A stretch of 63,552 nucleotides of DNA, filler included, from Chlamydiia bacterium (GCA_903848235.1; 8 parts of 8 records of this genome joined end to end with filler, not necessarily neighbours in it), one strand, 5' to 3'. Shown: positions 1 through 63,552, numbered from the whole stretch's first letter. A program made the numbers and translations. The notes: generated from the letters alone by a model not told the origin.

Positions 1-193
1 AAAATACAGGGAGGGCGGTCAGGATGGAATATGGCTATCCTTGACGCTTACCATTTTGTGGTCCACTTTTGGTCCAGTACATCGCACGATCCCGCATGAT
101 TTCCGGTAATTTCTGATGATTTTATTTTTGGAAGATGCGTATCTTTCTCTCTGTATTGTCAGGCAGTAGTACGTGATGTTCTGAAGGGGCTTC

Positions 194-248
194 GAACTTA
201 AAATTCCCTGGGGCAACCTAAGTGCCGGTTCGAGTCCGGCCCCGAGCA
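194..248 (+). repeat. tRNA-Leu 3'-half copy 1 (att-like site)
   Basis: GAACTTAAAATTCCCTGGGGCAACCTAAGTGCCGGTTCGAGTCCGGCCCCGAGCA: TAA anticodon loop, variable arm, T-arm and 3' acceptor strand; no matching 5' half upstream. Confidence 0.8.
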
Positions 249-319
249 TTTTGAGAATCAGTAGCTTCTGTAATGTGCGCATCATCTCTTATTTACACAA
301 TTAATAGTCAGGCCTTGCA

Positions 320-931
320 ATGGACATTCATCCCGCAACGATTCGAACCAAACGCCTTATTCTTCGTCCTTGGCAAGAAGATGACTTAAAACCATTTGCA
401 ACTCTCAATGCTGATCCTCGCGTGAGAGAATTTTTCACATCCACAATGAGCCAAGAAGAGAGTAACTGTGCAGCTCATTTAATGATGAAGTTTATGCAGG
501 AACGTGGTTGGGGTTTTTGGGCTGTCGAGTTACCCAACATGGCCAAATTCATTGGTATGATCGGCTTGAATATAGTAGATATTCCCGTCCTCTTTACTTC
601 TTCTATCGAAATTGGTTGGCGACTGGCCGTCGATCATTGGGGTCGTGGTTATGCTACAGAGGGTGCCCTAGCATCACTTCAGTATGGCTTTCAAACACTC
701 AAGTTGAAGGAAATCGTTGCTTACACTGCTCTTATCAATCAACGATCGCAACGAGTCATGGAGAAGATTGGGATGCACCGCTCACCTGCAGATGATTTCG
801 ATTTTCCGAACGTATCTGCCGACTGTAAGGTCAGACAACAGGTCCTATATCGCATCAAGCATGATGAATGGGAACAGTTTTCATTAAGCAGCGATCAGAA
901 GCGTGGGATCAACGTGCAGTACCTTGGCTAA
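320..931 (+). CDS. GNAT N-acetyltransferase (RimJ/RimL-like)
   Basis: TKRLILRPW start, EIGWRLAVDHWGRGYATEGA acetyl-CoA motif, N.RSQRVMEKIGM. Confidence 0.9.
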   Translation: MDIHPATIRTKRLILRPWQEDDLKPFATLNADPRVREFFTSTMSQEESNCAAHLMMKFMQERGWGFWAVELPNMAKFIGMIGLNIVDIPVLFTSSIEIGWRLAVDHWGRGYATEGALASLQYGFQTLKLKEIVAYTALINQRSQRVMEKIGMHRSPADDFDFPNVSADCKVRQQVLYRIKHDEWEQFSLSSDQKRGINVQYLG

Positions 932-1273
932 CTTTTTGGCCACCTTGTCGCCTACAGGCCTGTGTCCGTTTTCCATTCGAGAGATGTTTTCTTGGCTGAC
1001 GCCGGAGCGCCTTGATAGTTCCTTCTGAGACATGCCCTCACGATAGCGGGCTCCACGCAAAGCCAGGCCAGAGGCCTTATATTTGGCCAAGCGATCTTTG
1101 GCAAGTTCTTCCCAGGCCACTGATTCGGATTTACCGTGTTTTTCCAAAAAAGCCTGGAGCTTAGGAAAATCATCTGCTGAAATAGATGAGGAGACCATTT
1201 TTTTATTCGGCATCTCAATGACAACCTTGTACACACAGTCCTTAGTAGGGCGCGCCTTCATGCGTACCGACAT
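884..1273 (-). CDS. XRE/HTH antitoxin (HigA-like)
   Basis: C-terminal HTH LRGARYREGMSQKELSRRSGVSQENISRMENG; directly downstream of a RelE-like toxin; start uncertain (1273 or 1285). Confidence 0.8.
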   Translation of the reverse strand: MSVRMKARPTKDCVYKVVIEMPNKKMVSSSISADDFPKLQAFLEKHGKSESVAWEELAKDRLAKYKASGLALRGARYREGMSQKELSRRSGVSQENISRMENGHRPVGDKVAKKLAKVLHVDPTLLIAA

Positions 1274-1541
1274 AAAACACCTCAATTTCTTTATTTATCT
1301 CGCTCACAACTCTCCAACAGGCTACATAGGTAGGTCGTCCCTTGCGAAGGTGACAATGGAAGACGTTTTCTTCTAGCGGCCCATAGTTCGGCCATTCCAT
1401 AACACAGGGACCCTTTCGTTGCATGTCCATGACCAGCAAGTCAATGGCGTCGATCACGGATGGCTTTCTCGAACCGCTTCGTTTTAGCTTCACATACTGC
1501 TTACCGGCCGATCGAGAAAAAATCACTGTCCAGAGTGGCAT
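1242..1541 (-). CDS. RelE/HigB-like type II toxin
   Basis: ~99 aa; WPNYGPL..FHCHLRKGRPTYVACWRV..IEVFYVGTHEGAPY; start taken at MPLWTV (1541), downstream of the predicted promoter. Confidence 0.75.
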   Translation of the reverse strand: MPLWTVIFSRSAGKQYVKLKRSGSRKPSVIDAIDLLVMDMQRKGPCVMEWPNYGPLEENVFHCHLRKGRPTYVACWRVVSEINKEIEVFYVGTHEGAPY

Positions 1542-1566
1542 GGTCGTTCCTGATGGATATAACTTT

Positions 1567-1596
1567 ATGATACCCTGGTTTTTTGACATATGTCAA
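1567..1596 (-). promoter_or_regulatory. sigma70-type promoter with palindromic operator for the first TA operon
   Basis: Minus strand TTGACA-18 nt-TATCAT; perfect 14-bp palindrome TTGACATATGTCAA (1583-1596) covers the -35. Confidence 0.6.
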
Positions 1597-1744
1597 TCGC
1601 ATTTGAATTTTCCGCAAATTTTACGCACTCGGGTGGAAAAAAATGGCAAAAAATAGCGCACACCAACACAACAGCTCTTGTTGTAAGTCACATAAATCAT
1701 TGCGCTTGTGGCTTCTGGTGTGTGCTAGTTGGTACATGTCTACC

Positions 1745-1798
1745 GACTTATAATCCACAGGGGAAACTTAAGTGCCGGTTCGAGTCCGGCCCCGAGCA
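1745..1798 (+). repeat. tRNA-Leu 3'-half copy 2 (attP-like junction)
   Basis: TAAGTGCCGGTTCGAGTCCGGCCCCGAGCA identical to copy 1; flanked by inverted arm-like motifs TTTTCCGCA (1608) and TGCGGAAAA (1881). Confidence 0.8.
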
Positions 1799-1890
1799 TC
1801 CTGATACTGAGTGGGTTATGTAAGTAATTCACCACCTCCTATCCATTAAATCAACGCAGCTTAAGTCAATTCTGGGTCAGTGCGGAAAAT

Positions 1891-1988
1891 GGAAATGTGA
1901 CATATCGAGTTTGCATTCGCCAAAAAAAGGTGTGCCCGCATTGTCCGCACCATTTCCTGTCAGACGACAGGCGGCATAGGCGCAACGA
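1891..1988 (+). pseudogene. tyrosine integrase N-terminal remnant
   Basis: Hand translation GNVTYRVCIRQK/GVPALSAPFPVRRQAA*AQR (frameshift in A-run, stop); resembles the remnant at 3674 and the N-terminus of the intact integrase at 28104-29189. Confidence 0.6.
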
Positions 1989-2145
1989 CCTCGATCAGGG
2001 GTGGGGCACAGAAAACTTGAAGAATTCTTTACGCTTTTCTTACACCATGTGAACGGGTACATAATTTGAGTTCAATTGCACGATCATGACAAGTTTTACA
2101 GCAAAAAAACTTGACTAAGGGGATATGATCTGTGAGAAATGAGGT

Positions 2146-2415
2146 ATGGGACAGATGCATACGAAGAGAACATCAAAGGAAAGAGGTGTCGCAGATATCG
2201 TTCGTAGCCGGATTGTAGCTGGCGGTGAACGATTTTGGTGATTTAGTGATTTCGAAGGATTGTCCTTTACGGCAGTGGCTCAAGCTTTATCTCGTTTAGC
2301 GAAGGAAGGGGTAATACAGAGAGTTGGCAAAGGATTATACTACCGATCAAAGCAGACACTCTTTGGTCCAAATCAGCTCAACACAAGCCAGTTACGCTCT
2401 CTTCCCATTCACTAG
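2146..2415 (+). pseudogene. DUF6088/AbiEi-like antitoxin pseudogene
   Basis: Hand translation ...GGERFW*FSDFEGLSFTAVAQALSRLAKEGVIQRVGKGLYYRSKQTLFG...; in-frame TGA at 2239-2241; truncated; absent from the ORF track. Confidence 0.65.
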
Positions 2416-2637
2416 GAGTTTGGGCAAATGTCCGCCTAGTCGGTTAGGCTTCAAGCTTGGTTTTGGAGGGCATCTTGTCCAAACGTCAGTTGCAAACCCT
2501 GCTAAACACACCGGTCGGCTTTTAGATTTTCTTGCCTCTTTGCGCTTTTCCAAGCCAATTAGAGAGTGAAATAGCTGTGTTGGAAACAATCGATCTGCTT
2601 CTCATCGCTATCTGCAACCACCGGCGCTCGCATCGCA

Positions 2638-2667
2638 TTGACTTTTGTACCTAAATAATGGTACGCT
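2638..2667 (+). promoter_or_regulatory. promoter and operator of the second TA operon
   Basis: TTGACT-18 nt-TACGCT with extended TG; inverted repeat GTACC-N8-GGTAC at 2647-2664. Confidence 0.5.
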
Positions 2668-2697
2668 TCAAATATAAAAGAACGGGACGTGCATCGC

Positions 2698-3087
2698 ATG
2701 ACTCAATATGTCGCTTATGAAGGTGAAGAATTTACCGTTGAGTGGTATATCGACGAGAGTGGTCGTAGTCGGGCACTTGAGTATTTTTTGGACCAGCCCC
2801 AAGATAAGCGACGCAAACTCCTCAATCTTTTTCGGCTCATTGGAGATTTCGGAAAGATTCATGATAAGACGAAATTTAGAAGTGAGGAAGATGGCGTTTA
2901 TGCCTTTAAACCGCAGCCGGATCGTTATCTCTGCATTTTCTTCAAAGGCAAGAAAATCATTGTTACGAATGCCTTTGTGAAAAAGGCCCCAAAGCTTCCG
3001 CAAGCGGAAAAAGAGCGAGCATTAAAGGCTTTCCAAAGCTATGAAAGGAGAGTTAAGGAGGGATCATACTATGAAGAAGAAAGCTAA
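2698..3087 (+). CDS. RelE/ParE (Gp49-like) type II toxin
   Basis: EFTVEWY..KFRSEEDGVYAFKPQPDRYLCIFFKGKKIIVTNAFVKK..KLP..EKERA. Confidence 0.8.
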   Translation: MTQYVAYEGEEFTVEWYIDESGRSRALEYFLDQPQDKRRKLLNLFRLIGDFGKIHDKTKFRSEEDGVYAFKPQPDRYLCIFFKGKKIIVTNAFVKKAPKLPQAEKERALKAFQSYERRVKEGSYYEEES

Positions 3088-3379
3088 ATCCACATACGCG
3101 GAGTTTATCGAAGATCCCAAGCAAAAAGCTCTCCTCGACAAAGAATATAAAGAGCTTCTCATGTCTGAACTACTCAGTGCGGCCATGAAGGAAGACCATA
3201 TTTCCGTGAGAAAATTGGCTCAAGCTGCGGGTGTATCCCCAAGTATTATTCAAGGCCTGCGTTCGGGAAATAAAACAAATATTACTGTCGACACATTATC
3301 GCGAATTCTGGATGCAATCGGTTATCAAATTATTTTTATTCCAAAGGCTGGCCACGGAAGACATCTCAAGATTGTATGA
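3071..3379 (+). CDS. XRE/HTH antitoxin
   Basis: ISVRKLAQAAGVSPSIIQGLRSGNKTNITVDTLSRIL; overlaps the toxin 3' end. Confidence 0.8.
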   Translation: MKKKAKSTYAEFIEDPKQKALLDKEYKELLMSELLSAAMKEDHISVRKLAQAAGVSPSIIQGLRSGNKTNITVDTLSRILDAIGYQIIFIPKAGHGRHLKIV

Positions 3380-3538
3380 TGATCAAATGATCCACAGGTG
3401 TGTTTGTTGAATATCCATAAGAGGTCTGTCCGTCTACGAGAAGATTCAATGTGTTTGAAGAAGCGTGGTTCTATGGCAGGGCTAACACATGAAAATTTTT
3501 CTTTCCAATGTCCTTGGGGTCAAGGGAAGTGTTTCCTC

Positions 3539-3565
3539 GTGCCGGTTCGAGTCCGGCCTCGAGCA
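3539..3565 (+). repeat. tRNA-Leu 3'-end copy 3 (att-like site)
   Basis: GTGCCGGTTCGAGTCCGGCCTCGAGCA (one mismatch to copies 1 and 2); the following ~90 bp resemble the sequence after copy 2. Confidence 0.75.
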
Positions 3566-3673
3566 TTTTGATACTGAGTGACGTATGTAGCATGTCTGTC
3601 ACCTCCTATCCATTGAATCAACGCAACTTTAGCCAATTGTGGGTCAGTGCGAAAAAAATGGGAGGTGTTTGGC

Positions 3674-3966
3674 ACGGCGTACATAGAGAAAAGAAAGCAA
3701 TCAAGCGGAAATGTAACGTACAGAGTGCATTCGTCAAAAGGCGCTTCTGCAGTGTCTTCTTCGTTCCAAACCATCTTGTTCGCCTTCAGCACCGGAGCAA
3801 TGCTTGAAAAAGTGCTGTGAAGATATCTGGGTTCAAGAACGTGAGCTTTCACTTCCTTCGTCACACAGCCACTTCACACTTGTGTATGGGTGGGCTTTCT
3901 ACTCTTGAGATTGCTGCTGTGCTAGGCCACAAGACGTTGGCTATGGTAAAACGGTATAGTCATTGA
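3674..3966 (+). pseudogene. internally deleted tyrosine integrase
   Basis: GGAGG RBS at 3661 and ACG in place of the start; AYIEKRKQSSGNVTYRVH.. joined to NA*KSAVKISGFKNVSFHFLRHTATSHLCMGGLSTLEIAAVLGHKTLAMVKRYSH* (HxLRH, LGH and catalytic Y motifs). Confidence 0.85.
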
Positions 3967-4069
3967 TATGCACAAGAAGGACGAAAAATGTGTGCACAAG
4001 AATAGAACGTGCACAAGAAAACACGATTTCTTGTGTATGACGTGTCTAATGTGCACAGTATTTGGGTGC

Positions 4070-5176
4070 TCAAGTGTTTTCTTTCTCAACATCCGGAATC
4101 CGGCCTGCGTTACCCAAAAGATCAAATAAGGGAGTATTTAGATAGAAGCTTTCTTTACCAAATTTGTGTTTGGTTAGAAGTCCAATTCTGACCAACTCTT
4201 CGAGATATTTTATGGCGGTATTTCGATGTATTTGCAGATCCTGAACTACAAAGTCAATTTTCGTATATGGATGTCGAAAGAGATTGTTTAACAAATCTTG
4301 GCTGTAAATTTTAGGCAATTCGCTACGAAGCCTGTTCTTATAATGCTGCATTAACTCTCTCATGCTCTGTATCAGGCGCACAGTCTGGTGAGAAGTTTTC
4401 TCAATCCCATCGAGAATATAGAGCACCCATTGTTCCCAGGCACCTTGATCACGAACTGCTTGTAAATGACGATAATATTCATTTTTGTTCTGATTGATAT
4501 AACGAGAAAGGTACAGTATGGGTGTATCCAAAAGTCCGTGTTGCACTAAGTAGAGGATATTGATGATCCGTCCAGTTCTTCCATTTCCATCATAAAAGGG
4601 GTGGATACTCTCAAACTGGTGATGAATTATTGCCATTTTTGTAAGAGGGTCACTATCGTTAAGAGAGTCGTCATTGATATATTGTTCAAGATTATTCATT
4701 AATGTTCGGATTTCATTTTCGTCCTGGGGAGGGCTGTAAACAACCGCGCCTGTCTGATCGTTCTTGAGCACGGTTCCCGGAAGTTTACGAAAACCGGCAC
4801 GACTTCCCTCTAGAGTCTGCTGGATTTCCAAGATGTGGCTCGTTACAAGCAAACCGTTTTTCTTTACCCTTTCATAACCATTTCGCAGGGCTGATGCATA
4901 GCTATACACTTCTTTAGCGGCATATGTGGCAAATTGCTTTGCAGACACATCACTTTTATATAGTTCGTCGTGAGTGGTAATGATGTTTTCGATAGCAGAG
5001 CTGTCCTTGGCCTCTTGCAGAGAAAGTGTGTTAATGAGAATGTCTTGGTTTGGAATAAGGCGGGCCACTCCTTTCAATTCAGCCAGTGCTTGGTGGGCCT
5101 TAGTGAGTTTTTTTAGTATGGGTATAGTTTCAGGGTCTATAGAAAGTGGCAATTGAGGAATTTTGTAGCTCATCAT
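4070..5176 (-). CDS. Fic family protein (adenylyltransferase-type, with N-terminal inhibitory motif)
   Basis: HPFYDGNGRTGR Fic motif; SSAIEN inhibitory helix; C-terminal HTH-like region. Confidence 0.92.
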   Translation of the reverse strand: MMSYKIPQLPLSIDPETIPILKKLTKAHQALAELKGVARLIPNQDILINTLSLQEAKDSSAIENIITTHDELYKSDVSAKQFATYAAKEVYSYASALRNGYERVKKNGLLVTSHILEIQQTLEGSRAGFRKLPGTVLKNDQTGAVVYSPPQDENEIRTLMNNLEQYINDDSLNDSDPLTKMAIIHHQFESIHPFYDGNGRTGRIINILYLVQHGLLDTPILYLSRYINQNKNEYYRHLQAVRDQGAWEQWVLYILDGIEKTSHQTVRLIQSMRELMQHYKNRLRSELPKIYSQDLLNNLFRHPYTKIDFVVQDLQIHRNTAIKYLEELVRIGLLTKHKFGKESFYLNTPLFDLLGNAGRIPDVEKENT

Positions 5177-5206
5177 TTCGCCCCTTTTAAGATGTACAAT
5201 CCTCAG

Positions 5207-5407
5207 CTGGACTTTAGCATTTTTTGGGCCCGATTTCGCATTCGTTCTCTCTTTAGACTTCTTGCATTTAAACTGGACTTTAGCATTTTTTGAGACCGAT
5301 TTCGCATTCGTTGTCTCTCATACTTCTTGCATTTATCATAGATGGCCTGCCTAGGCCGATCTATGATAAATGCAATTGTCTGAAAGACAACGCTCTGCGA
5401 ACTCGGT
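5207..5407. repeat. palindromic repeat element with tandem-duplicated left arm (cut by contig end)
   Basis: ~66-bp unit CTGGACTTTAGCATTTTTT..CCGATTTCGCATTCGTT at 5207 and 5273; hairpin TTGCATTTATCATAGAT..ATCTATGATAAATGCAA; related copy at 62626-62703. Confidence 0.75.
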
Positions 5408-5507
5408 NNNNNNNNNNNNNNNNNNNNNNNNNNNNNNNNNNNNNNNNNNNNTTAATTAATTAANNNNNNNNNNNNNNNNNNNNNNNNNNNNNNNNNNNNN
5501 NNNNNNN
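5408..5507. other. artificial contig linker (also 12225-12324, 17368-17467, 21832-21931, 49105-49204, 51901-52000, 56924-57023)
   Basis: Identical 100-nt N runs with a central TTAATTAATTAA (stops in all six frames). Confidence 0.98.
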
Positions 5508-5508
5508 G

Positions 5509-6390
5509 GAAGGTGTTGACCTTCCATCTGTCCTCAAATGCCGTCTACAGACTCTTGCCGCAAGCGGTAAGGTCGCTCACCTGTGGGTGTTTGTCGCTCC
5601 TGTTGCTGATGTAGCGACAGCTATTGCACGCGCATTTCTGTTAGATTGGCTAAAAGCATCGCCACAGGCATCTTGCCATCCTGATCTGCTGGAGCTGAAG
5701 ACCAGTGGAAAGGTAGGGCTTCATTCCATTGCCAGTATTCGTCATATGCTCGGTCAGCTCGCTCTTGCTCCCCATGGGTCGACAGGGCGTGCGGTGCTCA
5801 TTGACGCTGCGGATCGCATGCTCCCTCCCACTGCTAATGCTCTCTTAAAGGCTCTCGAAGAGCCGCCTCCATCTACGGTGATCATTCTCACCTCGTCATC
5901 GCCTCATCTGATTCTGCCAACCATTCTCTCAAGGGCGCAGACCATACATTTCCCCGGCGCCTTCAGCGCTGAGTCTGAAGAGATCTCTACGCTTATAGAA
6001 CTTCTGTGCAGGGGCACTCCTGTTGCTTATTCGACACTGATGAAAGCATGTGAGACAATTCAGAAGGGTTTTGAAAACGAACAGTCGCTGCTGGCAAAGC
6101 AGCTGAATGAAAAGAGGCCAGAGGAGACAGGGGAGCTCTCTGCAGCTGCAAAACAAGAAATGGCATCTGAAGCAGAGGCTGGGCTTTCTCTTTGGTGTCA
6201 AAACAGGTCGAAGAAGATTCTTGAAGACCTCTACCTTGCCTTTCGCAATCGCCTCGTTCACGATGAAGGCTTATGCAGAGCGGACCCTGCCAAATGTACG
6301 CAACTGCTGTTGCAAGCTATGAATGGCGTTGACCGGGGGGCAGACCTCTCGACGATGCTCATGTGGTTTATATCACAGATAGCGGCTTGA
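5509..6390 (+). CDS. holB: DNA polymerase III delta'-like subunit (5' truncated at contig edge)
   Basis: HPDLLEL, IDAADRM..TANALLKALEEPP, ILPTILSRAQ; frame is open back to the contig start. Confidence 0.75.
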   Translation, partial: EGVDLPSVLKCRLQTLAASGKVAHLWVFVAPVADVATAIARAFLLDWLKASPQASCHPDLLELKTSGKVGLHSIASIRHMLGQLALAPHGSTGRAVLIDAADRMLPPTANALLKALEEPPPSTVIILTSSSPHLILPTILSRAQTIHFPGAFSAESEEISTLIELLCRGTPVAYSTLMKACETIQKGFENEQSLLAKQLNEKRPEETGELSAAAKQEMASEAEAGLSLWCQNRSKKILEDLYLAFRNRLVHDEGLCRADPAKCTQLLLQAMNGVDRGADLSTMLMWFISQIAA

Positions 6391-6402
6391 AACAGCTATC
6401 CA

Positions 6403-9183
6403 TTAGATAGTGTACTGTTCAGCAGCAAGGCGGGGGCGCGGATTAATCTGCCACGAGACTCCATGTTGATCTCTATCTCCAATATCCTTTCGAACGAAGT
6501 AGTTGAAGATCCGCAGAGGGATTGCAACAATACGGCTTACGTTTCTTCGGACGAGCTCTGAGGTGCGAGGGCTGTTAAAAAAGCGATATCCCCAGATTTT
6601 TCCTATGCGATGTCGAAGCCACCATGAGTGATCATATTTCTGAAGCTCAAGAGGGGAGAGCTTGGTGATGATATAATCCCGCTCAAGGACTGCGGTGCCA
6701 ATCCGCCTTCCATGGGTAGGCGCTCCTACGATGGAAAGAGCCTTGGCAGATGTCAACGGCTGAAAGACTGTTATGCTGTCGCTAATCCATCGCTTGTCTT
6801 TCCATGGGTGATAGTTGGTGGTTCCTAGATGGCTGCCACCGACCTCTGGCACGAAGTCGCCATATTCAAATTGATGGTAGATTTTCCATCGTATGTGGAG
6901 GGCTTCGAAGAGCCTGCGCTGCTTCTGCCCGAACTTCATGAATTCAGCATCTTTCCAATTGTCAATAGCAGGGCCATCGCTTGAATAGCAGATAAATTGG
7001 TGTCCAGGAAGCGGTATGCGGTTGATTTTCGCGCTGAAGGCATAGGTTCCTGCTTGTGCCAGAGCTCCTCCGAGGCTATGCCCAACAAGGGCGATGTCTT
7101 GGTGGATTTTGTAGCGGGGGTCTTCCCGAAAGCGATGCCCATAGTCAATCAATATGCCTTCTGCAGCAGCAACATCTTCCCCTTCAAGGCAGGCGTCTGT
7201 GCGTGAAGTGTCTTCTAAAGGATGAAAGTCCTGAAGATATTTTTTACATAGCTCTATCGCTTCTATCATATGCTGTCGATATTCAGTTAAAAAAAGCTCT
7301 TCTTGATCAATGTCGAAAGATATGGCTTTGGAGTTCCTCCTCTTCATTTGAAGGGCAACAAGAAGGTGGCCCATCCAAAGAGGCATTGTTCTATCTTCAA
7401 AATGTGCTCGTTCATACTCAAAAGAGATCTCCGGTTGCAAAGAGCCGGGTGCTCCGTGAGGATTGAAGTCTGCAGCGATAGAATCCTGCCAGCTGTCGGC
7501 ATTTCGATTGCTCGCAGTACTTCTGTAGAGCTTGATCATCGGCAAGGTCCTGCCTTCACTGCTTCGATAGCTGGTGCAGGCAGGGAGAAGAACGTAGTTG
7601 ACATTCCCTTGGCCATCATTAAGGTATGCATCAGTACAGTACCAACGAGCTTCTCCTAAAGGAGATCGTGGCGCCGGTATCAAAAACCCTACGTGAAACG
7701 ATGGTTGGTGCTCAGCAGTACCAGGAGTTGGTCGAAGAAGGGTTTTTTTGACGACGACATGGGAGAGGAGTTCGAAGAAGTTCTTCCAGTCTTCGGTTTG
7801 CTGAAGGTCCGGAAAGATATGAAGCAGTTCGCATAGATCACGGCATGGGTTTGGGGTGTTTGGCTTCCCCATCGTATTATATCCCATAATACTCACATGG
7901 CGAATCCGCCGGCCTGTCAGAGACTTTTTTCGCTCCCGCTCTGATGGCATGACAAAATTGACAATCGCATTGAACAGTGTGTAGGGCAAGTCTCGGACAG
8001 AGGCAGCAGGACGATCATCGATAAGGGTTGTGAGGAATGAGTCCAGATCGGCGACAGTTGGCTCTTCTGACGATGATGATACTCGAGGTATGGAGCGGAA
8101 GATACCCCGCAGCGCGCGGATAGAAAAGGGAATGCTTGCGATCAGATGAGCCATGTAGTCCGCTGCAGAGGAGAGAGAGAGAGTTGCCCAGAGAGAAGGT
8201 GTTTTTTTGGTTTCATCGAGATCGGCTTTCATCAGTTGAAGTCGATTCCACAGTCGTTCGAGAATGTATATTTCGATGTTGTTCGATCCTATGTTGCATT
8301 TTGAAACGTGATCTGGGAATAGAGGAAGCCCTTGTTCAATCATGGCATCGAAATGAATGTTATAAGATGCTTCTATCTGCGCTAAGATGCACCGTCCAAA
8401 TTCATTGGCAATAAAATCCCTGTACGTTCGTACACAACGGCGATTCTGCTCTTGATAGAGTAGGAGCTCTCTTGGATTTTCAGGGACACTGTTTTCTTCA
8501 AGGCGTAGATTGAGGCTGTCGTCGAAGACAAAACGGTAGCTGCCCTGATGTTTTGTTTCCATGACGAAGAAGGTCTCGATTGTTTTAAAACATCGAGAGG
8601 CAAGCCTGGTGAAGGGATCGCGAAATGTCTGAAAGCGGATTCTTTGTGCTGGATCTAGTATAAGATTGCGAGCGGAGCTTTTGAAAATTGGATCAAGACC
8701 TCGATCGCTAGAATGAGAAAATGTGATCCCGAAAATTGAATTAAAAATAGCCCCCAGGCATGTCTGGGGGTCTTTTTTTATGTCGACGGTCGCTGATTTT
8801 TCCTTCTTTATCTGACGTGTAAAAGGATCGAGTTCTAGTACTGTGGTAACGGCTGAGTGTACCAGTCGTCGAAAGATAGAGGCTGCCTTGTGCATCGAGA
8901 CCTTCCACGTTCCATCGATAGGGCTTCCCGGTTTCTGGATTCGAATGCGAAATCCCTTTCGAAAGAGGGAACGCGTTAGCGCAGGCTTATTTCTCTCAAA
9001 TACAGAGGCAAAAACAGAGACTAGCTCATAGGCGTCTTTCCCTCGTGCAAACGAGGGAATTTGCATCGAGATCTCTTCTACAGCATCAGCCTGCCTGCCT
9101 TCCTGTGGAGGCAGTACATATGACCATGTCGTACCATCAAGTCGGTGTAGATGGCTTATTGGTAGATGAATGCCCATAGTCAT
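6403..9183 (-). CDS. 926-aa protein with C-terminal lipase class 3-like domain, paralog B
   Basis: LVGHSLGGALAQ nucleophile elbow, GDFVP, THGRR; collinear with the upstream 932-aa ORF. Confidence 0.75.
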   Translation of the reverse strand: MTMGIHLPISHLHRLDGTTWSYVLPPQEGRQADAVEEISMQIPSFARGKDAYELVSVFASVFERNKPALTRSLFRKGFRIRIQKPGSPIDGTWKVSMHKAASIFRRLVHSAVTTVLELDPFTRQIKKEKSATVDIKKDPQTCLGAIFNSIFGITFSHSSDRGLDPIFKSSARNLILDPAQRIRFQTFRDPFTRLASRCFKTIETFFVMETKHQGSYRFVFDDSLNLRLEENSVPENPRELLLYQEQNRRCVRTYRDFIANEFGRCILAQIEASYNIHFDAMIEQGLPLFPDHVSKCNIGSNNIEIYILERLWNRLQLMKADLDETKKTPSLWATLSLSSAADYMAHLIASIPFSIRALRGIFRSIPRVSSSSEEPTVADLDSFLTTLIDDRPAASVRDLPYTLFNAIVNFVMPSERERKKSLTGRRIRHVSIMGYNTMGKPNTPNPCRDLCELLHIFPDLQQTEDWKNFFELLSHVVVKKTLLRPTPGTAEHQPSFHVGFLIPAPRSPLGEARWYCTDAYLNDGQGNVNYVLLPACTSYRSSEGRTLPMIKLYRSTASNRNADSWQDSIAADFNPHGAPGSLQPEISFEYERAHFEDRTMPLWMGHLLVALQMKRRNSKAISFDIDQEELFLTEYRQHMIEAIELCKKYLQDFHPLEDTSRTDACLEGEDVAAAEGILIDYGHRFREDPRYKIHQDIALVGHSLGGALAQAGTYAFSAKINRIPLPGHQFICYSSDGPAIDNWKDAEFMKFGQKQRRLFEALHIRWKIYHQFEYGDFVPEVGGSHLGTTNYHPWKDKRWISDSITVFQPLTSAKALSIVGAPTHGRRIGTAVLERDYIITKLSPLELQKYDHSWWLRHRIGKIWGYRFFNSPRTSELVRRNVSRIVAIPLRIFNYFVRKDIGDRDQHGVSWQINPRPRLAAEQYTI

Positions 9184-11978
9184 ACAGGCTTCGATTCAGC
9201 AGGTTTTTCATACCGAACTGCAAGAACGCCGTTTTCATCCCGTGTCCCTATCCCTTGCCCTTCGAAAAAGTTGATGATCTTCATCGCTGGAAGTGTGAGA
9301 AGCCCGACCTTTTTCCGAACCCATTCTGAAATACGGGGACTATTGAAAATTCGGTATCCCCAGATCGATCGAATTCGCGCAGAGAGCCAGTACGAGTGGT
9401 CAAATTCAGAGAGCTCAGTTGGAGTGATTTTTGTGATGGTATAATCTCGTTCGGGCGTGGCCAAGCCAATGCGTCTGCCGTGTGTTTGTGAAGAGACGAC
9501 GGCAGGTGCATCTCCTTGTAGTGGGCGGAAGACGACAGCTGACTCGTCGAGCCAACTTTTGTCTTTTTGACGGTTGTATTCTGTGGTCCCTAAATGACTT
9601 CCACCGGCCTGAGGAACAAAATCGCCAAATTCAAATTGGTGATAGATCTTCCATTTCACATGAAGAAATTGAAATAACTCCTGATGGTGGCGGCCGAATT
9701 TCATGAACTCTGCATCTTTGCTGTTGTCGATAGCAGGGCCATCGCTGGAATAGCAAATAAACTGATGCCCAGGAAGGGGCATGCGTTTGAGATGGGTGCT
9801 GAAAAGGTAGGCTCCTGCTTGGGAGAGCGCTCCTCCGAGGCTGTGCCCTACACAGGCAACGTCCTGGTGGATTTTGTAGCGGGGGTCCTCTTTAAACTGG
9901 TGGCCATATGCAATGAGAAGCTTTTCTAGATTTTCGGTCTCTTCTTGTTCGATATACGAACACAGAGTGCTGAGGTCAGTAGTTGGATGAAATTTCTGCA
10001 GATACGTCTTACACTGTGTCGCAGCTTCACGAATATTCTCCTCGTAGCTAGAAGTGAACATCTCCTTGCATTCTCCAGTAGGACTCGAGGCTCCCTTCTC
10101 CCAGTTTTTCATGCGCAGCGCCATGAGAAGGTGCCCCATCCATACCGGGATTGTTCTTTCTGCGAAATGGTCGAATTCATATTTAAAGGAAAGCTCTGGA
10201 TTCAGAGAGCCTGGAGATCCGTGAGGATTTAAATCCGCCGCTATTGAGTCATGCCAGTTTTCGGCATTCCTATTGCTGGCGGTGCTTCGATAGAGTTTGA
10301 CCATCGGCAGAGGCCTGCCTTCATACGACGAGTAGCTTTGACAGGCTGGGAGCAGCACGTAGTTGACATTTCCCTGACTGTCGTCAAAGAATGATTCATT
10401 AAAATACCATCGCCGTTCTCCAGTATTTGCATTGGGAGCTGGAATCAACAGGCCTACGTGTAATTGTTGATCCTTTGAAAAAACAGGAGGGGTTGAGGAA
10501 AGTGGTGGAGAAGATGGCTGGGTAGGTGTTTCTCGAAAAATGCTTTTCTTGACGACTACATGAGATAAGAGCTCGAAGAAATTCTTCCAATCCTCTTTTT
10601 TTCGGCAGTCATCGAAGATATGAAGGAGCTCAAAGAGGTCCCTGGCACGATTTGAGACATTCGGGTTTCCCATCGTATGAAAGCCCATGATCGGTAGATG
10701 TCTGATCCGACGCCCTGTGTAGGTCTTTTTTCTCTCTGCGTCAGAGGGCATGATCATATCGACAACGGTATTAAAGAGCGTTGGTAGCAATAAGCGTACG
10801 GATTGAGGCGGCGACTGTCCTACCACTTCGGATAGAAAGTCATACAGATTGGAAACAGTTGGCAGAGCCTCGCCTCGGGGCATAGAGCGAAGGATGCCTC
10901 GAAGCACGCGGATGGATATTGGTATCTCTGCCCCAACATTGAGGAGGAATTCAGCGGCCCCTTCCTGTCCTAAAGACTCTGCTTGAGCTTGTGACGATCT
11001 TTTCTTTAGGTCATCGATTCTTGCATATATTTTTTTGAGTCCTTCGAAGACCTGTTCTACATGGCTTAGTTCAATGCTATTCGCGCCGATATTACATTTG
11101 CAGACGTGATCTGGATAGAGGGGGAGCCCCTCTTCGAGCATCTGCTGAAAATGGATGTTAAAAGAGAAGTCTATAGAAGCTAAAAAGTCGGCGCCAAATT
11201 CACTGAGCAGAAAATCTTTGTACGCACGGACGACTGCGCGGTTCTGTTCACGATACAGCTCATTCTCTGCCTTGTCTTGGGGGATATCGTCTTCTACGAG
11301 AGACAGTCGTGAGTCGTGGTCCACGATAAACCGGTATGTGCCGCGGTGCTCGTTTTCCATCACGAACCACTTTTCTACCGTTTTGAACGCTATCCTGCTT
11401 AAGGTTGAAAATGGATCGCGGAATGAGATATCACGAATCCTGCGTATTGGGTTCTGTGCTGAAGCGAGGTCAATTCTTTCAGCTAATGGGTGATGATGTT
11501 CTTCATGGGTTGAATGCGCGAAGGTGACGAAACGTTTGGCGACAGAGGTGATTTTTTCGATGACGCCTCCATTGCATTGTCGGACGTCTATTACAGCTGT
11601 CCTCCGCTTTCTAATCGTTCTGGTGAAGGGGATGTATTGTTTGAGTTTGGTCATTCCGCTGCTGAAGAGTCTGGAAGCTGCGCAGTTCACTCGATGGTAG
11701 GCGATACGCCATGTTTCAGGCTCTTCATGTTCTGATGTATGGACGCGGACTTTAAACCCCTTTTTGAATAGGTTTCTGGTCAGCATTTCTTTATTTTTTT
11801 CGAAGATGGTAATGATGGAATGGATGAGGGTATAGGCATCCCTGCCATCACTCATCGGAGACAGCTGCATGCGAATTTCCTCAAATGCATTTTCAGCCCC
11901 CCCTGTCGTGGATGGGATATACGACCATGTTGTGTCGTCTAGCCGATGGAGATGGGCTCTTGATGTCTGACTCGTCAT
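9180..11978 (-). CDS. 932-aa protein with C-terminal lipase class 3-like domain, paralog A
   Basis: CVGHSLGGALSQ, GDFVP, THGRR; stop overlaps the start of paralog B. Confidence 0.75.
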   Translation of the reverse strand: MTSQTSRAHLHRLDDTTWSYIPSTTGGAENAFEEIRMQLSPMSDGRDAYTLIHSIITIFEKNKEMLTRNLFKKGFKVRVHTSEHEEPETWRIAYHRVNCAASRLFSSGMTKLKQYIPFTRTIRKRRTAVIDVRQCNGGVIEKITSVAKRFVTFAHSTHEEHHHPLAERIDLASAQNPIRRIRDISFRDPFSTLSRIAFKTVEKWFVMENEHRGTYRFIVDHDSRLSLVEDDIPQDKAENELYREQNRAVVRAYKDFLLSEFGADFLASIDFSFNIHFQQMLEEGLPLYPDHVCKCNIGANSIELSHVEQVFEGLKKIYARIDDLKKRSSQAQAESLGQEGAAEFLLNVGAEIPISIRVLRGILRSMPRGEALPTVSNLYDFLSEVVGQSPPQSVRLLLPTLFNTVVDMIMPSDAERKKTYTGRRIRHLPIMGFHTMGNPNVSNRARDLFELLHIFDDCRKKEDWKNFFELLSHVVVKKSIFRETPTQPSSPPLSSTPPVFSKDQQLHVGLLIPAPNANTGERRWYFNESFFDDSQGNVNYVLLPACQSYSSYEGRPLPMVKLYRSTASNRNAENWHDSIAADLNPHGSPGSLNPELSFKYEFDHFAERTIPVWMGHLLMALRMKNWEKGASSPTGECKEMFTSSYEENIREAATQCKTYLQKFHPTTDLSTLCSYIEQEETENLEKLLIAYGHQFKEDPRYKIHQDVACVGHSLGGALSQAGAYLFSTHLKRMPLPGHQFICYSSDGPAIDNSKDAEFMKFGRHHQELFQFLHVKWKIYHQFEFGDFVPQAGGSHLGTTEYNRQKDKSWLDESAVVFRPLQGDAPAVVSSQTHGRRIGLATPERDYTITKITPTELSEFDHSYWLSARIRSIWGYRIFNSPRISEWVRKKVGLLTLPAMKIINFFEGQGIGTRDENGVLAVRYEKPAESKPV

Positions 11979-12324
11979 TGTTCACCTGTAGCTGAAAATT
12001 TATATGTGCTCTGCTGAGTGATAATTCCTTCATCCAATTTGAGGAGCTCCTCTCCTTAAGGAGGGGAGCTTTCCAAAACAAGGCAAGAAATATTTTCATG
12101 AACCTCGAAGACCTAGAGGGTCCTCTCCGGAAGAGCTTGTTAAACTTTTTTTCTCTCAAAAAGCAATAGAAATTTTTGCTTTGACATACCTCTTCTTGTT
12201 CAAGAATCGGATTTCACGCTTAGANNNNNNNNNNNNNNNNNNNNNNNNNNNNNNNNNNNNNNNNNNNNTTAATTAATTAANNNNNNNNNNNNNNNNNNNN
12301 NNNNNNNNNNNNNNNNNNNNNNNN

Positions 12325-12972
12325 ACCTTGCTGCCACCAGGCAAATTTCCGGCCCTCTAAAAGCCCATGGCTATACGTAGCCTCGCTTTCCTTCTCTCCA
12401 CTCTCGTACAACGTACGGCAAAGGCCATGGAGAAGCCCGTCTACATATCTGTCTTCAGAACGCGGGGCGCCAGAAAGCCAATAGAGAATCGTTCTTCCAT
12501 GCAGCTTCCCATGCTGATATTCCGCTTCGTAGAGTGTCTTGCCACTCTCATCAAAAAACCGTTCCGTACCTTCTTGCACACCCCGCTCATAGCGGCATAC
12601 GCGCTTCATATCTCCGGTCTCATAATATTCAACTGACGCCCCGTTCGCTCTCCCATACGCTTCGTCAAGGCCACTGTACGGCTCTAGATCTGATTCTTCA
12701 GCTATCGCTCCGGATGGGTAATAGCACAGGCGCTTCATGGGCCAATCGCGGTCAGGAGTACACATCAGCACTTCACGGATTGAGACTCCCTCCCACCTGT
12801 CGACAATCTGCACCTTCCACTCTGGGCGGAAGGGAACGGCCTGTTCAGAGAGTTCAGGGATAGGCTCTCCAAGAAGAGCAGAGAAGTCAATGGAATCATT
12901 TACTGCAGCTGCAGCTGCAGTGCGGCAACAGCAAAGAATGGCCAAACAGAGGAAGGATAACCGTCGTTTCAT
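12325..12972 (-). CDS. secreted MORN-variant repeat protein (3' truncated)
   Basis: Signal-peptide-like N-terminus; repeated Y..G.LHG....Y.SG units. Confidence 0.8.
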
Positions 12973-13215
12973 AGAAAACTCCAACAGAGCACACAATTGA
13001 TGTAGATTAGAATACTCGACTTTTCTGTTTTTGATCTTCTTTTTCTCCTTCCCTTCCTGTAATCACCGCTTCGCATAAATTCGTTCAGGATGAAAGTATT
13101 CCTCCCTTGCGTCTATACTCCGATTCCCCAAAAAAGGGGGACCATCTTTCGCACCCCTAATGAGACTTGGGTCGAGAGGAAACAGGTGATTTTTGTTAAT
13201 ACCATGGAGTACACA

Positions 13216-14112
13216 ATGAGATCTAAAGTTGCTACATTTGTAGCCGTCATGTCCTCTGCACTCTCCTTTCACCTCTGCGCCGCTGATGCACTGCAGTCGA
13301 AAGTTGAGCTCGGGCAAGGATACCGCCACGATAGCCTGAGATTTAACTTCGGAGGGATCCATAACAAACCAAATATTCTCTCTGAATTAGATTTCAAAAA
13401 CATGCAAGTCTACTTAACGACCCTGAAGTCAAGTCTATCAAATGGCACCTACATCGGCGTTATAGACCTGGCCTATGGGGATATTATCCATGGGAAAGTA
13501 CGCGACTCTGATTATTTTAAAAATAACAGACATGGAGAGTTTTCACGTTCATACTTAAAAGTTCGTGGAAATTACACCGTTGATGCCTCAGCTAAAATTG
13601 GCCGTATCATCCCCATGTTCTCAGGGATCACCTGTACGCCAAGCATTGGCTACGGGGCTTTCTGGCAACACATTCGCTTCAAGGATGGCCACCAAACGAT
13701 TCCTCGTCATTTCAAGATCCACAACGTCAACAGCACGGTAAAGACATTGTGGTCGGCACCATTTGCTGATCTGCGATTTTCAGTCCCTCTCTCTGCTCGC
13801 TTGACCCTAGGCCTTGGATACACCTTCTTCTATCCTGTCCAATACACTGGAAAAGGACACTGGAATCTTCGCCATATGCATTTCACCCAAAAAAATAAAG
13901 CCGGGAAAAGCTACGCGAATAAAGGAGATGTCTCTCTTCGCTGGGCGTTCGCCGAACGGTTCGAGCTCGGCCTTGGCGCCAGTATCGCACAGTTTTGCGC
14001 CAAAGGGGGGAAAATACACCTTAAGCTGCCAAACTTTAAATCACATCAGCCAGCACATCGTGCAAAGAGAACCTGCGCTGACTATGTTCTCTCGCTATCC
14101 TACGCGTTCTAA
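13216..14112 (+). CDS. outer membrane beta-barrel protein (omptin/Pom-like), paralog 1
   Basis: Signal peptide, GYRHDSL..PNILSELDF, RDSDY, terminal YAF. Confidence 0.75.
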   Translation: MRSKVATFVAVMSSALSFHLCAADALQSKVELGQGYRHDSLRFNFGGIHNKPNILSELDFKNMQVYLTTLKSSLSNGTYIGVIDLAYGDIIHGKVRDSDYFKNNRHGEFSRSYLKVRGNYTVDASAKIGRIIPMFSGITCTPSIGYGAFWQHIRFKDGHQTIPRHFKIHNVNSTVKTLWSAPFADLRFSVPLSARLTLGLGYTFFYPVQYTGKGHWNLRHMHFTQKNKAGKSYANKGDVSLRWAFAERFELGLGASIAQFCAKGGKIHLKLPNFKSHQPAHRAKRTCADYVLSLSYAF

Positions 14113-14127
14113 CAATCAACGTAACGA

Positions 14128-14160
14128 GCAAGACGTGGTTTCACCACGTCTTGCCTTTTT
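14128..14160 (+). terminator. rho-independent terminator
   Basis: GCAAGACGTGGT-TTC-ACCACGTCTTGC followed by CTTTTT, just after the barrel gene. Confidence 0.7.
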
Positions 14161-14543
14161 GCCTCCATTTCGAGATGCCTATATAAGATATTCATAATTT
14201 TTTCCGCCCTCAGTCTTCCGACAACTAACGAGAAAAATTAGTTCAGAATGAAAATATATAGGCCCATAATTATAATCCAGCTTCCCACAAGGTGATATTC
14301 CTTTGGGACATACCGCTGACAGTTGAAAGTTGGATAGATGCCGAAGAAAAAGTCCGCAGATTCGATCGCCAAAAACAGACCCGCTACTAGAAGTAGGGGT
14401 TGTTTTTGCCGACTCGAAGATGCGGACTTTTTCGATGGCAGGTATGCGACTTTCAATTAGAAGCGGTATAAACCCCGACGTTGCCGCTTCTTTTCAAGGA
14501 GCGACGATACAGGTTGAATATTGATAATAAATTGGAGCGTTTA

Positions 14544-15443
14544 ATGAAGCCGAATTTTGTGAAATTCGTAACCCTTATGTCATCTATCCTTTCCTTTCAT
14601 CTCTGCGCCTCAGATGAGCTGCAGTCGAAAGTTGAATTAGGGCAAGGATACCGACATGATAGTCTGAAATTTAGGATTGCAGGACCCCATAACAAGCCAA
14701 ATATACTTTCAGAATTAGACTACAAAAATTTGCAAGTCTACTTATCGACGCTCAAAACAACGGTGTCAAATGGAACCTATATCGGCGTAGTGGATCTCGC
14801 CTATGGCAACATCCTTCATGGAAAATCACGTGATTCTGATTATACGAAAAACAATAGACGCGGAGAAAAGTCCCGCTCTTTTAGTAGAATTACCGGGGAT
14901 TACACCATCGATGTTTCAGCAAAAATTGGCCGCATCTTCCCACTCTCATCAGGAATCTCTTTCACACCCAGCATTGGCTATGGAGCATTTTGGCAAAACC
15001 TTCGTATGAAAAATGGGCGCCAAACTATTCCCTTTCACGCCTCTTTTCCAAAAAAACACAACAGCACATATAAAACCTGCTGGTCGGCACCCTTTGTAGA
15101 CTTTCGATTTTCAGTGCCTCTGTCGACACGCCTGAAGATGGATCTTGGATATGCATTCTTCTACCCAGTCCGATACAGCGGAACGGGATACTGGAGTCTT
15201 CGCCATATGCATTTATCCGATTCGAACAAGGCTTGGAAAAGCTACGGACATAAAGCTGATGTCAATCTTCGGTGGGCATTCACCGACCGAGTCGAACTCG
15301 GGCTAGGTGTCGGTCTTGCGCATTTCGCAGCCAAGGATGGAACGGCACAAAATAAAGGGCGCCACTTCAAAGTTCACACGCCGCTTGTCAGCGCACAACG
15401 TACATGCGTAGATTATCTGCTATCGCTATCCTACGCTTTCTAG
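14544..15443 (+). CDS. outer membrane beta-barrel protein (omptin/Pom-like), paralog 2
   Basis: Same motifs as paralog 1; terminal YAF. Confidence 0.75.
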   Translation: MKPNFVKFVTLMSSILSFHLCASDELQSKVELGQGYRHDSLKFRIAGPHNKPNILSELDYKNLQVYLSTLKTTVSNGTYIGVVDLAYGNILHGKSRDSDYTKNNRRGEKSRSFSRITGDYTIDVSAKIGRIFPLSSGISFTPSIGYGAFWQNLRMKNGRQTIPFHASFPKKHNSTYKTCWSAPFVDFRFSVPLSTRLKMDLGYAFFYPVRYSGTGYWSLRHMHLSDSNKAWKSYGHKADVNLRWAFTDRVELGLGVGLAHFAAKDGTAQNKGRHFKVHTPLVSAQRTCVDYLLSLSYAF

Positions 15444-16636
15444 CAACAACACCCGCTCATTGACAGAGCAGGCGCAACAAGCTGCGCCTGCTTTTTTTCA
15501 TTTATCTCTTCGTCCATTCGTTTCCGTTGGTCATACAGCAATTGAGTGAACACAGGAAGCTCATAGCAGAGCATGACACCACGCATCGACTTACAGTCTG
15601 AGAGTTCCATGTAGGCGTCGATGACAGCACAGTGTGCTTTGTGATAGTCTGTCGACCGCGCCAGACGATGCTTTGCATCTGCTGGGGACTGTTGTTTCCT
15701 CGCTCCCCACGTCAAGGAGAGCATGAGGTATTGTTTTTCTGCCTGCACAGTCTGTAGCACAAGGTTCATCGCTGATGCCTCCGCCGCCTCTGCGCCTATC
15801 GTTGTGATATGCTCTTCAATGTGCTGCTGAAGACTCTCAAACTCCTGGATACCGGTCGACGGTCGCCCACCTTCCTGAAGCTTTTTCGCTGCAGCTTCTA
15901 TCATGACTTTCAGCAAAAACTCCTCGAGACCAATAGCTCTTTCCACACTGCCCACATCAGAGAATGATATTGATGGAGGGTGGTCCTTCAGAAAATATAT
16001 CGTTTCTCGCTCTCGCCTGACACGCTGTAACAGAGTTTTCAGTTTCAGAAAAGTATCGGCAACAAGCCCTTGTTCAACGTGTTTCCAACAGCGAAGGAGT
16101 GCCTCTCTCCTTCTGTGGAGCTGTCTGCTCTGTTCCTCTTTGGCAATTGCGCCTTCAATAGCCTCTCCTACCCACACCGCCATGTCAAGCGCCCCTAAAA
16201 GCGACAAGAGGCTGGCCTTCCATAGGCGAGACCATTTCAATACAAAGATCAACCAATCATCAGGAGATTTCTTTTTCATCCGTGCGAGCCGCTTCTCGGC
16301 ATCCGTCAGCCATTGCCTGAACATTTTCCCAGCGATAGAAATCTCTCGACACTCCATCAGGTGAACAGAACAGTTCTCAATCGCATAGCACAAGGCCAAT
16401 CGAAACTGCTCTGTCGTCTGAGCTTCCTCAAGCTGTTTTGCCGCAACGATCACATCCTCTCGTACAGCCCTCTGCTCATGTGACGAGAGGCGTAGAACCA
16501 TCTCTACAAAAATGGCGAGTGCCTCTTGTATCTTTGCCCGCGCCTCTTCTGTCGAAGAGAGAGGATGAGAAACTGTTTTCATACACACCTCGTTGCAGCC
16601 CAGGATATCCTTATTCTGACAGCGCCTACCGTGCAT
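15440..16636 (-). CDS. hypothetical alpha-helical protein
   Basis: 398-aa ORF with no recognised motif; start may be 16582. Confidence 0.55.
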   Translation of the reverse strand: MHGRRCQNKDILGCNEVCMKTVSHPLSSTEEARAKIQEALAIFVEMVLRLSSHEQRAVREDVIVAAKQLEEAQTTEQFRLALCYAIENCSVHLMECREISIAGKMFRQWLTDAEKRLARMKKKSPDDWLIFVLKWSRLWKASLLSLLGALDMAVWVGEAIEGAIAKEEQSRQLHRRREALLRCWKHVEQGLVADTFLKLKTLLQRVRRERETIYFLKDHPPSISFSDVGSVERAIGLEEFLLKVMIEAAAKKLQEGGRPSTGIQEFESLQQHIEEHITTIGAEAAEASAMNLVLQTVQAEKQYLMLSLTWGARKQQSPADAKHRLARSTDYHKAHCAVIDAYMELSDCKSMRGVMLCYELPVFTQLLYDQRKRMDEEINEKKQAQLVAPALSMSGCCC

Positions 16637-16754
16637 AAGATCTTCATAGAATGCAATAAATATTTTTTAAAATCCAGTTACAACAACGTCTCGCTACCAA
16701 TGGGAGGCATTTCCTTGTATGATATACTTTTTCTTGTTCGAGAATCGGTATAGT

Positions 16755-17367
16755 ATGACACTCTCTGCTCGATCTGCGGCGCTCTTCGCCCTTCAACGCT
16801 GGTCAAAAACTGGGGATCTGGTATCAGACACTATCAGAAGACACAGCCAGACTCTTCTGCCTGCCGACCTTCGCTTTGCCTTTGATCTATCCTCAGGAAC
16901 TGTGCGACAGTTCTGGACCATTGAATGGTATGCCCACCAGCTCGTTGCAAAAGCCATTCCCAACAAGCCGTCCCAAAAACTGCTTCTCTTCATGGCTCTC
17001 TACCAACGGCTGTTTCATGAAAATCTCCCTCCCCATGCCCTTATCTACGAATATGTAGAGCTGGCAAAAAAGGAGTGTAACTCAGCCTTCGCTGCATTTA
17101 TCAACGCCGTCCTACGAAAAAGCCTTCTCACACCCTTGGCCCTTCCTCAAGGAAATTCCATCGACGACCTCTCGATACGGTATTCATACCCACCATCATT
17201 CATCCGCCGCCTTCTCTCACGCTTTTCTCTGGAAACTGCCATCCGCATTCTCGAAGCAGAAAATGTCAAGCTCCCCTCGTGCAGGCGTGGCGCTTGGGAT
17301 GCCGAACGTCAGCAGTTCTCGTTTGACAAGCCTTTTGATGACGAGCCCTATGTCATGCAAAACCCTA
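16755..17367 (+). CDS. RsmB/Sun-like protein, NusB-like N-terminal part (3' truncated)
   Basis: DLSSGTVRQ, LFMALYQ, PPHALIYEYVELAK, AAFINAVLR, LSIRYSYP. Confidence 0.65.
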
Positions 17368-17467
17368 NNNNNNNNNNNNNNNNNNNNNNNNNNNNNNNNN
17401 NNNNNNNNNNNTTAATTAATTAANNNNNNNNNNNNNNNNNNNNNNNNNNNNNNNNNNNNNNNNNNNN

Positions 17468-17928
17468 CGTCGACACGTCAAGGATGTCAACCATGTTGTG
17501 AGCAGAGCTATTGTGGCCGAGGCCGTCAGAATTGGCGCCAAGGAAATTGTGTTCGAAGAACTGACGAACATTCGTTCTCGAATCAAGTGCAACAAACGGA
17601 TGCGATCTCGACTCCATAGATGGAGTTGGGACGAGTTGCAAAAGTTCGTTGAATACAAAGCTCAAGCAAAAGGTATGGGGATAGTCTATGTGAACCCAGC
17701 GTATACCTCTCAAAAGTGTTCGAGGTGTAGCTCTCTAAAGGGTTCGGCAAAGACATCGGGTTACGTGTCCTAGCTGTGGAAGCTATCAGCACAGCGATCG
17801 CAATGCAGCGATTAACCTACTGAAGCTTGGTGAGTCTGCTGTCTCGCCAACGGCACTTGTCAACGTGCCAATGGTAGCGGCCCTTGCAGCCAGCTACAAG
17901 CCCCTCCCTTTAGTGAGGGGTAGTTGAC
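17468..17928 (+). mobile_element. tnpB: IS200/IS605-family element 3' part: frameshifted tnpB plus right end
   Basis: IVFEELTNIR, VNPAYTSQKCSRC; shifted frame continues TCPSCGSYQHSDRNAAIN; right end AAGCCCCTCCCTTTAGTGAGGGGTAGTTGAC at 17898-17928. Confidence 0.88.
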
Positions 17929-17938
17929 TGCTGACGTC

Positions 17939-20900
17939 TTAAAAATCTACCTCGGGCCTCCGAAATGCCCGGGCCACAATTGTGCGACAGCGCTCTGCCA
18001 GAGGTGGTAGATCCTCCTCCTTAACTGCAGATTCTACGATCTTTTTAACGATAGAATGCTTAAACGAAGCTAGCTTTCCACCTATCCCACCCTCTGCTTT
18101 TGCTGCTTTCATCTCTTTTTCCCGCGTGTGCCTGAGGAAATTTTGCACAATCGTCGATAGAGAAAGATTTTTTTGATATACAATCGAACGTGTCCGTTGT
18201 GGTTTCTCAGCAATAGCCGTACGCATCATATCGGGCATCTTTCTGACAAAACAATTCATCGAGTCACATGCGGGGACTTCAAGAAGAGGAAAAATGGAAG
18301 AGATTCCCCTGGTTAAGATAGATCGTGGAATCTTTATTTCAGGAAAATCCGCCTCCACTAAGTCACATATGGCACCTGAAAGGGCATCTTCCTTCTTCTC
18401 CAAATGACGACATTCTCCCCACTCTTGTTGGAGAGAGGAAAAAAAATCTAAAAGATGGACAACTTGAGGGTTTCGTTCTGGAGTTTGTGAAGCCTGCTCG
18501 ACCATGGAAATTGCAAAGGGTATCGAATCAACGACACGTCTGAGCACTTCGGAGTCGAGAACAGGAACAATTTCTCCAAATGCGGCGTCAGGAATCGTTT
18601 GAAGAACGAGGGGTAGGGCAAAGCTACGAAGTCCAAGAGGAAAGAGAAACTTAAGCACGTCAGGTATTGCGATTACTCCAGACGCTGATAGCGGTGAAGA
18701 GTGGGTAAGAGAGCGGACACAGAGGGTTGCAAGGTCGAGTAGGTCCCCATCTTTCCTTCGTTGGATTCTGGCGCCACCCCCAACAATCCCAGCAACAAGA
18801 GAGAGGAGATTTGCTTCTAAGAATAGCTCCAGTTCTTCTCCCCCATCAATCAGTTCCTTCATCTTTCTGCCCAATTCATTAAGTTCACACGGCGGCCTTG
18901 GATTAAGAAAGATTTTTTTCAATCCGTCTGGAAGCAAGGTTTCTGGATCTGAAAAAATCTTTTTTGCTTCGGAAACGGCCAGTTTACAGCTAGCATTAAG
19001 AATGGAAAGCGATCCCTCTGAGAGACCTAGATCGGTAAGGTGACTTTTTTGGAGTAAGATATGATGGAGGAGAACATCATGAAGCAGGAAAGTTGGGATC
19101 TGAGAGATGAGTGTTCTTTCTGAAAGAGAGATGAGAAAGTCACGTCCAACACTGGATACGTCCGCCTCACCAGCCCCCTGCGGTACTAAAGCTTCACTAC
19201 TTTCGGCGGTCTCCGTGGGGTCGAGAAGAGTCTCTCGAGTGGCACTACTTGGTTCAATAGAATCGTTGTCGGCAACTGAAGGAATTAATGGAGAGTATGA
19301 AACAAGTGGGCCTCGGGGCGAAAAAAGGGTTGTAACCATCATTTTAAAAAAGTCGCTCAGCCCTTCTCTCAAAGGTTCTAAAACCGGCGGGAGAGGTACC
19401 TCTTCTGGAAGTAAAGAGAGCGCAAATTTCCTAACGACCTCCATATTTCGAGAGTCTTTGAGTAAAGAAAAAATCTCCTTTGGGATCGGGCGATCTTCAA
19501 GAGCATTTTCTGCAGAGAGAAGCGCTTCGGCGCATGTTCTTTGCAAAAAATGAAGTACTGGAGCTTTTTTTATAACAGAGAGAAGCAGCCTTCCAGCTTC
19601 ATTCAACACATATTTATCGTCTTTCTGTTCAAAAAAACGTGCAATTGCTGGAGGCGGAGGATTCTCATGGGTGGACTCAAGAATTTGAAAAAAATGAGGG
19701 AAAAAACTTGAAAGAGCGTCTTGAATGGGCCCATGGATCTGAACTCTTTCTTCTCTCGCTAAAAGAGCATCACTAAGAAAGAGTTCAGCTAGGTCATCCA
19801 AAACCCCAGAAAGCGTTAGAGGGGCTATAGCATCAGCAGGTCTGGCAAAAGCTTCATCTGAAGTGGATGCAGCTTTTTCATGAGGTTTTTCAAGGAGAAC
19901 CTCTCCAAGGACCAATGGGGCGACCGTCGGACCAAGTAGCTGAACCAACGCTTGCGCATCTTCTCCGGAAAAAAAAGGCCCCAAAAGATCGCGAGAAGTT
20001 TTTTTTTCTTGAGGCTTTTCCTCGCTTTCTTTCTTCCGAGAAGGTGGGGCTGCTTCATGAAAGGCGACGTGAAGTGGTTGTAACAGCTGGGCAATCTTTT
20101 TTTTGGCAACACTTCGAAGCATAGAAGAAAGAAATTTGTATAAGGCCATCTCAGCATAGGAAAGGGAAGGATCTGATCGTAAGACCTCATTGATGCTTCT
20201 TTCTAAAATGGCGAGAAGCTTTTTTTCCATTGGGGCAAGCGAATGAGCCTCAACGCTCCTTCTGAGGGCATCCTGGATCTCATCAACCTGAAAAATATCT
20301 TTATTATTCATTATGCGGTCAAAAATCCTAAGGAGAAAAACGGAAAGAGCAAGGCCGGTCCCGCTCTCGTTCTCAGCAATCCTACGAACGGTTTCTCCCG
20401 TTGTTGACAGTACGTATTTTCCCTCAATATTCACAAAACATAGAGCCAGAAGATCTGGCGGAGGAGTTGAACTCCCGTTTCTATAGAACTCGCACTGCTG
20501 AGCGATAAATCTAAGAAGCAAAGGAGAGAGCTGGCAGACCATATTGTATAATTGACCCTGATTTCGCTGATCGAAATCCTTCTTCAGGGTAAGTAGAGAA
20601 CTCTTCATCGTTGAAGATCCCCAATAAATCCCAATGGATACAACTTTTGACAGAACGAATGAAAATGTCCACGACGATTTCCGAGAAAACTTTCGAGGAT
20701 TTTTTTGTGCCTCTGGTGCTCGGACGGGGATGTCTTCGAGAGACCTGAGGAGCCTTCTTTCGAGAGTTGTACATCTATCAAGCAAGTTCTGTTTTTTTGG
20801 ATGATCCTGCCCAAGACTTCCTGCCGCCCACTGCATTTCTACGAGCTTATGCCAGCTTCTTCCGTGCCATTCAGAAGTAGGGGTAGAATCCAGATCTCGC

Positions 20901-20956
20901 TCCAGGGCGGTTAATTCAGTTTCCAGGGGATGCTCAGATATCGGAACACTGGCCAT
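17939..20956 (-). CDS. 1005-aa hypothetical protein
   Basis: Long ORF with GGAGG RBS upstream; no recognised motif. Confidence 0.7.
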   Translation of the reverse strand: MASVPISEHPLETELTALERDLDSTPTSEWHGRSWHKLVEMQWAAGSLGQDHPKKQNLLDRCTTLERRLLRSLEDIPVRAPEAQKNPRKFSRKSSWTFSFVLSKVVSIGIYWGSSTMKSSLLTLKKDFDQRNQGQLYNMVCQLSPLLLRFIAQQCEFYRNGSSTPPPDLLALCFVNIEGKYVLSTTGETVRRIAENESGTGLALSVFLLRIFDRIMNNKDIFQVDEIQDALRRSVEAHSLAPMEKKLLAILERSINEVLRSDPSLSYAEMALYKFLSSMLRSVAKKKIAQLLQPLHVAFHEAAPPSRKKESEEKPQEKKTSRDLLGPFFSGEDAQALVQLLGPTVAPLVLGEVLLEKPHEKAASTSDEAFARPADAIAPLTLSGVLDDLAELFLSDALLAREERVQIHGPIQDALSSFFPHFFQILESTHENPPPPAIARFFEQKDDKYVLNEAGRLLLSVIKKAPVLHFLQRTCAEALLSAENALEDRPIPKEIFSLLKDSRNMEVVRKFALSLLPEEVPLPPVLEPLREGLSDFFKMMVTTLFSPRGPLVSYSPLIPSVADNDSIEPSSATRETLLDPTETAESSEALVPQGAGEADVSSVGRDFLISLSERTLISQIPTFLLHDVLLHHILLQKSHLTDLGLSEGSLSILNASCKLAVSEAKKIFSDPETLLPDGLKKIFLNPRPPCELNELGRKMKELIDGGEELELFLEANLLSLVAGIVGGGARIQRRKDGDLLDLATLCVRSLTHSSPLSASGVIAIPDVLKFLFPLGLRSFALPLVLQTIPDAAFGEIVPVLDSEVLRRVVDSIPFAISMVEQASQTPERNPQVVHLLDFFSSLQQEWGECRHLEKKEDALSGAICDLVEADFPEIKIPRSILTRGISSIFPLLEVPACDSMNCFVRKMPDMMRTAIAEKPQRTRSIVYQKNLSLSTIVQNFLRHTREKEMKAAKAEGGIGGKLASFKHSIVKKIVESAVKEEDLPPLAERCRTIVARAFRRPEVDF

Positions 20957-20986
20957 TGGTATTTCCTCCGAATGCGTTTTCTGTTT

Positions 20987-21150
20987 TAGCCCGAGTTTAC
21001 AAGTTATGCACGAGCCTTTGACACAATCTTTTGGCGTTCAATGGCTTACGATTTTCGATCGCCCAAGTAGGCAATACAATCGAAAATGTAAGTCATTGGA
21101 AACCAAAATCTTGCTCCATAGGCCCATCGCTAATTTGTAAACTCGGGCTA
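20987..21150. repeat. palindromic MITE-like element
   Basis: Perfect 16-bp terminal inverted repeat TAGCCCGAGTTTACAA/TTGTAAACTCGGGCTA plus an internal inverted repeat. Confidence 0.75.
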
Positions 21151-21494
21151 GGGATAGACTCCTTATCTATATAAAAATTAAATATAAAAAAAAATAAAAA
21201 AATCGCGCTCTATTGCAGGGGCGGTTAAAAAATACAGTTTTTTGTTTCGGAAATGGCGTGAGATTTGACCATCAAAAACCCCTTCATAGGGTGCTAGTGG
21301 GTTTTTTTACCTTGTGCGACTTCAGCAACAAGATTTTCGTACTCTTTGTTTGAAAAATTGATTCGGACGTTGGCTTCCTCAAGAAACAAAATCGGTGTCC
21401 AAGGCTCCCGTTCTTTTATTTCCATCGTACAATGGATGATTCATCTTCTTGCGTTGGAAGCTTGGATTGATTTAGAAATTGACCTCGCAGCTGC

Positions 21495-21831
21495 TTATGG
21501 TTGCATCGTTGCGATGAAATTCCCCAAACCGCTAATTTCCAGGTGCAATTGGTCTTGCTCGAAACGCATCTGAAGGGTGAATAGGCAGGGGCCTATATTG
21601 TACTGAATGCAGAAAGTTTGGTTGTCCACCCATTCGCCACGAGCCATGATGGGCGGTCCTTGCAAGCTTTTACGATAGAGCCCATCTAAGCCAACCATAT
21701 TCAGACGTGGTTCTGATTCGTAGACAACCTTTAGATCAAGTTGCGCTTCATCAGACTTCACGAATGCCAGGGTTGCTGTTTTCAGGAGATAGTTTGGCTC
21801 GAAGACAAAGGTCTTTCCAGAAATCTCCCGA
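21495..21831 (-). CDS. C-terminal fragment of a probable serine hydrolase (5' truncated)
   Basis: VGLDGLYR..ARGEWVDNQTF..LQMRFEQDQL tail; frame runs into the gap. Confidence 0.45.
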
Positions 21832-21931
21832 NNNNNNNNNNNNNNNNNNNNNNNNNNNNNNNNNNNNNNNNNNNNTTAATTAATTAANNNNNNNNNNNNN
21901 NNNNNNNNNNNNNNNNNNNNNNNNNNNNNNN

Positions 21932-22863
21932 TCCGCTGTCTCGCCGCTCTCCCGATCGCTTGCCTCTCGATCGCCTCCTATGAGCATGAAAAGAGGGCAT
22001 GAGCTGTGGTGAGGAAACGGAATCCTTTGACTATCCAATGTTACAATGCACTCCCTCACTCCTTCTTTGTCTCGGTGAGGAAGAAGATGAGCGTTTTTAT
22101 ATGAATAAAACGCATGCTGAGCAAGACACATGAGCGCATGCGCTCCCATTGAATACCCCATAAGACCAGTTCGTTTCAGGTCGAGGGAATTGTGAAATAC
22201 ATCTTTGTTATGATCTTGGAGCCAGTCAAAGACAAAGAGATCATTGCGAATAACAAGCGCATAGTTATCGAAGTCTCTCCCACCGAGGTATCGAGGGCGC
22301 TTCTCATCACTGGCAAGCTGATGCTGAATAGTTATGACAACATAGCCATGGGAGGCAAGCTCCTCCACAATGAATCCAAAGTCGCCCATATGCATCGAAT
22401 TACCGTGATTGAAAATAACGACAGGATAAAAGGTGTCCCTGGCTAGACCTTCAATCGTTTTCAGTCGCTTGCTGTGCACTTTAACGCATAACTGTTTCCA
22501 AACTGGAATGGAACGAAATCCATCAGAAAGCCTCTCTTCAAGAGGTTTGGGATACGATTCATTCTCACCTTTTTGCATCGGGAAATACACCCATATTGGA
22601 ACAAGTCTGCCATTGGCATGCTCCAACGACTTCCTAGATGGGTCAAAGAGATCACATGCAACAACACCAACCTGATAGGGGCCTGTTGGGTTTGGAAGGC
22701 TAAATAATTCTGCGTCGGCTTTTGTCATTTGGTCTGATTCTCTGATTTTTTGCATAAGCTCACTCGCCGAAACTTGGCGCTCGTCTGAGGATAATACGAA
22801 GTTATTCCAGAGAAAGGCACACATAATTGAAAAACAAATTATTTTCATATTATTCATAGACAA
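21932..22863 (-). CDS. secreted alpha/beta hydrolase (PAF-acetylhydrolase-like), 3' truncated
   Basis: LPNPTGPYQVG, YPVVIFNHG, EELASHGYVV, GYSMG. Confidence 0.8.
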
Positions 22864-22927
22864 TCCTCAAAAATGACTAACTCAAAGTCAAATTATACCA
22901 TAAACGAACACAAGTGTTCAAGAACAG

Positions 22928-23039
22928 GCAACTGCTCATAAAGTTGAGGTAACTACCGAAAAATTGACAGAGCAATGCCTTCAGACACCAGTTAAAGACG
23001 CTCAAAAAATGTTTTCACCTCAACTTTATGAGCAGTTGC
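22928..23039. mobile_element. 112-bp MITE with 23-bp TIRs and 8-bp target duplication
   Basis: GCAACTGCTCATAAAGTTGAGGT / ACCTCAACTTTATGAGCAGTTGC flanked by AAGAACAG at 22920-22927 and 23040-23047. Confidence 0.88.
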
Positions 23040-23062
23040 AAGAACAGTACAACCGAAAACTG

Positions 23063-23320
23063 TTAATGCCCGACCCTCGCAAGTGCAATCAGCTCCCTGG
23101 TGATTTCGACTAATTTCTTTGTCTGCCGTCTCGTCAGCATTACCTGTTTAGACCACTTCCCAGTTTTTGTATGTGCCGCTGCCATTCTTCGTCGGCCCTC
23201 AGTGGTTTTGGGACCCGTACTTCTACCACCATGTAACCAGCACCGTCCATTAGACATAGCAGCATGACGGCAAGGATTGTGACCATTTGTCTTAGCCCTG
23301 GCGCCGCACAGCTTAACCAT
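23063..23320 (-). CDS. HGGxSTG domain protein
   Basis: CGARAK..PC..AMSNGRCWLHGGRSTGPKTTEG. Confidence 0.88.
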   Translation of the reverse strand: MVKLCGARAKTNGHNPCRHAAMSNGRCWLHGGRSTGPKTTEGRRRMAAAHTKTGKWSKQVMLTRRQTKKLVEITRELIALARVGH

Positions 23321-23813
23321 GAGGTTGACCCTCCAGTTTTCTTTCACCCCCAGCACCCGCAAGTATAGTTCCCACAACAGCCTTACCGCCTCCCTCAACT
23401 GTTACGTGCTGCACAACAACTCGTTGCTCACCCCTCCGCCTATACCTCATGAGGGCATCAAGGCTTTCGTTGTATAGTCGCATCAACTTTATACCCATGT
23501 TTGCATACAGCTCAACAACTTGGGGGCTGAGGTCTTTTGAGCCATTGACAGCAAGCATCTTCATTCCTCGATCGTGCAAGGCAACCATCCTGGTCAACAA
23601 CATCCCCTCTATCTCATCCTTTGGCTCAAGAGCAGCAAGCGCGTGAAAGATGTCCATTATCTTTTGCGACTTGTCCCCATTCAGGTCAATGCCACAGGCA
23701 TCGACACATAACGCAAGGAGCTTAACCCCAACATCATTATTCATGATTCCTGTTGCTGTTTGCAGTTTGGAAGATTCTCCACTCATACCCGCCTGCCGTA
23801 CAAGATTTGTCAT
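23313..23813 (-). CDS. hypothetical protein typically paired with HGGxSTG proteins
   Basis: LEPKDEIEGML..MVALH..L.RYRRRGEQRVVVQHVTVEGGGKAVVG; start estimated. Confidence 0.65.
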   Translation of the reverse strand: MTNLVRQAGMSGESSKLQTATGIMNNDVGVKLLALCVDACGIDLNGDKSQKIMDIFHALAALEPKDEIEGMLLTRMVALHDRGMKMLAVNGSKDLSPQVVELYANMGIKLMRLYNESLDALMRYRRRGEQRVVVQHVTVEGGGKAVVGTILAGAGGERKLEGQPHG

Positions 23814-23838
23814 ACACAAGCACCCAGTATTCAAATTT

Positions 23839-24828
23839 TTATGCCGCAATACTACACCTCGAGAAGCCCTTGACAATCCAGTCATACAAGTAAGCAACCG
23901 GCATATCCCCTGGGGATTTAGCCTTGTCTGCTGGCCAAGCTCTGAGTTGCGGATATCGATTTTTCCACGAGCAAAATTGATTTCTACCGGCAGCATCTTG
24001 ATCAAGGGCCCAAAGAATGCATTGCGACTTTTGGAGCAACTTATCCGTGTACTCGTCAATTGGTTTACCAGCGCCACCCAACGCGACAGTCCATACCAAG
24101 GAAGAAGCTTCTTGCAAACATAACACAGCATCTAGCTCGCTCTCAACTATCAGCGGGATCTTCTCACAGCAGTACCCAAAGACCATCGGTTGGTTTGCAG
24201 AACCTGAAATCTGGATGTATTTTGGTAGTGCATCATCATTTTTCTGACGTCTCACCTTCGCCTTGATACACCGGACTTTCCCGTCCACCTCATGATCATA
24301 GAAAACAATTAGACCTTGAGGAATGAAAACATGAGACTTGGGTACCTTCAACACCTCCCCATCAATAAACAAATCTCTATCGTTGTATCCAACTCCAAAA
24401 ACTTCTGCAAAATTCGGTCGAAGTCCTCGCCGGACCATCTCGTGAGCCCCCCACGACCCTTGAGGATATATTCCCACCATCTGATCGACCAATTTCTCCA
24501 TGAAAATAGACCAGGATTGTGAGGGGATCGTGTCATTCATGACCCGCAGTATTTTTTGACTGGAATGAGCTCGTCCCCACATAACGCCTTGGCAAAAATC
24601 GCGCCCCCCAGCCCCATGTCCTAAGAATTGACGTGCCATTCTGTCAGCGTTCCACCACGTGCCACAACGCCTACAATACGCGTTCCCGTCTGGGAATATG
24701 ACTAGCCTATCATCTCCCTCTGGATCGGCACATTTTGGGCAGTTAGAATGGTATTCATCGCCATATCGACTTTTTGTCGCATGGTACCCAAGCCTTTCCA
24801 AAATGGATATGACATCAAGCTCATTCAT
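23839..24828 (-). CDS. DNA primase (zinc finger plus TOPRIM)
   Basis: CPKC..CRRCG; IVESELDA; ALDQDAAG. Confidence 0.8.
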   Translation of the reverse strand: MNELDVISILERLGYHATKSRYGDEYHSNCPKCADPEGDDRLVIFPDGNAYCRRCGTWWNADRMARQFLGHGAGGRDFCQGVMWGRAHSSQKILRVMNDTIPSQSWSIFMEKLVDQMVGIYPQGSWGAHEMVRRGLRPNFAEVFGVGYNDRDLFIDGEVLKVPKSHVFIPQGLIVFYDHEVDGKVRCIKAKVRRQKNDDALPKYIQISGSANQPMVFGYCCEKIPLIVESELDAVLCLQEASSLVWTVALGGAGKPIDEYTDKLLQKSQCILWALDQDAAGRNQFCSWKNRYPQLRAWPADKAKSPGDMPVAYLYDWIVKGFSRCSIAA

Positions 24829-26626
24829 ACGTCAGCACCCTTGGGTCCACGGGATACCCATCAACTCGTTTGTTCAATAGAGGATGCATAAAACGCTTCT
24901 TCTGCCCGCGTCCATTCTCTGGTTCCCCCAACAATCCCTCCTCTTTTAATGCCCTCATCACTTCAGACAAAGAATATCCAAGCGCCGCCAGATATTTTTT
25001 CAACTGGTCACCAAGCAAGACAAACTCGACAGTTTCCTTTGAATACTCCTCTTTTGTACCTACCTGCATCCGTTCACCCAAAATCGCTATGCCAACAACA
25101 TCACGACAAAAGGGATTGATTGCCGAGTGAATTTTGCTGCTGTTGTCAACGATGTATTTACGTATTGATTCCACCATTTTTATATTTTCTGAACCTGCCT
25201 TATAACGACCTATTCTTTTGTCAAAAAAATCTCGCAATATAGGAACGGGGTCCATCGGAAGAACCCCAGCCTTGTACGCAAGAGATCCCGCAAAGACAAT
25301 CAAAAAAAATCTAGACGTCACTCTATCAGTCGTTCCATTCACGTGGTCCACAAGCGTTCGGCATTTTCTCCACTCTTCACGAATGGCATGTACGTTGGAA
25401 ACAACATGTTGGATATAGGGGACTATCGCTGTCCCATGATGATCTTTAACGGCTTCAGATAATGTGCCACAGATTGACGCGGGTACAGGATTCCCAAACT
25501 CCACATCAACCAACCTGTTCCTGACCCCCTCTGGAAGCTTGGAACATAAATCTTCGATAGAAGACTCTCCGCAAGAAAGGCCAAGCACATTCCACGACTT
25601 TGGCAGACGCCGATCTCCTTGGCGATTTGCCCTCTGTCGTCCACGACCGTTTGCAATGAGGTACACGCTCTCGGGTATTTCATGAGGATCTATTTGATGA
25701 ATTTCGTCGAGTGGCAACAAGAGATCGTTGTATGCCTCAGAAACCGCCTCCAATCCATTCGAGGTAGCACGCCACGTAGTGATGTACCCCTCTGAACCAA
25801 TGACGCTAGCCGCAACCCTTAGCGCTGTCGTCTTTCCAGTTCCTGATGCACCATGAAGGTGAAAGCCACCACCTGGAACTTTTAACACACGCAAGAGCGG
25901 GGCGGCAAACGCACTGCACATAGAGAATAACAAAGAAGGATACTCAAATGTTGGCATAGCAATCTGTTGTTGCCACGACTCGAGCGTTCCTTTGCTCGAA
26001 AAAATTCCAGCCTGAATTGGACCCGTGTAATGAATGTCCTGTTGGCCTGAATTGGAAATCACCATAGTTGGCAGGACAAACACCTGGTCCGAGAGCCACC
26101 CGCCGCGAAAAACAGAAAACAAAATTTTTCTTGGAGTGGATTTTGTGATATACCCCACCAACAGAGATTTTACCGAACGATCAAGGGCAAAAAAATATCC
26201 TTCACTTGCCAGGAGGGAGAGAGCTTCGGTGTTGTCTTTGTATAGAGCCTCAACCGATAAGGTTACTTCCTTGTCGATATTTCTTGTTCGCTCGTGGAAC
26301 TTCACAACTCTGGCATGCCCTCCGCCATTTTCATTTGAAACGGCAGCGACAACATGCAATTCATCACCGATGTAGGTAGCCTTATTTTCGTCAGACACTT
26401 CGCCCTGGCTTACCTTTGCATAATACAAACCACCATCTTTGATAAAATATCCTTGAGGCAATGATTCTTCCGCCTTTTCGTTCTGGCACTGACTCTCCAG
26501 CGCGTCGGCCAAATCCTCTGATGAGTCATATTCTGGTTGTATGATATCCTGAGGTTGCGTGTTCGTTCCCTCTGGAATCGAATCGGAGCGATGTGTTAGT
26601 GGCACATCGCTTTTTTCTTCTGTCAT
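24821..26626 (-). CDS. DUF927-like replication helicase/ATPase
   Basis: GGFHLHGASGTGKTT Walker A, TWRATSNGLE, LPLDEI Walker B, YLIANGRGRQRA. Confidence 0.85.
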   Translation of the reverse strand: MTEEKSDVPLTHRSDSIPEGTNTQPQDIIQPEYDSSEDLADALESQCQNEKAEESLPQGYFIKDGGLYYAKVSQGEVSDENKATYIGDELHVVAAVSNENGGGHARVVKFHERTRNIDKEVTLSVEALYKDNTEALSLLASEGYFFALDRSVKSLLVGYITKSTPRKILFSVFRGGWLSDQVFVLPTMVISNSGQQDIHYTGPIQAGIFSSKGTLESWQQQIAMPTFEYPSLLFSMCSAFAAPLLRVLKVPGGGFHLHGASGTGKTTALRVAASVIGSEGYITTWRATSNGLEAVSEAYNDLLLPLDEIHQIDPHEIPESVYLIANGRGRQRANRQGDRRLPKSWNVLGLSCGESSIEDLCSKLPEGVRNRLVDVEFGNPVPASICGTLSEAVKDHHGTAIVPYIQHVVSNVHAIREEWRKCRTLVDHVNGTTDRVTSRFFLIVFAGSLAYKAGVLPMDPVPILRDFFDKRIGRYKAGSENIKMVESIRKYIVDNSSKIHSAINPFCRDVVGIAILGERMQVGTKEEYSKETVEFVLLGDQLKKYLAALGYSLSEVMRALKEEGLLGEPENGRGQKKRFMHPLLNKRVDGYPVDPRVLTYE

Positions 26627-26829
26627 TCCTCTCCTCCGTCGTCATTCAGTACAGATACCGCATTGAAGAACTCAACGTCATCAACCAACACGCGAGCCCC
26701 CACCTTCTTAAAACATTTTTTCAGTGGCGCAAGGTGTCTATGTTTCTGCGACCGAAAATACCAATTCCTAAGGCCCGTTACAGAAGGCCACGGATACTTT
26801 TCAGAAAATTGCTTGAGAGTCAGTAACAT
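26623..26829 (-). CDS. small DNA-binding protein (excisionase/AlpA-like)
   Basis: 68 aa, LTLKQFSEKYPWPSVTGLRNW..KVGARVLVD; first gene of the replication module. Confidence 0.6.
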   Translation of the reverse strand: MLLTLKQFSEKYPWPSVTGLRNWYFRSQKHRHLAPLKKCFKKVGARVLVDDVEFFNAVSVLNDDGGEE

Positions 26830-27064
26830 CTTTTTCTCCTTGTTCTGAGGTTGTTACTTTTGTTCCTTTTGAACCTCAGTATCGCAAATAGATTTTTGTT
26901 CTTGTTGAGATCAATTTTTATGAACGCGTCTTAACAAAAGGCACCATCACAACGCCTTGACAGGGCAATTTATTTTTCGTTGAGATGAAATATTCCTTCA
27001 GCATCTTAACGAAAAGGATCCCCACATGAATTTTTTGGGTATCCGTTCTCCCTTATCTTCATAT

Positions 27065-28132
27065 TTACTTCGGACCAGCATACTTCCGCTGCTTTCTCCC
27101 TCTTTGATGTTGTGCGGCCTTTTTCTCTGCTTTTGTTCGAGGATCCACGCCCTCAATCCACTTATAAATTGACAGATAAGAGCAGTTTTTCCCTCTCCCC
27201 ACCAATAACTCGTGAACGCATTCAGCAACCTTGGTTCGAGAAAGGTTTCTGTCCTTCCTCCACTCCTCTGTAGCAAGAGATACTGAAAGATTCATTATAT
27301 TGAGCCCCTCTACCGCATAATCGCCCCATGATTTGATATTGGGCAGATCGGCAATCAAGTTCTCAACCAAACGCTTTAAACAGGCGTGCATGCTATGCAT
27401 GTTCTCTGTTCGAAAAACATGGGAGGAGGGACGTTCGCCGATGAGTTTCCAAGGTTGGAATCGCTCACACAAATGCTCAATGTACGCTAAGGCGATAACG
27501 GGATGCTCTCCAATTGGATAGGATCTAAACTTGAGAAAATCTCGTGCGTCAAGAGCACCCATGAATTCATCCCACTCCGAACCCATCCTGCTCTTATCTT
27601 TATCTCTAGATAATAACCATCTTCGCGCATCCTCAGCCCATTGATCCTCCCCTAGCAGCTCATCTTGTAGTGTTATTGGTTGATCGTCATCCTTCTTGCT
27701 TTCCGATGAGAATACGTGTGAATCTCGATTCATTTCTTTTCGGAGTCGATCTAAAACAGGAGGAATATCACCTTCAAGACCATCAACATATTTATTGTAC
27801 TTCCGAGCCAATGGCCACAACCTCCTCAAAGAAGGTACTTTCAAGAGCATAGGTCTCGTTCTTTCAAATGCCCTATTAAAAGCAGAATATGGGTCACCAC
27901 ACGTAAGAAGAGCTTGTAGCTCATTACGTAAAGCCTCCTCCTCTCTTCCACAGCCCGTGTCGTTATTTATCAAATTTAGGATGGGTTTACATCGCTTTCT
28001 CAAGCCCTCTACATCTATTTCTAGGCTATCTTTTTGGGCATCTATCCATTTTAGAATCGAATTAACTTTCTCCCGAATCTTCCTCTTGTCTATTCCAAAA
28101 CGGTCATTTTTGCTCGTCGTTTTTTTCATCAA
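27065..28132 (-). CDS. hypothetical protein
   Basis: 355-aa ORF overlapping the integrase 3' end. Confidence 0.6.
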   Translation of the reverse strand: MMKKTTSKNDRFGIDKRKIREKVNSILKWIDAQKDSLEIDVEGLRKRCKPILNLINNDTGCGREEEALRNELQALLTCGDPYSAFNRAFERTRPMLLKVPSLRRLWPLARKYNKYVDGLEGDIPPVLDRLRKEMNRDSHVFSSESKKDDDQPITLQDELLGEDQWAEDARRWLLSRDKDKSRMGSEWDEFMGALDARDFLKFRSYPIGEHPVIALAYIEHLCERFQPWKLIGERPSSHVFRTENMHSMHACLKRLVENLIADLPNIKSWGDYAVEGLNIMNLSVSLATEEWRKDRNLSRTKVAECVHELLVGRGKNCSYLSIYKWIEGVDPRTKAEKKAAQHQRGRKQRKYAGPK

Positions 28133-29189
28133 GAAGCCTCTCTGTGGTATTTTGGACTATTTCTTTCAAATATGGATCGGAAAAATGGTTATAGCGTTTG
28201 CTCATGATCGGTGACTTGTGTCCTAGAAGCGACATAAGGGCACTTGTATTAGCTCCTTGCATAGCAAAATGTGAAGCAGCCGTATGACGTAACGTATGAA
28301 ATGTTGCCCCTGTAATCCCCGCCTTTTTGAGTGAGGATTCGAAAGATGATCGTAGTCTCAGGTACCCGCGACTATTGCCAATACGTCTTATGGGAGGAAA
28401 CACGAGATTATCAAGAGATTTGTTCTTCAACTCCTGTAATAACACGATTATTTCATTCGAAATTGGAACGATACGGTCAGTCCCGTTCTTCGTGTGGTGA
28501 AGATTGATAAATCCAGCTTGAAGGTCTACCTGCTCCCACTCTAGCTCGATGATTTCGCTGTACCTCATTCCTAAAGCCACAGCCATAAGCACAACGGAAT
28601 ACAACTGTTTGTTCTTTGACCTCCTGCATACGTCAAGAAGGCGCTTCACTTCATCCACGGAAAGAAAGCGAGTCTTTCCAGAGGATTCTTTAAGCTTTCC
28701 AACGCGAGACATCGGAGAAACCTCGAGCAGACACCATTCACGAACGCATAGAGTCAATACTTTTGATAATGCAGCCAGGTATCTATTCACCGTGGCTCCT
28801 GACCTTGCTTTGCCCCGATAGGTCGTTTCAATAGACAGTTGATCTCGAAGCTCGGAGATAATAGCTGGCGTAATTTGATGGAGTTGTAGCTGCCCTATCT
28901 GCTTGCACCACCAATCCAAAAGCTGTCGTTGTTTCTGTACTCGATGAGGGTACTGCTTCAAATACACAGAGAGGTATCTGTCGGCGACGTCACTCAATGT
29001 ATGTTTCTTCGCTTCTCCAGAAATGACTGTCTTTCCTCGCCGCAGTTCAGACTCTGTCGACTGAATCCACTGCTTGGCCTCATCTCGTGTTGAAAATTTT
29101 TCAGAAATATAAGGGAAGCCCTTCAGACGAACCTCTGCGTAATAAACGGTTGAGTAGTCCTTATTTCTTCTTTTTCGAATCGAACCCAT
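28104..29189 (-). CDS. tyrosine recombinase/integrase
   Basis: GMRYSE, TKNG, FHTLRHTAAS, LLGHKS, RYNH; RBS AAGGAG upstream. Confidence 0.95.
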   Translation of the reverse strand: MGSIRKRRNKDYSTVYYAEVRLKGFPYISEKFSTRDEAKQWIQSTESELRRGKTVISGEAKKHTLSDVADRYLSVYLKQYPHRVQKQRQLLDWWCKQIGQLQLHQITPAIISELRDQLSIETTYRGKARSGATVNRYLAALSKVLTLCVREWCLLEVSPMSRVGKLKESSGKTRFLSVDEVKRLLDVCRRSKNKQLYSVVLMAVALGMRYSEIIELEWEQVDLQAGFINLHHTKNGTDRIVPISNEIIVLLQELKNKSLDNLVFPPIRRIGNSRGYLRLRSSFESSLKKAGITGATFHTLRHTAASHFAMQGANTSALMSLLGHKSPIMSKRYNHFSDPYLKEIVQNTTERLLDEKNDEQK

Positions 29190-29323
29190 TCATATCTCCT
29201 TTGGTAAGAACGCGGGCATCGTATGATGCATCCCGAAAAATGTAAAGCAAGAGACATACAATCCCTCGCCCTTTCGCCGACTTCCCTAGATAAAAAGCGA
29301 CACCATCAGCTAAAAAACAGTCA

Positions 29324-29666
29324 TTTTCCGTAATTTTTCCGTAGTGAAAGCGGCTTTCCAAACAGGATAAAAAACAAAACTGCCTCGAGAATGCTACCTG
29401 AACACGTTTGGTCAATTGGTCAATCGTTGTTTTTTTGGTGGTCAAATTCAGAAAGTTAGAAAAACACGTTGTAAATGCATTTTGGAGCCGTTTGGTCAAC
29501 ATGGCCAACGTGGTCAACGCAAAAACATAAGGGGCGGAATGCGCAAACGGCAAGAATTGAATCAATAGCAATTTTTTGAGCAATATGACAGCAAAACAGC
29601 CTTGGACTAAGCCGACAAAGGCTGAGAACAGAAATGATGGGGGCATTACGGAAAAATTACGGAAAA
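29324..29666. repeat. arm-type and short direct repeats upstream of the integrase
   Basis: TTTTCCGTA x2 (29324-29343) inverted to ATTACGGAAAA x2 (29645-29666); six TGG(T/C)CAA copies between 29409 and 29517. Confidence 0.7.
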
Positions 29667-29782
29667 CGAGGCGTGGTAGGCTACCACACGATGGCCACAA
29701 AACGGCCTGAAGAGCAAGTATGGGGGCAATTGGACGCCTTTAGAACTTTTGATTGGAATGCGCTCTTCATTCCACTCCTCAT

Positions 29783-30277
29783 CTAATCATTTATTCTTTT
29801 CACATCCAAAAGCATGGGAGTATAGTGATGGGCGGTGTGAGCATGAAACAGACACCCCTCGACAGAGACTTGTTGATGCTCATAATCCCGACAGAACTTC
29901 TCCATCTCTTTATCAAGTACAAGTACAATTTCACTCGAATTGGGCCACTTAAGAATGTCTTTAAAATCAAGCCCAAGCTCTTTAACGGGGGTGCCCAAGG
30001 CGAGAAGGAATGAGGGTTTGTCTAATTCTAAAATCCAACAATAGTCCACTCTATCCCCATTTTCAACAGATGAATATTCTGGAGGTCCAGGAAATTGTTT
30101 CAAGCTCAATTTACCCGTAATCGTAACCAATGGTTCTGAAAAGGCCTCGAGATCCAAAGTAGATTCTGTAGATCTTGAATGGATCCATATATTCAAAAAG
30201 TAATATGCTATGGGCAACCCAACGAATAAGCCAAAACAGCAAAGTAGCAACGTAATCTTGTAATTTTTTCGTCTCAT
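29783..30277 (-). CDS. DUF4431-like membrane-anchored protein
   Basis: N-terminal TM; VTITGKL..FPGPPEYSSVENGD..WIL.LDKP; G.LFHAHTAHHYTPMLLDV. Confidence 0.7.
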   Translation of the reverse strand: MRRKNYKITLLLCCFGLFVGLPIAYYFLNIWIHSRSTESTLDLEAFSEPLVTITGKLSLKQFPGPPEYSSVENGDRVDYCWILELDKPSFLLALGTPVKELGLDFKDILKWPNSSEIVLVLDKEMEKFCRDYEHQQVSVEGCLFHAHTAHHYTPMLLDVKRIND

Positions 30278-30969
30278 CTTTGTGCTATCAACTCAAATGG
30301 ATTGGATCTAAATTCAGGACGAAGGTAGATAGTGCCTTTTTTCAGGTGGACGACGATAGCGTGCAATCTACCTTCAATAGCCATTTTGATGGCATCTTGT
30401 TTAGCGAACCAGGACGAACCATTTCCGCTGTTGATCAAGTATTCCGTTATTACATTATGTTTTTTATGAACACCAGAAATAATCCATTTCTCAATAAAAT
30501 CTTCTTCCCCAACCTCCCATTTTTCTACTTTTTCAATTGCTCTCCAAAACATTTCAAATTCTTTATCACTGAGCGATTTGATAGTACGTTCAGGATCGAA
30601 CTTTGTAATCTTTACAATTTCGTCAATATAGCTTGGATTGGTACTATCGTATCTTTTCATAGCAGCCCGTAACGTCAAAGGGGTGTAGACAGACCCTCTC
30701 AACATAACAACGAGGGCTTCATGCCCAGTTTCATAGTCTGGAAATATTGCATATTCATTCGCGCCGTCGCCAGCAGTGCCTATTGATCGTCGATCTTTTC
30801 CTCTGGTATATGGACTCGCCAATAGATTGCCAGGGTTATTACATCTCCAAGACCTTTTCCCTCCACTTCGAATGGTCATGTTCCCTTTTTCATCAAAATA
30901 TTGAACAGTAAACATACTCTTCGGGTCACCAACATTAGGTGGGCCTGCTTGAGCTCTTATGAAAACCAT
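30274..30969 (-). CDS. lysozyme-like (NNPGN) domain plus DUF3892-like C-terminus
   Basis: GGKRSWRCNNPGNL, YAIFPDYETGHEAL, Y..LTL; C-terminal KQDAIKMAIEG..YLR. Confidence 0.6.
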   Translation of the reverse strand: MVFIRAQAGPPNVGDPKSMFTVQYFDEKGNMTIRSGGKRSWRCNNPGNLLASPYTRGKDRRSIGTAGDGANEYAIFPDYETGHEALVVMLRGSVYTPLTLRAAMKRYDSTNPSYIDEIVKITKFDPERTIKSLSDKEFEMFWRAIEKVEKWEVGEEDFIEKWIISGVHKKHNVITEYLINSGNGSSWFAKQDAIKMAIEGRLHAIVVHLKKGTIYLRPEFRSNPFELIAQR

Positions 30970-31046
30970 GTCGCACCTCTCATAGACAGTTTCTGATCAA
31001 AAATAAGGAACACTCCAGAGACCCTTTAGGGCCAACCTTCATACGA

Positions 31047-31901
31047 TTATTTAAAATCTGTTGCTTGACGAAGCCATTCGTTAATTTTCTCGATTACGTG
31101 CGCGATTTTATCAGGTAATTGTTCTAGTAATGACAAAGAATGATGATAGCGCTCCCAATACATCTGAAGCCTTGAAAGTTGGGAGACATCAAATCGAATG
31201 GGTAAATAAAGCCTCGTCTTCCTATGCCAAAAAACAGCCCGTATCGCGCGTTCCGATTCAACACCATCCAATACATGTTCTGCACGAACCAAGGTCAGAA
31301 GGTCATGGTAGTCCTTCATGCGACTATTTTCAGCCCCTCGATGGATCACTGTTTCCAGCTTTTCAGCAAAAACAAATTCTAGTGGATAGCATTGCAGTGA
31401 AAGGGACGATTCGAAAAGAGGTCCTTTCGAGTTGGCTGAGAGAATAATGTTTTTCTCTTGGACAGCAACAACGTCTCCGAATCCCAGGTCGATAAAGAGA
31501 GGAAACTGGGCTTTTCCAAAATGCACCCCAATTCGTACCTGAGCACCCACATACTTCATGTGAAAGTGATCAAGTGGCACAACCCTTGGATTCACAAAAG
31601 TGAAGCCATCCACAACCTGAATTGAGACGATTTCGTCAAAGACCTTTTGAAGCGCATGAATCTCGTTACCCAAACGCTGAACAGCAAAGTCAAGATCCTG
31701 TGTTTCTCTACCCAGTCTTAGGTGTTTTGCCAAAAGGGTTCCCCCCTTCAAAACAAAGTGAGAGCCATATGGAGAGCTGCATAGTCGGACAAGAAATCGC
31801 TCAGCAATGACATTGTGCCAGACTTCAGCTGGCGTCAAGCTTCGCTCTTTCGCTATGTTGTGCAACCGTTTTTTGAAGGACTGTTCAAACGACGAATTCA
31901 T
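31047..31901 (-). CDS. abiEii: AbiEii nucleotidyltransferase toxin (type IV TA)
   Basis: ERFLVRL, FVLKGG, RETQDLDF, AEKLE, NSRMKDYHDL. Confidence 0.9.
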   Translation of the reverse strand: MNSSFEQSFKKRLHNIAKERSLTPAEVWHNVIAERFLVRLCSSPYGSHFVLKGGTLLAKHLRLGRETQDLDFAVQRLGNEIHALQKVFDEIVSIQVVDGFTFVNPRVVPLDHFHMKYVGAQVRIGVHFGKAQFPLFIDLGFGDVVAVQEKNIILSANSKGPLFESSLSLQCYPLEFVFAEKLETVIHRGAENSRMKDYHDLLTLVRAEHVLDGVESERAIRAVFWHRKTRLYLPIRFDVSQLSRLQMYWERYHHSLSLLEQLPDKIAHVIEKINEWLRQATDFK

Positions 31902-32494
31902 GTAGTCAGTGCCATCACATAATGGGCGATAGAAACTTTCAAGAGTGTCGCATATTTTGAAAGTTTTTGTATATCAGGTTTTGAGCCTCCAGACATTCTC
32001 AGGTACATTTGCAGAGCCTTAATGGCCACTTCATGACTCAAATACCGAAAGGCATCAATTACGGTTCTTTCGCGATCGAAAATCTTCACTGAATATTTTC
32101 CAATTTTCACTTTTGTCTGCCCAAGAGTCATATTTCTCATTCGGACAATGCGTGTGTGCGGCCGTTTCGGGCTTCGGTCTCTGTTTGGAACAGCTATCCA
32201 GTATTCTCTCATGATCTGGTCGGTAAGATTGTAATAGCATAGCGCTGAGATAAGGCAAATGACTCCATGAGGGATACTCGAAGCAGTCAATACAAGTTCT
32301 TCAAAGTCCAGCCCGACGTCAGTGGGAATATCGAGAACACGATAAAGTCCTCGACTAACTCTTTCAATCCTGCCTTTTTGGCAATAGTACGCAAGCATAC
32401 GTGAAGGAATCCCGAGAGTGCGTGCTTCGCATGCCTTGAAAATCGGCATTTGAAGAAGGACCGCAAGAGCGGTTGCATACTTTGAGTTTTTCAT
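31898..32494 (-). CDS. abiEi: AbiEi antitoxin (type IV TA)
   Basis: IERVSRGLY, GVICLISAL.YY.LTDQI, ERTVIDAFRY. Confidence 0.88.
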   Translation of the reverse strand: MKNSKYATALAVLLQMPIFKACEARTLGIPSRMLAYYCQKGRIERVSRGLYRVLDIPTDVGLDFEELVLTASSIPHGVICLISALCYYNLTDQIMREYWIAVPNRDRSPKRPHTRIVRMRNMTLGQTKVKIGKYSVKIFDRERTVIDAFRYLSHEVAIKALQMYLRMSGGSKPDIQKLSKYATLLKVSIAHYVMALTT

Positions 32495-32659
32495 ATTTGA
32501 CATGTAACACATGCACTCAAAAAGAGTCAATGAGTGCGCATATTTCACATATAGATACCAGCAATTTCATGGTTTCTGCACGAGTTTGTCTCGCCCCAGG
32601 TAATTGTCATCGACCGGTCATGATAATTGTCGCGCCATACGACGATATGTTTTTCTTCG

Positions 32660-33688
32660 CTAAAGGGCTCTTATCACAATATCTTTCAGGTATTGATTCC
32701 GAAAATCTGTTTTTTGTCCGATTTTTGCTCTTCCGTCAGATACAAATCGAGCAGCAAGCGGTTTGTTGTATTTCTCAGCAAGACCTTTGATTAAAGATAG
32801 AATTTCTCCTACTCGCCCCCTATCCTCATCAAGACCAATCGGATACACATCAATCCCAAGTCCAGAATGCAAGGACAGAAATAGATTTCTTTCTATTGAA
32901 AAATTCCCCCTTTCATACTCTTCGGCTAAGGAAAAGTCTTCAACGCAGGGGAGCATGAGTCCGCACAGACCGATTGGCTTAGGATTGTGATTCCTCAAAA
33001 ACTTAGTAATTTTGAGGTAGAAGTCTGTTACTGTTGTGGGCGAGAACCCTCGAGGGGACAACCGATTTACAAAATTAATAAAACTACTTTTTCCAGAAAA
33101 CAGGGGCGCTACCGATGAATCTATTCCTAAAAATCCGGAGTCAGGCCCAAACATTTCATGTATCTCTAACCAGCAACGTTGCATATTGCCTAACCACTGG
33201 TCAAGCGAAGTGCAGCCTTCTGACAAGTCTGTGCTTTGAAGGCCTATTGAGAAACCCTCTTGAACATAGGCCGCAGAAGGAAAAAATGGGCTAGAAGGCC
33301 TATTGTTGAAAACATATGTAAAATTGAAGGTTTTCGAAGCATTTCGAGAAATGATTTCAAACAATAAATCCACAAAGTATTCGTCGATTTTATCTTGATG
33401 ACACAGCTCTACATTGAACGAAACATTTTCAGAACGAACAAATTCATCGAATTGCAACTCAACTTGAGCCTTGTTCAATGTACCAACGCTCAAAAGCATA
33501 CCAGGCGTTTCAAGTAATCCAATCTCTCTGATTGACGTAGGGGCGCAAAGCCTTCTTGTTTGTATTTCATAACCAGCTCGCTGGAGATTTAATTCAACTT
33601 CATCTAACTTTTGTCCGATTTCTGAATAAGGCTTTTTGGAAAAAAAACAAACAGACCTGACGATTTTCGTCATAATATTGACCTCCAT
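32660..33688 (-). CDS. DUF711 family protein
   Basis: GIDSSVAP, GLCGLMLPCVEDFSLA, SGLGIDVYPI, KPLAARF. Confidence 0.75.
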   Translation of the reverse strand: MEVNIMTKIVRSVCFFSKKPYSEIGQKLDEVELNLQRAGYEIQTRRLCAPTSIREIGLLETPGMLLSVGTLNKAQVELQFDEFVRSENVSFNVELCHQDKIDEYFVDLLFEIISRNASKTFNFTYVFNNRPSSPFFPSAAYVQEGFSIGLQSTDLSEGCTSLDQWLGNMQRCWLEIHEMFGPDSGFLGIDSSVAPLFSGKSSFINFVNRLSPRGFSPTTVTDFYLKITKFLRNHNPKPIGLCGLMLPCVEDFSLAEEYERGNFSIERNLFLSLHSGLGIDVYPIGLDEDRGRVGEILSLIKGLAEKYNKPLAARFVSDGRAKIGQKTDFRNQYLKDIVIRAL

Positions 33689-33737
33689 CTAAATCTTTGA
33701 TACTGGCCGAAAATCCATGATCAAGATTAATAAACAA

Positions 33738-34604
33738 CTATTTTTTACCGATCGCCATAATATGTGAACTCATTCCTAGAACGGATTCATCCTGTTCAGA
33801 CGCATTAATAATTCTAACGAAATCTTGAAAAACTGCTTCGTCCACAATGTTCTCATCGGTCACGGGACTCCCCAATCCCTCCACACCATGGAGGGAAACC
33901 TCGTTGAATCCTGTTTGCTCCAGCTCCTTTTTTAGTTCCGCTGGGTAATGGCTATAAAATACAGCGTCTCGATATTCGAATTGACCGTTCGTTAATGAAC
34001 CAAAGATAGCTGTCTCTAAGTCGGGTGTCATTTTCCCTTTCTTAAGATAAGAATTGATAGGAGCATATCGCGACACTGCTACTGCAAACAAGGTTCCACC
34101 ACTCTTCAAAACTCTGTAAGCTTCTGATAAGGCAACCTCACGATCGGCATGGTTAAGATGGTAGAGAGGACCAAAAAATAAGACAACATCAGCACTCTGA
34201 TCACTCATTTCTATTTTCCGAGCGTCTCCCAAGAGGTACCCCAATGGCGCTTTCCCAGTTACGGTTTTCCCTATTTTTTTAGCCTCCTCTATGTGGTAAG
34301 CAACCGGATCAATCAGATACACGGCATATCCCCGTTTGGCCAAATCGAAGGTGTATATGCCAGTGCCTCCACCAACATCCAAAATGGTGGCAGGAGGTTG
34401 CGGTAAAAATTGTTCGAGCAATTTTTCAGTCCTGAGCTTTTCCAGGCGTCCAGTACCTTTTTTCAGTCGCTCTCTTTCTATGCCACTTTCATAAAATTTT
34501 TGAACGCCCTCAGAAAGAGCGGTCTCTTTTGCTTGAAGAAACGAACTCGTTACTATGTTCATAGAAAAAACCAATATTAAAAAGGCCAATACACGATTAC
34601 CCAT
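33738..34604 (-). CDS. class I SAM-dependent methyltransferase
   Basis: ILDVGGGTG, GDAR, DVVLFFGPLYHL, EAYRVLKSGG; signal-like N-terminus. Confidence 0.9.
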   Translation of the reverse strand: MGNRVLAFLILVFSMNIVTSSFLQAKETALSEGVQKFYESGIERERLKKGTGRLEKLRTEKLLEQFLPQPPATILDVGGGTGIYTFDLAKRGYAVYLIDPVAYHIEEAKKIGKTVTGKAPLGYLLGDARKIEMSDQSADVVLFFGPLYHLNHADREVALSEAYRVLKSGGTLFAVAVSRYAPINSYLKKGKMTPDLETAIFGSLTNGQFEYRDAVFYSHYPAELKKELEQTGFNEVSLHGVEGLGSPVTDENIVDEAVFQDFVRIINASEQDESVLGMSSHIMAIGKK

Positions 34605-34676
34605 GATTCACTCATTTAATTATAAATTAACACCTAATTAAGTTTGTCTTTTGCAAAGAAGCGATTTTATCACAAA

Positions 34677-35933
34677 TTAGATTTTTTGTGCACAAGTTCG
34701 CAACTCCCGCAACAGATCCTTGGCATCCCTCACCCAAACTCGAGTGCCTCTAAAATAAAAAGTCGCCCCGTGAACCTTTCCAAAAAATGCTTGCTTAAGC
34801 TCCTTGGGTAGTTTAATCCGATTTATACACTTGGAAGCCGACTCCCATTTATATATCAGGTTTGCCCTCCTTTCACCCTCACGTTTGTCTTCAAAGAGAT
34901 CCTTCACAAATCTAAACACCCCAGATCCTTCTCCGCCTGCTTCCTCATGAAAAGCCTGAATGAAGAATTTTTCAGCCATTTGATTTTCAAACATTGCCTG
35001 CACCCACAGCTCATTCCCATCCAGAATAAGCTCAAAGGTTGTCACAGGCTCCTTTGGGCATGGAGGGACATTTTCTTTATGTCCACAAATGTGAGTACTA
35101 ATCGCGTTGATAAGCACCCTCAGACCATTCTGAAAAAGGTCTTTTGTAAAAATAACAGGTGTTGACTGGGCCTCAACACGGTCTCTGCCAGCAGCAATTT
35201 CCTTCCAAGCAAACTTATAGCAGATGGTTTGAAAATGGAAGCCATGATTCTTTCCATGCTGCGATGCTTCAACATGCTCAAAATACAGCTCAGGGGTACT
35301 CCAGCACCAAATCGCTCCTTCAAAGTACCACCACACAATGGCAGGGTCATAGAATCTGTTTAAATAGACATCCTCTATAGCAGTGAAGGCGTCGACAACA
35401 GATGGCGCAAAGGAAAACTCCCCTATATAGACTTCTTCTTCAAGCTCACTTATGGAGCCTCTGGAGACGTATTTTTTGCAGGAGGCTAGCTTTGCATACT
35501 TTGTGCACAAATCTCTCTGCCCCGCCCCTAACAAGAGCTGGAGCAGCTGTTTTATCTCATCATAGAGAACCTGATACAGAGGGGGGCCATACCATTGCTT
35601 CTGACTCACTACCAGGCGATCAAGAAGGGCTATTTGCTGGAGGACCCTTTCATTATCAATGGAGCTAATCACCCTTTTGATCTCATGGAACACTTCCTTT
35701 GTCTCTGCCATAGCATGGACTTCAGCATCTTGGATTTGCTGATTCAGATGATCACGTCGTTCCCTCCACTCCACTCTTAAGGGCTCTATAGTTGCCTCCT
35801 CAGCGATGAATGGCAACACCTCCTGGCAAAAAAATCTGACAAGGCCCTCTCTGCTGGCCATCTCTTGAGATTGTTTTTCAAAACGCTCAAGACATTTCAA
35901 TAGAAGGAGTGACGATGAAGTCTGAGAGCTCAT
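34677..35933 (-). CDS. hypothetical protein
   Basis: 418-aa ORF divergent from the primase-helicase operon. Confidence 0.65.
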   Translation of the reverse strand: MSSQTSSSLLLLKCLERFEKQSQEMASREGLVRFFCQEVLPFIAEEATIEPLRVEWRERRDHLNQQIQDAEVHAMAETKEVFHEIKRVISSIDNERVLQQIALLDRLVVSQKQWYGPPLYQVLYDEIKQLLQLLLGAGQRDLCTKYAKLASCKKYVSRGSISELEEEVYIGEFSFAPSVVDAFTAIEDVYLNRFYDPAIVWWYFEGAIWCWSTPELYFEHVEASQHGKNHGFHFQTICYKFAWKEIAAGRDRVEAQSTPVIFTKDLFQNGLRVLINAISTHICGHKENVPPCPKEPVTTFELILDGNELWVQAMFENQMAEKFFIQAFHEEAGGEGSGVFRFVKDLFEDKREGERRANLIYKWESASKCINRIKLPKELKQAFFGKVHGATFYFRGTRVWVRDAKDLLRELRTCAQKI

Positions 35934-36109
35934 AATGACTACTTATTTTTTCATTCATAATCGCATTTCAGTCTCATAAACACTGATCATTTTGCGATTG
36001 TTGCAAATTCGTCCTGCACTTTATCGCAATAGTTTCTTGTTTTCCATGGTTTCAATCTCAGTTGCGTCCAAAAAAATTTCCAATAAAGGAAATCTTTTAA
36101 AATAGGGGT

Positions 36110-36292
36110 ATGAAAAAGAAAAGATCAAGACATTGCCCCCTCACACCAGCACCACAAATGGATGACACAGTCATTCCTCAAAGGGAACTGCTAGGGCGTT
36201 TTTTTGATCTTCTACTTCGAATAGACAACCGCAATAACCCAGAACTGTATGGGGAACATATAGGCTCTGACAATAAGGAATTAACACCATGA
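36110..36292 (+). CDS. small hypothetical protein
   Basis: 60 aa; ATGA overlap with the primase-helicase start. Confidence 0.5.
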   Translation: MKKKRSRHCPLTPAPQMDDTVIPQRELLGRFFDLLLRIDNRNNPELYGEHIGSDNKELTP

Positions 36293-38007
36293 TAATACAA
36301 GATTTTTTACAATGCCTTGAATCTAAAACTGGCCATGTGGCCAAAACGTCAGGTGATGGATATTCAACATGCTGCCCATCCCATGATGACTCAACCCCAA
36401 GCCTTTCCATATCAGAAGGAACTGATGGAAAAGTATTAGTCAACTGTTTTGCTGGTTGTTCTCCAGAGAACATCTGCCAATCACTTGGGATTAATCTCTC
36501 AGACCTCTTTCCAGAAAAAATTCAGCCTGTGGATATACCTGCGAGGCAAAAGACCTTACACCTATATCAAGATGAAAATGGGAACATCTTGTTTCACAAA
36601 GTTCGTATTGAACCTGGCTTCGATGGCAAGGAGAAGAGCTTTTATTGTGAACGCACCGACGAAAATGGAGAAGTTGTTAAAAGCTTGAGAGGATGCAGAA
36701 AGGTCCTCTATAGGCTCCCAGAGCTACAAAAAGCCATAGCAGCTAACAAAGTCATATTTTTGGTTGAGGGTGAGAAAGACGTCGACAAACTGATCAGCTA
36801 TGGATTGGCAGCCACGACCTCTCCTGAATCACTCAAATGGAGCAAAGAGTTTTCGCTCTCTCTACAACAGGCTGACATCGTCATTCTTTACGACATGGAC
36901 AAAACTGGATATGAGCGAAGGGATTTGCTCTGTAAAGAGCTCTACAGGACCGTGAAAAGGCTTCGTGTTGTTGCCCTACCTGGACTGGAATATCAAGAGT
37001 CCCATGGGAAGGACATTAGCGACTGGCTACAGGAGGGACATACGACAGACCAGTTGATGGACCTCGTTTCTCACACTCACGATTTTGCAAAAATTCCAAA
37101 AGGAAAAGGTATTCGAGCTGTTTCTTTAGAAGAATTTTTGAGTATCGAGCTCCCAAGGCAGGAGATGCTCCTCCATCCTTTCTTGCCAACTCAAGGGTTA
37201 TGTCTTCTCTATGCAAAGCGCGGCGTGGGGAAAACACATGTGGCTCTTGGAATTGGGTATGCAGTGGCAACAGGAGGCACATTCCTGAAATGGTCAGCTC
37301 CTGTGGCTAAAAAGGTGCTGTACATTGACGGCGAGATGCCAGCCGCTGCTATGCAGGAGAGACTGAAGAGAATCTCTAACACAGAAAATCTGAAACCTCC
37401 AGACCCAAGCTTCTTTCGATTGATTACCCCAGATCTTCAAGACACCCCAATGCCTGATCTATCAACAAAGGAAGGACGCGATACCCTAGAAGAATTTGTT
37501 CAAGAAAGTGATCTTGTCATCATCGACAACATCTCCACTCTCTTTCGCAGTGGTGTCGAAAATGAAGCTGAAAGCTGGCAACCTGTGCAAGATTGGGCCC
37601 TTGATTTGAGGAGAAGAGGGAAATCAGTTCTTTTCATTCACCATGCAGCAAAGGCAGGACAGCAAAGAGGGACAAGCAAGAGGGAAGACATACTCGACAC
37701 AGTGATCACGTTGAAGCAACCGCAGGGGTATTGCGCAGACCAGGGAGCCTGCTTTGATGTTACATTTGAAAAAACACGACACTTCTCTGGTGAGGATGCA
37801 GCACCATTCCAGGTACGCCTAAAGGCCCAAGACGATGGGGTCTGGTTGTGGATCATCGACAAAATCGCCCCTGATACTGACCTTCTCGAGGTAGCGAATG
37901 CCTTACGAGAGGGGCTGACGATTGAAGAGACAGCACAGAAAACAGGACTGACAAAGTCCCAGGTAGAGACAAGAAAGAAAAAAGCTAAACAACAAAACCT
38001 TTTATGA
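36289..38007 (+). CDS. primase-helicase (zinc finger, TOPRIM, RepA/AAA_25-type)
   Basis: CCPSHDD..CFAGC; LVEGEKDVD; AKRGVGKT; VLYIDGEM; IIDNIS; HHAAK..QRGTS. Confidence 0.9.
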   Translation: MIIQDFLQCLESKTGHVAKTSGDGYSTCCPSHDDSTPSLSISEGTDGKVLVNCFAGCSPENICQSLGINLSDLFPEKIQPVDIPARQKTLHLYQDENGNILFHKVRIEPGFDGKEKSFYCERTDENGEVVKSLRGCRKVLYRLPELQKAIAANKVIFLVEGEKDVDKLISYGLAATTSPESLKWSKEFSLSLQQADIVILYDMDKTGYERRDLLCKELYRTVKRLRVVALPGLEYQESHGKDISDWLQEGHTTDQLMDLVSHTHDFAKIPKGKGIRAVSLEEFLSIELPRQEMLLHPFLPTQGLCLLYAKRGVGKTHVALGIGYAVATGGTFLKWSAPVAKKVLYIDGEMPAAAMQERLKRISNTENLKPPDPSFFRLITPDLQDTPMPDLSTKEGRDTLEEFVQESDLVIIDNISTLFRSGVENEAESWQPVQDWALDLRRRGKSVLFIHHAAKAGQQRGTSKREDILDTVITLKQPQGYCADQGACFDVTFEKTRHFSGEDAAPFQVRLKAQDDGVWLWIIDKIAPDTDLLEVANALREGLTIEETAQKTGLTKSQVETRKKKAKQQNLL

Positions 38008-38081
38008 ATGACACACAAATTTCCGAATTTCCGATCTCTATAGGGAAATCAGAAATCGGAAATGAAAAAGGAGGCACACCT

Positions 38082-38558
38082 ATGACAACGCAGAAACAAC
38101 TGGAGGCAAATCGCCTCAATGCAATGCAATCAACAGGCCCAAAAACCAATGAAGGCAAGGCCCTAGTGGCCCAAAATGCCCTGAAGCATGGGTTCTTCAG
38201 CAAACAAATCCTAATCGATGGTGAGTCGAAGAATGAGTTTGATGTTTTGAAAATGGAATTTTATAGCCAATTCCAGCCCCAAGGACTTTTGGAAAATCTC
38301 TTCCTTGAAAGAGCCCTTACAGCGGCATGGAGATTGTCAAGAGTGACACAAATGGAGTCCATGTTGATCAGCTATGCTGCAAACAATTCATTTGAAAACA
38401 ATGGCATCATCGAAGTTTTAAAAGGAAGGGAGGGAAGTGAGCTTGCCCTACTCTCCCGCTATGAAATCACCCTGGAGAAAATTCTGTTCAGATCCCTTGG
38501 GGAGTTAAGGGCTCTACAATATGCGCGAAAGATGAACGAAACTGTGATCGACTTCTGA
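38082..38558 (+). CDS. hypothetical protein with STGPKT motif
   Basis: AGGAGG RBS; TQKQLEANRLNAMQSTGPKTNEGK..NALKHG. Confidence 0.75.
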   Translation: MTTQKQLEANRLNAMQSTGPKTNEGKALVAQNALKHGFFSKQILIDGESKNEFDVLKMEFYSQFQPQGLLENLFLERALTAAWRLSRVTQMESMLISYAANNSFENNGIIEVLKGREGSELALLSRYEITLEKILFRSLGELRALQYARKMNETVIDF

Positions 38559-38657
38559 CATTGGCTTTGATTCGTAAAAAACATGAATAGAAGCTATTTA
38601 AGGAGTGCAATGTTTTATAATCCTTTGCTATGATCAATATCCTTGGAGGACCAGACC

Positions 38658-38852
38658 ATGAAAAAAATCGACGATTACCTGCAGATCAAAGAGGCTTCTG
38701 AATTGTTGGGAGTCACTGCCACAACATTGAGAAATTGGGAAAGAAAGGGAAAACTCCTCTCCCACCGCCACCCTATCAACAAATATCGACTCTATAAAAG
38801 AGAAGACCTTGAGGCTCTTTTACAGAAGATTGACACACCACAAGGACAATAG
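38658..38852 (+). CDS. MerR-type HTH (excisionase/directionality factor-like)
   Basis: LQIKEASELLGVTATTLRNWERKGKL..HPINKYRLY; directly upstream of the recombinase. Confidence 0.8.
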   Translation: MKKIDDYLQIKEASELLGVTATTLRNWERKGKLLSHRHPINKYRLYKREDLEALLQKIDTPQGQ

Positions 38853-38886
38853 CCCAGTCCCAACATCCCTACCCAGTTAAAACACC

Positions 38887-40557
38887 ATGAAAGCAATTTT
38901 ATTGGCTCGAGTCTCCAGCAAAGAGCAAGAAGAAGGTCAATCTATCCCCGCCCAAGAGAGGCGATTGAGAGAGTACGCAGAGAGGAAAGGGCTCATTGTC
39001 GATGAGATCTTCAAAATCACTGAATCTTCCACAAAGGATACCAGGCGTGAATTTGAAAGAATTTTGGAACGCATTCACAAATCAAGAGAGACCATCGCCC
39101 TTGTCGCTGACACCATCGATCGTGTACAGCGCAGCTTCAAAGAGTCTGTCGTTCTCGACAACCTACGCAAAGAGGGCAAGGTAGAGATTCATTTCATGCG
39201 TGAGGGACTTATCCTCAACCTCAAGTCCAATAGCTCGGATATCTTGCGATGGGACATGGGAGTGATGTTTGCAAGGAGCTACGTCCTTCAGTTGAGTGAC
39301 AATGTCAAACGCAGCAAGGAAGAGTCTCTCAAGAAGGGAATTTGTATTGGCAAGGCCCCTCTTGGATACCTGAGGGTCACTGATGAAAAGGGAAACAAGA
39401 CAATCATCCCTGATCCATTAACGAAGTCACTCATTCAAGAGATGTTCTTTCAATACTCTAACGGCAATCATTCCCTTCAAAGTCTCACCATCTTCATGAA
39501 AGACCAAGGGTTAAGAACGAGCAATGGCAACCCCATCGTCAAATCACAAATCGAGTCCATGCTGAAAAACACTTTTTACTCTGGAGTCATGAACACGAAA
39601 CAGGGGCAGTTCCCCCATCACTATGAGACACTGGTATCGCAAGAACGATTTCAACAGGTACAAAACATTCTCTCAGGGTACCACAAGAAACCATTTCAAT
39701 CTCTATCGCGACCCTTTGCTTTGCGTGGATTGATCACCTGCGCTAGATGTGGCTGTATAGTGTCTCCTGAGATCAAGAAGGGAAAATATGTCTATTACAG
39801 CTGCACCAACGCCAAGGGAACTTGCTCTAGGAACTATATCAGGGAAGAGGCGCTGCTGGCTCAGCTTACCCCATGTTTCGAGAGCATCACCCTATCAGAA
39901 GAGGCCATAGCCACCATCACTGAATACCTCAAGGAAGTGCATCAGTCTGAGCAAAAGTTTTTCCAGGAAGAACAGGCTCTGTTACAGAAGGAGCTCGACA
40001 GGGTGAAAAACCGTATGAGCAAAATGTATGACGATAAGCTTGATGGGCTGATTGATGAGGAGCTGTATCAGCAGAAATTCAATGAGTGCAAGACAAGGCA
40101 GCAAGAGGTGGTGTCAAAGATGCAGCGACACGTCAAAGCTGATGAGCACTTCTACATCACTGCCAATACAGTCCTAAGGCTAGCAAGCAGAGCAAAGGAT
40201 CTTTTCGAAAGTTCTGAAGTAGAGGAAAAGAGGCAACTTCTCAATTTTGTGTTTCAGAACTTGGTTTTAGATGGTGAAAAACTGGTCCACACATTGCGTG
40301 AGCCATTTTCAATGATCATGAACATGAAAGCATGTCCAAATGGATGGGGGCAGTTGGACTCGAACCAACGGAGTCGTGAGACGAGGGATTTACAGTCCCT
40401 TGCAATTGCCGCTATGCGATACCCCCAAAAACGAGAACCTCCTGAGTTCATTTCACTTCTGTTTCCTGCTGAAACTACAACTCAGGGCACTAAAATGCTG
40501 ACAGTAGGACTTGAACCCACAACCGTCCGATTACAAATCGGGCGCTCTACCAGTTGA
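38887..40557 (+). CDS. large serine recombinase (integrated-state allele, last 65 aa antisense to tRNAs)
   Basis: ARVSSKEQ catalytic Ser, DRVQR, APLGY, zinc ribbon CARCG..YYSC..C, coiled coil. Confidence 0.92.
   Translation: MKAILLARVSSKEQEEGQSIPAQERRLREYAERKGLIVDEIFKITESSTKDTRREFERILERIHKSRETIALVADTIDRVQRSFKESVVLDNLRKEGKVEIHFMREGLILNLKSNSSDILRWDMGVMFARSYVLQLSDNVKRSKEESLKKGICIGKAPLGYLRVTDEKGNKTIIPDPLTKSLIQEMFFQYSNGNHSLQSLTIFMKDQGLRTSNGNPIVKSQIESMLKNTFYSGVMNTKQGQFPHHYETLVSQERFQQVQNILSGYHKKPFQSLSRPFALRGLITCARCGCIVSPEIKKGKYVYYSCTNAKGTCSRNYIREEALLAQLTPCFESITLSEEAIATITEYLKEVHQSEQKFFQEEQALLQKELDRVKNRMSKMYDDKLDGLIDEELYQQKFNECKTRQQEVVSKMQRHVKADEHFYITANTVLRLASRAKDLFESSEVEEKRQLLNFVFQNLVLDGEKLVHTLREPFSMIMNMKACPNGWGQLDSNQRSRETRDLQSLAIAAMRYPQKREPPEFISLLFPAETTTQGTKMLTVGLEPTTVRLQIGRSTS
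40345..40426 (-). tRNA. tRNA-Tyr(GTA)
   Basis: GGGGGTATCGCATAGCGGCAATTGCAAGGGACTGTAAATCCCTCGTCTCACGACTCCGTTGGTTCGAGTCCAACTGCCCCCA folds as a cloverleaf. Confidence 0.96.
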
Positions 40558-40568
40558 GCTATGTCAGC
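40496..40568 (-). tRNA. tRNA-Thr(TGT)
   Basis: GCTGACATAGCTCAACTGGTAGAGCGCCCGATTTGTAATCGGACGGTTGTGGGTTCAAGTCCTACTGTCAGCA. Confidence 0.96.
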
Positions 40569-40642
40569 ATCAATCGGCGCAGCATACGTTACCAATGATG
40601 TACGATTTCTCTCAAGAGTGGAGAAACAAAAAATACACTTTC

Positions 40643-40972
40643 CTAAGAGGTCGGTGGCAAAACTTCCTTCGGCGCCCCTTCAATCCCAATCAGCTCTTCG
40701 AGTGTGCCATAGCTCTTGGGAACCTCGCCGGTCGTCACTTCTACAGCGGTCTTCTCCGGCTCCTTAGGAGCTCCTGCAGAAGCTGTCAGAACCTTAAACA
40801 CCTTCCGAGCCAAATTCACAGAAGGATTCTGAGCGGTATTCGCACTTGGCGCCATCACTCTGATTCCACCAAGACGCGGCTTATGGGTCTCCAGCTCTTT
40901 TAACCCACAGCACTTCTTATATTTCTTCCCTGAACCACAAGGACATGGATCATTACGGTTTGCTTTCGTCAT
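40643..40972 (-). CDS. SEC-C motif protein
   Basis: [17 protein letters not shown]. Confidence 0.85.
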
Positions 40973-41067
40973 ATGAGGATTCTTCTTTGTGCTTTACAAT
41001 GAGAAAGCATAGATCGTACCATCTTTGTAGATTTTTTCGGGATGCTCTTTGAAGTGAACCTTTTTTC

Positions 41068-41844
41068 ATGGCTATGATTCCCCTCCCCACTCCCCCATGG
41101 ACCGGCCTCGGACGCAGGCTAGAAAGCGCCACGAGGAAAGCTCTCTATGACTTTCAGCTGCTCGACGGTGTCTCTCGTCTGGGGATCGCATTAAGCGGTG
41201 GAAAAGACAGCCTCACCATGCTCTTCCTTCTCCATGCAATTCAGGGAAGAGGGTTCCCGCCAATTGAAATAGTCTGCTTCCATGCCGGAGGAGATACTTC
41301 ATGCGGCGCGAGCATCGGAAACCCATTTTTAATCGATCTGTGCGGACAGCTAAACGTCAAATTGGTCACTCGTCCAATGCCCCCATTTAAGGGAGACCTC
41401 GAATGCTACTCATGCTCTCGGCGACGAAGAAAATTGCTCTTTGACATGGCAAAAGAAAATGGCTGTCAGACGATCGCCTTCGGCCACCACCGCGATGACA
41501 ATGCCCAAACACTCCTCATGAACCTTCTTCACAAAGGAGAGTGTGCGGGCCTCCTCCCAAAACTAACACTCTATAAATACGGCGTTACCATCATCCGCCC
41601 TCTTATCTACCTAGCAGAGGATGATATCTCTACATTCGCTAAGCAGTATGGTTTTCAGCGCATCACCTGCCGCTGCCCAGCAGGACAGCACTCACTTCGA
41701 AAAAAAACAGACCTCTTGCTCACCACCCTTACATCCATTTATCCCAACGCGCGAAGTAACTTAGCCCACGCGTCGTTAGTCTATGGAAGCCAAAAGGCTC
41801 AAAAAGATGAGCTGGCTGATCTTGATCATTCGACAAGTTTGTAA
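41068..41844 (+). CDS. ttcA: tRNA 2-thiocytidine biosynthesis protein
   Basis: PP-loop SGGKDS, CYSCSRRRR, GHHRDD, IIRPL, C.CP. Confidence 0.88.
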   Translation: MAMIPLPTPPWTGLGRRLESATRKALYDFQLLDGVSRLGIALSGGKDSLTMLFLLHAIQGRGFPPIEIVCFHAGGDTSCGASIGNPFLIDLCGQLNVKLVTRPMPPFKGDLECYSCSRRRRKLLFDMAKENGCQTIAFGHHRDDNAQTLLMNLLHKGECAGLLPKLTLYKYGVTIIRPLIYLAEDDISTFAKQYGFQRITCRCPAGQHSLRKKTDLLLTTLTSIYPNARSNLAHASLVYGSQKAQKDELADLDHSTSL

Positions 41845-41859
41845 CCATCGAGATTGAAA

Positions 41860-43002
41860 CTATCCCATGCCAAGCAGCGAATCAATAGCGCGCACTTGGT
41901 CTACAATCCGCGTCAGCGCCTCTTCGTGCCCCTCTCCTTCTTCAGATTCAAGGAACACTTCCAAGTGGGATTTCATCTTAGAAAAAAGCACCAGCAACCG
42001 CTCATCTTTGCGGCTTGCAGTCTCTTCTTCAATGATTTCTCGAAGATAGGAAGAAAGCTCTTCTAATTCAAAAATAGAAAGCGGCCATACTCTATCACTC
42101 TGAGCAAACGTCGCCATCTCTTCTAGAAACGGCGACACCTCGTTGGGAGGCAGATTTTTCAGCGTTCTCCACAACGGGACATCACCATGAATCTTCTCAT
42201 CAATGATCTGCATAGCGCGATCATGAAGACGCTGCCTCTCACCATCAATAGCCTCTCTCCACTGAAAAAGCGGGACAAATTCATACGCTGGGAGGCCGGA
42301 AGAAAGAAGAGACTCCAGCTCCAAGAGAACAGGCTGCAACGCCTCTTCGATCTGTCGCAAGATTTCCCCCCTCTGCGAAGCTGGTATGGTAGCCTCTGCC
42401 AGAGCCTCGCTCGGATAGGACATGATAAAAGCAATGTCTTCGAGGATGGCTTCGCGAGTCTTCATCTCCAAAGAATCGTGAATCTTCCGCCTCAGGCGAG
42501 AGTCATCATGCATTATTGCCAAGAGCTCAACGCCTCCCACAGCGCCTTTGACCGTCTCTATCCCCTTTCCTTCCCGCCCAGCAACAACCAAGGATTTCAC
42601 AGGATCAATCACCGGGTCAATGTACCGCTCAACAAAAGCTTGCGCTCTAGAGCCGAATTCCTGTAAAAGTACTTGTTTTGAAAGTTCGAGTTGTGCAATC
42701 GAGCCTTCCGCTCTCCGAATGAGATCTCGAGAAGAATACTGACTCAATAGGCGCTTGGCTGAGGCCTCACTCACCCCAGATGCCACTTCCTCACGGGCCT
42801 CCTCCGTTACCCGACTTGCGATCCACGAAAACATCGAACGAATTTTTTCTAGAAGAGAGTGAGAAGTGGGGTCTTCGGATTGTGATGAGCGCACAACACC
42901 GCCCCCTGGAACATCCGACGATTCAGAACGCTGGTGATCCTCATGAGGGAAACGTTTATTATGCGACACGCGATGAGGCATGGAATTCCTCCTCCACCAC
43001 AT
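41860..43002 (-). CDS. hypothetical protein
   Basis: 380-aa ORF; start may be 42981 (MPHRVSH, GGAGG upstream). Confidence 0.65.
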   Translation of the reverse strand: MWWRRNSMPHRVSHNKRFPHEDHQRSESSDVPGGGVVRSSQSEDPTSHSLLEKIRSMFSWIASRVTEEAREEVASGVSEASAKRLLSQYSSRDLIRRAEGSIAQLELSKQVLLQEFGSRAQAFVERYIDPVIDPVKSLVVAGREGKGIETVKGAVGGVELLAIMHDDSRLRRKIHDSLEMKTREAILEDIAFIMSYPSEALAEATIPASQRGEILRQIEEALQPVLLELESLLSSGLPAYEFVPLFQWREAIDGERQRLHDRAMQIIDEKIHGDVPLWRTLKNLPPNEVSPFLEEMATFAQSDRVWPLSIFELEELSSYLREIIEEETASRKDERLLVLFSKMKSHLEVFLESEEGEGHEEALTRIVDQVRAIDSLLGMG

Positions 43003-43069
43003 CCATTCCCTTTTATTGTAACAACAAAAAGATTATTGTCAAAATTACTGTATATTTATTTGGAGAATT

Positions 43070-43786
43070 ATGAAAATATTAATAGTTAACGATGACGGAA
43101 TAGAATCACCTGGATTATGGGAACTACAGCGTTCTTTATCACATATAGCACAGACCGTTGTCGTTGCCCCATCCGACGAACAATCCGGCAAGGGAGCAAG
43201 CGTCACCCTCCCCAACCCCGGAGTCGTTCAGAAGAGAGAGGCCTATCCATGTGAAGCCTGGAGCGTCGAAGGAACTCCAGCAGATTGTGTAAAAATGGCC
43301 CTTAAAAAGATCCTCTCCTCCCCGCCCGACCTCATTGTCTCTGGCATCAACCCGGGAACGAACGCCGGCACCTTTCTCTTTACAAGCGGAACCGTTGGCG
43401 GTGTGATCGAAGGGGTTCTCAATGGAATCCCAGGAATCGCCTTTTCCTCCGCCAGCTTTTCAGACCCCCAATTCCCACGGTTTTCACCCTATATTGCCTC
43501 CATCGTTCACTATGCAACAACCACCCATCCCATCCCAGAAGGAACGCTTCTAAACGTCACGTTTCCCTACTCCCATATTCTTGACACCCATCTTGAAGGA
43601 AAGATTGCCGGCATTAAGTTCACGCGTCAGGGAAGAGCGTCATCTCACCTTCCAGGGGAGATCAATACTGATAACTACTGGCTACAACAAGGATTCATCA
43701 CGATTGTCCCTGTCTATGTAGGTGAGCTAACCCATTCGAGCTACTTAGAGAAAGCTCAAGGAATCCACCACCATGGTCTTGCCTAA
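43070..43786 (+). CDS. surE: 5'/3'-nucleotidase SurE
   Basis: ILIVNDDG, EQSG, GTPADCV, SGINPG.N, SGTVG. Confidence 0.92.
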   Translation: MKILIVNDDGIESPGLWELQRSLSHIAQTVVVAPSDEQSGKGASVTLPNPGVVQKREAYPCEAWSVEGTPADCVKMALKKILSSPPDLIVSGINPGTNAGTFLFTSGTVGGVIEGVLNGIPGIAFSSASFSDPQFPRFSPYIASIVHYATTTHPIPEGTLLNVTFPYSHILDTHLEGKIAGIKFTRQGRASSHLPGEINTDNYWLQQGFITIVPVYVGELTHSSYLEKAQGIHHHGLA

Positions 43787-43801
43787 GAAGTAGGACAACC
43801 T

Positions 43802-44239
43802 CTATTCGAGTCCAGGAGATAGAGCCTTCGAGATGCTCCGAGCTTTGGCTTTTTCAAAGGCGTCAATGCGGTCAAACCCTTTTGCCTGACACCTTTCTAG
43901 AAATGGTCTGGCGCCGGGAATCTCTAGAAGCCTTCGTATCTCCTGCGCCAAGCGCTGACTCAACAGAGAAGAATCGGCAGGAACATCCCACGTCTTCCCA
44001 CTCTTCAGCTGATATTGCCTCGCCTCTATTGCAACCTTTGACAGCTCATCAAAAAGAAGGGTGAGCGAATCCTGCCGAGCAAAAAGATCATGGAGGCAAT
44101 GAACTCCTTCCAGGTCAACTATCAGCTGGCGTTGTATCTCGTCTCCTCGCCGCAGGTAATAGGCCTCATCTTTCGTCGTGCATGAGGATACAGTTAAGGC
44201 ACAGAATAAGACCGACAATATCAAGAGCGTATCTTTCAT
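43802..44239 (-). CDS. putative lipoprotein
   Basis: MKDTLLILSVLFCALTVSSC lipobox-like N-terminus. Confidence 0.6.
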   Translation of the reverse strand: MKDTLLILSVLFCALTVSSCTTKDEAYYLRRGDEIQRQLIVDLEGVHCLHDLFARQDSLTLLFDELSKVAIEARQYQLKSGKTWDVPADSSLLSQRLAQEIRRLLEIPGARPFLERCQAKGFDRIDAFEKAKARSISKALSPGLE

Positions 44240-44294
44240 CTTCACTTCTACAAAAAAAACGGATGGTAACCAGTCCACAGTCCAAACGCAACGT

Positions 44295-47200
44295 CTACCT
44301 TTTTTCAGGAGATGCCACTATCTCATCCCGCCGTTTCTGAAGTGCCGCCTCAATCAACGGCAATCGTTCCTGCGTGGCCTGAAGATAGACACGGACAAAG
44401 GCAATTCTCTTCTCGAGAAGTACCGACGTCGCCACTGCCTTTGTTCGCGCAATACCACTGCCGACACGTGATGCCTCACGTGCTTCGAGGTTCTGCTGCT
44501 CCATGAGAGCCATCGCCTCAGCCCCATCTTTACGTCGAATAGAATTCGACTCTGAGACGAGTTGCGCGACCCTTTCCAGCCCTTCGAGAGAGGCCTGCTG
44601 TTGGACAAGGGTCTCCAACGACTTCGCCTCAAGGTCGACAATATCAACGAGCATCTGTTGCTCGAGTTTCCTCTGAGGATTACGCCGCTCAATCTCTTCT
44701 AGGGGAAGAGGAGGAATATCTCTGACTCCCACGCGCTCTAAGGCCTCTACTACCTTCGAACGCACAGCAAGGAGCTCCTCAATCCGCTTCTCGAAAACCT
44801 CTAACTTCGCCGCTACCGCTGAAGCATTCAATTCATACCGTTGAATCTTCTCTTCGTCCTGATGGGTCATCCCTTCTTTGCCCTTCCCCCGAATAAGCTC
44901 TGCCGCTGTAACGAGATTTTCAAGAGCAATTCGACTTTTTTCAGCCGCCTCCGTCACCTCGATAATCTCTACATTCGTAGCGATTAATGAGGCGCGCACA
45001 GAGTCAATGGCATCGACTTGGGGCTGAAGTCCCTGTCGAAACTCAGCCTTCTGCTCCTCAGTCAGAGCATTGAACAACGAGCAAAGCAGTTTCGCGTCGA
45101 TACCCTGAGCTCTAAAGATACCCAAAAACTTGTAAAGAGCTTCTTTTGCTTGAGGCTCGATTGTATACGCCACAAGATGACTGAAGCATTTTTCAAGTTT
45201 TCCCGGGTCAGACGACATCTCTACCACTTCTTCTTCTGTCATATCGAGGAGGTAGCTCTGCTGATATTCAGGCATCTGCCTGCATAAAGAGGCAAGCGCT
45301 TCGACGAGACGTTTTTTTTGAGCCTCCATACTGGTCTGCCGAGGAGGGGGGGTCTGTATGATCTGCCGTAACAGACTGATATCTTTGCCTTCCTTTTCAG
45401 CAAGGACTCTAATCCACCGAGCATGGTATGTCTCAATAATATCCAGCGCATGGAGGATTTTCGCTTCACCAGCGCCCAGCAGTAGTTGAGGGGTAATTCC
45501 GGCAAAATCCTTAGGATCAAGATCTTTATACATTGAGAGAAACGCTCTGAGCTCCTCCCCTTTTGGCCCACGTTCAAATTCTTCCAAAAGCAGCTCTGGG
45601 TTCAGCTCTTCATCTTCTCCCTGACCCATCTCTTGTCGATAGGCAGAAGAGTGAACGATCAAAAAGCGCAACTCTCGCTGCTGCTCTTCAGAAAGAGCAT
45701 GGTACTCCCACGGAGGAATGGTGTTGATTTCAGCACGCACCTCGGGAGGCAATCCCTTAAACCGATCAACGAGAATCTGGAGATAGTTTTCAGAGACCTT
45801 CTCCACCACTGTCAAGGGACGGTGCCTCTCGACGATATCTAAAAGACGCTCTTGGACATGGGGAGCTAGCATCGAAAAATAATAAGGAGTCATTGCCAAG
45901 AGGTCTTCTGCCGTCAGGTCCTCGAAGCCAAGCAGAAGACGAGTGATCAGGGCTTTTTCTTGAGAGGCGTCGAGTTTTCCCAACCTATATTGAACCCATA
46001 TCCTCTCAAGCTCTTCTCCATCTTCAGGAGAGATTTTAGAATTCATTCGAACCGACTGAAAGATAAGCTCACGATCCTTGTCATCCAACTGCTGTCTGAA
46101 GTTCTCAATCCGTTTGTCGTCAACATATCGCCCGCTGTTCACAGCCTTTTGGAGGTAATATCCAATCCCTCGTGTGACTTCAGCAACGCCCACGCCAACA
46201 GCTTTTGCTCCCCGCCTCGATAACCCTCCGAGGTAATTCCACATTGGACGTGCTCTTGGTGCCAGATAGGCCCCAGTTCTTGGCAAAAGGTCATTGGCTA
46301 AAAAAGCAAGAAGAATAGGCGTCAGAATAAAGCCGCCTGTTCCGAGGACCAGACTACAGGCAACAGGCAGCGCATATGACGCAACCTTGGCGACCGGCGC
46401 CCCTACAGCACCAATATATTTCTGCCATCCTTCCTTTCCGGCAAGCACTTCTGCCTGCCGAAGAACGGCTTCCGACCCTTCGGTTGTATATCGTCCTGCC
46501 TCCCGAGCCAACCCAACCCACTTCAAATGTTGGATCACTGCATTACCGCCCAGAGCAAGCACTCCCTGCTCTAATTCAAGCCCCTTCTGAACGACTCCCA
46601 AAAGAGGCGACATGATGTTCAAATATGCCGATGATCCGTACTGTAGGGCAGATGTCGATGCTAGATACCGCACAGGAGGCAAGGCATCGAGCAGCCGCTG
46701 CATCGACTGCACCCGTTCTGATGACTTTCCCGCCTTCTCGAGCAGCGTCAGCTGTGAAGCTAGCTCTTGAAGTTCAGCTAACGGCTCAGCGCTCGGCGGC
46801 CCTCCTAACGACATCCCCCAAGACCATAACCTCTTTACTGCCGCAAGAATCCCCTTATCAGGCTCTGTTATACCCCGAGTTTTTAGCGCCTGTCGCACTT
46901 GCGTTATAGCAACGGCCACAGCAGGCGACAGAGAAGGAGTCGTCCCTTCCACCGCGCGTATCAGGGCGCTTGTCCCTCCCATAGCACACTGTTCTAACAG
47001 AATATCAGACGCCGCTCTTAGGTCTTGGGAAAGAGATACCCCCTCCTTCCCTAAAGAAGCAGCAGCAGCACATACGCCATCTCGTGCCACTCTCAGCTCT
47101 GCAGCAACAGCTTCTATCTGTGCAGGAGAAGAAGAAGGATCCCCAACGATCTTCATCGCTCGTGACAGAACTGTCATCCAATCTCTTGCGGAAGAGACCC

Positions 47201-49104
47201 CGCCGAGCAATAAGCGTTCCAATGGGCCTGCCAGCTTTAGAAGAAGAGGGAATACCTGCGCAGCACCCGCCTCCATGGCTCGAACCCTCTCTTCTAGGCC
47301 AAGAGTTTTCAGAGCGATGATGATATTTTCTTCCGTACCAAAAAAGGAGAGCCCAAACGACATCGCAGAAATGCTTAGCTGTATAACCATCGGGTTGCTT
47401 GCCACCCCTATGCCCTGAGCTAGCCTCTCTAACAGCATCCCAACGGCTGTTCCTGCCCACTCGTCAGCAACACCTAGAACTTGCCCGGAGGTGTACAACA
47501 CCCCAGAAGTGATGACACCGCTGCCAACAGCATCCTGAAGTCTGCTGACATCAACAGGCGATGGAGCCCTCTGAGCAAAAACCTCTTCTTTCGAGACTGT
47601 GGCTCCAAAATCATCTATGGGAACAAAGGCTTCGCGACTACTCAGGGTAGATTCTAGCGTTATCAGGTAGAGGGAGAGCTGCCGTTTCCCCTGTTCTTCA
47701 AGGGGTTCTAAAGACTCCAGCCGAGCCTTCACCTTTACGATTTCGGCCTTCAGTTGCTCTTCAGTAAAGGCGATGACCTCTGGCGGAGGAGTCACTAGAT
47801 GTGTGAGGAGGATTTTTTTCCCTAATCGAAGAGTACTGTTGAGAACTTCTGTGAAAAGCACAACGTTGTCATAGTCATTCATAAACTCAGATGGATCAGC
47901 ATCATCAAAATCATGGACGTTAGCTTCAAGGAGCAACTTCTTCCCCTCACGGAAAAATTCACATCGCAACTCCAGAGGAAGATCCCACACCTGCCCTGGC
48001 ACAACATCATACAGCTTTCCCTGTTCCTGAATTGGCAGCCGGTTAAAATGGAAAAATAGTATTCTTTCAAGTTCCTTTTGCGTCACATCATCTAATGTCA
48101 ACCAATCATCCATCTGCTTGATTTTTCTATACTTCGCAAGAGTTCTCTTCTCGTGAGGTGTCAGGTCAGAAGCCGACTCGCGAACAATATCCATGATGCG
48201 AAGGCATGCCATGGCAGGGTCCATTGCGTGGAGTTTCTGAGCAAAATCCTGAGGCGTCAAGGCCCGCTTCAGATAGTCTCCAGGCAAACCATCATACATC
48301 CCGATCAGTTCACGAATGTGTAAAGAAGGCTCTTCAGCAGGGATCTCGCCATGAACGAGAGCCTCTTGAATCTGCTCTAAGGCTGTTTGGAATTTCACAC
48401 GATCTTTCTGCGGCACGTCCCACATCGGAGAAGAGAGAACAACGAAGAGCTGTCTTTGCTGTTCTTCTGCTGAGAGCGCAAGAAATTGACTGAAGCGCTC
48501 TTCTCCAACCCGCAATTGCGCCCTCTCTTTTTGGAAATCGGAAAGACAGAGATAGGCAGAATACAAGATATGCAATGCTTTTTTATCTTCATCTGTCCGC
48601 CTCACACCTCTGCTCTTTAACGCCAGAGAAAAGGTCCTCTTCTCTTCTTCACTGATTCTCAACCACGGCGAGGATGTCACTGCCTGAAAAATCTTCTTCC
48701 TCGACTGTTTTCCTAGCTTGATAAAATGCTTAAAATCGCCTTCTGCACACAGAGGGAACACCGGTCGTGGCGGTTCTTGTGCTTCAAGGAGGTCGAATGC
48801 ATACGAATCCATCCGATCGCGAAAATTTTGAAAGATCTGATTCAAACGAGATGGCTCTGTCATGCCAATATAGGTCAGATCTGCAATTTTTCTTGAGGTC
48901 AAGGCCGTAGCCTTTCCTCCATATTCTAAGGCCATGCCTACCATGGGAAGTAGCGATACTGCCGCCTTCCAGATTCTCGACAGCGCCCCTCTTCCGGCAG
49001 AACTCAGCACTCGCTCTGCCGCTCTCTCTCCTCTTTCTAGAGAGACTGTAGGGCCGCCTATATAAGGGATATACGAAACAGCATGATCGGCTGCATCTCC
49101 GACA
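44295..49104 (-). CDS. very large (~1600 aa visible) hypothetical protein, 5' truncated
   Basis: Frame open to the contig edge; hydrophobic segments and C-terminal coiled coil. Confidence 0.75.
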
Positions 49105-49204
49105 NNNNNNNNNNNNNNNNNNNNNNNNNNNNNNNNNNNNNNNNNNNNTTAATTAATTAANNNNNNNNNNNNNNNNNNNNNNNNNNNNNNNNNNNNNNNN
49201 NNNN

Positions 49205-51511
49205 ATGGAGCATCGGCCAGATGTCGGACTAGATTCCTACGATCGATTTTTCCCCAACCAAGACACGTTGCCACAAGGAGGATTTGGAAATCTCATTGCC
49301 CTACCCCTGCAAAAAAAAGCTCGAGACCTCGGCAATAGCATATTTGTGAATGAAGATTTGATTGCTTATGAGGACCAATGGGTATTTCTTTCATCTTTAA
49401 GCAAAATCTCTCGTCAAGAGGCCGAGACAATCGTCCATCGTGCCGAAGGAAGGGGGCGCATTGTTGGAATGCATCTCAGAGTGATCGAAGAAGATGATGC
49501 CACCCCCTGGAACAGGCAATCCGTTCCCAGCAAAATTACTCTTCCTGGTGCAGATTTGCCAGAAAGTTTGGAGATCGTTGTTGGGAATGAAATTTACGTC
49601 CCGAAAAATGGACTGTCTCCAGGTTTAAGAAACCAATTAATCCGCTTGGCGGCATTTCCCAATCCTGAGTTTTATAAAGCCCAGGCGATGAGACTTCCAA
49701 CACACGAAAAACCCAGAATGATTTCCTGCGTTGCAGATTACCAGGATCACATAGGGTTGCCGAGGGGTTGCCTCGAGGATGTCTATCACCTGTTTTCAGA
49801 TCTGAAAATCAAATTGACAATTCGAGATGCGCTGCAATCAGGAACGCCTCTCGATACAAAATTTCTAGGAGAGCTTCGCGGGGAACAAAAAACAGCTGCA
49901 GCGACAATGCTGAAAACAAACTTTGGGGTGTTGTCAGCGACCACGGCCTTTGGGAAAACTGTTATCGGAGCATGGCTCATTTCAAAGCGAAAAGTGAATA
50001 CATTGATTCTTGTACACCGAAAGCAATTACAAGAGCAATGGATCGAGCGGCTGTCTACGTTTCTCGAATTGCCAAAAAATGCCATAGGCCGTATTGGCGG
50101 TGGGCGAAAGAAACCCACTGGGCTAATCGATATAGCAGTGATTCAAAGTCTTGTGCGTAAAAATATTGTAGATGATGTAGTCTCTCAATATGGCCATCTG
50201 ATCGTTGATGAATGCCACCATTTGCCGGCATTCAGTTTCGAACAAGTCGCTCGTCACTCAAAAGCCAAATTCATTACAGGTTTGAGTGCCACCATAACTC
50301 GAAAGGATGGACATCATCCAATCATCCTCATGCGATGCGGTCCAATAAGATATCGAGTAGACGCCAAAACTGCTGCCATCTTACACCCTTTCGAACATAC
50401 TGTCTTTGTCCGACCCACCTCCTTTTGTCCTATCAAGCCTGCCAATGACGATACACGTCTCCGATTCCATGATTTATATGAAGAAATCATCCGAGATGAG
50501 GAGCGCAATCAATTAATTTGCAGCGATGTGATGAGCGCTGTCCAAAGAGGACGATCCCCAATCATACTCACGGAACGGAATGATCATCTAGATTGCTTGT
50601 TTGAAAGACTCTCCCCCCATATCCATCATCTGATTGTGCTTCGGGGAGGAATGAGCTCAAAAGAGATCGCTCAAGCGACCGACCGTTTAGCGACTATCCC
50701 AGCAAACGAGGTCAGAGTTCTTCTTGCAACGGGCAAATTTGTCGGCGAAGGATTTGATGACGCGCGTCTAGACACTCTATTCCTTACCATGCCCATTTCA
50801 TGGAAAGGAACCATCGCGCAGTATGTTGGCAGGCTCCACCGTCTCTATGCACAAAAACAAGAAGCACAGGTCTATGACTATGCAGATCTTGGCGTCCCCA
50901 TGCTGGAAAGGATGTTTAATCGGAGATGCCAGGGGTATGAAGCAGTGGGCTATAAGATCCTTCTTCCCGCTAGCGCCATTCCTGGATGGCCAGCCGTTGT
51001 CCCTCTTCCCGTCGATCCCGCCTGGAAGGCAGACTATGCTGGCAGCGTCAAAAGGCTTATTCGCGACGGCGTGGACATGCCACTCGCACATCTCTTCGTT
51101 CAGGTCGCTTCCATTTTTCCGCCTGAAGCAGAAGGAGCTGATCGCGCGCGCAGTGCGACGGAACGTTTTTTATTCCGCCGCCTTGAGACAATTGCTCAGA
51201 CATCTGGACAATTTCGACTGAATGCAGAACTCGATATTCCTTTCGATGGGTGGGGCCGAATGGAGGTGGATTTGCTCTGCGTAGAAGCCCATCTTGCAAT
51301 TGAACTTGACGGCTCTCAGCATCTTGGGCTAGCTGAAGCCTATCGACGAGATCGGCGCAAAGATGCTTTGTTACAGGAAAATGGCTATACGGTTTTGCGA
51401 TTCCTTACCGAAGATGTCGGCAAACACCTCGATGATGTCTTAGATTCGATTCTTCGCGCCTTAAGCCGTTTGCGAAAGCATGAGGCGACAAAAGGTATTC
51501 CTTCTTATTAA
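49205..51511 (+). CDS. primase-like fragment, SF2 (ResIII-type) helicase and DUF559/Vsr-like nuclease fusion (probably 5' truncated)
   Basis: DRFFPNQD..GNLIALPLQ; ATTAFGKT; DECHH; LSAT; QYVGRLHR; EVDLLC..IELDG.QH..DRRKD. Confidence 0.85.
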   Translation: MEHRPDVGLDSYDRFFPNQDTLPQGGFGNLIALPLQKKARDLGNSIFVNEDLIAYEDQWVFLSSLSKISRQEAETIVHRAEGRGRIVGMHLRVIEEDDATPWNRQSVPSKITLPGADLPESLEIVVGNEIYVPKNGLSPGLRNQLIRLAAFPNPEFYKAQAMRLPTHEKPRMISCVADYQDHIGLPRGCLEDVYHLFSDLKIKLTIRDALQSGTPLDTKFLGELRGEQKTAAATMLKTNFGVLSATTAFGKTVIGAWLISKRKVNTLILVHRKQLQEQWIERLSTFLELPKNAIGRIGGGRKKPTGLIDIAVIQSLVRKNIVDDVVSQYGHLIVDECHHLPAFSFEQVARHSKAKFITGLSATITRKDGHHPIILMRCGPIRYRVDAKTAAILHPFEHTVFVRPTSFCPIKPANDDTRLRFHDLYEEIIRDEERNQLICSDVMSAVQRGRSPIILTERNDHLDCLFERLSPHIHHLIVLRGGMSSKEIAQATDRLATIPANEVRVLLATGKFVGEGFDDARLDTLFLTMPISWKGTIAQYVGRLHRLYAQKQEAQVYDYADLGVPMLERMFNRRCQGYEAVGYKILLPASAIPGWPAVVPLPVDPAWKADYAGSVKRLIRDGVDMPLAHLFVQVASIFPPEAEGADRARSATERFLFRRLETIAQTSGQFRLNAELDIPFDGWGRMEVDLLCVEAHLAIELDGSQHLGLAEAYRRDRRKDALLQENGYTVLRFLTEDVGKHLDDVLDSILRALSRLRKHEATKGIPSY

Positions 51512-51675
51512 CCCGAGGGGTAAACAGGTGACAAATCGCGCTGCGAGGCAAAGACAGATCGAAGCGTAGCGGTCCGAAGAAGGAGTTCATAGTAAAACTA
51601 TGGACGACGATGAAGGATCGATATGTCGAAGCCGCAGCAAGCTGGTTGTCATCTGTTTACCCCTCGGGTTAATAA
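51505..51675. repeat. palindromic MITE-like element
   Basis: 30-bp terminal inverted repeat TTATTAACCCGAGGGGTAAACAG(G/A)TGACAA with one mismatch. Confidence 0.8.
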
Positions 51676-51685
51676 ATAATTTGCC

Positions 51686-51900
51686 TCAAGCGAACATGCG
51701 ACGTATGGCGTGATAGAGGTATGGTGCAGCGCCAAGAAGAACAAAAACACTTCCAATCACATAGCAAGGAATCCAAGAAAACAAGCGAGCTTTGCCATAT
51801 TGCTCGCGGAAATAACGCGACCACATGAAATAAATGCTGATAGGAATAGATATAGGAATGCAGAACACAATTAACATAATCACTCCAACGAAAAAAGGAG
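51686..51900 (-). CDS. small membrane protein (probably 5' truncated)
   Basis: Two hydrophobic segments; runs to the contig edge. Confidence 0.4.
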
Positions 51901-52000
51901 NNNNNNNNNNNNNNNNNNNNNNNNNNNNNNNNNNNNNNNNNNNNTTAATTAATTAANNNNNNNNNNNNNNNNNNNNNNNNNNNNNNNNNNNNNNNNNNNN

Positions 52001-52756
52001 GACAAGCTCTCTGCGCTGGTGTTCTAGCTGCCCTTGTATCTCTTCTCCTGATGCTCTGTCACACTTTGCAAGATGGCAGAGCCCTGTCTCTGGATCTTCA
52101 GCATATACCCATCCTACTGGCGGCGGCTGCTCTTCCCATCGATCGGTCACTCGAAGTGCTATCAGATCATTATGAACCGCTAGTGACGCTAGCTCTCTCT
52201 CCCACCCCTGATCGTGCGATATAAAGTCAGAAATGACAAAAATCACCCCACGCTTTGGCCCATGGCGAGCGCCAATAGCCTGCAAGCTTCGTGATAGATA
52301 GGTAGAGCGCTTCCCAAGACCTATCCCGTTCATCACCTCTACAAGACGCCCCGCCTGCGCCATCCCTCGCCTCGGAGGGATAAACTTCTCTAGATTTTCT
52401 GAGAACAGCGCCAGCCCGATGCGATCCCTGCTAATGGCAGCAGAGAAAATCAATATCGCTGCTGCCTCAAGAGCCAGCTTTGCCTTTTCAGGGCGTGCCC
52501 AAAAAACAGAGCCAGAGGTATCTAATGCCACCATCACAGACAGATCGCGCTCTTCGAGATAAGTCTTTACGTACGGCTCTCCAAGCTGTGCGAGCTTGGC
52601 CCATACAAATGCCTTTGGGTCATCTCCGGGGGTGTATTTACGAATTTCGTCATAGTCAATTCCCTTGCCGCGAAACAAGGAACGATACATTCCCAAAAAT
52701 GTACCCAAGACATACCGCTTCACCTGAAGTTTGATGGCAAAGCGTTTGGTAATCAC
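52001..52756 (-). CDS. DUF58 (vWA-like) protein, 3' truncated
   Basis: GMYRSLFRGKG.DYDEIRKYTPGDD, EERD, DTSGS, VISDF. Confidence 0.9.
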
Positions 52757-53718
52757 GGCGATGGTATCTCTTTTAGAAGTCTCTCTACAATGGCATCTGG
52801 TGTAAGTCCTTCTGCCTGAGCTTCATATGTCAAGATCAGCCGATGTCGCAAGACTTCCTTAGCAATCTCCTTTACATCATGGGGAGTTACAAAATCTCTT
52901 CCTTCTGTCATCGCCAATGTTCTTGCGCCGCGCAGAAGCCACAGGGTAGCTCTCGGCGAGGCCCCCCATTGAATTGCAGATTCGAGCTTCATGTTTTTCA
53001 GGCGCTCTACATCCCTCGTTGCAATGACAAGGTCTACCGCATATCCAACGACCTTGTCATCTACATGAATACCGTCCACACGCTCCTGCATACCCTTCAA
53101 GTCTTCGATCTTTAAAAAAGGCTCTAAAGGCGCTGGCATTGCCTGTACCATGCTATGGGTGGCAATCAGCGTCTCTTCGGCAACATTTGGATATGGCATG
53201 ATAAGCTTAAACATAAAGCGATCGAGCTGCGCCTCTGGCAAGGAATAGGTGCCCTCCTGCTCGATTGGATTCTGGGTAGCCATAACAAAATAGGGACGGT
53301 CGACGACAAATGTCTGTCCGAAAATTGTAACCTGCTTTTCAGCCATCACCTCCAGCAGTGCTGACTGCACCTTCGGAGGAGCCCTATTAATCTCATCTGC
53401 CAACACCACATTCGTAAAGACCGGTCCTTTTTCGACGACGAACTTCCCTTGGTCTGGGCGAAAGACGCTCATCCCCGTCAAATCCGACGGCAGAAGGTCT
53501 GGTGTAAATTGAATTCTCTTGAAAGGAAGCCCTGCTATCTGCGAGATCGTAGATATCATCAAGGTCTTCGCAATACCAGGAACGCCCTCTACCAAAACAT
53601 GGCCCCCGGCTATCAGCGCCACGAAAACCTTCTTCACTAACTCTTGCTGCCCGATGATCCTTTGACCTACACGGGCAAGACAGCCGTCCAACACCTGCTT
53701 TACCTGTCCACTATCCAC
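52753..53718 (-). CDS. moxR: MoxR family AAA+ ATPase
   Basis: EGVPGIAKT, RIQFTPDLLPSD, DEINRA, QNPIEQEGTY.LPEAQLDRF. Confidence 0.93.
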   Translation of the reverse strand: MDSGQVKQVLDGCLARVGQRIIGQQELVKKVFVALIAGGHVLVEGVPGIAKTLMISTISQIAGLPFKRIQFTPDLLPSDLTGMSVFRPDQGKFVVEKGPVFTNVVLADEINRAPPKVQSALLEVMAEKQVTIFGQTFVVDRPYFVMATQNPIEQEGTYSLPEAQLDRFMFKLIMPYPNVAEETLIATHSMVQAMPAPLEPFLKIEDLKGMQERVDGIHVDDKVVGYAVDLVIATRDVERLKNMKLESAIQWGASPRATLWLLRGARTLAMTEGRDFVTPHDVKEIAKEVLRHRLILTYEAQAEGLTPDAIVERLLKEIPSP

Positions 53719-53810
53719 AACGAAGACCTCCCGTGAAAAAATATCTTCAAGTCTGTATCAATATCACAAAAGATGAAATTTCATGAAGCTTAAGAAAGAG
53801 GCACGATCTT

Positions 53811-54839
53811 ATGAATACCCCAACCTGCATTCCAAGAGACTTGATGACACTCCAGGAAGGGAGCCTCCCCATTATTCGGAGGCCGAGGAGGAATCGAGCG
53901 TCAGAGGCGTGGCGGGGGTTAGTCACAGAGACGCTCCTAAAACCATCGCAGCTTGTCTATCCAGTTTTTGTAACAGAAGGGCCGTGCGTGCCAATTGCAA
54001 GTATGCCAGGGGTTTTTCGTCTTCCTGTCGAAGACCTTCTCGAAGAGATAGAAGAGCTCCTCACTGTTGGCATACAAGCCATTAATATCTTCTGCCACAT
54101 CCACAATAAGAAGAAGGATGCCATAGGGACAGAAGCCTATCGCACCGACGGCCTTCTTCCAACTGCTATACAGGAAGTAAAAAGGCGATTTCCGGAGCTC
54201 CTTGTCATCGCCGATATTGCTCTTGACCCATTCACCAGCCACGGACTCGATGGCCTCATTGACGAAGACATGTACGTCGTCAATGACCCTACCATTGTAG
54301 CCCTTGGCCACATGGCACTGCGAGCTGCAGAAGCTGGCGTTGATATCATCTCGCCAAGCGACATGATGGACGGCAGAGTTGGCTATCTTAGACATCTCCT
54401 CGATACCAAAGGGTTCTGCCGTGTTGGCATCCTCTCCTACGCGGTGAAATTTGCTTCTTCGTTGTACTCCCCTTTTAGAGAGGCTTTAGACTCATCCCCC
54501 CGCAAGGGCGATAAAAAAACTTTTCAAGTAAATCCTGCCAATGCACGCGAAGCACTTTTAGAATGTGCTCTCGATGATCAAGAGGCCGCCGACATGCTCC
54601 TCATTAAACCGGCGATCACCTCTCTTGATATTATCGCTAAGGTTCGCTCCCAAACCCTCCTTCCCATCGGCGCCTACCAGGTCAGCGGGGAATACGCCAT
54701 GATCAAAGCTGCTGCCGCCAACGGATGGATCAATGGAGAGGAAGTGCTTATGGAATCGCTGATCGCCATTCGCAGAGCTGGCGCTGATTTTATCTTTACC
54801 TATGCCGCTAAAGAGGCCGCGGGGCTGCTGAAAAAATAG
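53811..54839 (+). CDS. hemB: porphobilinogen synthase
   Basis: RRPRRNR, DIALDPFTSHG, PSDMMDGRVG, YSPFREAL, IKPA, AYQVSGEYAMI. Confidence 0.96.
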   Translation: MNTPTCIPRDLMTLQEGSLPIIRRPRRNRASEAWRGLVTETLLKPSQLVYPVFVTEGPCVPIASMPGVFRLPVEDLLEEIEELLTVGIQAINIFCHIHNKKKDAIGTEAYRTDGLLPTAIQEVKRRFPELLVIADIALDPFTSHGLDGLIDEDMYVVNDPTIVALGHMALRAAEAGVDIISPSDMMDGRVGYLRHLLDTKGFCRVGILSYAVKFASSLYSPFREALDSSPRKGDKKTFQVNPANAREALLECALDDQEAADMLLIKPAITSLDIIAKVRSQTLLPIGAYQVSGEYAMIKAAAANGWINGEEVLMESLIAIRRAGADFIFTYAAKEAAGLLKK

Positions 54840-55021
54840 AGAGAAAAAAGACATTAATTCTTGACACTTGAGGCTTTCCTTCGGAACCTTCCGTTGCCAC
54901 GAAAGCTCTAGGGGAGTATTATTTTTACTCTTTTGCTCTCAGTAGCCAACCCGTCATCCGCGCCAAGAAAAGCGCATTATCTTTCGGTGGATGTTTCGTT
55001 GTAGTATTTGAGGTTTTTTTC

Positions 55022-56923
55022 ATGTTATCACTGTTAAAATGGCTCTTTGGAACCGCCCAAGAACGGACTCTTCGACGGTATTGGAAAATCGTAAAAGAGG
55101 TGAAAGCAACCGAAGAGAAGCTCCAGTCATTAACTGACGAACAGCTTGCCGCCAAGACTTCTGAATTCAAAGAGCGTTTAGCACGGGGGGCCTCTCTCGA
55201 CAGCCTTCTTCCTGAGGCATTTGCCACTGTGAAAAATTGCTGCCGACGGATGATGGGGATGGACGTCCACGTTTCTGGCTACAACCAGAAATGGGATATG
55301 ATCCCTTATGACGTGCAGATTCTCGGAGCCATCGCCCTGTACTATGGTGCCATCACTGAGATGCAGACAGGGGAAGGAAAGACCCTTACTGCAGCCATGC
55401 CGCTCTACCTCCGCGCCCTCAGCGGGAAATCCGTCCATATCGTGACTGTCAACGACTATCTAGCAAAACGCGACTGCGAATGGGTAGGAACTATCTACCA
55501 TCGCCTCGGCTTAACCACTGGCGTGCTGCAGCAGAGCATGGAGCACGACGAGCGAAAGGCCATCTACAAGTCAGACATTGTGTATGGAACTGCCTCGGAG
55601 TTTGGATTCGACTACCTTCGCGATAACTCCATGGCGATGAATGCCAATGAGCAGGTACAGCGCGGCCATTATTTTGCTCTGATCGACGAGGTAGACTCCA
55701 TTCTCATCGACGAGGCAAGGACCCCGCTGATCATCTCGGGGCCATCAGCTGTCTCAAAGCAGTTATATTCCGAATTGCAAGATGGCGTTGCAGCCTTGGT
55801 ACAACGTCAGCGCGACGAGTGCCACCGCCTAGCTCTTGATGCTAAGAAGAAGCTGGTACGCTTTGGCGATGATCAGGGAACTGCCGTCGCGCTAAATGAA
55901 GAGGAGTATGACGCCTGCCAACGCCTGTGGCTTATTAGCAAGGGTACTCCCCGTAATAAAATCCTCAAGAGGCTCAAAGAGCATCCAGATATCAGAGCCG
56001 CCATTGACAAATGGGATCTTCACTACTACAAAGAGCAGAACAAAGAGCTTCGCGCTGAGGCTCTGGCTCAGCTTTTTGTCATCGTCGACGAAAAGGCCAG
56101 TGAATTTGAGTTAACAGAACGGGGCATCCAAGCGTGGATTGAAGGCGGCGGTAAGAATGATGACTTTATCATGCTCGACCTCGGCCATGAACTTGTCGAA
56201 GTAGATAGAGATCCCTCTCTATCGCAAGAGGAGAAGCTTGCCAAGAAGATTGCCATTCAAAACGAGGACGGCCTTCGTAAAGAGCGCTCCCATAACTTAC
56301 GGCAGCTTCTTCGTGCGCACCTCCTCATGGAACGCGATGTAGATTACATCGTCCAAGAAGAGAAGATCGTCATCATCGACGAGCATACAGGCCGCATGCA
56401 ACCTGGACGCCGCTTCTCAGATGGCCTTCATTCTGCTATTGAAGCAAAAGAAAAAGTCCCCATCCAGCGCGAAACACAAACCTACGCAACTATCACACTG
56501 CAAAATTATTTCCGCATGTATGAACACCTTGCGGGGATGACAGGCACTGCTATCACTGAAGCCCATGAGTTCAGAGACATCTATAAGCTCACCGTCCTTC
56601 AAATTCCGACCTATAAGCCCTGTCAGCGCGATGACACGAACGACGAAATGTACATGACAGAGCGCGAGAAGTATGGCGCGATTCTCAAAGAGGTCAATGA
56701 TATTCACGGTAGGGGGCGGCCCATCCTTCTCGGCACCGAGTCTGTTGAAGTATCAGAAAAGCTCTCCCGTCTTTTTAAACTCAACCGCCTCGAACACACT
56801 GTCCTCAACGCCAAAAACCATACGCGGGAAGCAGAGATTATCGCCATGGCAGGGCAGCGTGGAGCTATCACCATTGCCACCAACATGGCAGGGAGAGGCA
56901 CTGACATCAAGCTAGGCCCTGAC
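55022..56923 (+). CDS. secA: preprotein translocase SecA (3' truncated)
   Basis: EMQTGEGKTL, VTVNDYLA, DEVDSILIDEARTPLIISG, ATNMAGRGTDI. Confidence 0.98.
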
Positions 56924-57173
56924 NNNNNNNNNNNNNNNNNNNNNNNNNNNNNNNNNNNNNNNNNNNNTTAATTAATTAANNNNNNNNNNNNNNNNNNNNN
57001 NNNNNNNNNNNNNNNNNNNNNNNAGAAATAGAAAGAAGGTACACGAGAGAAAGAAACGAAGAATGTCCATTTTAAATCAAATTTGTCATCTATTTAAATG
57101 CAACTGTGTAGTGGGTAAATACGAAACAAACTACCCCTTTCCGACTAACTGGTAAATATTATTCTCACAGCGG

Positions 57174-57956
57174 CTATGATGCCGCTGTGTCTAACCATTG
57201 CTGATAGAGGGCTTTTGGTGAGATGCCCATGATCTCTTCAAACTTCTTATAGTTTGCCAAAACTTGGAGGAGTTTATCCCACCCGTAGTTCTCCTCAATG
57301 TATGAAACAAACAAATAGGACCATTGGAATCCAGACACCTTGGCAAACTCCGTAGTATCGGAGGTTTCTAGCTCCTCTAAGCTTGGCACGCGAGGCTTGA
57401 AGGTCTTGATAAAATACCCACCTTTCGCCGCGGCAGTACCAAAGAGAAGCCAGCGGGGAAGACTCTCATTTCCAAATTGTTTAAAAAGAAAGCTCTCTAC
57501 GACTTCGAGCTGCAACAGCATCTTCAAACTTTTCTTTGTATGACACGGACCAGGATTTGATGGAGAGACGATGTGAATCGTTTGACTATCTGCATGCGCC
57601 ACGACCCAATCTGGAGCATCCTCCATGTTTCTTGCAAGATGATATGCCTCTACGCTTGGATAGATAAACAGGTCGATGGGTTTGTCAAATGAATACTGAA
57701 AATCCTTAGAACATGCGGCATATGTCTGTTCTGCCTTTTGAAAGAGGGATGGTGCGATTGAGGCATCCGTCTCAGTATAAAACAGCTGAAAATGTTCAGA
57801 TTCGATTTTGTGATCAAGCATCGAAGAGCCAAAACAGAGCCATTGAACTGAAATAAGAGCTACCGCGACCAATTTTTTCAACATGAGCAACTCCTTCATT
57901 TTCTTCTGTGATTTTAATAGAGAAAAGAATGGATGGCAAGAATTGGATTTGTTCAA
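57174..57956 (-). CDS. secreted peptidase MA-like protein lacking HExxH
   Basis: ESEHF, LPRWL..G.A, FVSYIEENYGWDKL; start probably nearer 57884. Confidence 0.5.
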   Translation of the reverse strand: MNKSNSCHPFFSLLKSQKKMKELLMLKKLVAVALISVQWLCFGSSMLDHKIESEHFQLFYTETDASIAPSLFQKAEQTYAACSKDFQYSFDKPIDLFIYPSVEAYHLARNMEDAPDWVVAHADSQTIHIVSPSNPGPCHTKKSLKMLLQLEVVESFLFKQFGNESLPRWLLFGTAAAKGGYFIKTFKPRVPSLEELETSDTTEFAKVSGFQWSYLFVSYIEENYGWDKLLQVLANYKKFEEIMGISPKALYQQWLDTAAS

Positions 57957-58027
57957 TCACTTTTGACAATATCTCTAGACAGGTGCATATGAAGGTGTAT
58001 CTATACCGCTAACAATAGGATACACGT

Positions 58028-59086
58028 ATGTATAACGCAAAAGCATACTCCGCTGCCAGTGCGACATCGTCGCTCTCTCCCATGAAGATCAATCGTCGTG
58101 ATCTTGATGAACACGATGTTCAGATAGAAATCCTCTTCTGCGGCATTTGCCACTCAGACATTCACCAAGTGCGTAATGAGTGGAGCAGTATCATGCCCAC
58201 TGTCTACCCAATTGTCCCGGGCCATGAGATTGTTGGGAAGGTCGCAAGAGTTGGTTCGGCAGTCACCAAGTATAAGCCTGGGGACATTGTTGCAGTCGGT
58301 TGCATGGTTGACTCGGACGGTACCTGTCCGCAGTGTAAAGCTGGCCTTGAGCAGTTCTGCCAGAATATGATCCTTACATTCAACTCTCCGGATAAGCACC
58401 TTGGGGGAGTGACCTACGGCGGGTACTCCGATAGCATTGTTGTCAGTGACCGTTTCGTGTTGCGCGTGCCCTCTTACCTTAATCTTGCTGGCGTTGCGCC
58501 GCTCCTCTGTGCTGGGATCACAACATATTCGCCGATGATTCGTTGGGGGGATATCAAGGGCAAGAAGGTGGGGATCTTGGGCCTCGGAGGCTTAGGTCAC
58601 ATGGGTGTGAAGTTTGCTCATGTGCTTGGAGCCCACGTCGTTGTATTTACCACATCTGCCTCCAAGAAGGAAGATGCTCTTCGCCTTGGCGCTGATGAAG
58701 TTGTTATATCCAGAAACAGCGACGAGATGCAAAAACATAATAGCAGCTTCGACTTCATCCTCGACACTATCTCCGCCGATCATGACATAAACGCCTATCT
58801 GAACCTGCTCCACCACGACGGCAATCTTACCCTTGTCGGTGCGCCGACAAAACCTCTTCCAGTGTCGGCGTTCAGCCTTATTATGGGCCGTCGCAGTATC
58901 TCCGGATCCAATATTGGCGGCATCGCCGAAACACAGGAGATGCTCGACTTCTGCGGTACACATAACATTACCGCTGATGTCGAAGTCATTCCCATCCAGA
59001 AGGTCAACGAGGCCTACGAGAGAATGCTCAAGTCTGATGTAAAATACCGCTTTTCCATCGATATGGCTTCACTCAAATCTGAGTAA
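58028..59086 (+). CDS. NAD(P)-dependent zinc alcohol dehydrogenase (cinnamyl-ADH type)
   Basis: CGICHSD, PGHEIVG, APLLCAGITTYSP, GLGGLGHMG, DVKYRF. Confidence 0.95.
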   Translation: MYNAKAYSAASATSSLSPMKINRRDLDEHDVQIEILFCGICHSDIHQVRNEWSSIMPTVYPIVPGHEIVGKVARVGSAVTKYKPGDIVAVGCMVDSDGTCPQCKAGLEQFCQNMILTFNSPDKHLGGVTYGGYSDSIVVSDRFVLRVPSYLNLAGVAPLLCAGITTYSPMIRWGDIKGKKVGILGLGGLGHMGVKFAHVLGAHVVVFTTSASKKEDALRLGADEVVISRNSDEMQKHNSSFDFILDTISADHDINAYLNLLHHDGNLTLVGAPTKPLPVSAFSLIMGRRSISGSNIGGIAETQEMLDFCGTHNITADVEVIPIQKVNEAYERMLKSDVKYRFSIDMASLKSE

Positions 59087-59162
59087 GGAGTCTAGATTAT
59101 TTAAACTTGACTCCTAAGGGGATGGCAACGGCAGCTCGCCAGATATTTATCATGCATATTTT

Positions 59163-59684
59163 AGCTCGACTTTGTCCAATTTTTTGAATCCTCTTCGATG
59201 AAGGCCCAAGAAATTGTACAAAGTCGAGCTTAGGTAAATGCTTCATGCCCCACCCACATAAAACAGCTTACCAGACGGGAACATTGGGGAGAGACTTGAG
59301 CATTTACGATAGGCCGAAATCATTAACAACAGTTGCTAACTGCTGATAATTGTTGCAAGCAAAGAGTTCGATAGGTAATGATCTACAAAAAGAGGCTGCT
59401 TCGCTGAAGTAATCGTAGTAGCAAGACGCAATAAATCGTAATTCAAATTGAACTGGCTAGGCGCATAGGGACTGGAAAGTAATAAGTCAGGCGATTCGAG
59501 CAAAACGGACTAATTGGTCGAAAGCTGACCGAATCGATTGAGTTCATTTTCCCAGTCCCTTATTTAAGGCATGAGACCTAAATAAGCGACTATTTTGTTC
59601 AAAATCAAATTTTAAACCCATGTTGCCATCTATTCGCTAGGGGCAACGAAGTTGAATCTAACGAATAGATGGCAACTTGGGTTT
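59163..59684. repeat. cluster of three unrelated palindromic elements
   Basis: Inverted-repeat pairs at 59163-59230, 59467-59560 and 59614-59684. Confidence 0.7.
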
Positions 59685-59765
59685 TCGCACCCTCAAATAA
59701 CTAAATTTTTCAATCAGCAACAAATATTACTATTATTGTTTTTAATAATCCAAAAAGGAGAAAAT

Positions 59766-60101
59766 ATGAGTAAGATTATTAATGGGCCTGTACTAGGAAC
59801 CGCTGGCGTCGTAAAATTTCACGACCATATTGGCACTGCAGGGCAAGTAGCATGCACAGCACTAAACGTTGTTGGATGGATTCCTTGTGCCTCAATAGTT
59901 TCAGGAGCTGTTCGCAGCCTTGTCGGGTTACGCATATTATCCAAGAGCAAAAGTGCAAGCAAAAAAACCCTAGCAAAGACTTGGATTGCCCGAGGGATCT
60001 CTGAAATGTGTGGTCTCGGGATTATCCTAGCTCCAATAGATATTGGATGCACGGCTGTGCGATGTTGTCAGGCACAAAGAGTGGCAACGGCAACTGAATA
60101 G
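59766..60101 (+). CDS. small hydrophobic protein
   Basis: AGGAG RBS; VGWIPCASIVSGAVR..WIARGISEMCGLGIILAPIDI. Confidence 0.7.
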   Translation: MSKIINGPVLGTAGVVKFHDHIGTAGQVACTALNVVGWIPCASIVSGAVRSLVGLRILSKSKSASKKTLAKTWIARGISEMCGLGIILAPIDIGCTAVRCCQAQRVATATE

Positions 60102-60127
60102 TCCTGCCACGCCAAAAAGGTGAAAAT

Positions 60128-60270
60128 ATGAATACGATTCTTAATGGATCAGTGCCAGGAACAACTGGCGTCGTACATTTTCACGACAGTTTTGGCTTTG
60201 CTGTGTTGTGGTATGCATAACACTAAACGTTGTTGGATGGACTCCTTGTGCTTCAATAGTTTCAGGAGCC
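60128..60270 (+). pseudogene. degenerate partial copy of the 59766-60101 gene
   Basis: Nucleotide similarity from the RBS through ..GTTGTTGGATGG..CAATAGTTTCAGGAGC; frame disrupted. Confidence 0.7.
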
Positions 60271-60379
60271 ATCCACCAGCTTTGTGGTGTTGCGCCTGGT
60301 ATTTATACCCAAACAAGTTGAAAAATTCGTTTTTGCCTTAGCCGAAAACCCCATCATCGACTCCAAAAAAACAGACCCT

Positions 60380-60829
60380 GTCGTTGTATTTACCACCTCT
60401 CCCTCCAAGAAGGAAGATGCTCTTCGCCTTGGCGCTGATGAAGTTGTTATATCCAGAAACAGCGACGAGATGCAGAAACATAATAGCAGCTTCGACTTCA
60501 TCCTCGACACTATCTCTGCCGATCACGACATAAACGCCTATCTGAACCTGTTCCACCACGATGGCAATCTTACCCTTGTTGGTCCGCCAACAAAACCTCT
60601 TCCAGTGTCGGCGTTTAGCCTTATTATGGGCCGTCGCAGTATCTCCGGATCCAATATTGGCGGCATCGCTGAAACACAGGAGATGCTCGACTTCTGTGGT
60701 ACACATAACATTACCGCTGATGTCGAAGTCATTCCCATCCAGAAGGCCAACGAGGCCTACGAGAGAATGCTCAAGTCCGATGTAAAATACCGCTTTTCCA
60801 TCGATATGGCTTCACTCAAATCTGAGTAA
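60380..60829 (+). pseudogene. duplicate 3' part of the alcohol dehydrogenase
   Basis: Near-identical to 58637-59086 (offset 1743 bp); lacks the N-terminal zinc-binding part. Confidence 0.88.
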
Positions 60830-60847
60830 GGGGCTGGAGCGTTTCTC

Positions 60848-61594
60848 TCATGTGCTTATCCGTTTCAGGAGAGCCACAGTCCACGAGTATGGAAGAGCGC
60901 GAAGAATTCGTACTAGGATTGAGTAGAAGAGCTGGGGCTCACATTGTGATTTACCTCTTACGGCGCACTGGATCATGTAGGTGGCCATCTTCGTCGGTTG
61001 CCATGTGAATGGAAATGAGCCTTTTAATCCTTTTGTAGCAACAGGTCCTGGATAGACCACTAAAAATCGAAGATTTGACCCTACATAGGTTGCTGCTAAG
61101 CCTTCAAACGCCTTGGCAATAGCAGCTTTTGATGCAGCGTAGGCAGTTCACTTTGGAGGCGCCCAAAAAGCATTTACAGAGCTTGTGGCAACGAATGTCG
61201 CTCCTCCATTGTTCTTGCAGACAGCTTCCCACGCCATCACCCACGTCAGAGCGCCAAAGTAGTTGACGTCCATGATTTGGCGATGTTTTGCGAGGTCAAA
61301 ATGAGAGGGATCTTCTTCACACTCTTCACCGGCAATTCCGGCGTTGAGGAAGAAGATTGTGGGAATCAGGCCCACTTTTACAAGTTCTTCAGAAGCTGAA
61401 AGGACCGCTGTTGCATCAGTAACATCGCATACCACTGGGTAGAATTTTCCTTGTCCTAATTCAGCTTGTAGGGCAAGAAGCCGGTCTCGAGAGCGAGCTA
61501 TTCCAATGGCCTTCCATCCTTTTGCAACACACTCTCTACAGAGTGCCTCGCCAATCCCGGAAGAAGCGCCAGTAACAAGAACTATTGGGGTCAT
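60848..61594 (-). pseudogene. SDR oxidoreductase interrupted by in-frame TGA
   Basis: TGASSGIG, NAG; ..WAPPK*TAYAASK.. with TGA at 61148-61150; same frame continues to 60848. Confidence 0.85.
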
Positions 61595-61614
61595 GGCTTT
61601 CTCTCTGGAAAACG

Positions 61615-62538
61615 TTATAGATAAGCGCCATCTTTTATGATCTGCAGGGAGCGAAGTGACTCTCGTTTGAGGAGGTGATCTCCCGAATGGTATCCGTAAA
61701 GAGCAAACGAGGTGCTGCTATACATGGCCCTCAGCAGGGCAAGCTCCCATGTATCTTTTGAAATCCATCCATAAGCATCCCTAAACGCATCGTGGGAGCG
61801 CAGAGGCAAAAAGCTATGAGCGATAGAAAGGTCGGCTGCTGGGTCGCCAAGGTGCATATCTCCCCAATCAATGACTCCAGTGAGATGATGTTTTTTATCG
61901 ACGAGGAGATGGCGCACATAAAAATCGCCATGAACAACGGACGAGCTCGTAGGGGCTCGTACATCTTGTAAGCGTTCGACCATTGATTCCAACTCCTTCC
62001 TATGTTCAAGAAGGTTGTGCTGAGACATCTCTTCGAAATTGTGCAGTGTTTTTAGAATCAAGTTCTCCCAGTGCAGATGGCTTACGTTTTTCTCAAAACT
62101 TTGACACTCAGCAATGCTGACAAGCGAGGTAGCGTGCAGACGAGAGAGAAACAGCGCAATGGGCTGAGCGAGAGCCTCCCGAACTTCCTCGGAGAGGTTG
62201 GCGTGACAAGCAGTGATGCCGTGAAGGATTTTGTAACCAAGAAACGGCCAAGGGAAAGTCGGTGTAGGGGATCCTTGCCATTGAGGGATGGGTATTGGTA
62301 GGGGAAGATAGGGAGCAATTTTGGGCAAGACAGTCCATTCGGATTCTAAAAGAGAAACGGCACACTCTCGTCGAGGGAAGCGAAAGATCAGATCTTCGTT
62401 GATGAGAAAGGCGGTATTATCCCACCCCGCTCCTAGCAGTCGGATTTTCTTCGGGCAAAGCGAGGGAAATTGCTCACGGATTACGTTGAGCGCCGTTGAG
62501 GAGTCGAGAGTGTGCTTTGGCTCCCATTGATGAATCAC
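61615..62538 (-). CDS. aminoglycoside phosphotransferase-like kinase
   Basis: LGAGWDN, FRFPRR, HGDF, GVIDWGD, GDPAAD; start estimated at GTG 62538. Confidence 0.88.
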   Translation of the reverse strand: MIHQWEPKHTLDSSTALNVIREQFPSLCPKKIRLLGAGWDNTAFLINEDLIFRFPRRECAVSLLESEWTVLPKIAPYLPLPIPIPQWQGSPTPTFPWPFLGYKILHGITACHANLSEEVREALAQPIALFLSRLHATSLVSIAECQSFEKNVSHLHWENLILKTLHNFEEMSQHNLLEHRKELESMVERLQDVRAPTSSSVVHGDFYVRHLLVDKKHHLTGVIDWGDMHLGDPAADLSIAHSFLPLRSHDAFRDAYGWISKDTWELALLRAMYSSTSFALYGYHSGDHLLKRESLRSLQIIKDGAYL

Positions 62539-62625
62539 AGGGTCTCCAATATAAGTGTTTACTATTGCTTTGATTGAGTACGAAGAAATTTTTTCTTCAA
62601 ATTCTAGTGATCTTGTACAATTATA

Positions 62626-62703
62626 ACCAATTTCACATTCGTTGTTTCTGATAAAAAGACAACGCTCTGCGAAATCTGGGCTCAAAAAATGCTCATGTCA
62701 AGG
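62626..62703. repeat. internally deleted copy of the 5207-5407 palindromic element
   Basis: Shares ATTTC.CATTCGTTGT and AAAGACAACGCTCTGCGAA; ends in GCTCAAAAAATGCT, the reverse complement of the left arm. Confidence 0.7.
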
Positions 62704-63060
62704 TTAAGGATTTTTATGAACAGTTATTTTACTCAGTTGGAGTGTATTGCCCATTCTTAGGAGACGGCGCCAATAGTCGGTGAGTTTAAAAGTACACATA
62801 TCAGCGGAAGGTGGCTTCAAGGCTGTCTTACAGTGGCCATCATAATGAGAAAAAAAATGGCCGAGGTTCGGATTGAAGGATGAGATGATGCCTTCATGAA
62901 GGTGGAGCTGAAAGTAATCGCAAACCCCAAAGGTACAGCGGTGAATCTGTCCCTAATTTAAACAAGCCCGATGGCTGTATTACAGGCTGTATTACAGTAA
63001 GAATTAACGGAATCCTACTTTCTTGATGTTTTGTTCAAAACAAAATCAGGAAGGTAAGGA

Positions 63061-63372
63061 ATGGGTAAAAAAGAGCAAAACTCACATTTTGTATGTGTGG
63101 TGTGTCATCAACATGTTATGCCATTACGGAATGGAGGATATCGCAATCACTGTCCCTCGTGCTTATCGTCACTGCACGTCGATGACTGCACTCCAGGCGA
63201 CCGAAAAAGCCATTGTCATGGCATTATGAAGGCGTCGAGTGTCAAATTCAGCGGAAAAAAAGGATGGCAAATTGTTCACACTTGCCTCTCGTGCGGTGTA
63301 GAAAGAGTTAATAAGATTGCTCAGGGAGATATCCAATCTGATGATTGGATAAAGATTGTACGATTAACCTAA
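63061..63372 (+). CDS. RNHCP domain protein
   Basis: FVCVVC, YRNHCPSCLSSLHVD..PGDR..CHG.M, HTCLSCG. Confidence 0.9.
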   Translation: MGKKEQNSHFVCVVCHQHVMPLRNGGYRNHCPSCLSSLHVDDCTPGDRKSHCHGIMKASSVKFSGKKGWQIVHTCLSCGVERVNKIAQGDIQSDDWIKIVRLT

Positions 63373-63441
63373 GGAACAATGGGAGTAGCCTATGTCACGC
63401 GTTCATCAACTCAGTCACGTTACTTTCATATGTAACTGGAG

Positions 63442-63505
63442 TTTGGACAAATAGCCGCCCAGTTGACTATGCCTCAGGCTTTGGATGGGCGGCCATTTGT
63501 CTAAA
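63442..63505. repeat. long hairpin (palindromic element or terminator)
   Basis: TTTGGACAAATAGCCGCCCA / TGGGCGGCCATTTGTCTAAA. Confidence 0.55.
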
Positions 63506-63552
63506 TCAATTTTTAAGAGACGTTTTTTCTAACACTGAGCAACTATTGGACG

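Follow-up and report, generated by a model that had tools for sequence, protein, structure and literature searches.

A probable tRNA-Tyr island of a Chlamydiia bacterium with its attachment site inside the gene for its own serine recombinase

Gene content and boundaries of the island

The window (the whole 63,552-nucleotide stretch of DNA analysed, filler included) comes from a Chlamydiia bacterium (GCA_903848235.1) and consists of metagenome-assembled contigs strung together via N linkers. The island and its flanking features all lie within a single contig, 21932-49104 (Table 1). The adjacent AbiEi and AbiEii genes, which overlap by 4 nt (31898-31901), make up an AbiE abortive-infection (type IV toxin-antitoxin) pair. 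In other loci, the position of the primase-helicase is held by DUF927 or Zn_ribbon_DnaG proteins. The small helix-turn-helix (HTH) protein upstream of the large serine recombinase (LSR) had been called MerR-type in a first-pass annotation, and Pfam agreed (MerR/HTH_17). This protein and the 184-aa protein, each found in 17 of 80 loci, are putative candidates for a separate directionality factor acting in excision.

Table 1. Features of the island and of the DNA around it, in window coordinates
Feature	Position	Strand	Basis
Tyrosine integrase, outside the island; part of the DNA adjoining tRNA-Tyr before insertion	28104..29189	-	Pfam 2.2e-31
attL core, A variant of the displaced tRNA-Tyr 3' end	29720..29735	+	matches the single core of the G001 empty site
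Island body, 10,608 bp between the cores	29736..40343	.	missing from G001 between homologous flanks
Left end of the island, putative P' arm of attP; LSR frame gives AFRTFDWNALFIPLLI and a stop	29736..29786	+	tail type in 22 further places, 19 loci
TTTAGAACT (family consensus TTCAGAACT), putative zinc-ribbon-domain motif of the P' half-site, T-loop mimic	29739..29747	+	
DUF4431 protein, 164 aa, stop overlapping the tail stop	29783..30277	-	DUF4431 E 9.6e-12
231-aa ORF, no family; sub-threshold DUF3892 match	30274..30969	-	Pfam, PADLOC
AbiEii toxin-type nucleotidyltransferase	31047..31901	-	Pfam 2.1e-33; PADLOC 1.9e-63
AbiEi antitoxin/regulator	31898..32548	-	Pfam 4e-11; PADLOC 2e-77
DUF711-like protein, 342 aa	32660..33688	-	Pfam
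Class I SAM methyltransferase, 288 aa	33738..34604	-	Pfam; PADLOC mad2-like 8.9e-19
418-aa ORF, no family match	34677..35933	-	Pfam, PADLOC
60-aa ORF ahead of the primase gene, no family match	36110..36292	+	Pfam
Primase-helicase-like protein (CHC2 zinc finger and AAA_25), 572 aa	36289..38007	+	Pfam
184-aa protein, no family	38004..38558	+	tblastn: upstream of LSR in 17/80 loci
MerR/HTH_17 small HTH protein, candidate excisionase or regulator	38643..38852	+	Pfam; upstream of LSR in 17/80 loci
LSR, integrated form, 556 aa; residues 1-491 island, 492-556 tRNA antisense	38887..40557	+	
Putative P arm of attP in LSR codons (..MKACPNG), GTCCAA inverted to core TTGGAC; approximate limits	40320..40343	+	
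tRNA-Tyr(gta), target gene, restored by the island	40341..40427	-	ARAGORN, called whole
attR core, live tRNA-Tyr end and LSR codons 487-491, G variant	40344..40359	+	sequence and ARAGORN
tRNA-Thr(tgt), antisense to the end of the 556-aa ORF	40495..40569	-	ARAGORN

We found only two matches to the 16-nt core ATGGGGGCARTTGGAC in the window, with 10,624 bp between their starts. The first-pass annotation had taken these copies as the bounds of a unit, and all of its coordinates were reproduced. The two differ at a single position (CAA/CAG, both Gln), with the G variant in the tRNA. As had been proposed, the mismatch is synonymous; ARAGORN calls the tRNA whole. The locus is built like a tDNA island, with a whole, restored tDNA at one end and a displaced fragment at the opposite end.

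We compared the window to G001, an island-free genome of the same genus. In G001 the left flank, the core and tRNA-Tyr are contiguous. On its contig C22, 15501-15593 aligns to window 29643-29735 and 15578-16180 aligns to window 40344-40998, and the two alignments overlap by the 16-nt core. That is, the breakpoints in the island-free relative are exactly those predicted. Contigs from three other runs (X3, X4 and X10) contain the left end of the island beginning exactly at 29720, and in X4 (3 differences in 1,863 nt) and X10 it is preceded by different sequence. The empty-site joints in X4 and X10 come from relatives and have short sides of 24-27 nt. Assembled contigs, in which rare circles are invisible, contained neither an attP junction nor an empty attB from the strain itself.

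The recombinase, its two forms and its relatives

The right core encodes LSR residues 487-491 (WGQLD), and the ORF then continues for 65 residues antisense through tRNA-Tyr and tRNA-Thr. At the left core, the LSR frame reads WGQLD-AFRTFDWNALFIPLLI and ends in a TAA at 29784-29786, which shares bases with the stop codon (29783-29785) of the 164-aa ORF converging on it. The rejoined product, computed from both ends, is 491+16 = 507 aa. Both products, the overlapping stops and the double role of the core as tRNA-Tyr 3' end and codons W487-D491 had been described before, and translation and ARAGORN gave the same results. The crossover is within the integrase ORF: the core is codons 487-491, G001 fixes the breakpoints, and the tails are at the islands' far ends. 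The earlier structural reading, an element in the 3' end of tRNA-Tyr that exchanges the last 16 residues of its integrase, is supported.

The LSR has the domains Resolvase (PF00239, 9e-13), Recombinase (PF07508, 2.8e-13) and Zn_ribbon_recom (PF13408, 3.1e-10). Its Pfam families are those of a serine recombinase only, and none is that of a tyrosine recombinase of the Mx8 IntP type. Residues R8, V9, S10, R79 and R82 were invariant in alignments of 67 and 78 rows, and C285 was nearly so. In the AlphaFold model, coiled-coil helices (338-385 and 391-416, at high pLDDT) are inserted in the zinc-ribbon domain. The fold matched the SPbeta, Bxb1, PhiC31 and LI integrases (E down to 1e-19), with 12-23% identity to the solved chains.

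Relatives of the LSR were surveyed in 81 sources, 66 of them informative and 15 uninformative. In 45 of the 66 informative loci, the 3' end of the LSR gene lay over a whole tDNA in antisense, for tmRNA in 13 and for tRNA in 32 (10 anticodon types). Of the remaining informative sources, 16 had a T-loop-antisense peptide, 2 were in the attP form and 3 were of other kinds. This recurrence speaks against a coincidental overlap in the window. The LSR of the island is a member of a large, previously undescribed group of attP-spanning serine integrases aimed at tRNA and tmRNA genes.

A tail of the FRTFDW type, with the same core before it, was found at the far end of homologous islands, and directly on the LSR in non-integrated forms. 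This is the outcome of a homologue comparison that the first-pass annotation had called for: non-integrated homologues terminate in an FRTFDW-like tail, which also marks the other end of integrated islands. A loose pattern for the tail matched 26 places on the LSR strand in homologous loci, 22 of them with core context, and each of these 22 lay either at the end of the LSR or somewhere upstream. On the opposite strand there were 4 matches, none with core context. One further tail brings the total to 23, drawn from the window and 19 loci of Chlamydiota and Patescibacteria/CPR. Every integrated member was without the native tail and had instead a tail of from a few residues up to 65. In the wider superfamily, attP-form tails keep x-R-T only. 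We also noted a viral contig with an LSR ending ..WDVFRT.. and no adjoining tRNA.

The exchanged tail as DNA and as peptide

Within the tail, the wobble positions of the codons TTC AGA ACT are frozen. Counted in related, non-independent sequences, AGA was present in 22 of 23 tails and ACT in 22 of 23. In the same LSR genes, AGA accounts for 21% of Arg codons and ACT for 28% of Thr codons. In the gene bodies, after exclusion of 5 of 18 LSR spans with in-frame stops, the major codon had a share of 0.25-0.62 at 13 conserved Arg columns and 0.33-0.46 at 3 conserved Thr columns; two conserved Ser columns were codon-frozen as well. The GAAC in the tail was 5 nt further out than the GAAC of the T-loop in 16 of 18 locus pairs, and also in the window, where it was placed by hand. 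Serine integrases recombine short attP and attB sites with a 2-bp crossover. Their zinc-ribbon-domain motif is at attP positions 16-24 and lies 5 bp nearer the centre in attB (PMC3783163). Since the frozen wobble codons copy the T-loop GAAC at this known offset between attP and attB, the tail appears to be primarily a P' half-site. The tail is most strongly conserved at the DNA level, and judging from the sequence an attP half-site explains it without any peptide role. By analogy with these integrases, we assign the zinc-ribbon domain to the GAAC motif.

In other loci, xGTCCA or ATCCA is conserved 7-12 nt before the W codon. The P arm had no clear inverted copy of the zinc-ribbon motif. The crossover probably lies within the core's first 9-10 nt, and the local dyad points to the GG of the W487 codon. 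This placement draws on one mismatch (possibly a later mutation) and the local dyad; the dyad of tmRNA-type sites is different.

Based on these results, we infer that window 29720-40359 is very probably a 10.6-kb element that was inserted in tRNA-Tyr by its own LSR, with attP inside the LSR gene. The exchange of tails would for the most part be a side effect of the geometry of the att sites. The terminal ~20 codons of the LSR gene would contain attP, with the codons for ..ACPNG as the P arm and those for GQLD-AFRTFDW as the P' arm. In attB, the acceptor 3' strand and T-arm of the tRNA gene would together be one half-site and the trailer the other. The zinc-ribbon domain would read the T-loop GAAC in attB and, in attP, its copy 5 bp further out (TTCAGAACT, Phe-Arg-Thr), as in other serine integrases. 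With attP inside the LSR gene, integration would necessarily cut off the native tail of the 507-aa form, and the ORF would then extend through the tRNA genes in antisense, to 556 aa in this case. The tail could be restored by excision, or by a second element landing upstream.

It is possible, but we consider it doubtful, that the tail swap is instead a built-in switch, in which the 507-aa FRTFDW form integrates or is stable and the 556-aa form is inactive, unstable or dependent on a factor. As a corollary, integration would stay locked until one of two proteins, the small HTH or the 184-aa protein, came into play. Beyond the putative half-site, the tail (FDWxxΦ) varies in the manner of a peptide. 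The Asp codon is GAT in 15 tails and GAC in 7; F, L, I and V replace one another, with codon position 2 always T; and at W+3, where the residue is hydrophobic, conservation is confined to codon position 2 (T in 21 of 23). The reading frame of the tail is kept open for at least 9 codons after the W (median 19), whereas the two other frames have medians of 12 and 3. In the AlphaFold model of an attP-form homologue (P0066), the tail was predicted to form two helices with pLDDT 85-87, a confidence resting on ~20 tail-bearing rows. In the model of the window form, residues 488-556 were largely unstructured, mostly at pLDDT <50 (means of 10-residue blocks, 28-53). The FDWxxΦ part thus looks to be selected as a peptide, so a functional difference between the 507-aa and 556-aa forms is possible. 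The loss of the tail in every integrated member and the recurrence of the HTH and 184-aa genes upstream of the LSR are also in line with a switch, and there is a precedent in the tyrosine integrase of Mx8, where integration alters the C-terminus and the specificity of Int (PMC6070905).

In contrast, DNA recognition accounts for the best-conserved positions of the tail, and x-R-T is all that the attP-form tails of the wider superfamily retain. The range of lengths among integrated tails argues against a specific role for them. The first-pass annotation had the MerR-type HTH as a partner of the swap; only 17 of 80 homologous loci have this HTH upstream of the LSR, so a general partnership is excluded, and the 184-aa protein is equally limited.

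A clade-wide form of the switch can be put forward only tentatively. LSRs of Chlamydiota, Patescibacteria/CPR and phages would use tRNA and tmRNA 3' ends as attB and their own last codons as attP, and the swap would serve as a self-encoded switch of directionality or stability. If so, there would be two covalently different forms of the enzyme, one with a structured FRTFDW tail that integrates, and a tail-less or scrambled one unable to reverse the reaction alone. The core codons (WGRLD, WRWRE, WLGWRD and others) would then be a record of target choice that could be rewritten for retargeting.

It is very improbable that the tyrosine integrase to the left moved the segment and that core and LSR ORF overlap by coincidence. 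That gene is 530 bp from the left core, and tRNA targets are typical of tyrosine integrases (PMC4383910). However, it lies outside the repeat-bounded unit, and a homologue is directly beside tRNA-Tyr in island-free G001. In addition, the att type of the tyrosine integrase extends as far as the anticodon loop (54-nt fragments of tRNA-Tyr in this genome), as opposed to the 16 nt duplicated here, and the overlap of LSR and tDNA is found in 45 of 66 informative loci. We give practically no weight to a chance repeat without mobility: the core is merely 16 nt and has one mismatch, but none of 100 dinucleotide shuffles had two matches, the G001 empty site falls exactly at the core-defined ends, contigs from other runs join the same left end to other DNA at 29720, and the conserved tail is at the predicted end in 19 other loci.

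Relation to known systems

Our preferred reading, an LSR element with attP in its own integrase gene, has its likeness in Mx8 IntP and the SSV1 integrase, where the attachment site is also inside the integrase coding sequence. Integration of SSV1 splits int in two. Both of these enzymes are tyrosine recombinases, whereas that of the island is an LSR, with other chemistry and another logic of site recognition, and exchanges only its last 16 codons, which would double as a recognition motif. For Mx8, integration makes a new int 3' end and an altered protein (PMC6070905). Islander provides for integrases that span attP, for which it cites Mx8 and SSV (PMC4383910).

The LSR is like those of phages (LI/A118, Bxb1, PhiC31, SPbeta) in its fold, in its Resolvase, Recombinase and zinc-ribbon domains with a coiled-coil insert, and, it appears, in a common motif that stands 5 bp further from the centre in attP compared to attB. 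The attP of these phage LSRs is beside the integrase gene, and their attB is in protein genes or intergenic DNA. In those parts of the phage sources that we used, attP is treated as a short site separate from the gene; in the island, by contrast, attP would be inside the gene and attB a tRNA or tmRNA 3' end.

In mycobacteriophages with integration-dependent immunity, attP is in the repressor gene, the integrase is a tyrosine integrase, and the tail that is removed is a degradation tag. There too, integration changes the C-terminus of a phage protein whose gene holds attP, but the altered protein is the repressor and not, as in the island, the integrase.

Tyrosine-integrase islands of the Islander class share with this one a whole tDNA, a displaced 3' fragment, a restored gene and an integrase next to the tDNA. 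Tyrosine integrases were, according to the Islander authors, the only ones then known to target tDNAs (PMC4383910). In contrast to the 54-nt tyrosine-type fragments of tRNA-Tyr, the island duplicates 16 nt at the very 3' end of the gene.

Island ends and the empty site

We found that all of the coordinates in the first-pass annotation were correct and that the arrangement it had observed is present (see table). The core pattern ATGGGGGCARTTGGAC had two matches in the window, the A variant at the left end of the island and the G variant at the right end, and none of 100 shuffled sequences had two. The enzyme's domains (Resolvase, Recombinase and Zn_ribbon_recom), invariant residues and fold place it among the large serine integrases; we refer to it as the LSR (large serine recombinase). 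WGQLD makes up residues 487-491 of the 556-aa form and is followed by 65 more residues. At the left core, the same frame reads WGQLD-AFRTFDWNALFIPLLI, and its stop overlaps the stop of the convergent DUF4431 ORF. All of these features lie within a single 27-kb contig.

Positions of features in the window
Feature	Position	Strand	Source or remark
Contig carrying the island	21932-49104
Left core (attL)	29720-29735		A variant
Right core (attR)	40344-40359		G variant
LSR ORF	38887-40557	+	556 aa
Stop of the tail frame at attL	29784-29786
tRNA-Tyr(gta)	40341-40427	-	ARAGORN
tRNA-Thr(tgt)	40495-40569	-	ARAGORN
Terminator-like hairpin and T run	40287-40301	-	40 nt downstream of tRNA-Tyr 3' end
Tyrosine integrase	28104-29189
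Three direct copies	196-292, 1746-1842, 3539-3609		76% alike, 1.5-1.8 kb apart
Direct repeats, later contig	58630-58929/60373-60672		95%
Direct repeats, later contig	59750-59908/60112-60269		80-90%
Linkers	5400-5532, 12217-12349, 17360-17492, 21824-21956, 49097-49229, 51893-52025, 56916-57048		between contigs

At least eight MAG contigs, strung together by N linkers, make up the window, and features are not readable across the joins. Its largest "repeat family" (D1) is the artificial linker, that is, N runs around ttaattaattaa. Each of the three direct copies resembles a long-arm tRNA reduced to its 3' half, which spans the anticodon loop through the acceptor end. None was called as a tRNA by ARAGORN; one possibility is that small elements have formed an array at a single tRNA gene. 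Elsewhere in the genome, contig C257 has another large serine recombinase, unrelated to the LSR, with 25% identity and an open frame of 564 aa.

We propose that the free element would make a 507-aa enzyme and that its attP would be the end of the LSR's own gene, with the 3' end of tRNA-Tyr and its trailer serving as attB. Exchange near the W487 codon would restore the tRNA, with the last bases and trailer coming from the island. Integration would move the last 16 codons 10.6 kb away, and the frame of the integrated gene would stay open across tRNA-Tyr and tRNA-Thr by chance. We consider this structural account (self-spanning attP, attB in tRNA-Tyr, and tail exchange) very probable. The structural part of the earlier interpretation was confirmed.

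The unit had been predicted to be mobile with breakpoints at the two cores, and an island-free genome of the same genus (G001) has exactly those ends. On its contig C22, 15501-15593 aligns to window 29643-29735 and 15578-16180 aligns to window 40344-40998, and the overlap of the two alignments is exactly the 16-nt core. That is, the flank, a single core (G variant), and tRNA-Tyr are contiguous in G001, and the 10,608 bp that separate the two cores in the window are missing. In contigs from other sequencing runs (X3, X4 and X10), the left end of the island also begins at 29720; the X4 contig has 3 differences in 1,863 nt. X4 and X10 have loose ends in which the left end of the island is joined to different sequence. 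They also have a diverged left flank joined to 40344, to which we give little weight as the sides are short (24-27 nt) and come from relatives. Judging from its 30 letters, the loose left-end sequence in X4 and X10 seems to resemble a second LSR at its 3' end (..SPKGKW in frame), and we tentatively take it for part of a tandem array rather than for attP. Neither the circle junction (LSR 3' end to 29736) nor the empty site of this particular strain was seen in the assembled contigs of four runs, a result that is uninformative because contigs are blind to rare forms.

The tyrosine integrase lies outside the repeat-bounded unit, is kept beside tRNA-Tyr in G001, and is part of older DNA at this tRNA-Tyr hotspot. 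Contig C22 of G001 also has an LSR homologue (77-1073) followed by a 53-nt piece of the tRNA-Tyr 3' end. These lie on the left side of the live tRNA-Tyr (15578-15661) at a distance of 14.5 kb, with the tyrosine-integrase DNA in between, indicating a tandem array in which the order of insertion is opposite to that in the window. Three other contigs of the window's own genome (C107, C100 and C85) each have a degenerate fragment of the tRNA-Tyr 3' end, 54-62 nt long and reaching the anticodon loop. Two of these fragments have homologous right flanks, and the gene beside one encodes an HPFxxGNGR-type (Fic-like) motif. tRNA-Tyr serves two unrelated types of integrase with different crossover places.

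The core mismatch bears on where the LSR crosses over. The base is A at attL but G both at attR and in the empty site. An attP origin of the A would place the crossover to the left of position 10 in the core, inside ATGGGGGCA. After rejoining, GTCCAA (40335-40340) would make a dyad with the TTGGAC that ends the core, and the centre of this dyad would be the GG in the codon for W487. Inspection of the P arm of attP by eye revealed no clear inverted TTCAGAACT, just this inner GTCCAA/TTGGAC dyad and weak outer matches. A scan for promoters and terminators (38400-41100) gave 3 sites of each kind, compared to 2.8 expected by chance. The terminator-like hairpin falls within LSR codons on the opposite strand, and the island may supply the terminator of tRNA-Tyr.

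The island carries an AbiEi/AbiEii pair, a SAM methyltransferase, a DUF711-like protein, DUF4431, a primase-helicase-like protein and two ORFs without a family. No capsid or conjugation genes were seen in the island using Pfam.

Homologues, their targets, and tails at the far ends

The best 120 homologues of the LSR were 50-100% identical across the part aligned by BLASTP, and the few with a named source were from Chlamydiota, Rhabdochlamydiaceae, Ca. Babeliales or Ca. Theseobacter. Most of them (79 of 120) end in a peptide that is antisense to the T-loop (e.g., WGRLDSNQR.. or WRWRESNSRP). Another 23 stop at or just after the core, and four (P0040, P0062, P0066 and P0121) end in a tail of the FRTFDW type. 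Among 150 representatives at 29-52% identity, 72 had tails antisense to a tRNA or tmRNA gene (tDNA) and about a dozen had x-R-T tails.

We compared 80 loci from species genomes and the window's own contig. The LSR 3' end lies antisense over a whole tmRNA gene in 13 sources and over a whole tRNA gene in 32 (Tyr, Asn, Gln, Ser, Leu, Glu, Trp, His and Arg; two sources counted under Thr are Tyr-Thr pairs like that in the window). In 16 others there was a T-loop-antisense peptide and a whole tDNA was not called (fragments, mostly in arrays). Two sources had the attP form, three had some other 3' end, and 15 were uninformative (3' end off the contig or a truncated match). The loci are labelled as Chlamydiota, Patescibacteria/CPR (Saccharibacteria, Parcubacteria, Peribacteria and Kazan), and a few others. 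The structural reading extends to a large, uncharacterised clade that crosses phyla.

Among GenBank phages there were two matches, both to gut-metagenome scaffolds of uncultured "Bacteriophage sp." (MT837677.1 and MT836653.1). Their superfamily LSRs read antisense into tRNA-Leu(cag) and tRNA-Glu(ttc), respectively. Both scaffolds are of integrated elements together with DNA of the host, not of free phages. IMG/VR had one distant locus on a viral contig; its LSR is 33% identical and ends ..WGALWDVFRTGIMS.., with no adjacent tRNA.

A search for att pairs by exact-seed repeats (k = 11) missed most pairs, including that of the window, and gave many chance matches. Pairs were found instead using the tail motif and an ungapped match to the core. 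A loose tail pattern, searched in all six frames of all loci, matched at 26 places on the strand of the LSR and at 4 on its complement. The core context (W..D-x-FRTFDW) was present in 22 of the 26 and in none of the 4, and each of the 22 was either upstream of the LSR or exactly at its end. With an additional tail (FRTVDW), there were 23 tails in 19 loci and the window. The tail directly continues the LSR ORF in two loci (L049 and L065). Two or three tails, or a tail attached to the remnant of an upstream LSR, occur in several loci, including L026, L051 and L060. Such loci are tandem arrays, and in them a tail is restored to the upstream enzyme. The FRT-type tail, earlier suggested as the terminus of homologues, is seen both in non-integrated forms and at the other ends of islands.

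In a tree of LSRs (quick search, SH-aLRT support only), the chlamydial enzymes formed a single clade (32 rows, 100% support) with Tyr, Leu, Met and tmRNA as targets. An 11-row clade (99% support) was almost all tmRNA, and the Patescibacterial/CPR clades were specific for Ser or Gln. Some near-identical LSR bodies lie beside different tRNA fragments, Met versus Tyr (L027 compared to L028 and L029, with the Met fragment at L027 and the Tyr fragment at L029; L026 compared to L035). The cores in these pairs differ in the middle alone, TGGGGGCGGTTGGAC versus TGGGGCAACTTGGAC. The core is itself coding, so the W-to-D residues differ according to the target.

The tail as DNA signal or peptide

The 23 tails have the consensus codons TTC AGA ACT TTT GAT TGG. 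AGA and ACT were each used in 22 of 23 tails, compared to 21% of Arg codons and 28% of Thr codons, respectively, in the LSR genes of those loci. A control with three motifs (EPF, SSE and FQN) was misleading, as SSE and FQN were codon-frozen in the 11-16 matching loci, and was superseded by the full set of conserved columns in the aligned codons of 13 LSR genes (median identity 48%; five dropped for in-frame stops). There, the share of the major codon was 0.25-0.62 at 13 conserved Arg columns and 0.33-0.46 at 3 conserved Thr columns. Synonymous sites are thus saturated in the gene body but frozen in Phe-Arg-Thr, which argues for a constraint at the level of DNA.

The frozen motif contains GAAC, the T-loop core on the LSR strand. 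In 16 of 18 locus pairs and in the window, the GAAC at attL is 5 nt further out from the shared core than the T-loop GAAC at attR; the remaining two pairs did not align. Counted from the GG of the W codon, TTCAGAACT is at about positions 17-25 and the T-loop of attB at about positions 12-20. For LI integrase, the zinc-ribbon motif is at positions 16-24 of the attP half-site and its copy in attB is 5 bp nearer the center, and removal or insertion of 5 bp was shown to convert a half-site between attP-like and attB-like identity (PMC3783163). The offset of GAAC obeys the same 5-bp rule. By this analogy, the conserved Phe-Arg-Thr is best read as a putative zinc-ribbon motif of the P' arm that mimics the T-loop, and an attP half-site is the main explanation for the conserved tail.

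What remains of the tail appears to behave like peptide. Its Asp codon varies (GAT in 15, GAC in 7). Leu, Ile and Val also occur in place of the second Phe, and the middle base of that codon is always T. The residue three beyond the W is hydrophobic and conserved at codon position 2 alone (T in 21 of 23). The frame stays open at least 9 codons past the W in all 23 tails (median 19); the medians in the other frames were 12 and 3. AlphaFold predicted helices at 487-495 and 502-513 (pLDDT 85-87) for the attP-form homologue P0066, and residues 488-556 of the window's 556-aa form were mostly below pLDDT 50 (means of 10-residue blocks, 28-53). The models agree with a peptide-like remainder; they rest on about 20 tail-bearing rows and are silent on function.

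The first-pass annotation had proposed that loss of the tail is a switch for directionality or stability. We find it more likely that the tail swap is a by-product: DNA recognition accounts for the most conserved positions, and x-R-T is all that the wider superfamily retains. That the lost tail acts as a real switch is, in our view, possible but rather unlikely. A MerR-type HTH protein is encoded upstream of the LSR in 17 of 80 loci, as is a 184-aa protein (17 of 80), with at least one of them in 28 loci. Either may be a directionality factor; neither is universal, and SLFN/AlbA_2-HATPase_c_4 or DUF927 genes are in their place in other loci.

Comparison with known integrases

Serine integrases are the main tools for insertion of large DNA. 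The natural landing sites of this group are the ends of tRNA and tmRNA genes, which are present in every cell, and the reading of the site is visible in plain sequence (T-loop motif in attB, with the attP copy 5 bp further out). Close relatives take different tDNAs (Tyr, Met, Leu or tmRNA) with few protein changes, so rules for retargeting are testable, and the Met/Tyr loci with near-identical LSRs are a natural pair for such a study. The group also provides a clean natural experiment on the C-terminal tail and directionality, since the DNA and peptide roles of the same codons can be separated by recoding. The arrangement accounts for many gene calls in MAGs of "recombinases" that are over-long or have odd ends, and should aid the mapping of islands in chlamydiae and Patescibacteria/CPR bacteria.

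According to the authors of the tDNA island database Islander, no serine integrase was known to target tDNAs (PMC4383910). tRNA is unmentioned in the main text of a survey of 6,207 LSRs (PMC10083194), and a 2026 provirus survey found that RNA genes are preferred by tyrosine integrases. We found no description of a serine-integrase clade devoted to tDNAs, although survey supplements (PMC12424338, PMC13626063 and PMC10083194) may list cases. Nor did we find an attP-spanning gene described for serine enzymes in the literature searched, which was mostly outside subscription journals. The genes for the integrases of Mx8 and SSV also span attP (PMC6070905, PMC4383910). Those are tyrosine integrases, whereas the enzyme here is of the serine type, and this group is a serine-recombinase counterpart of the Mx8 case.
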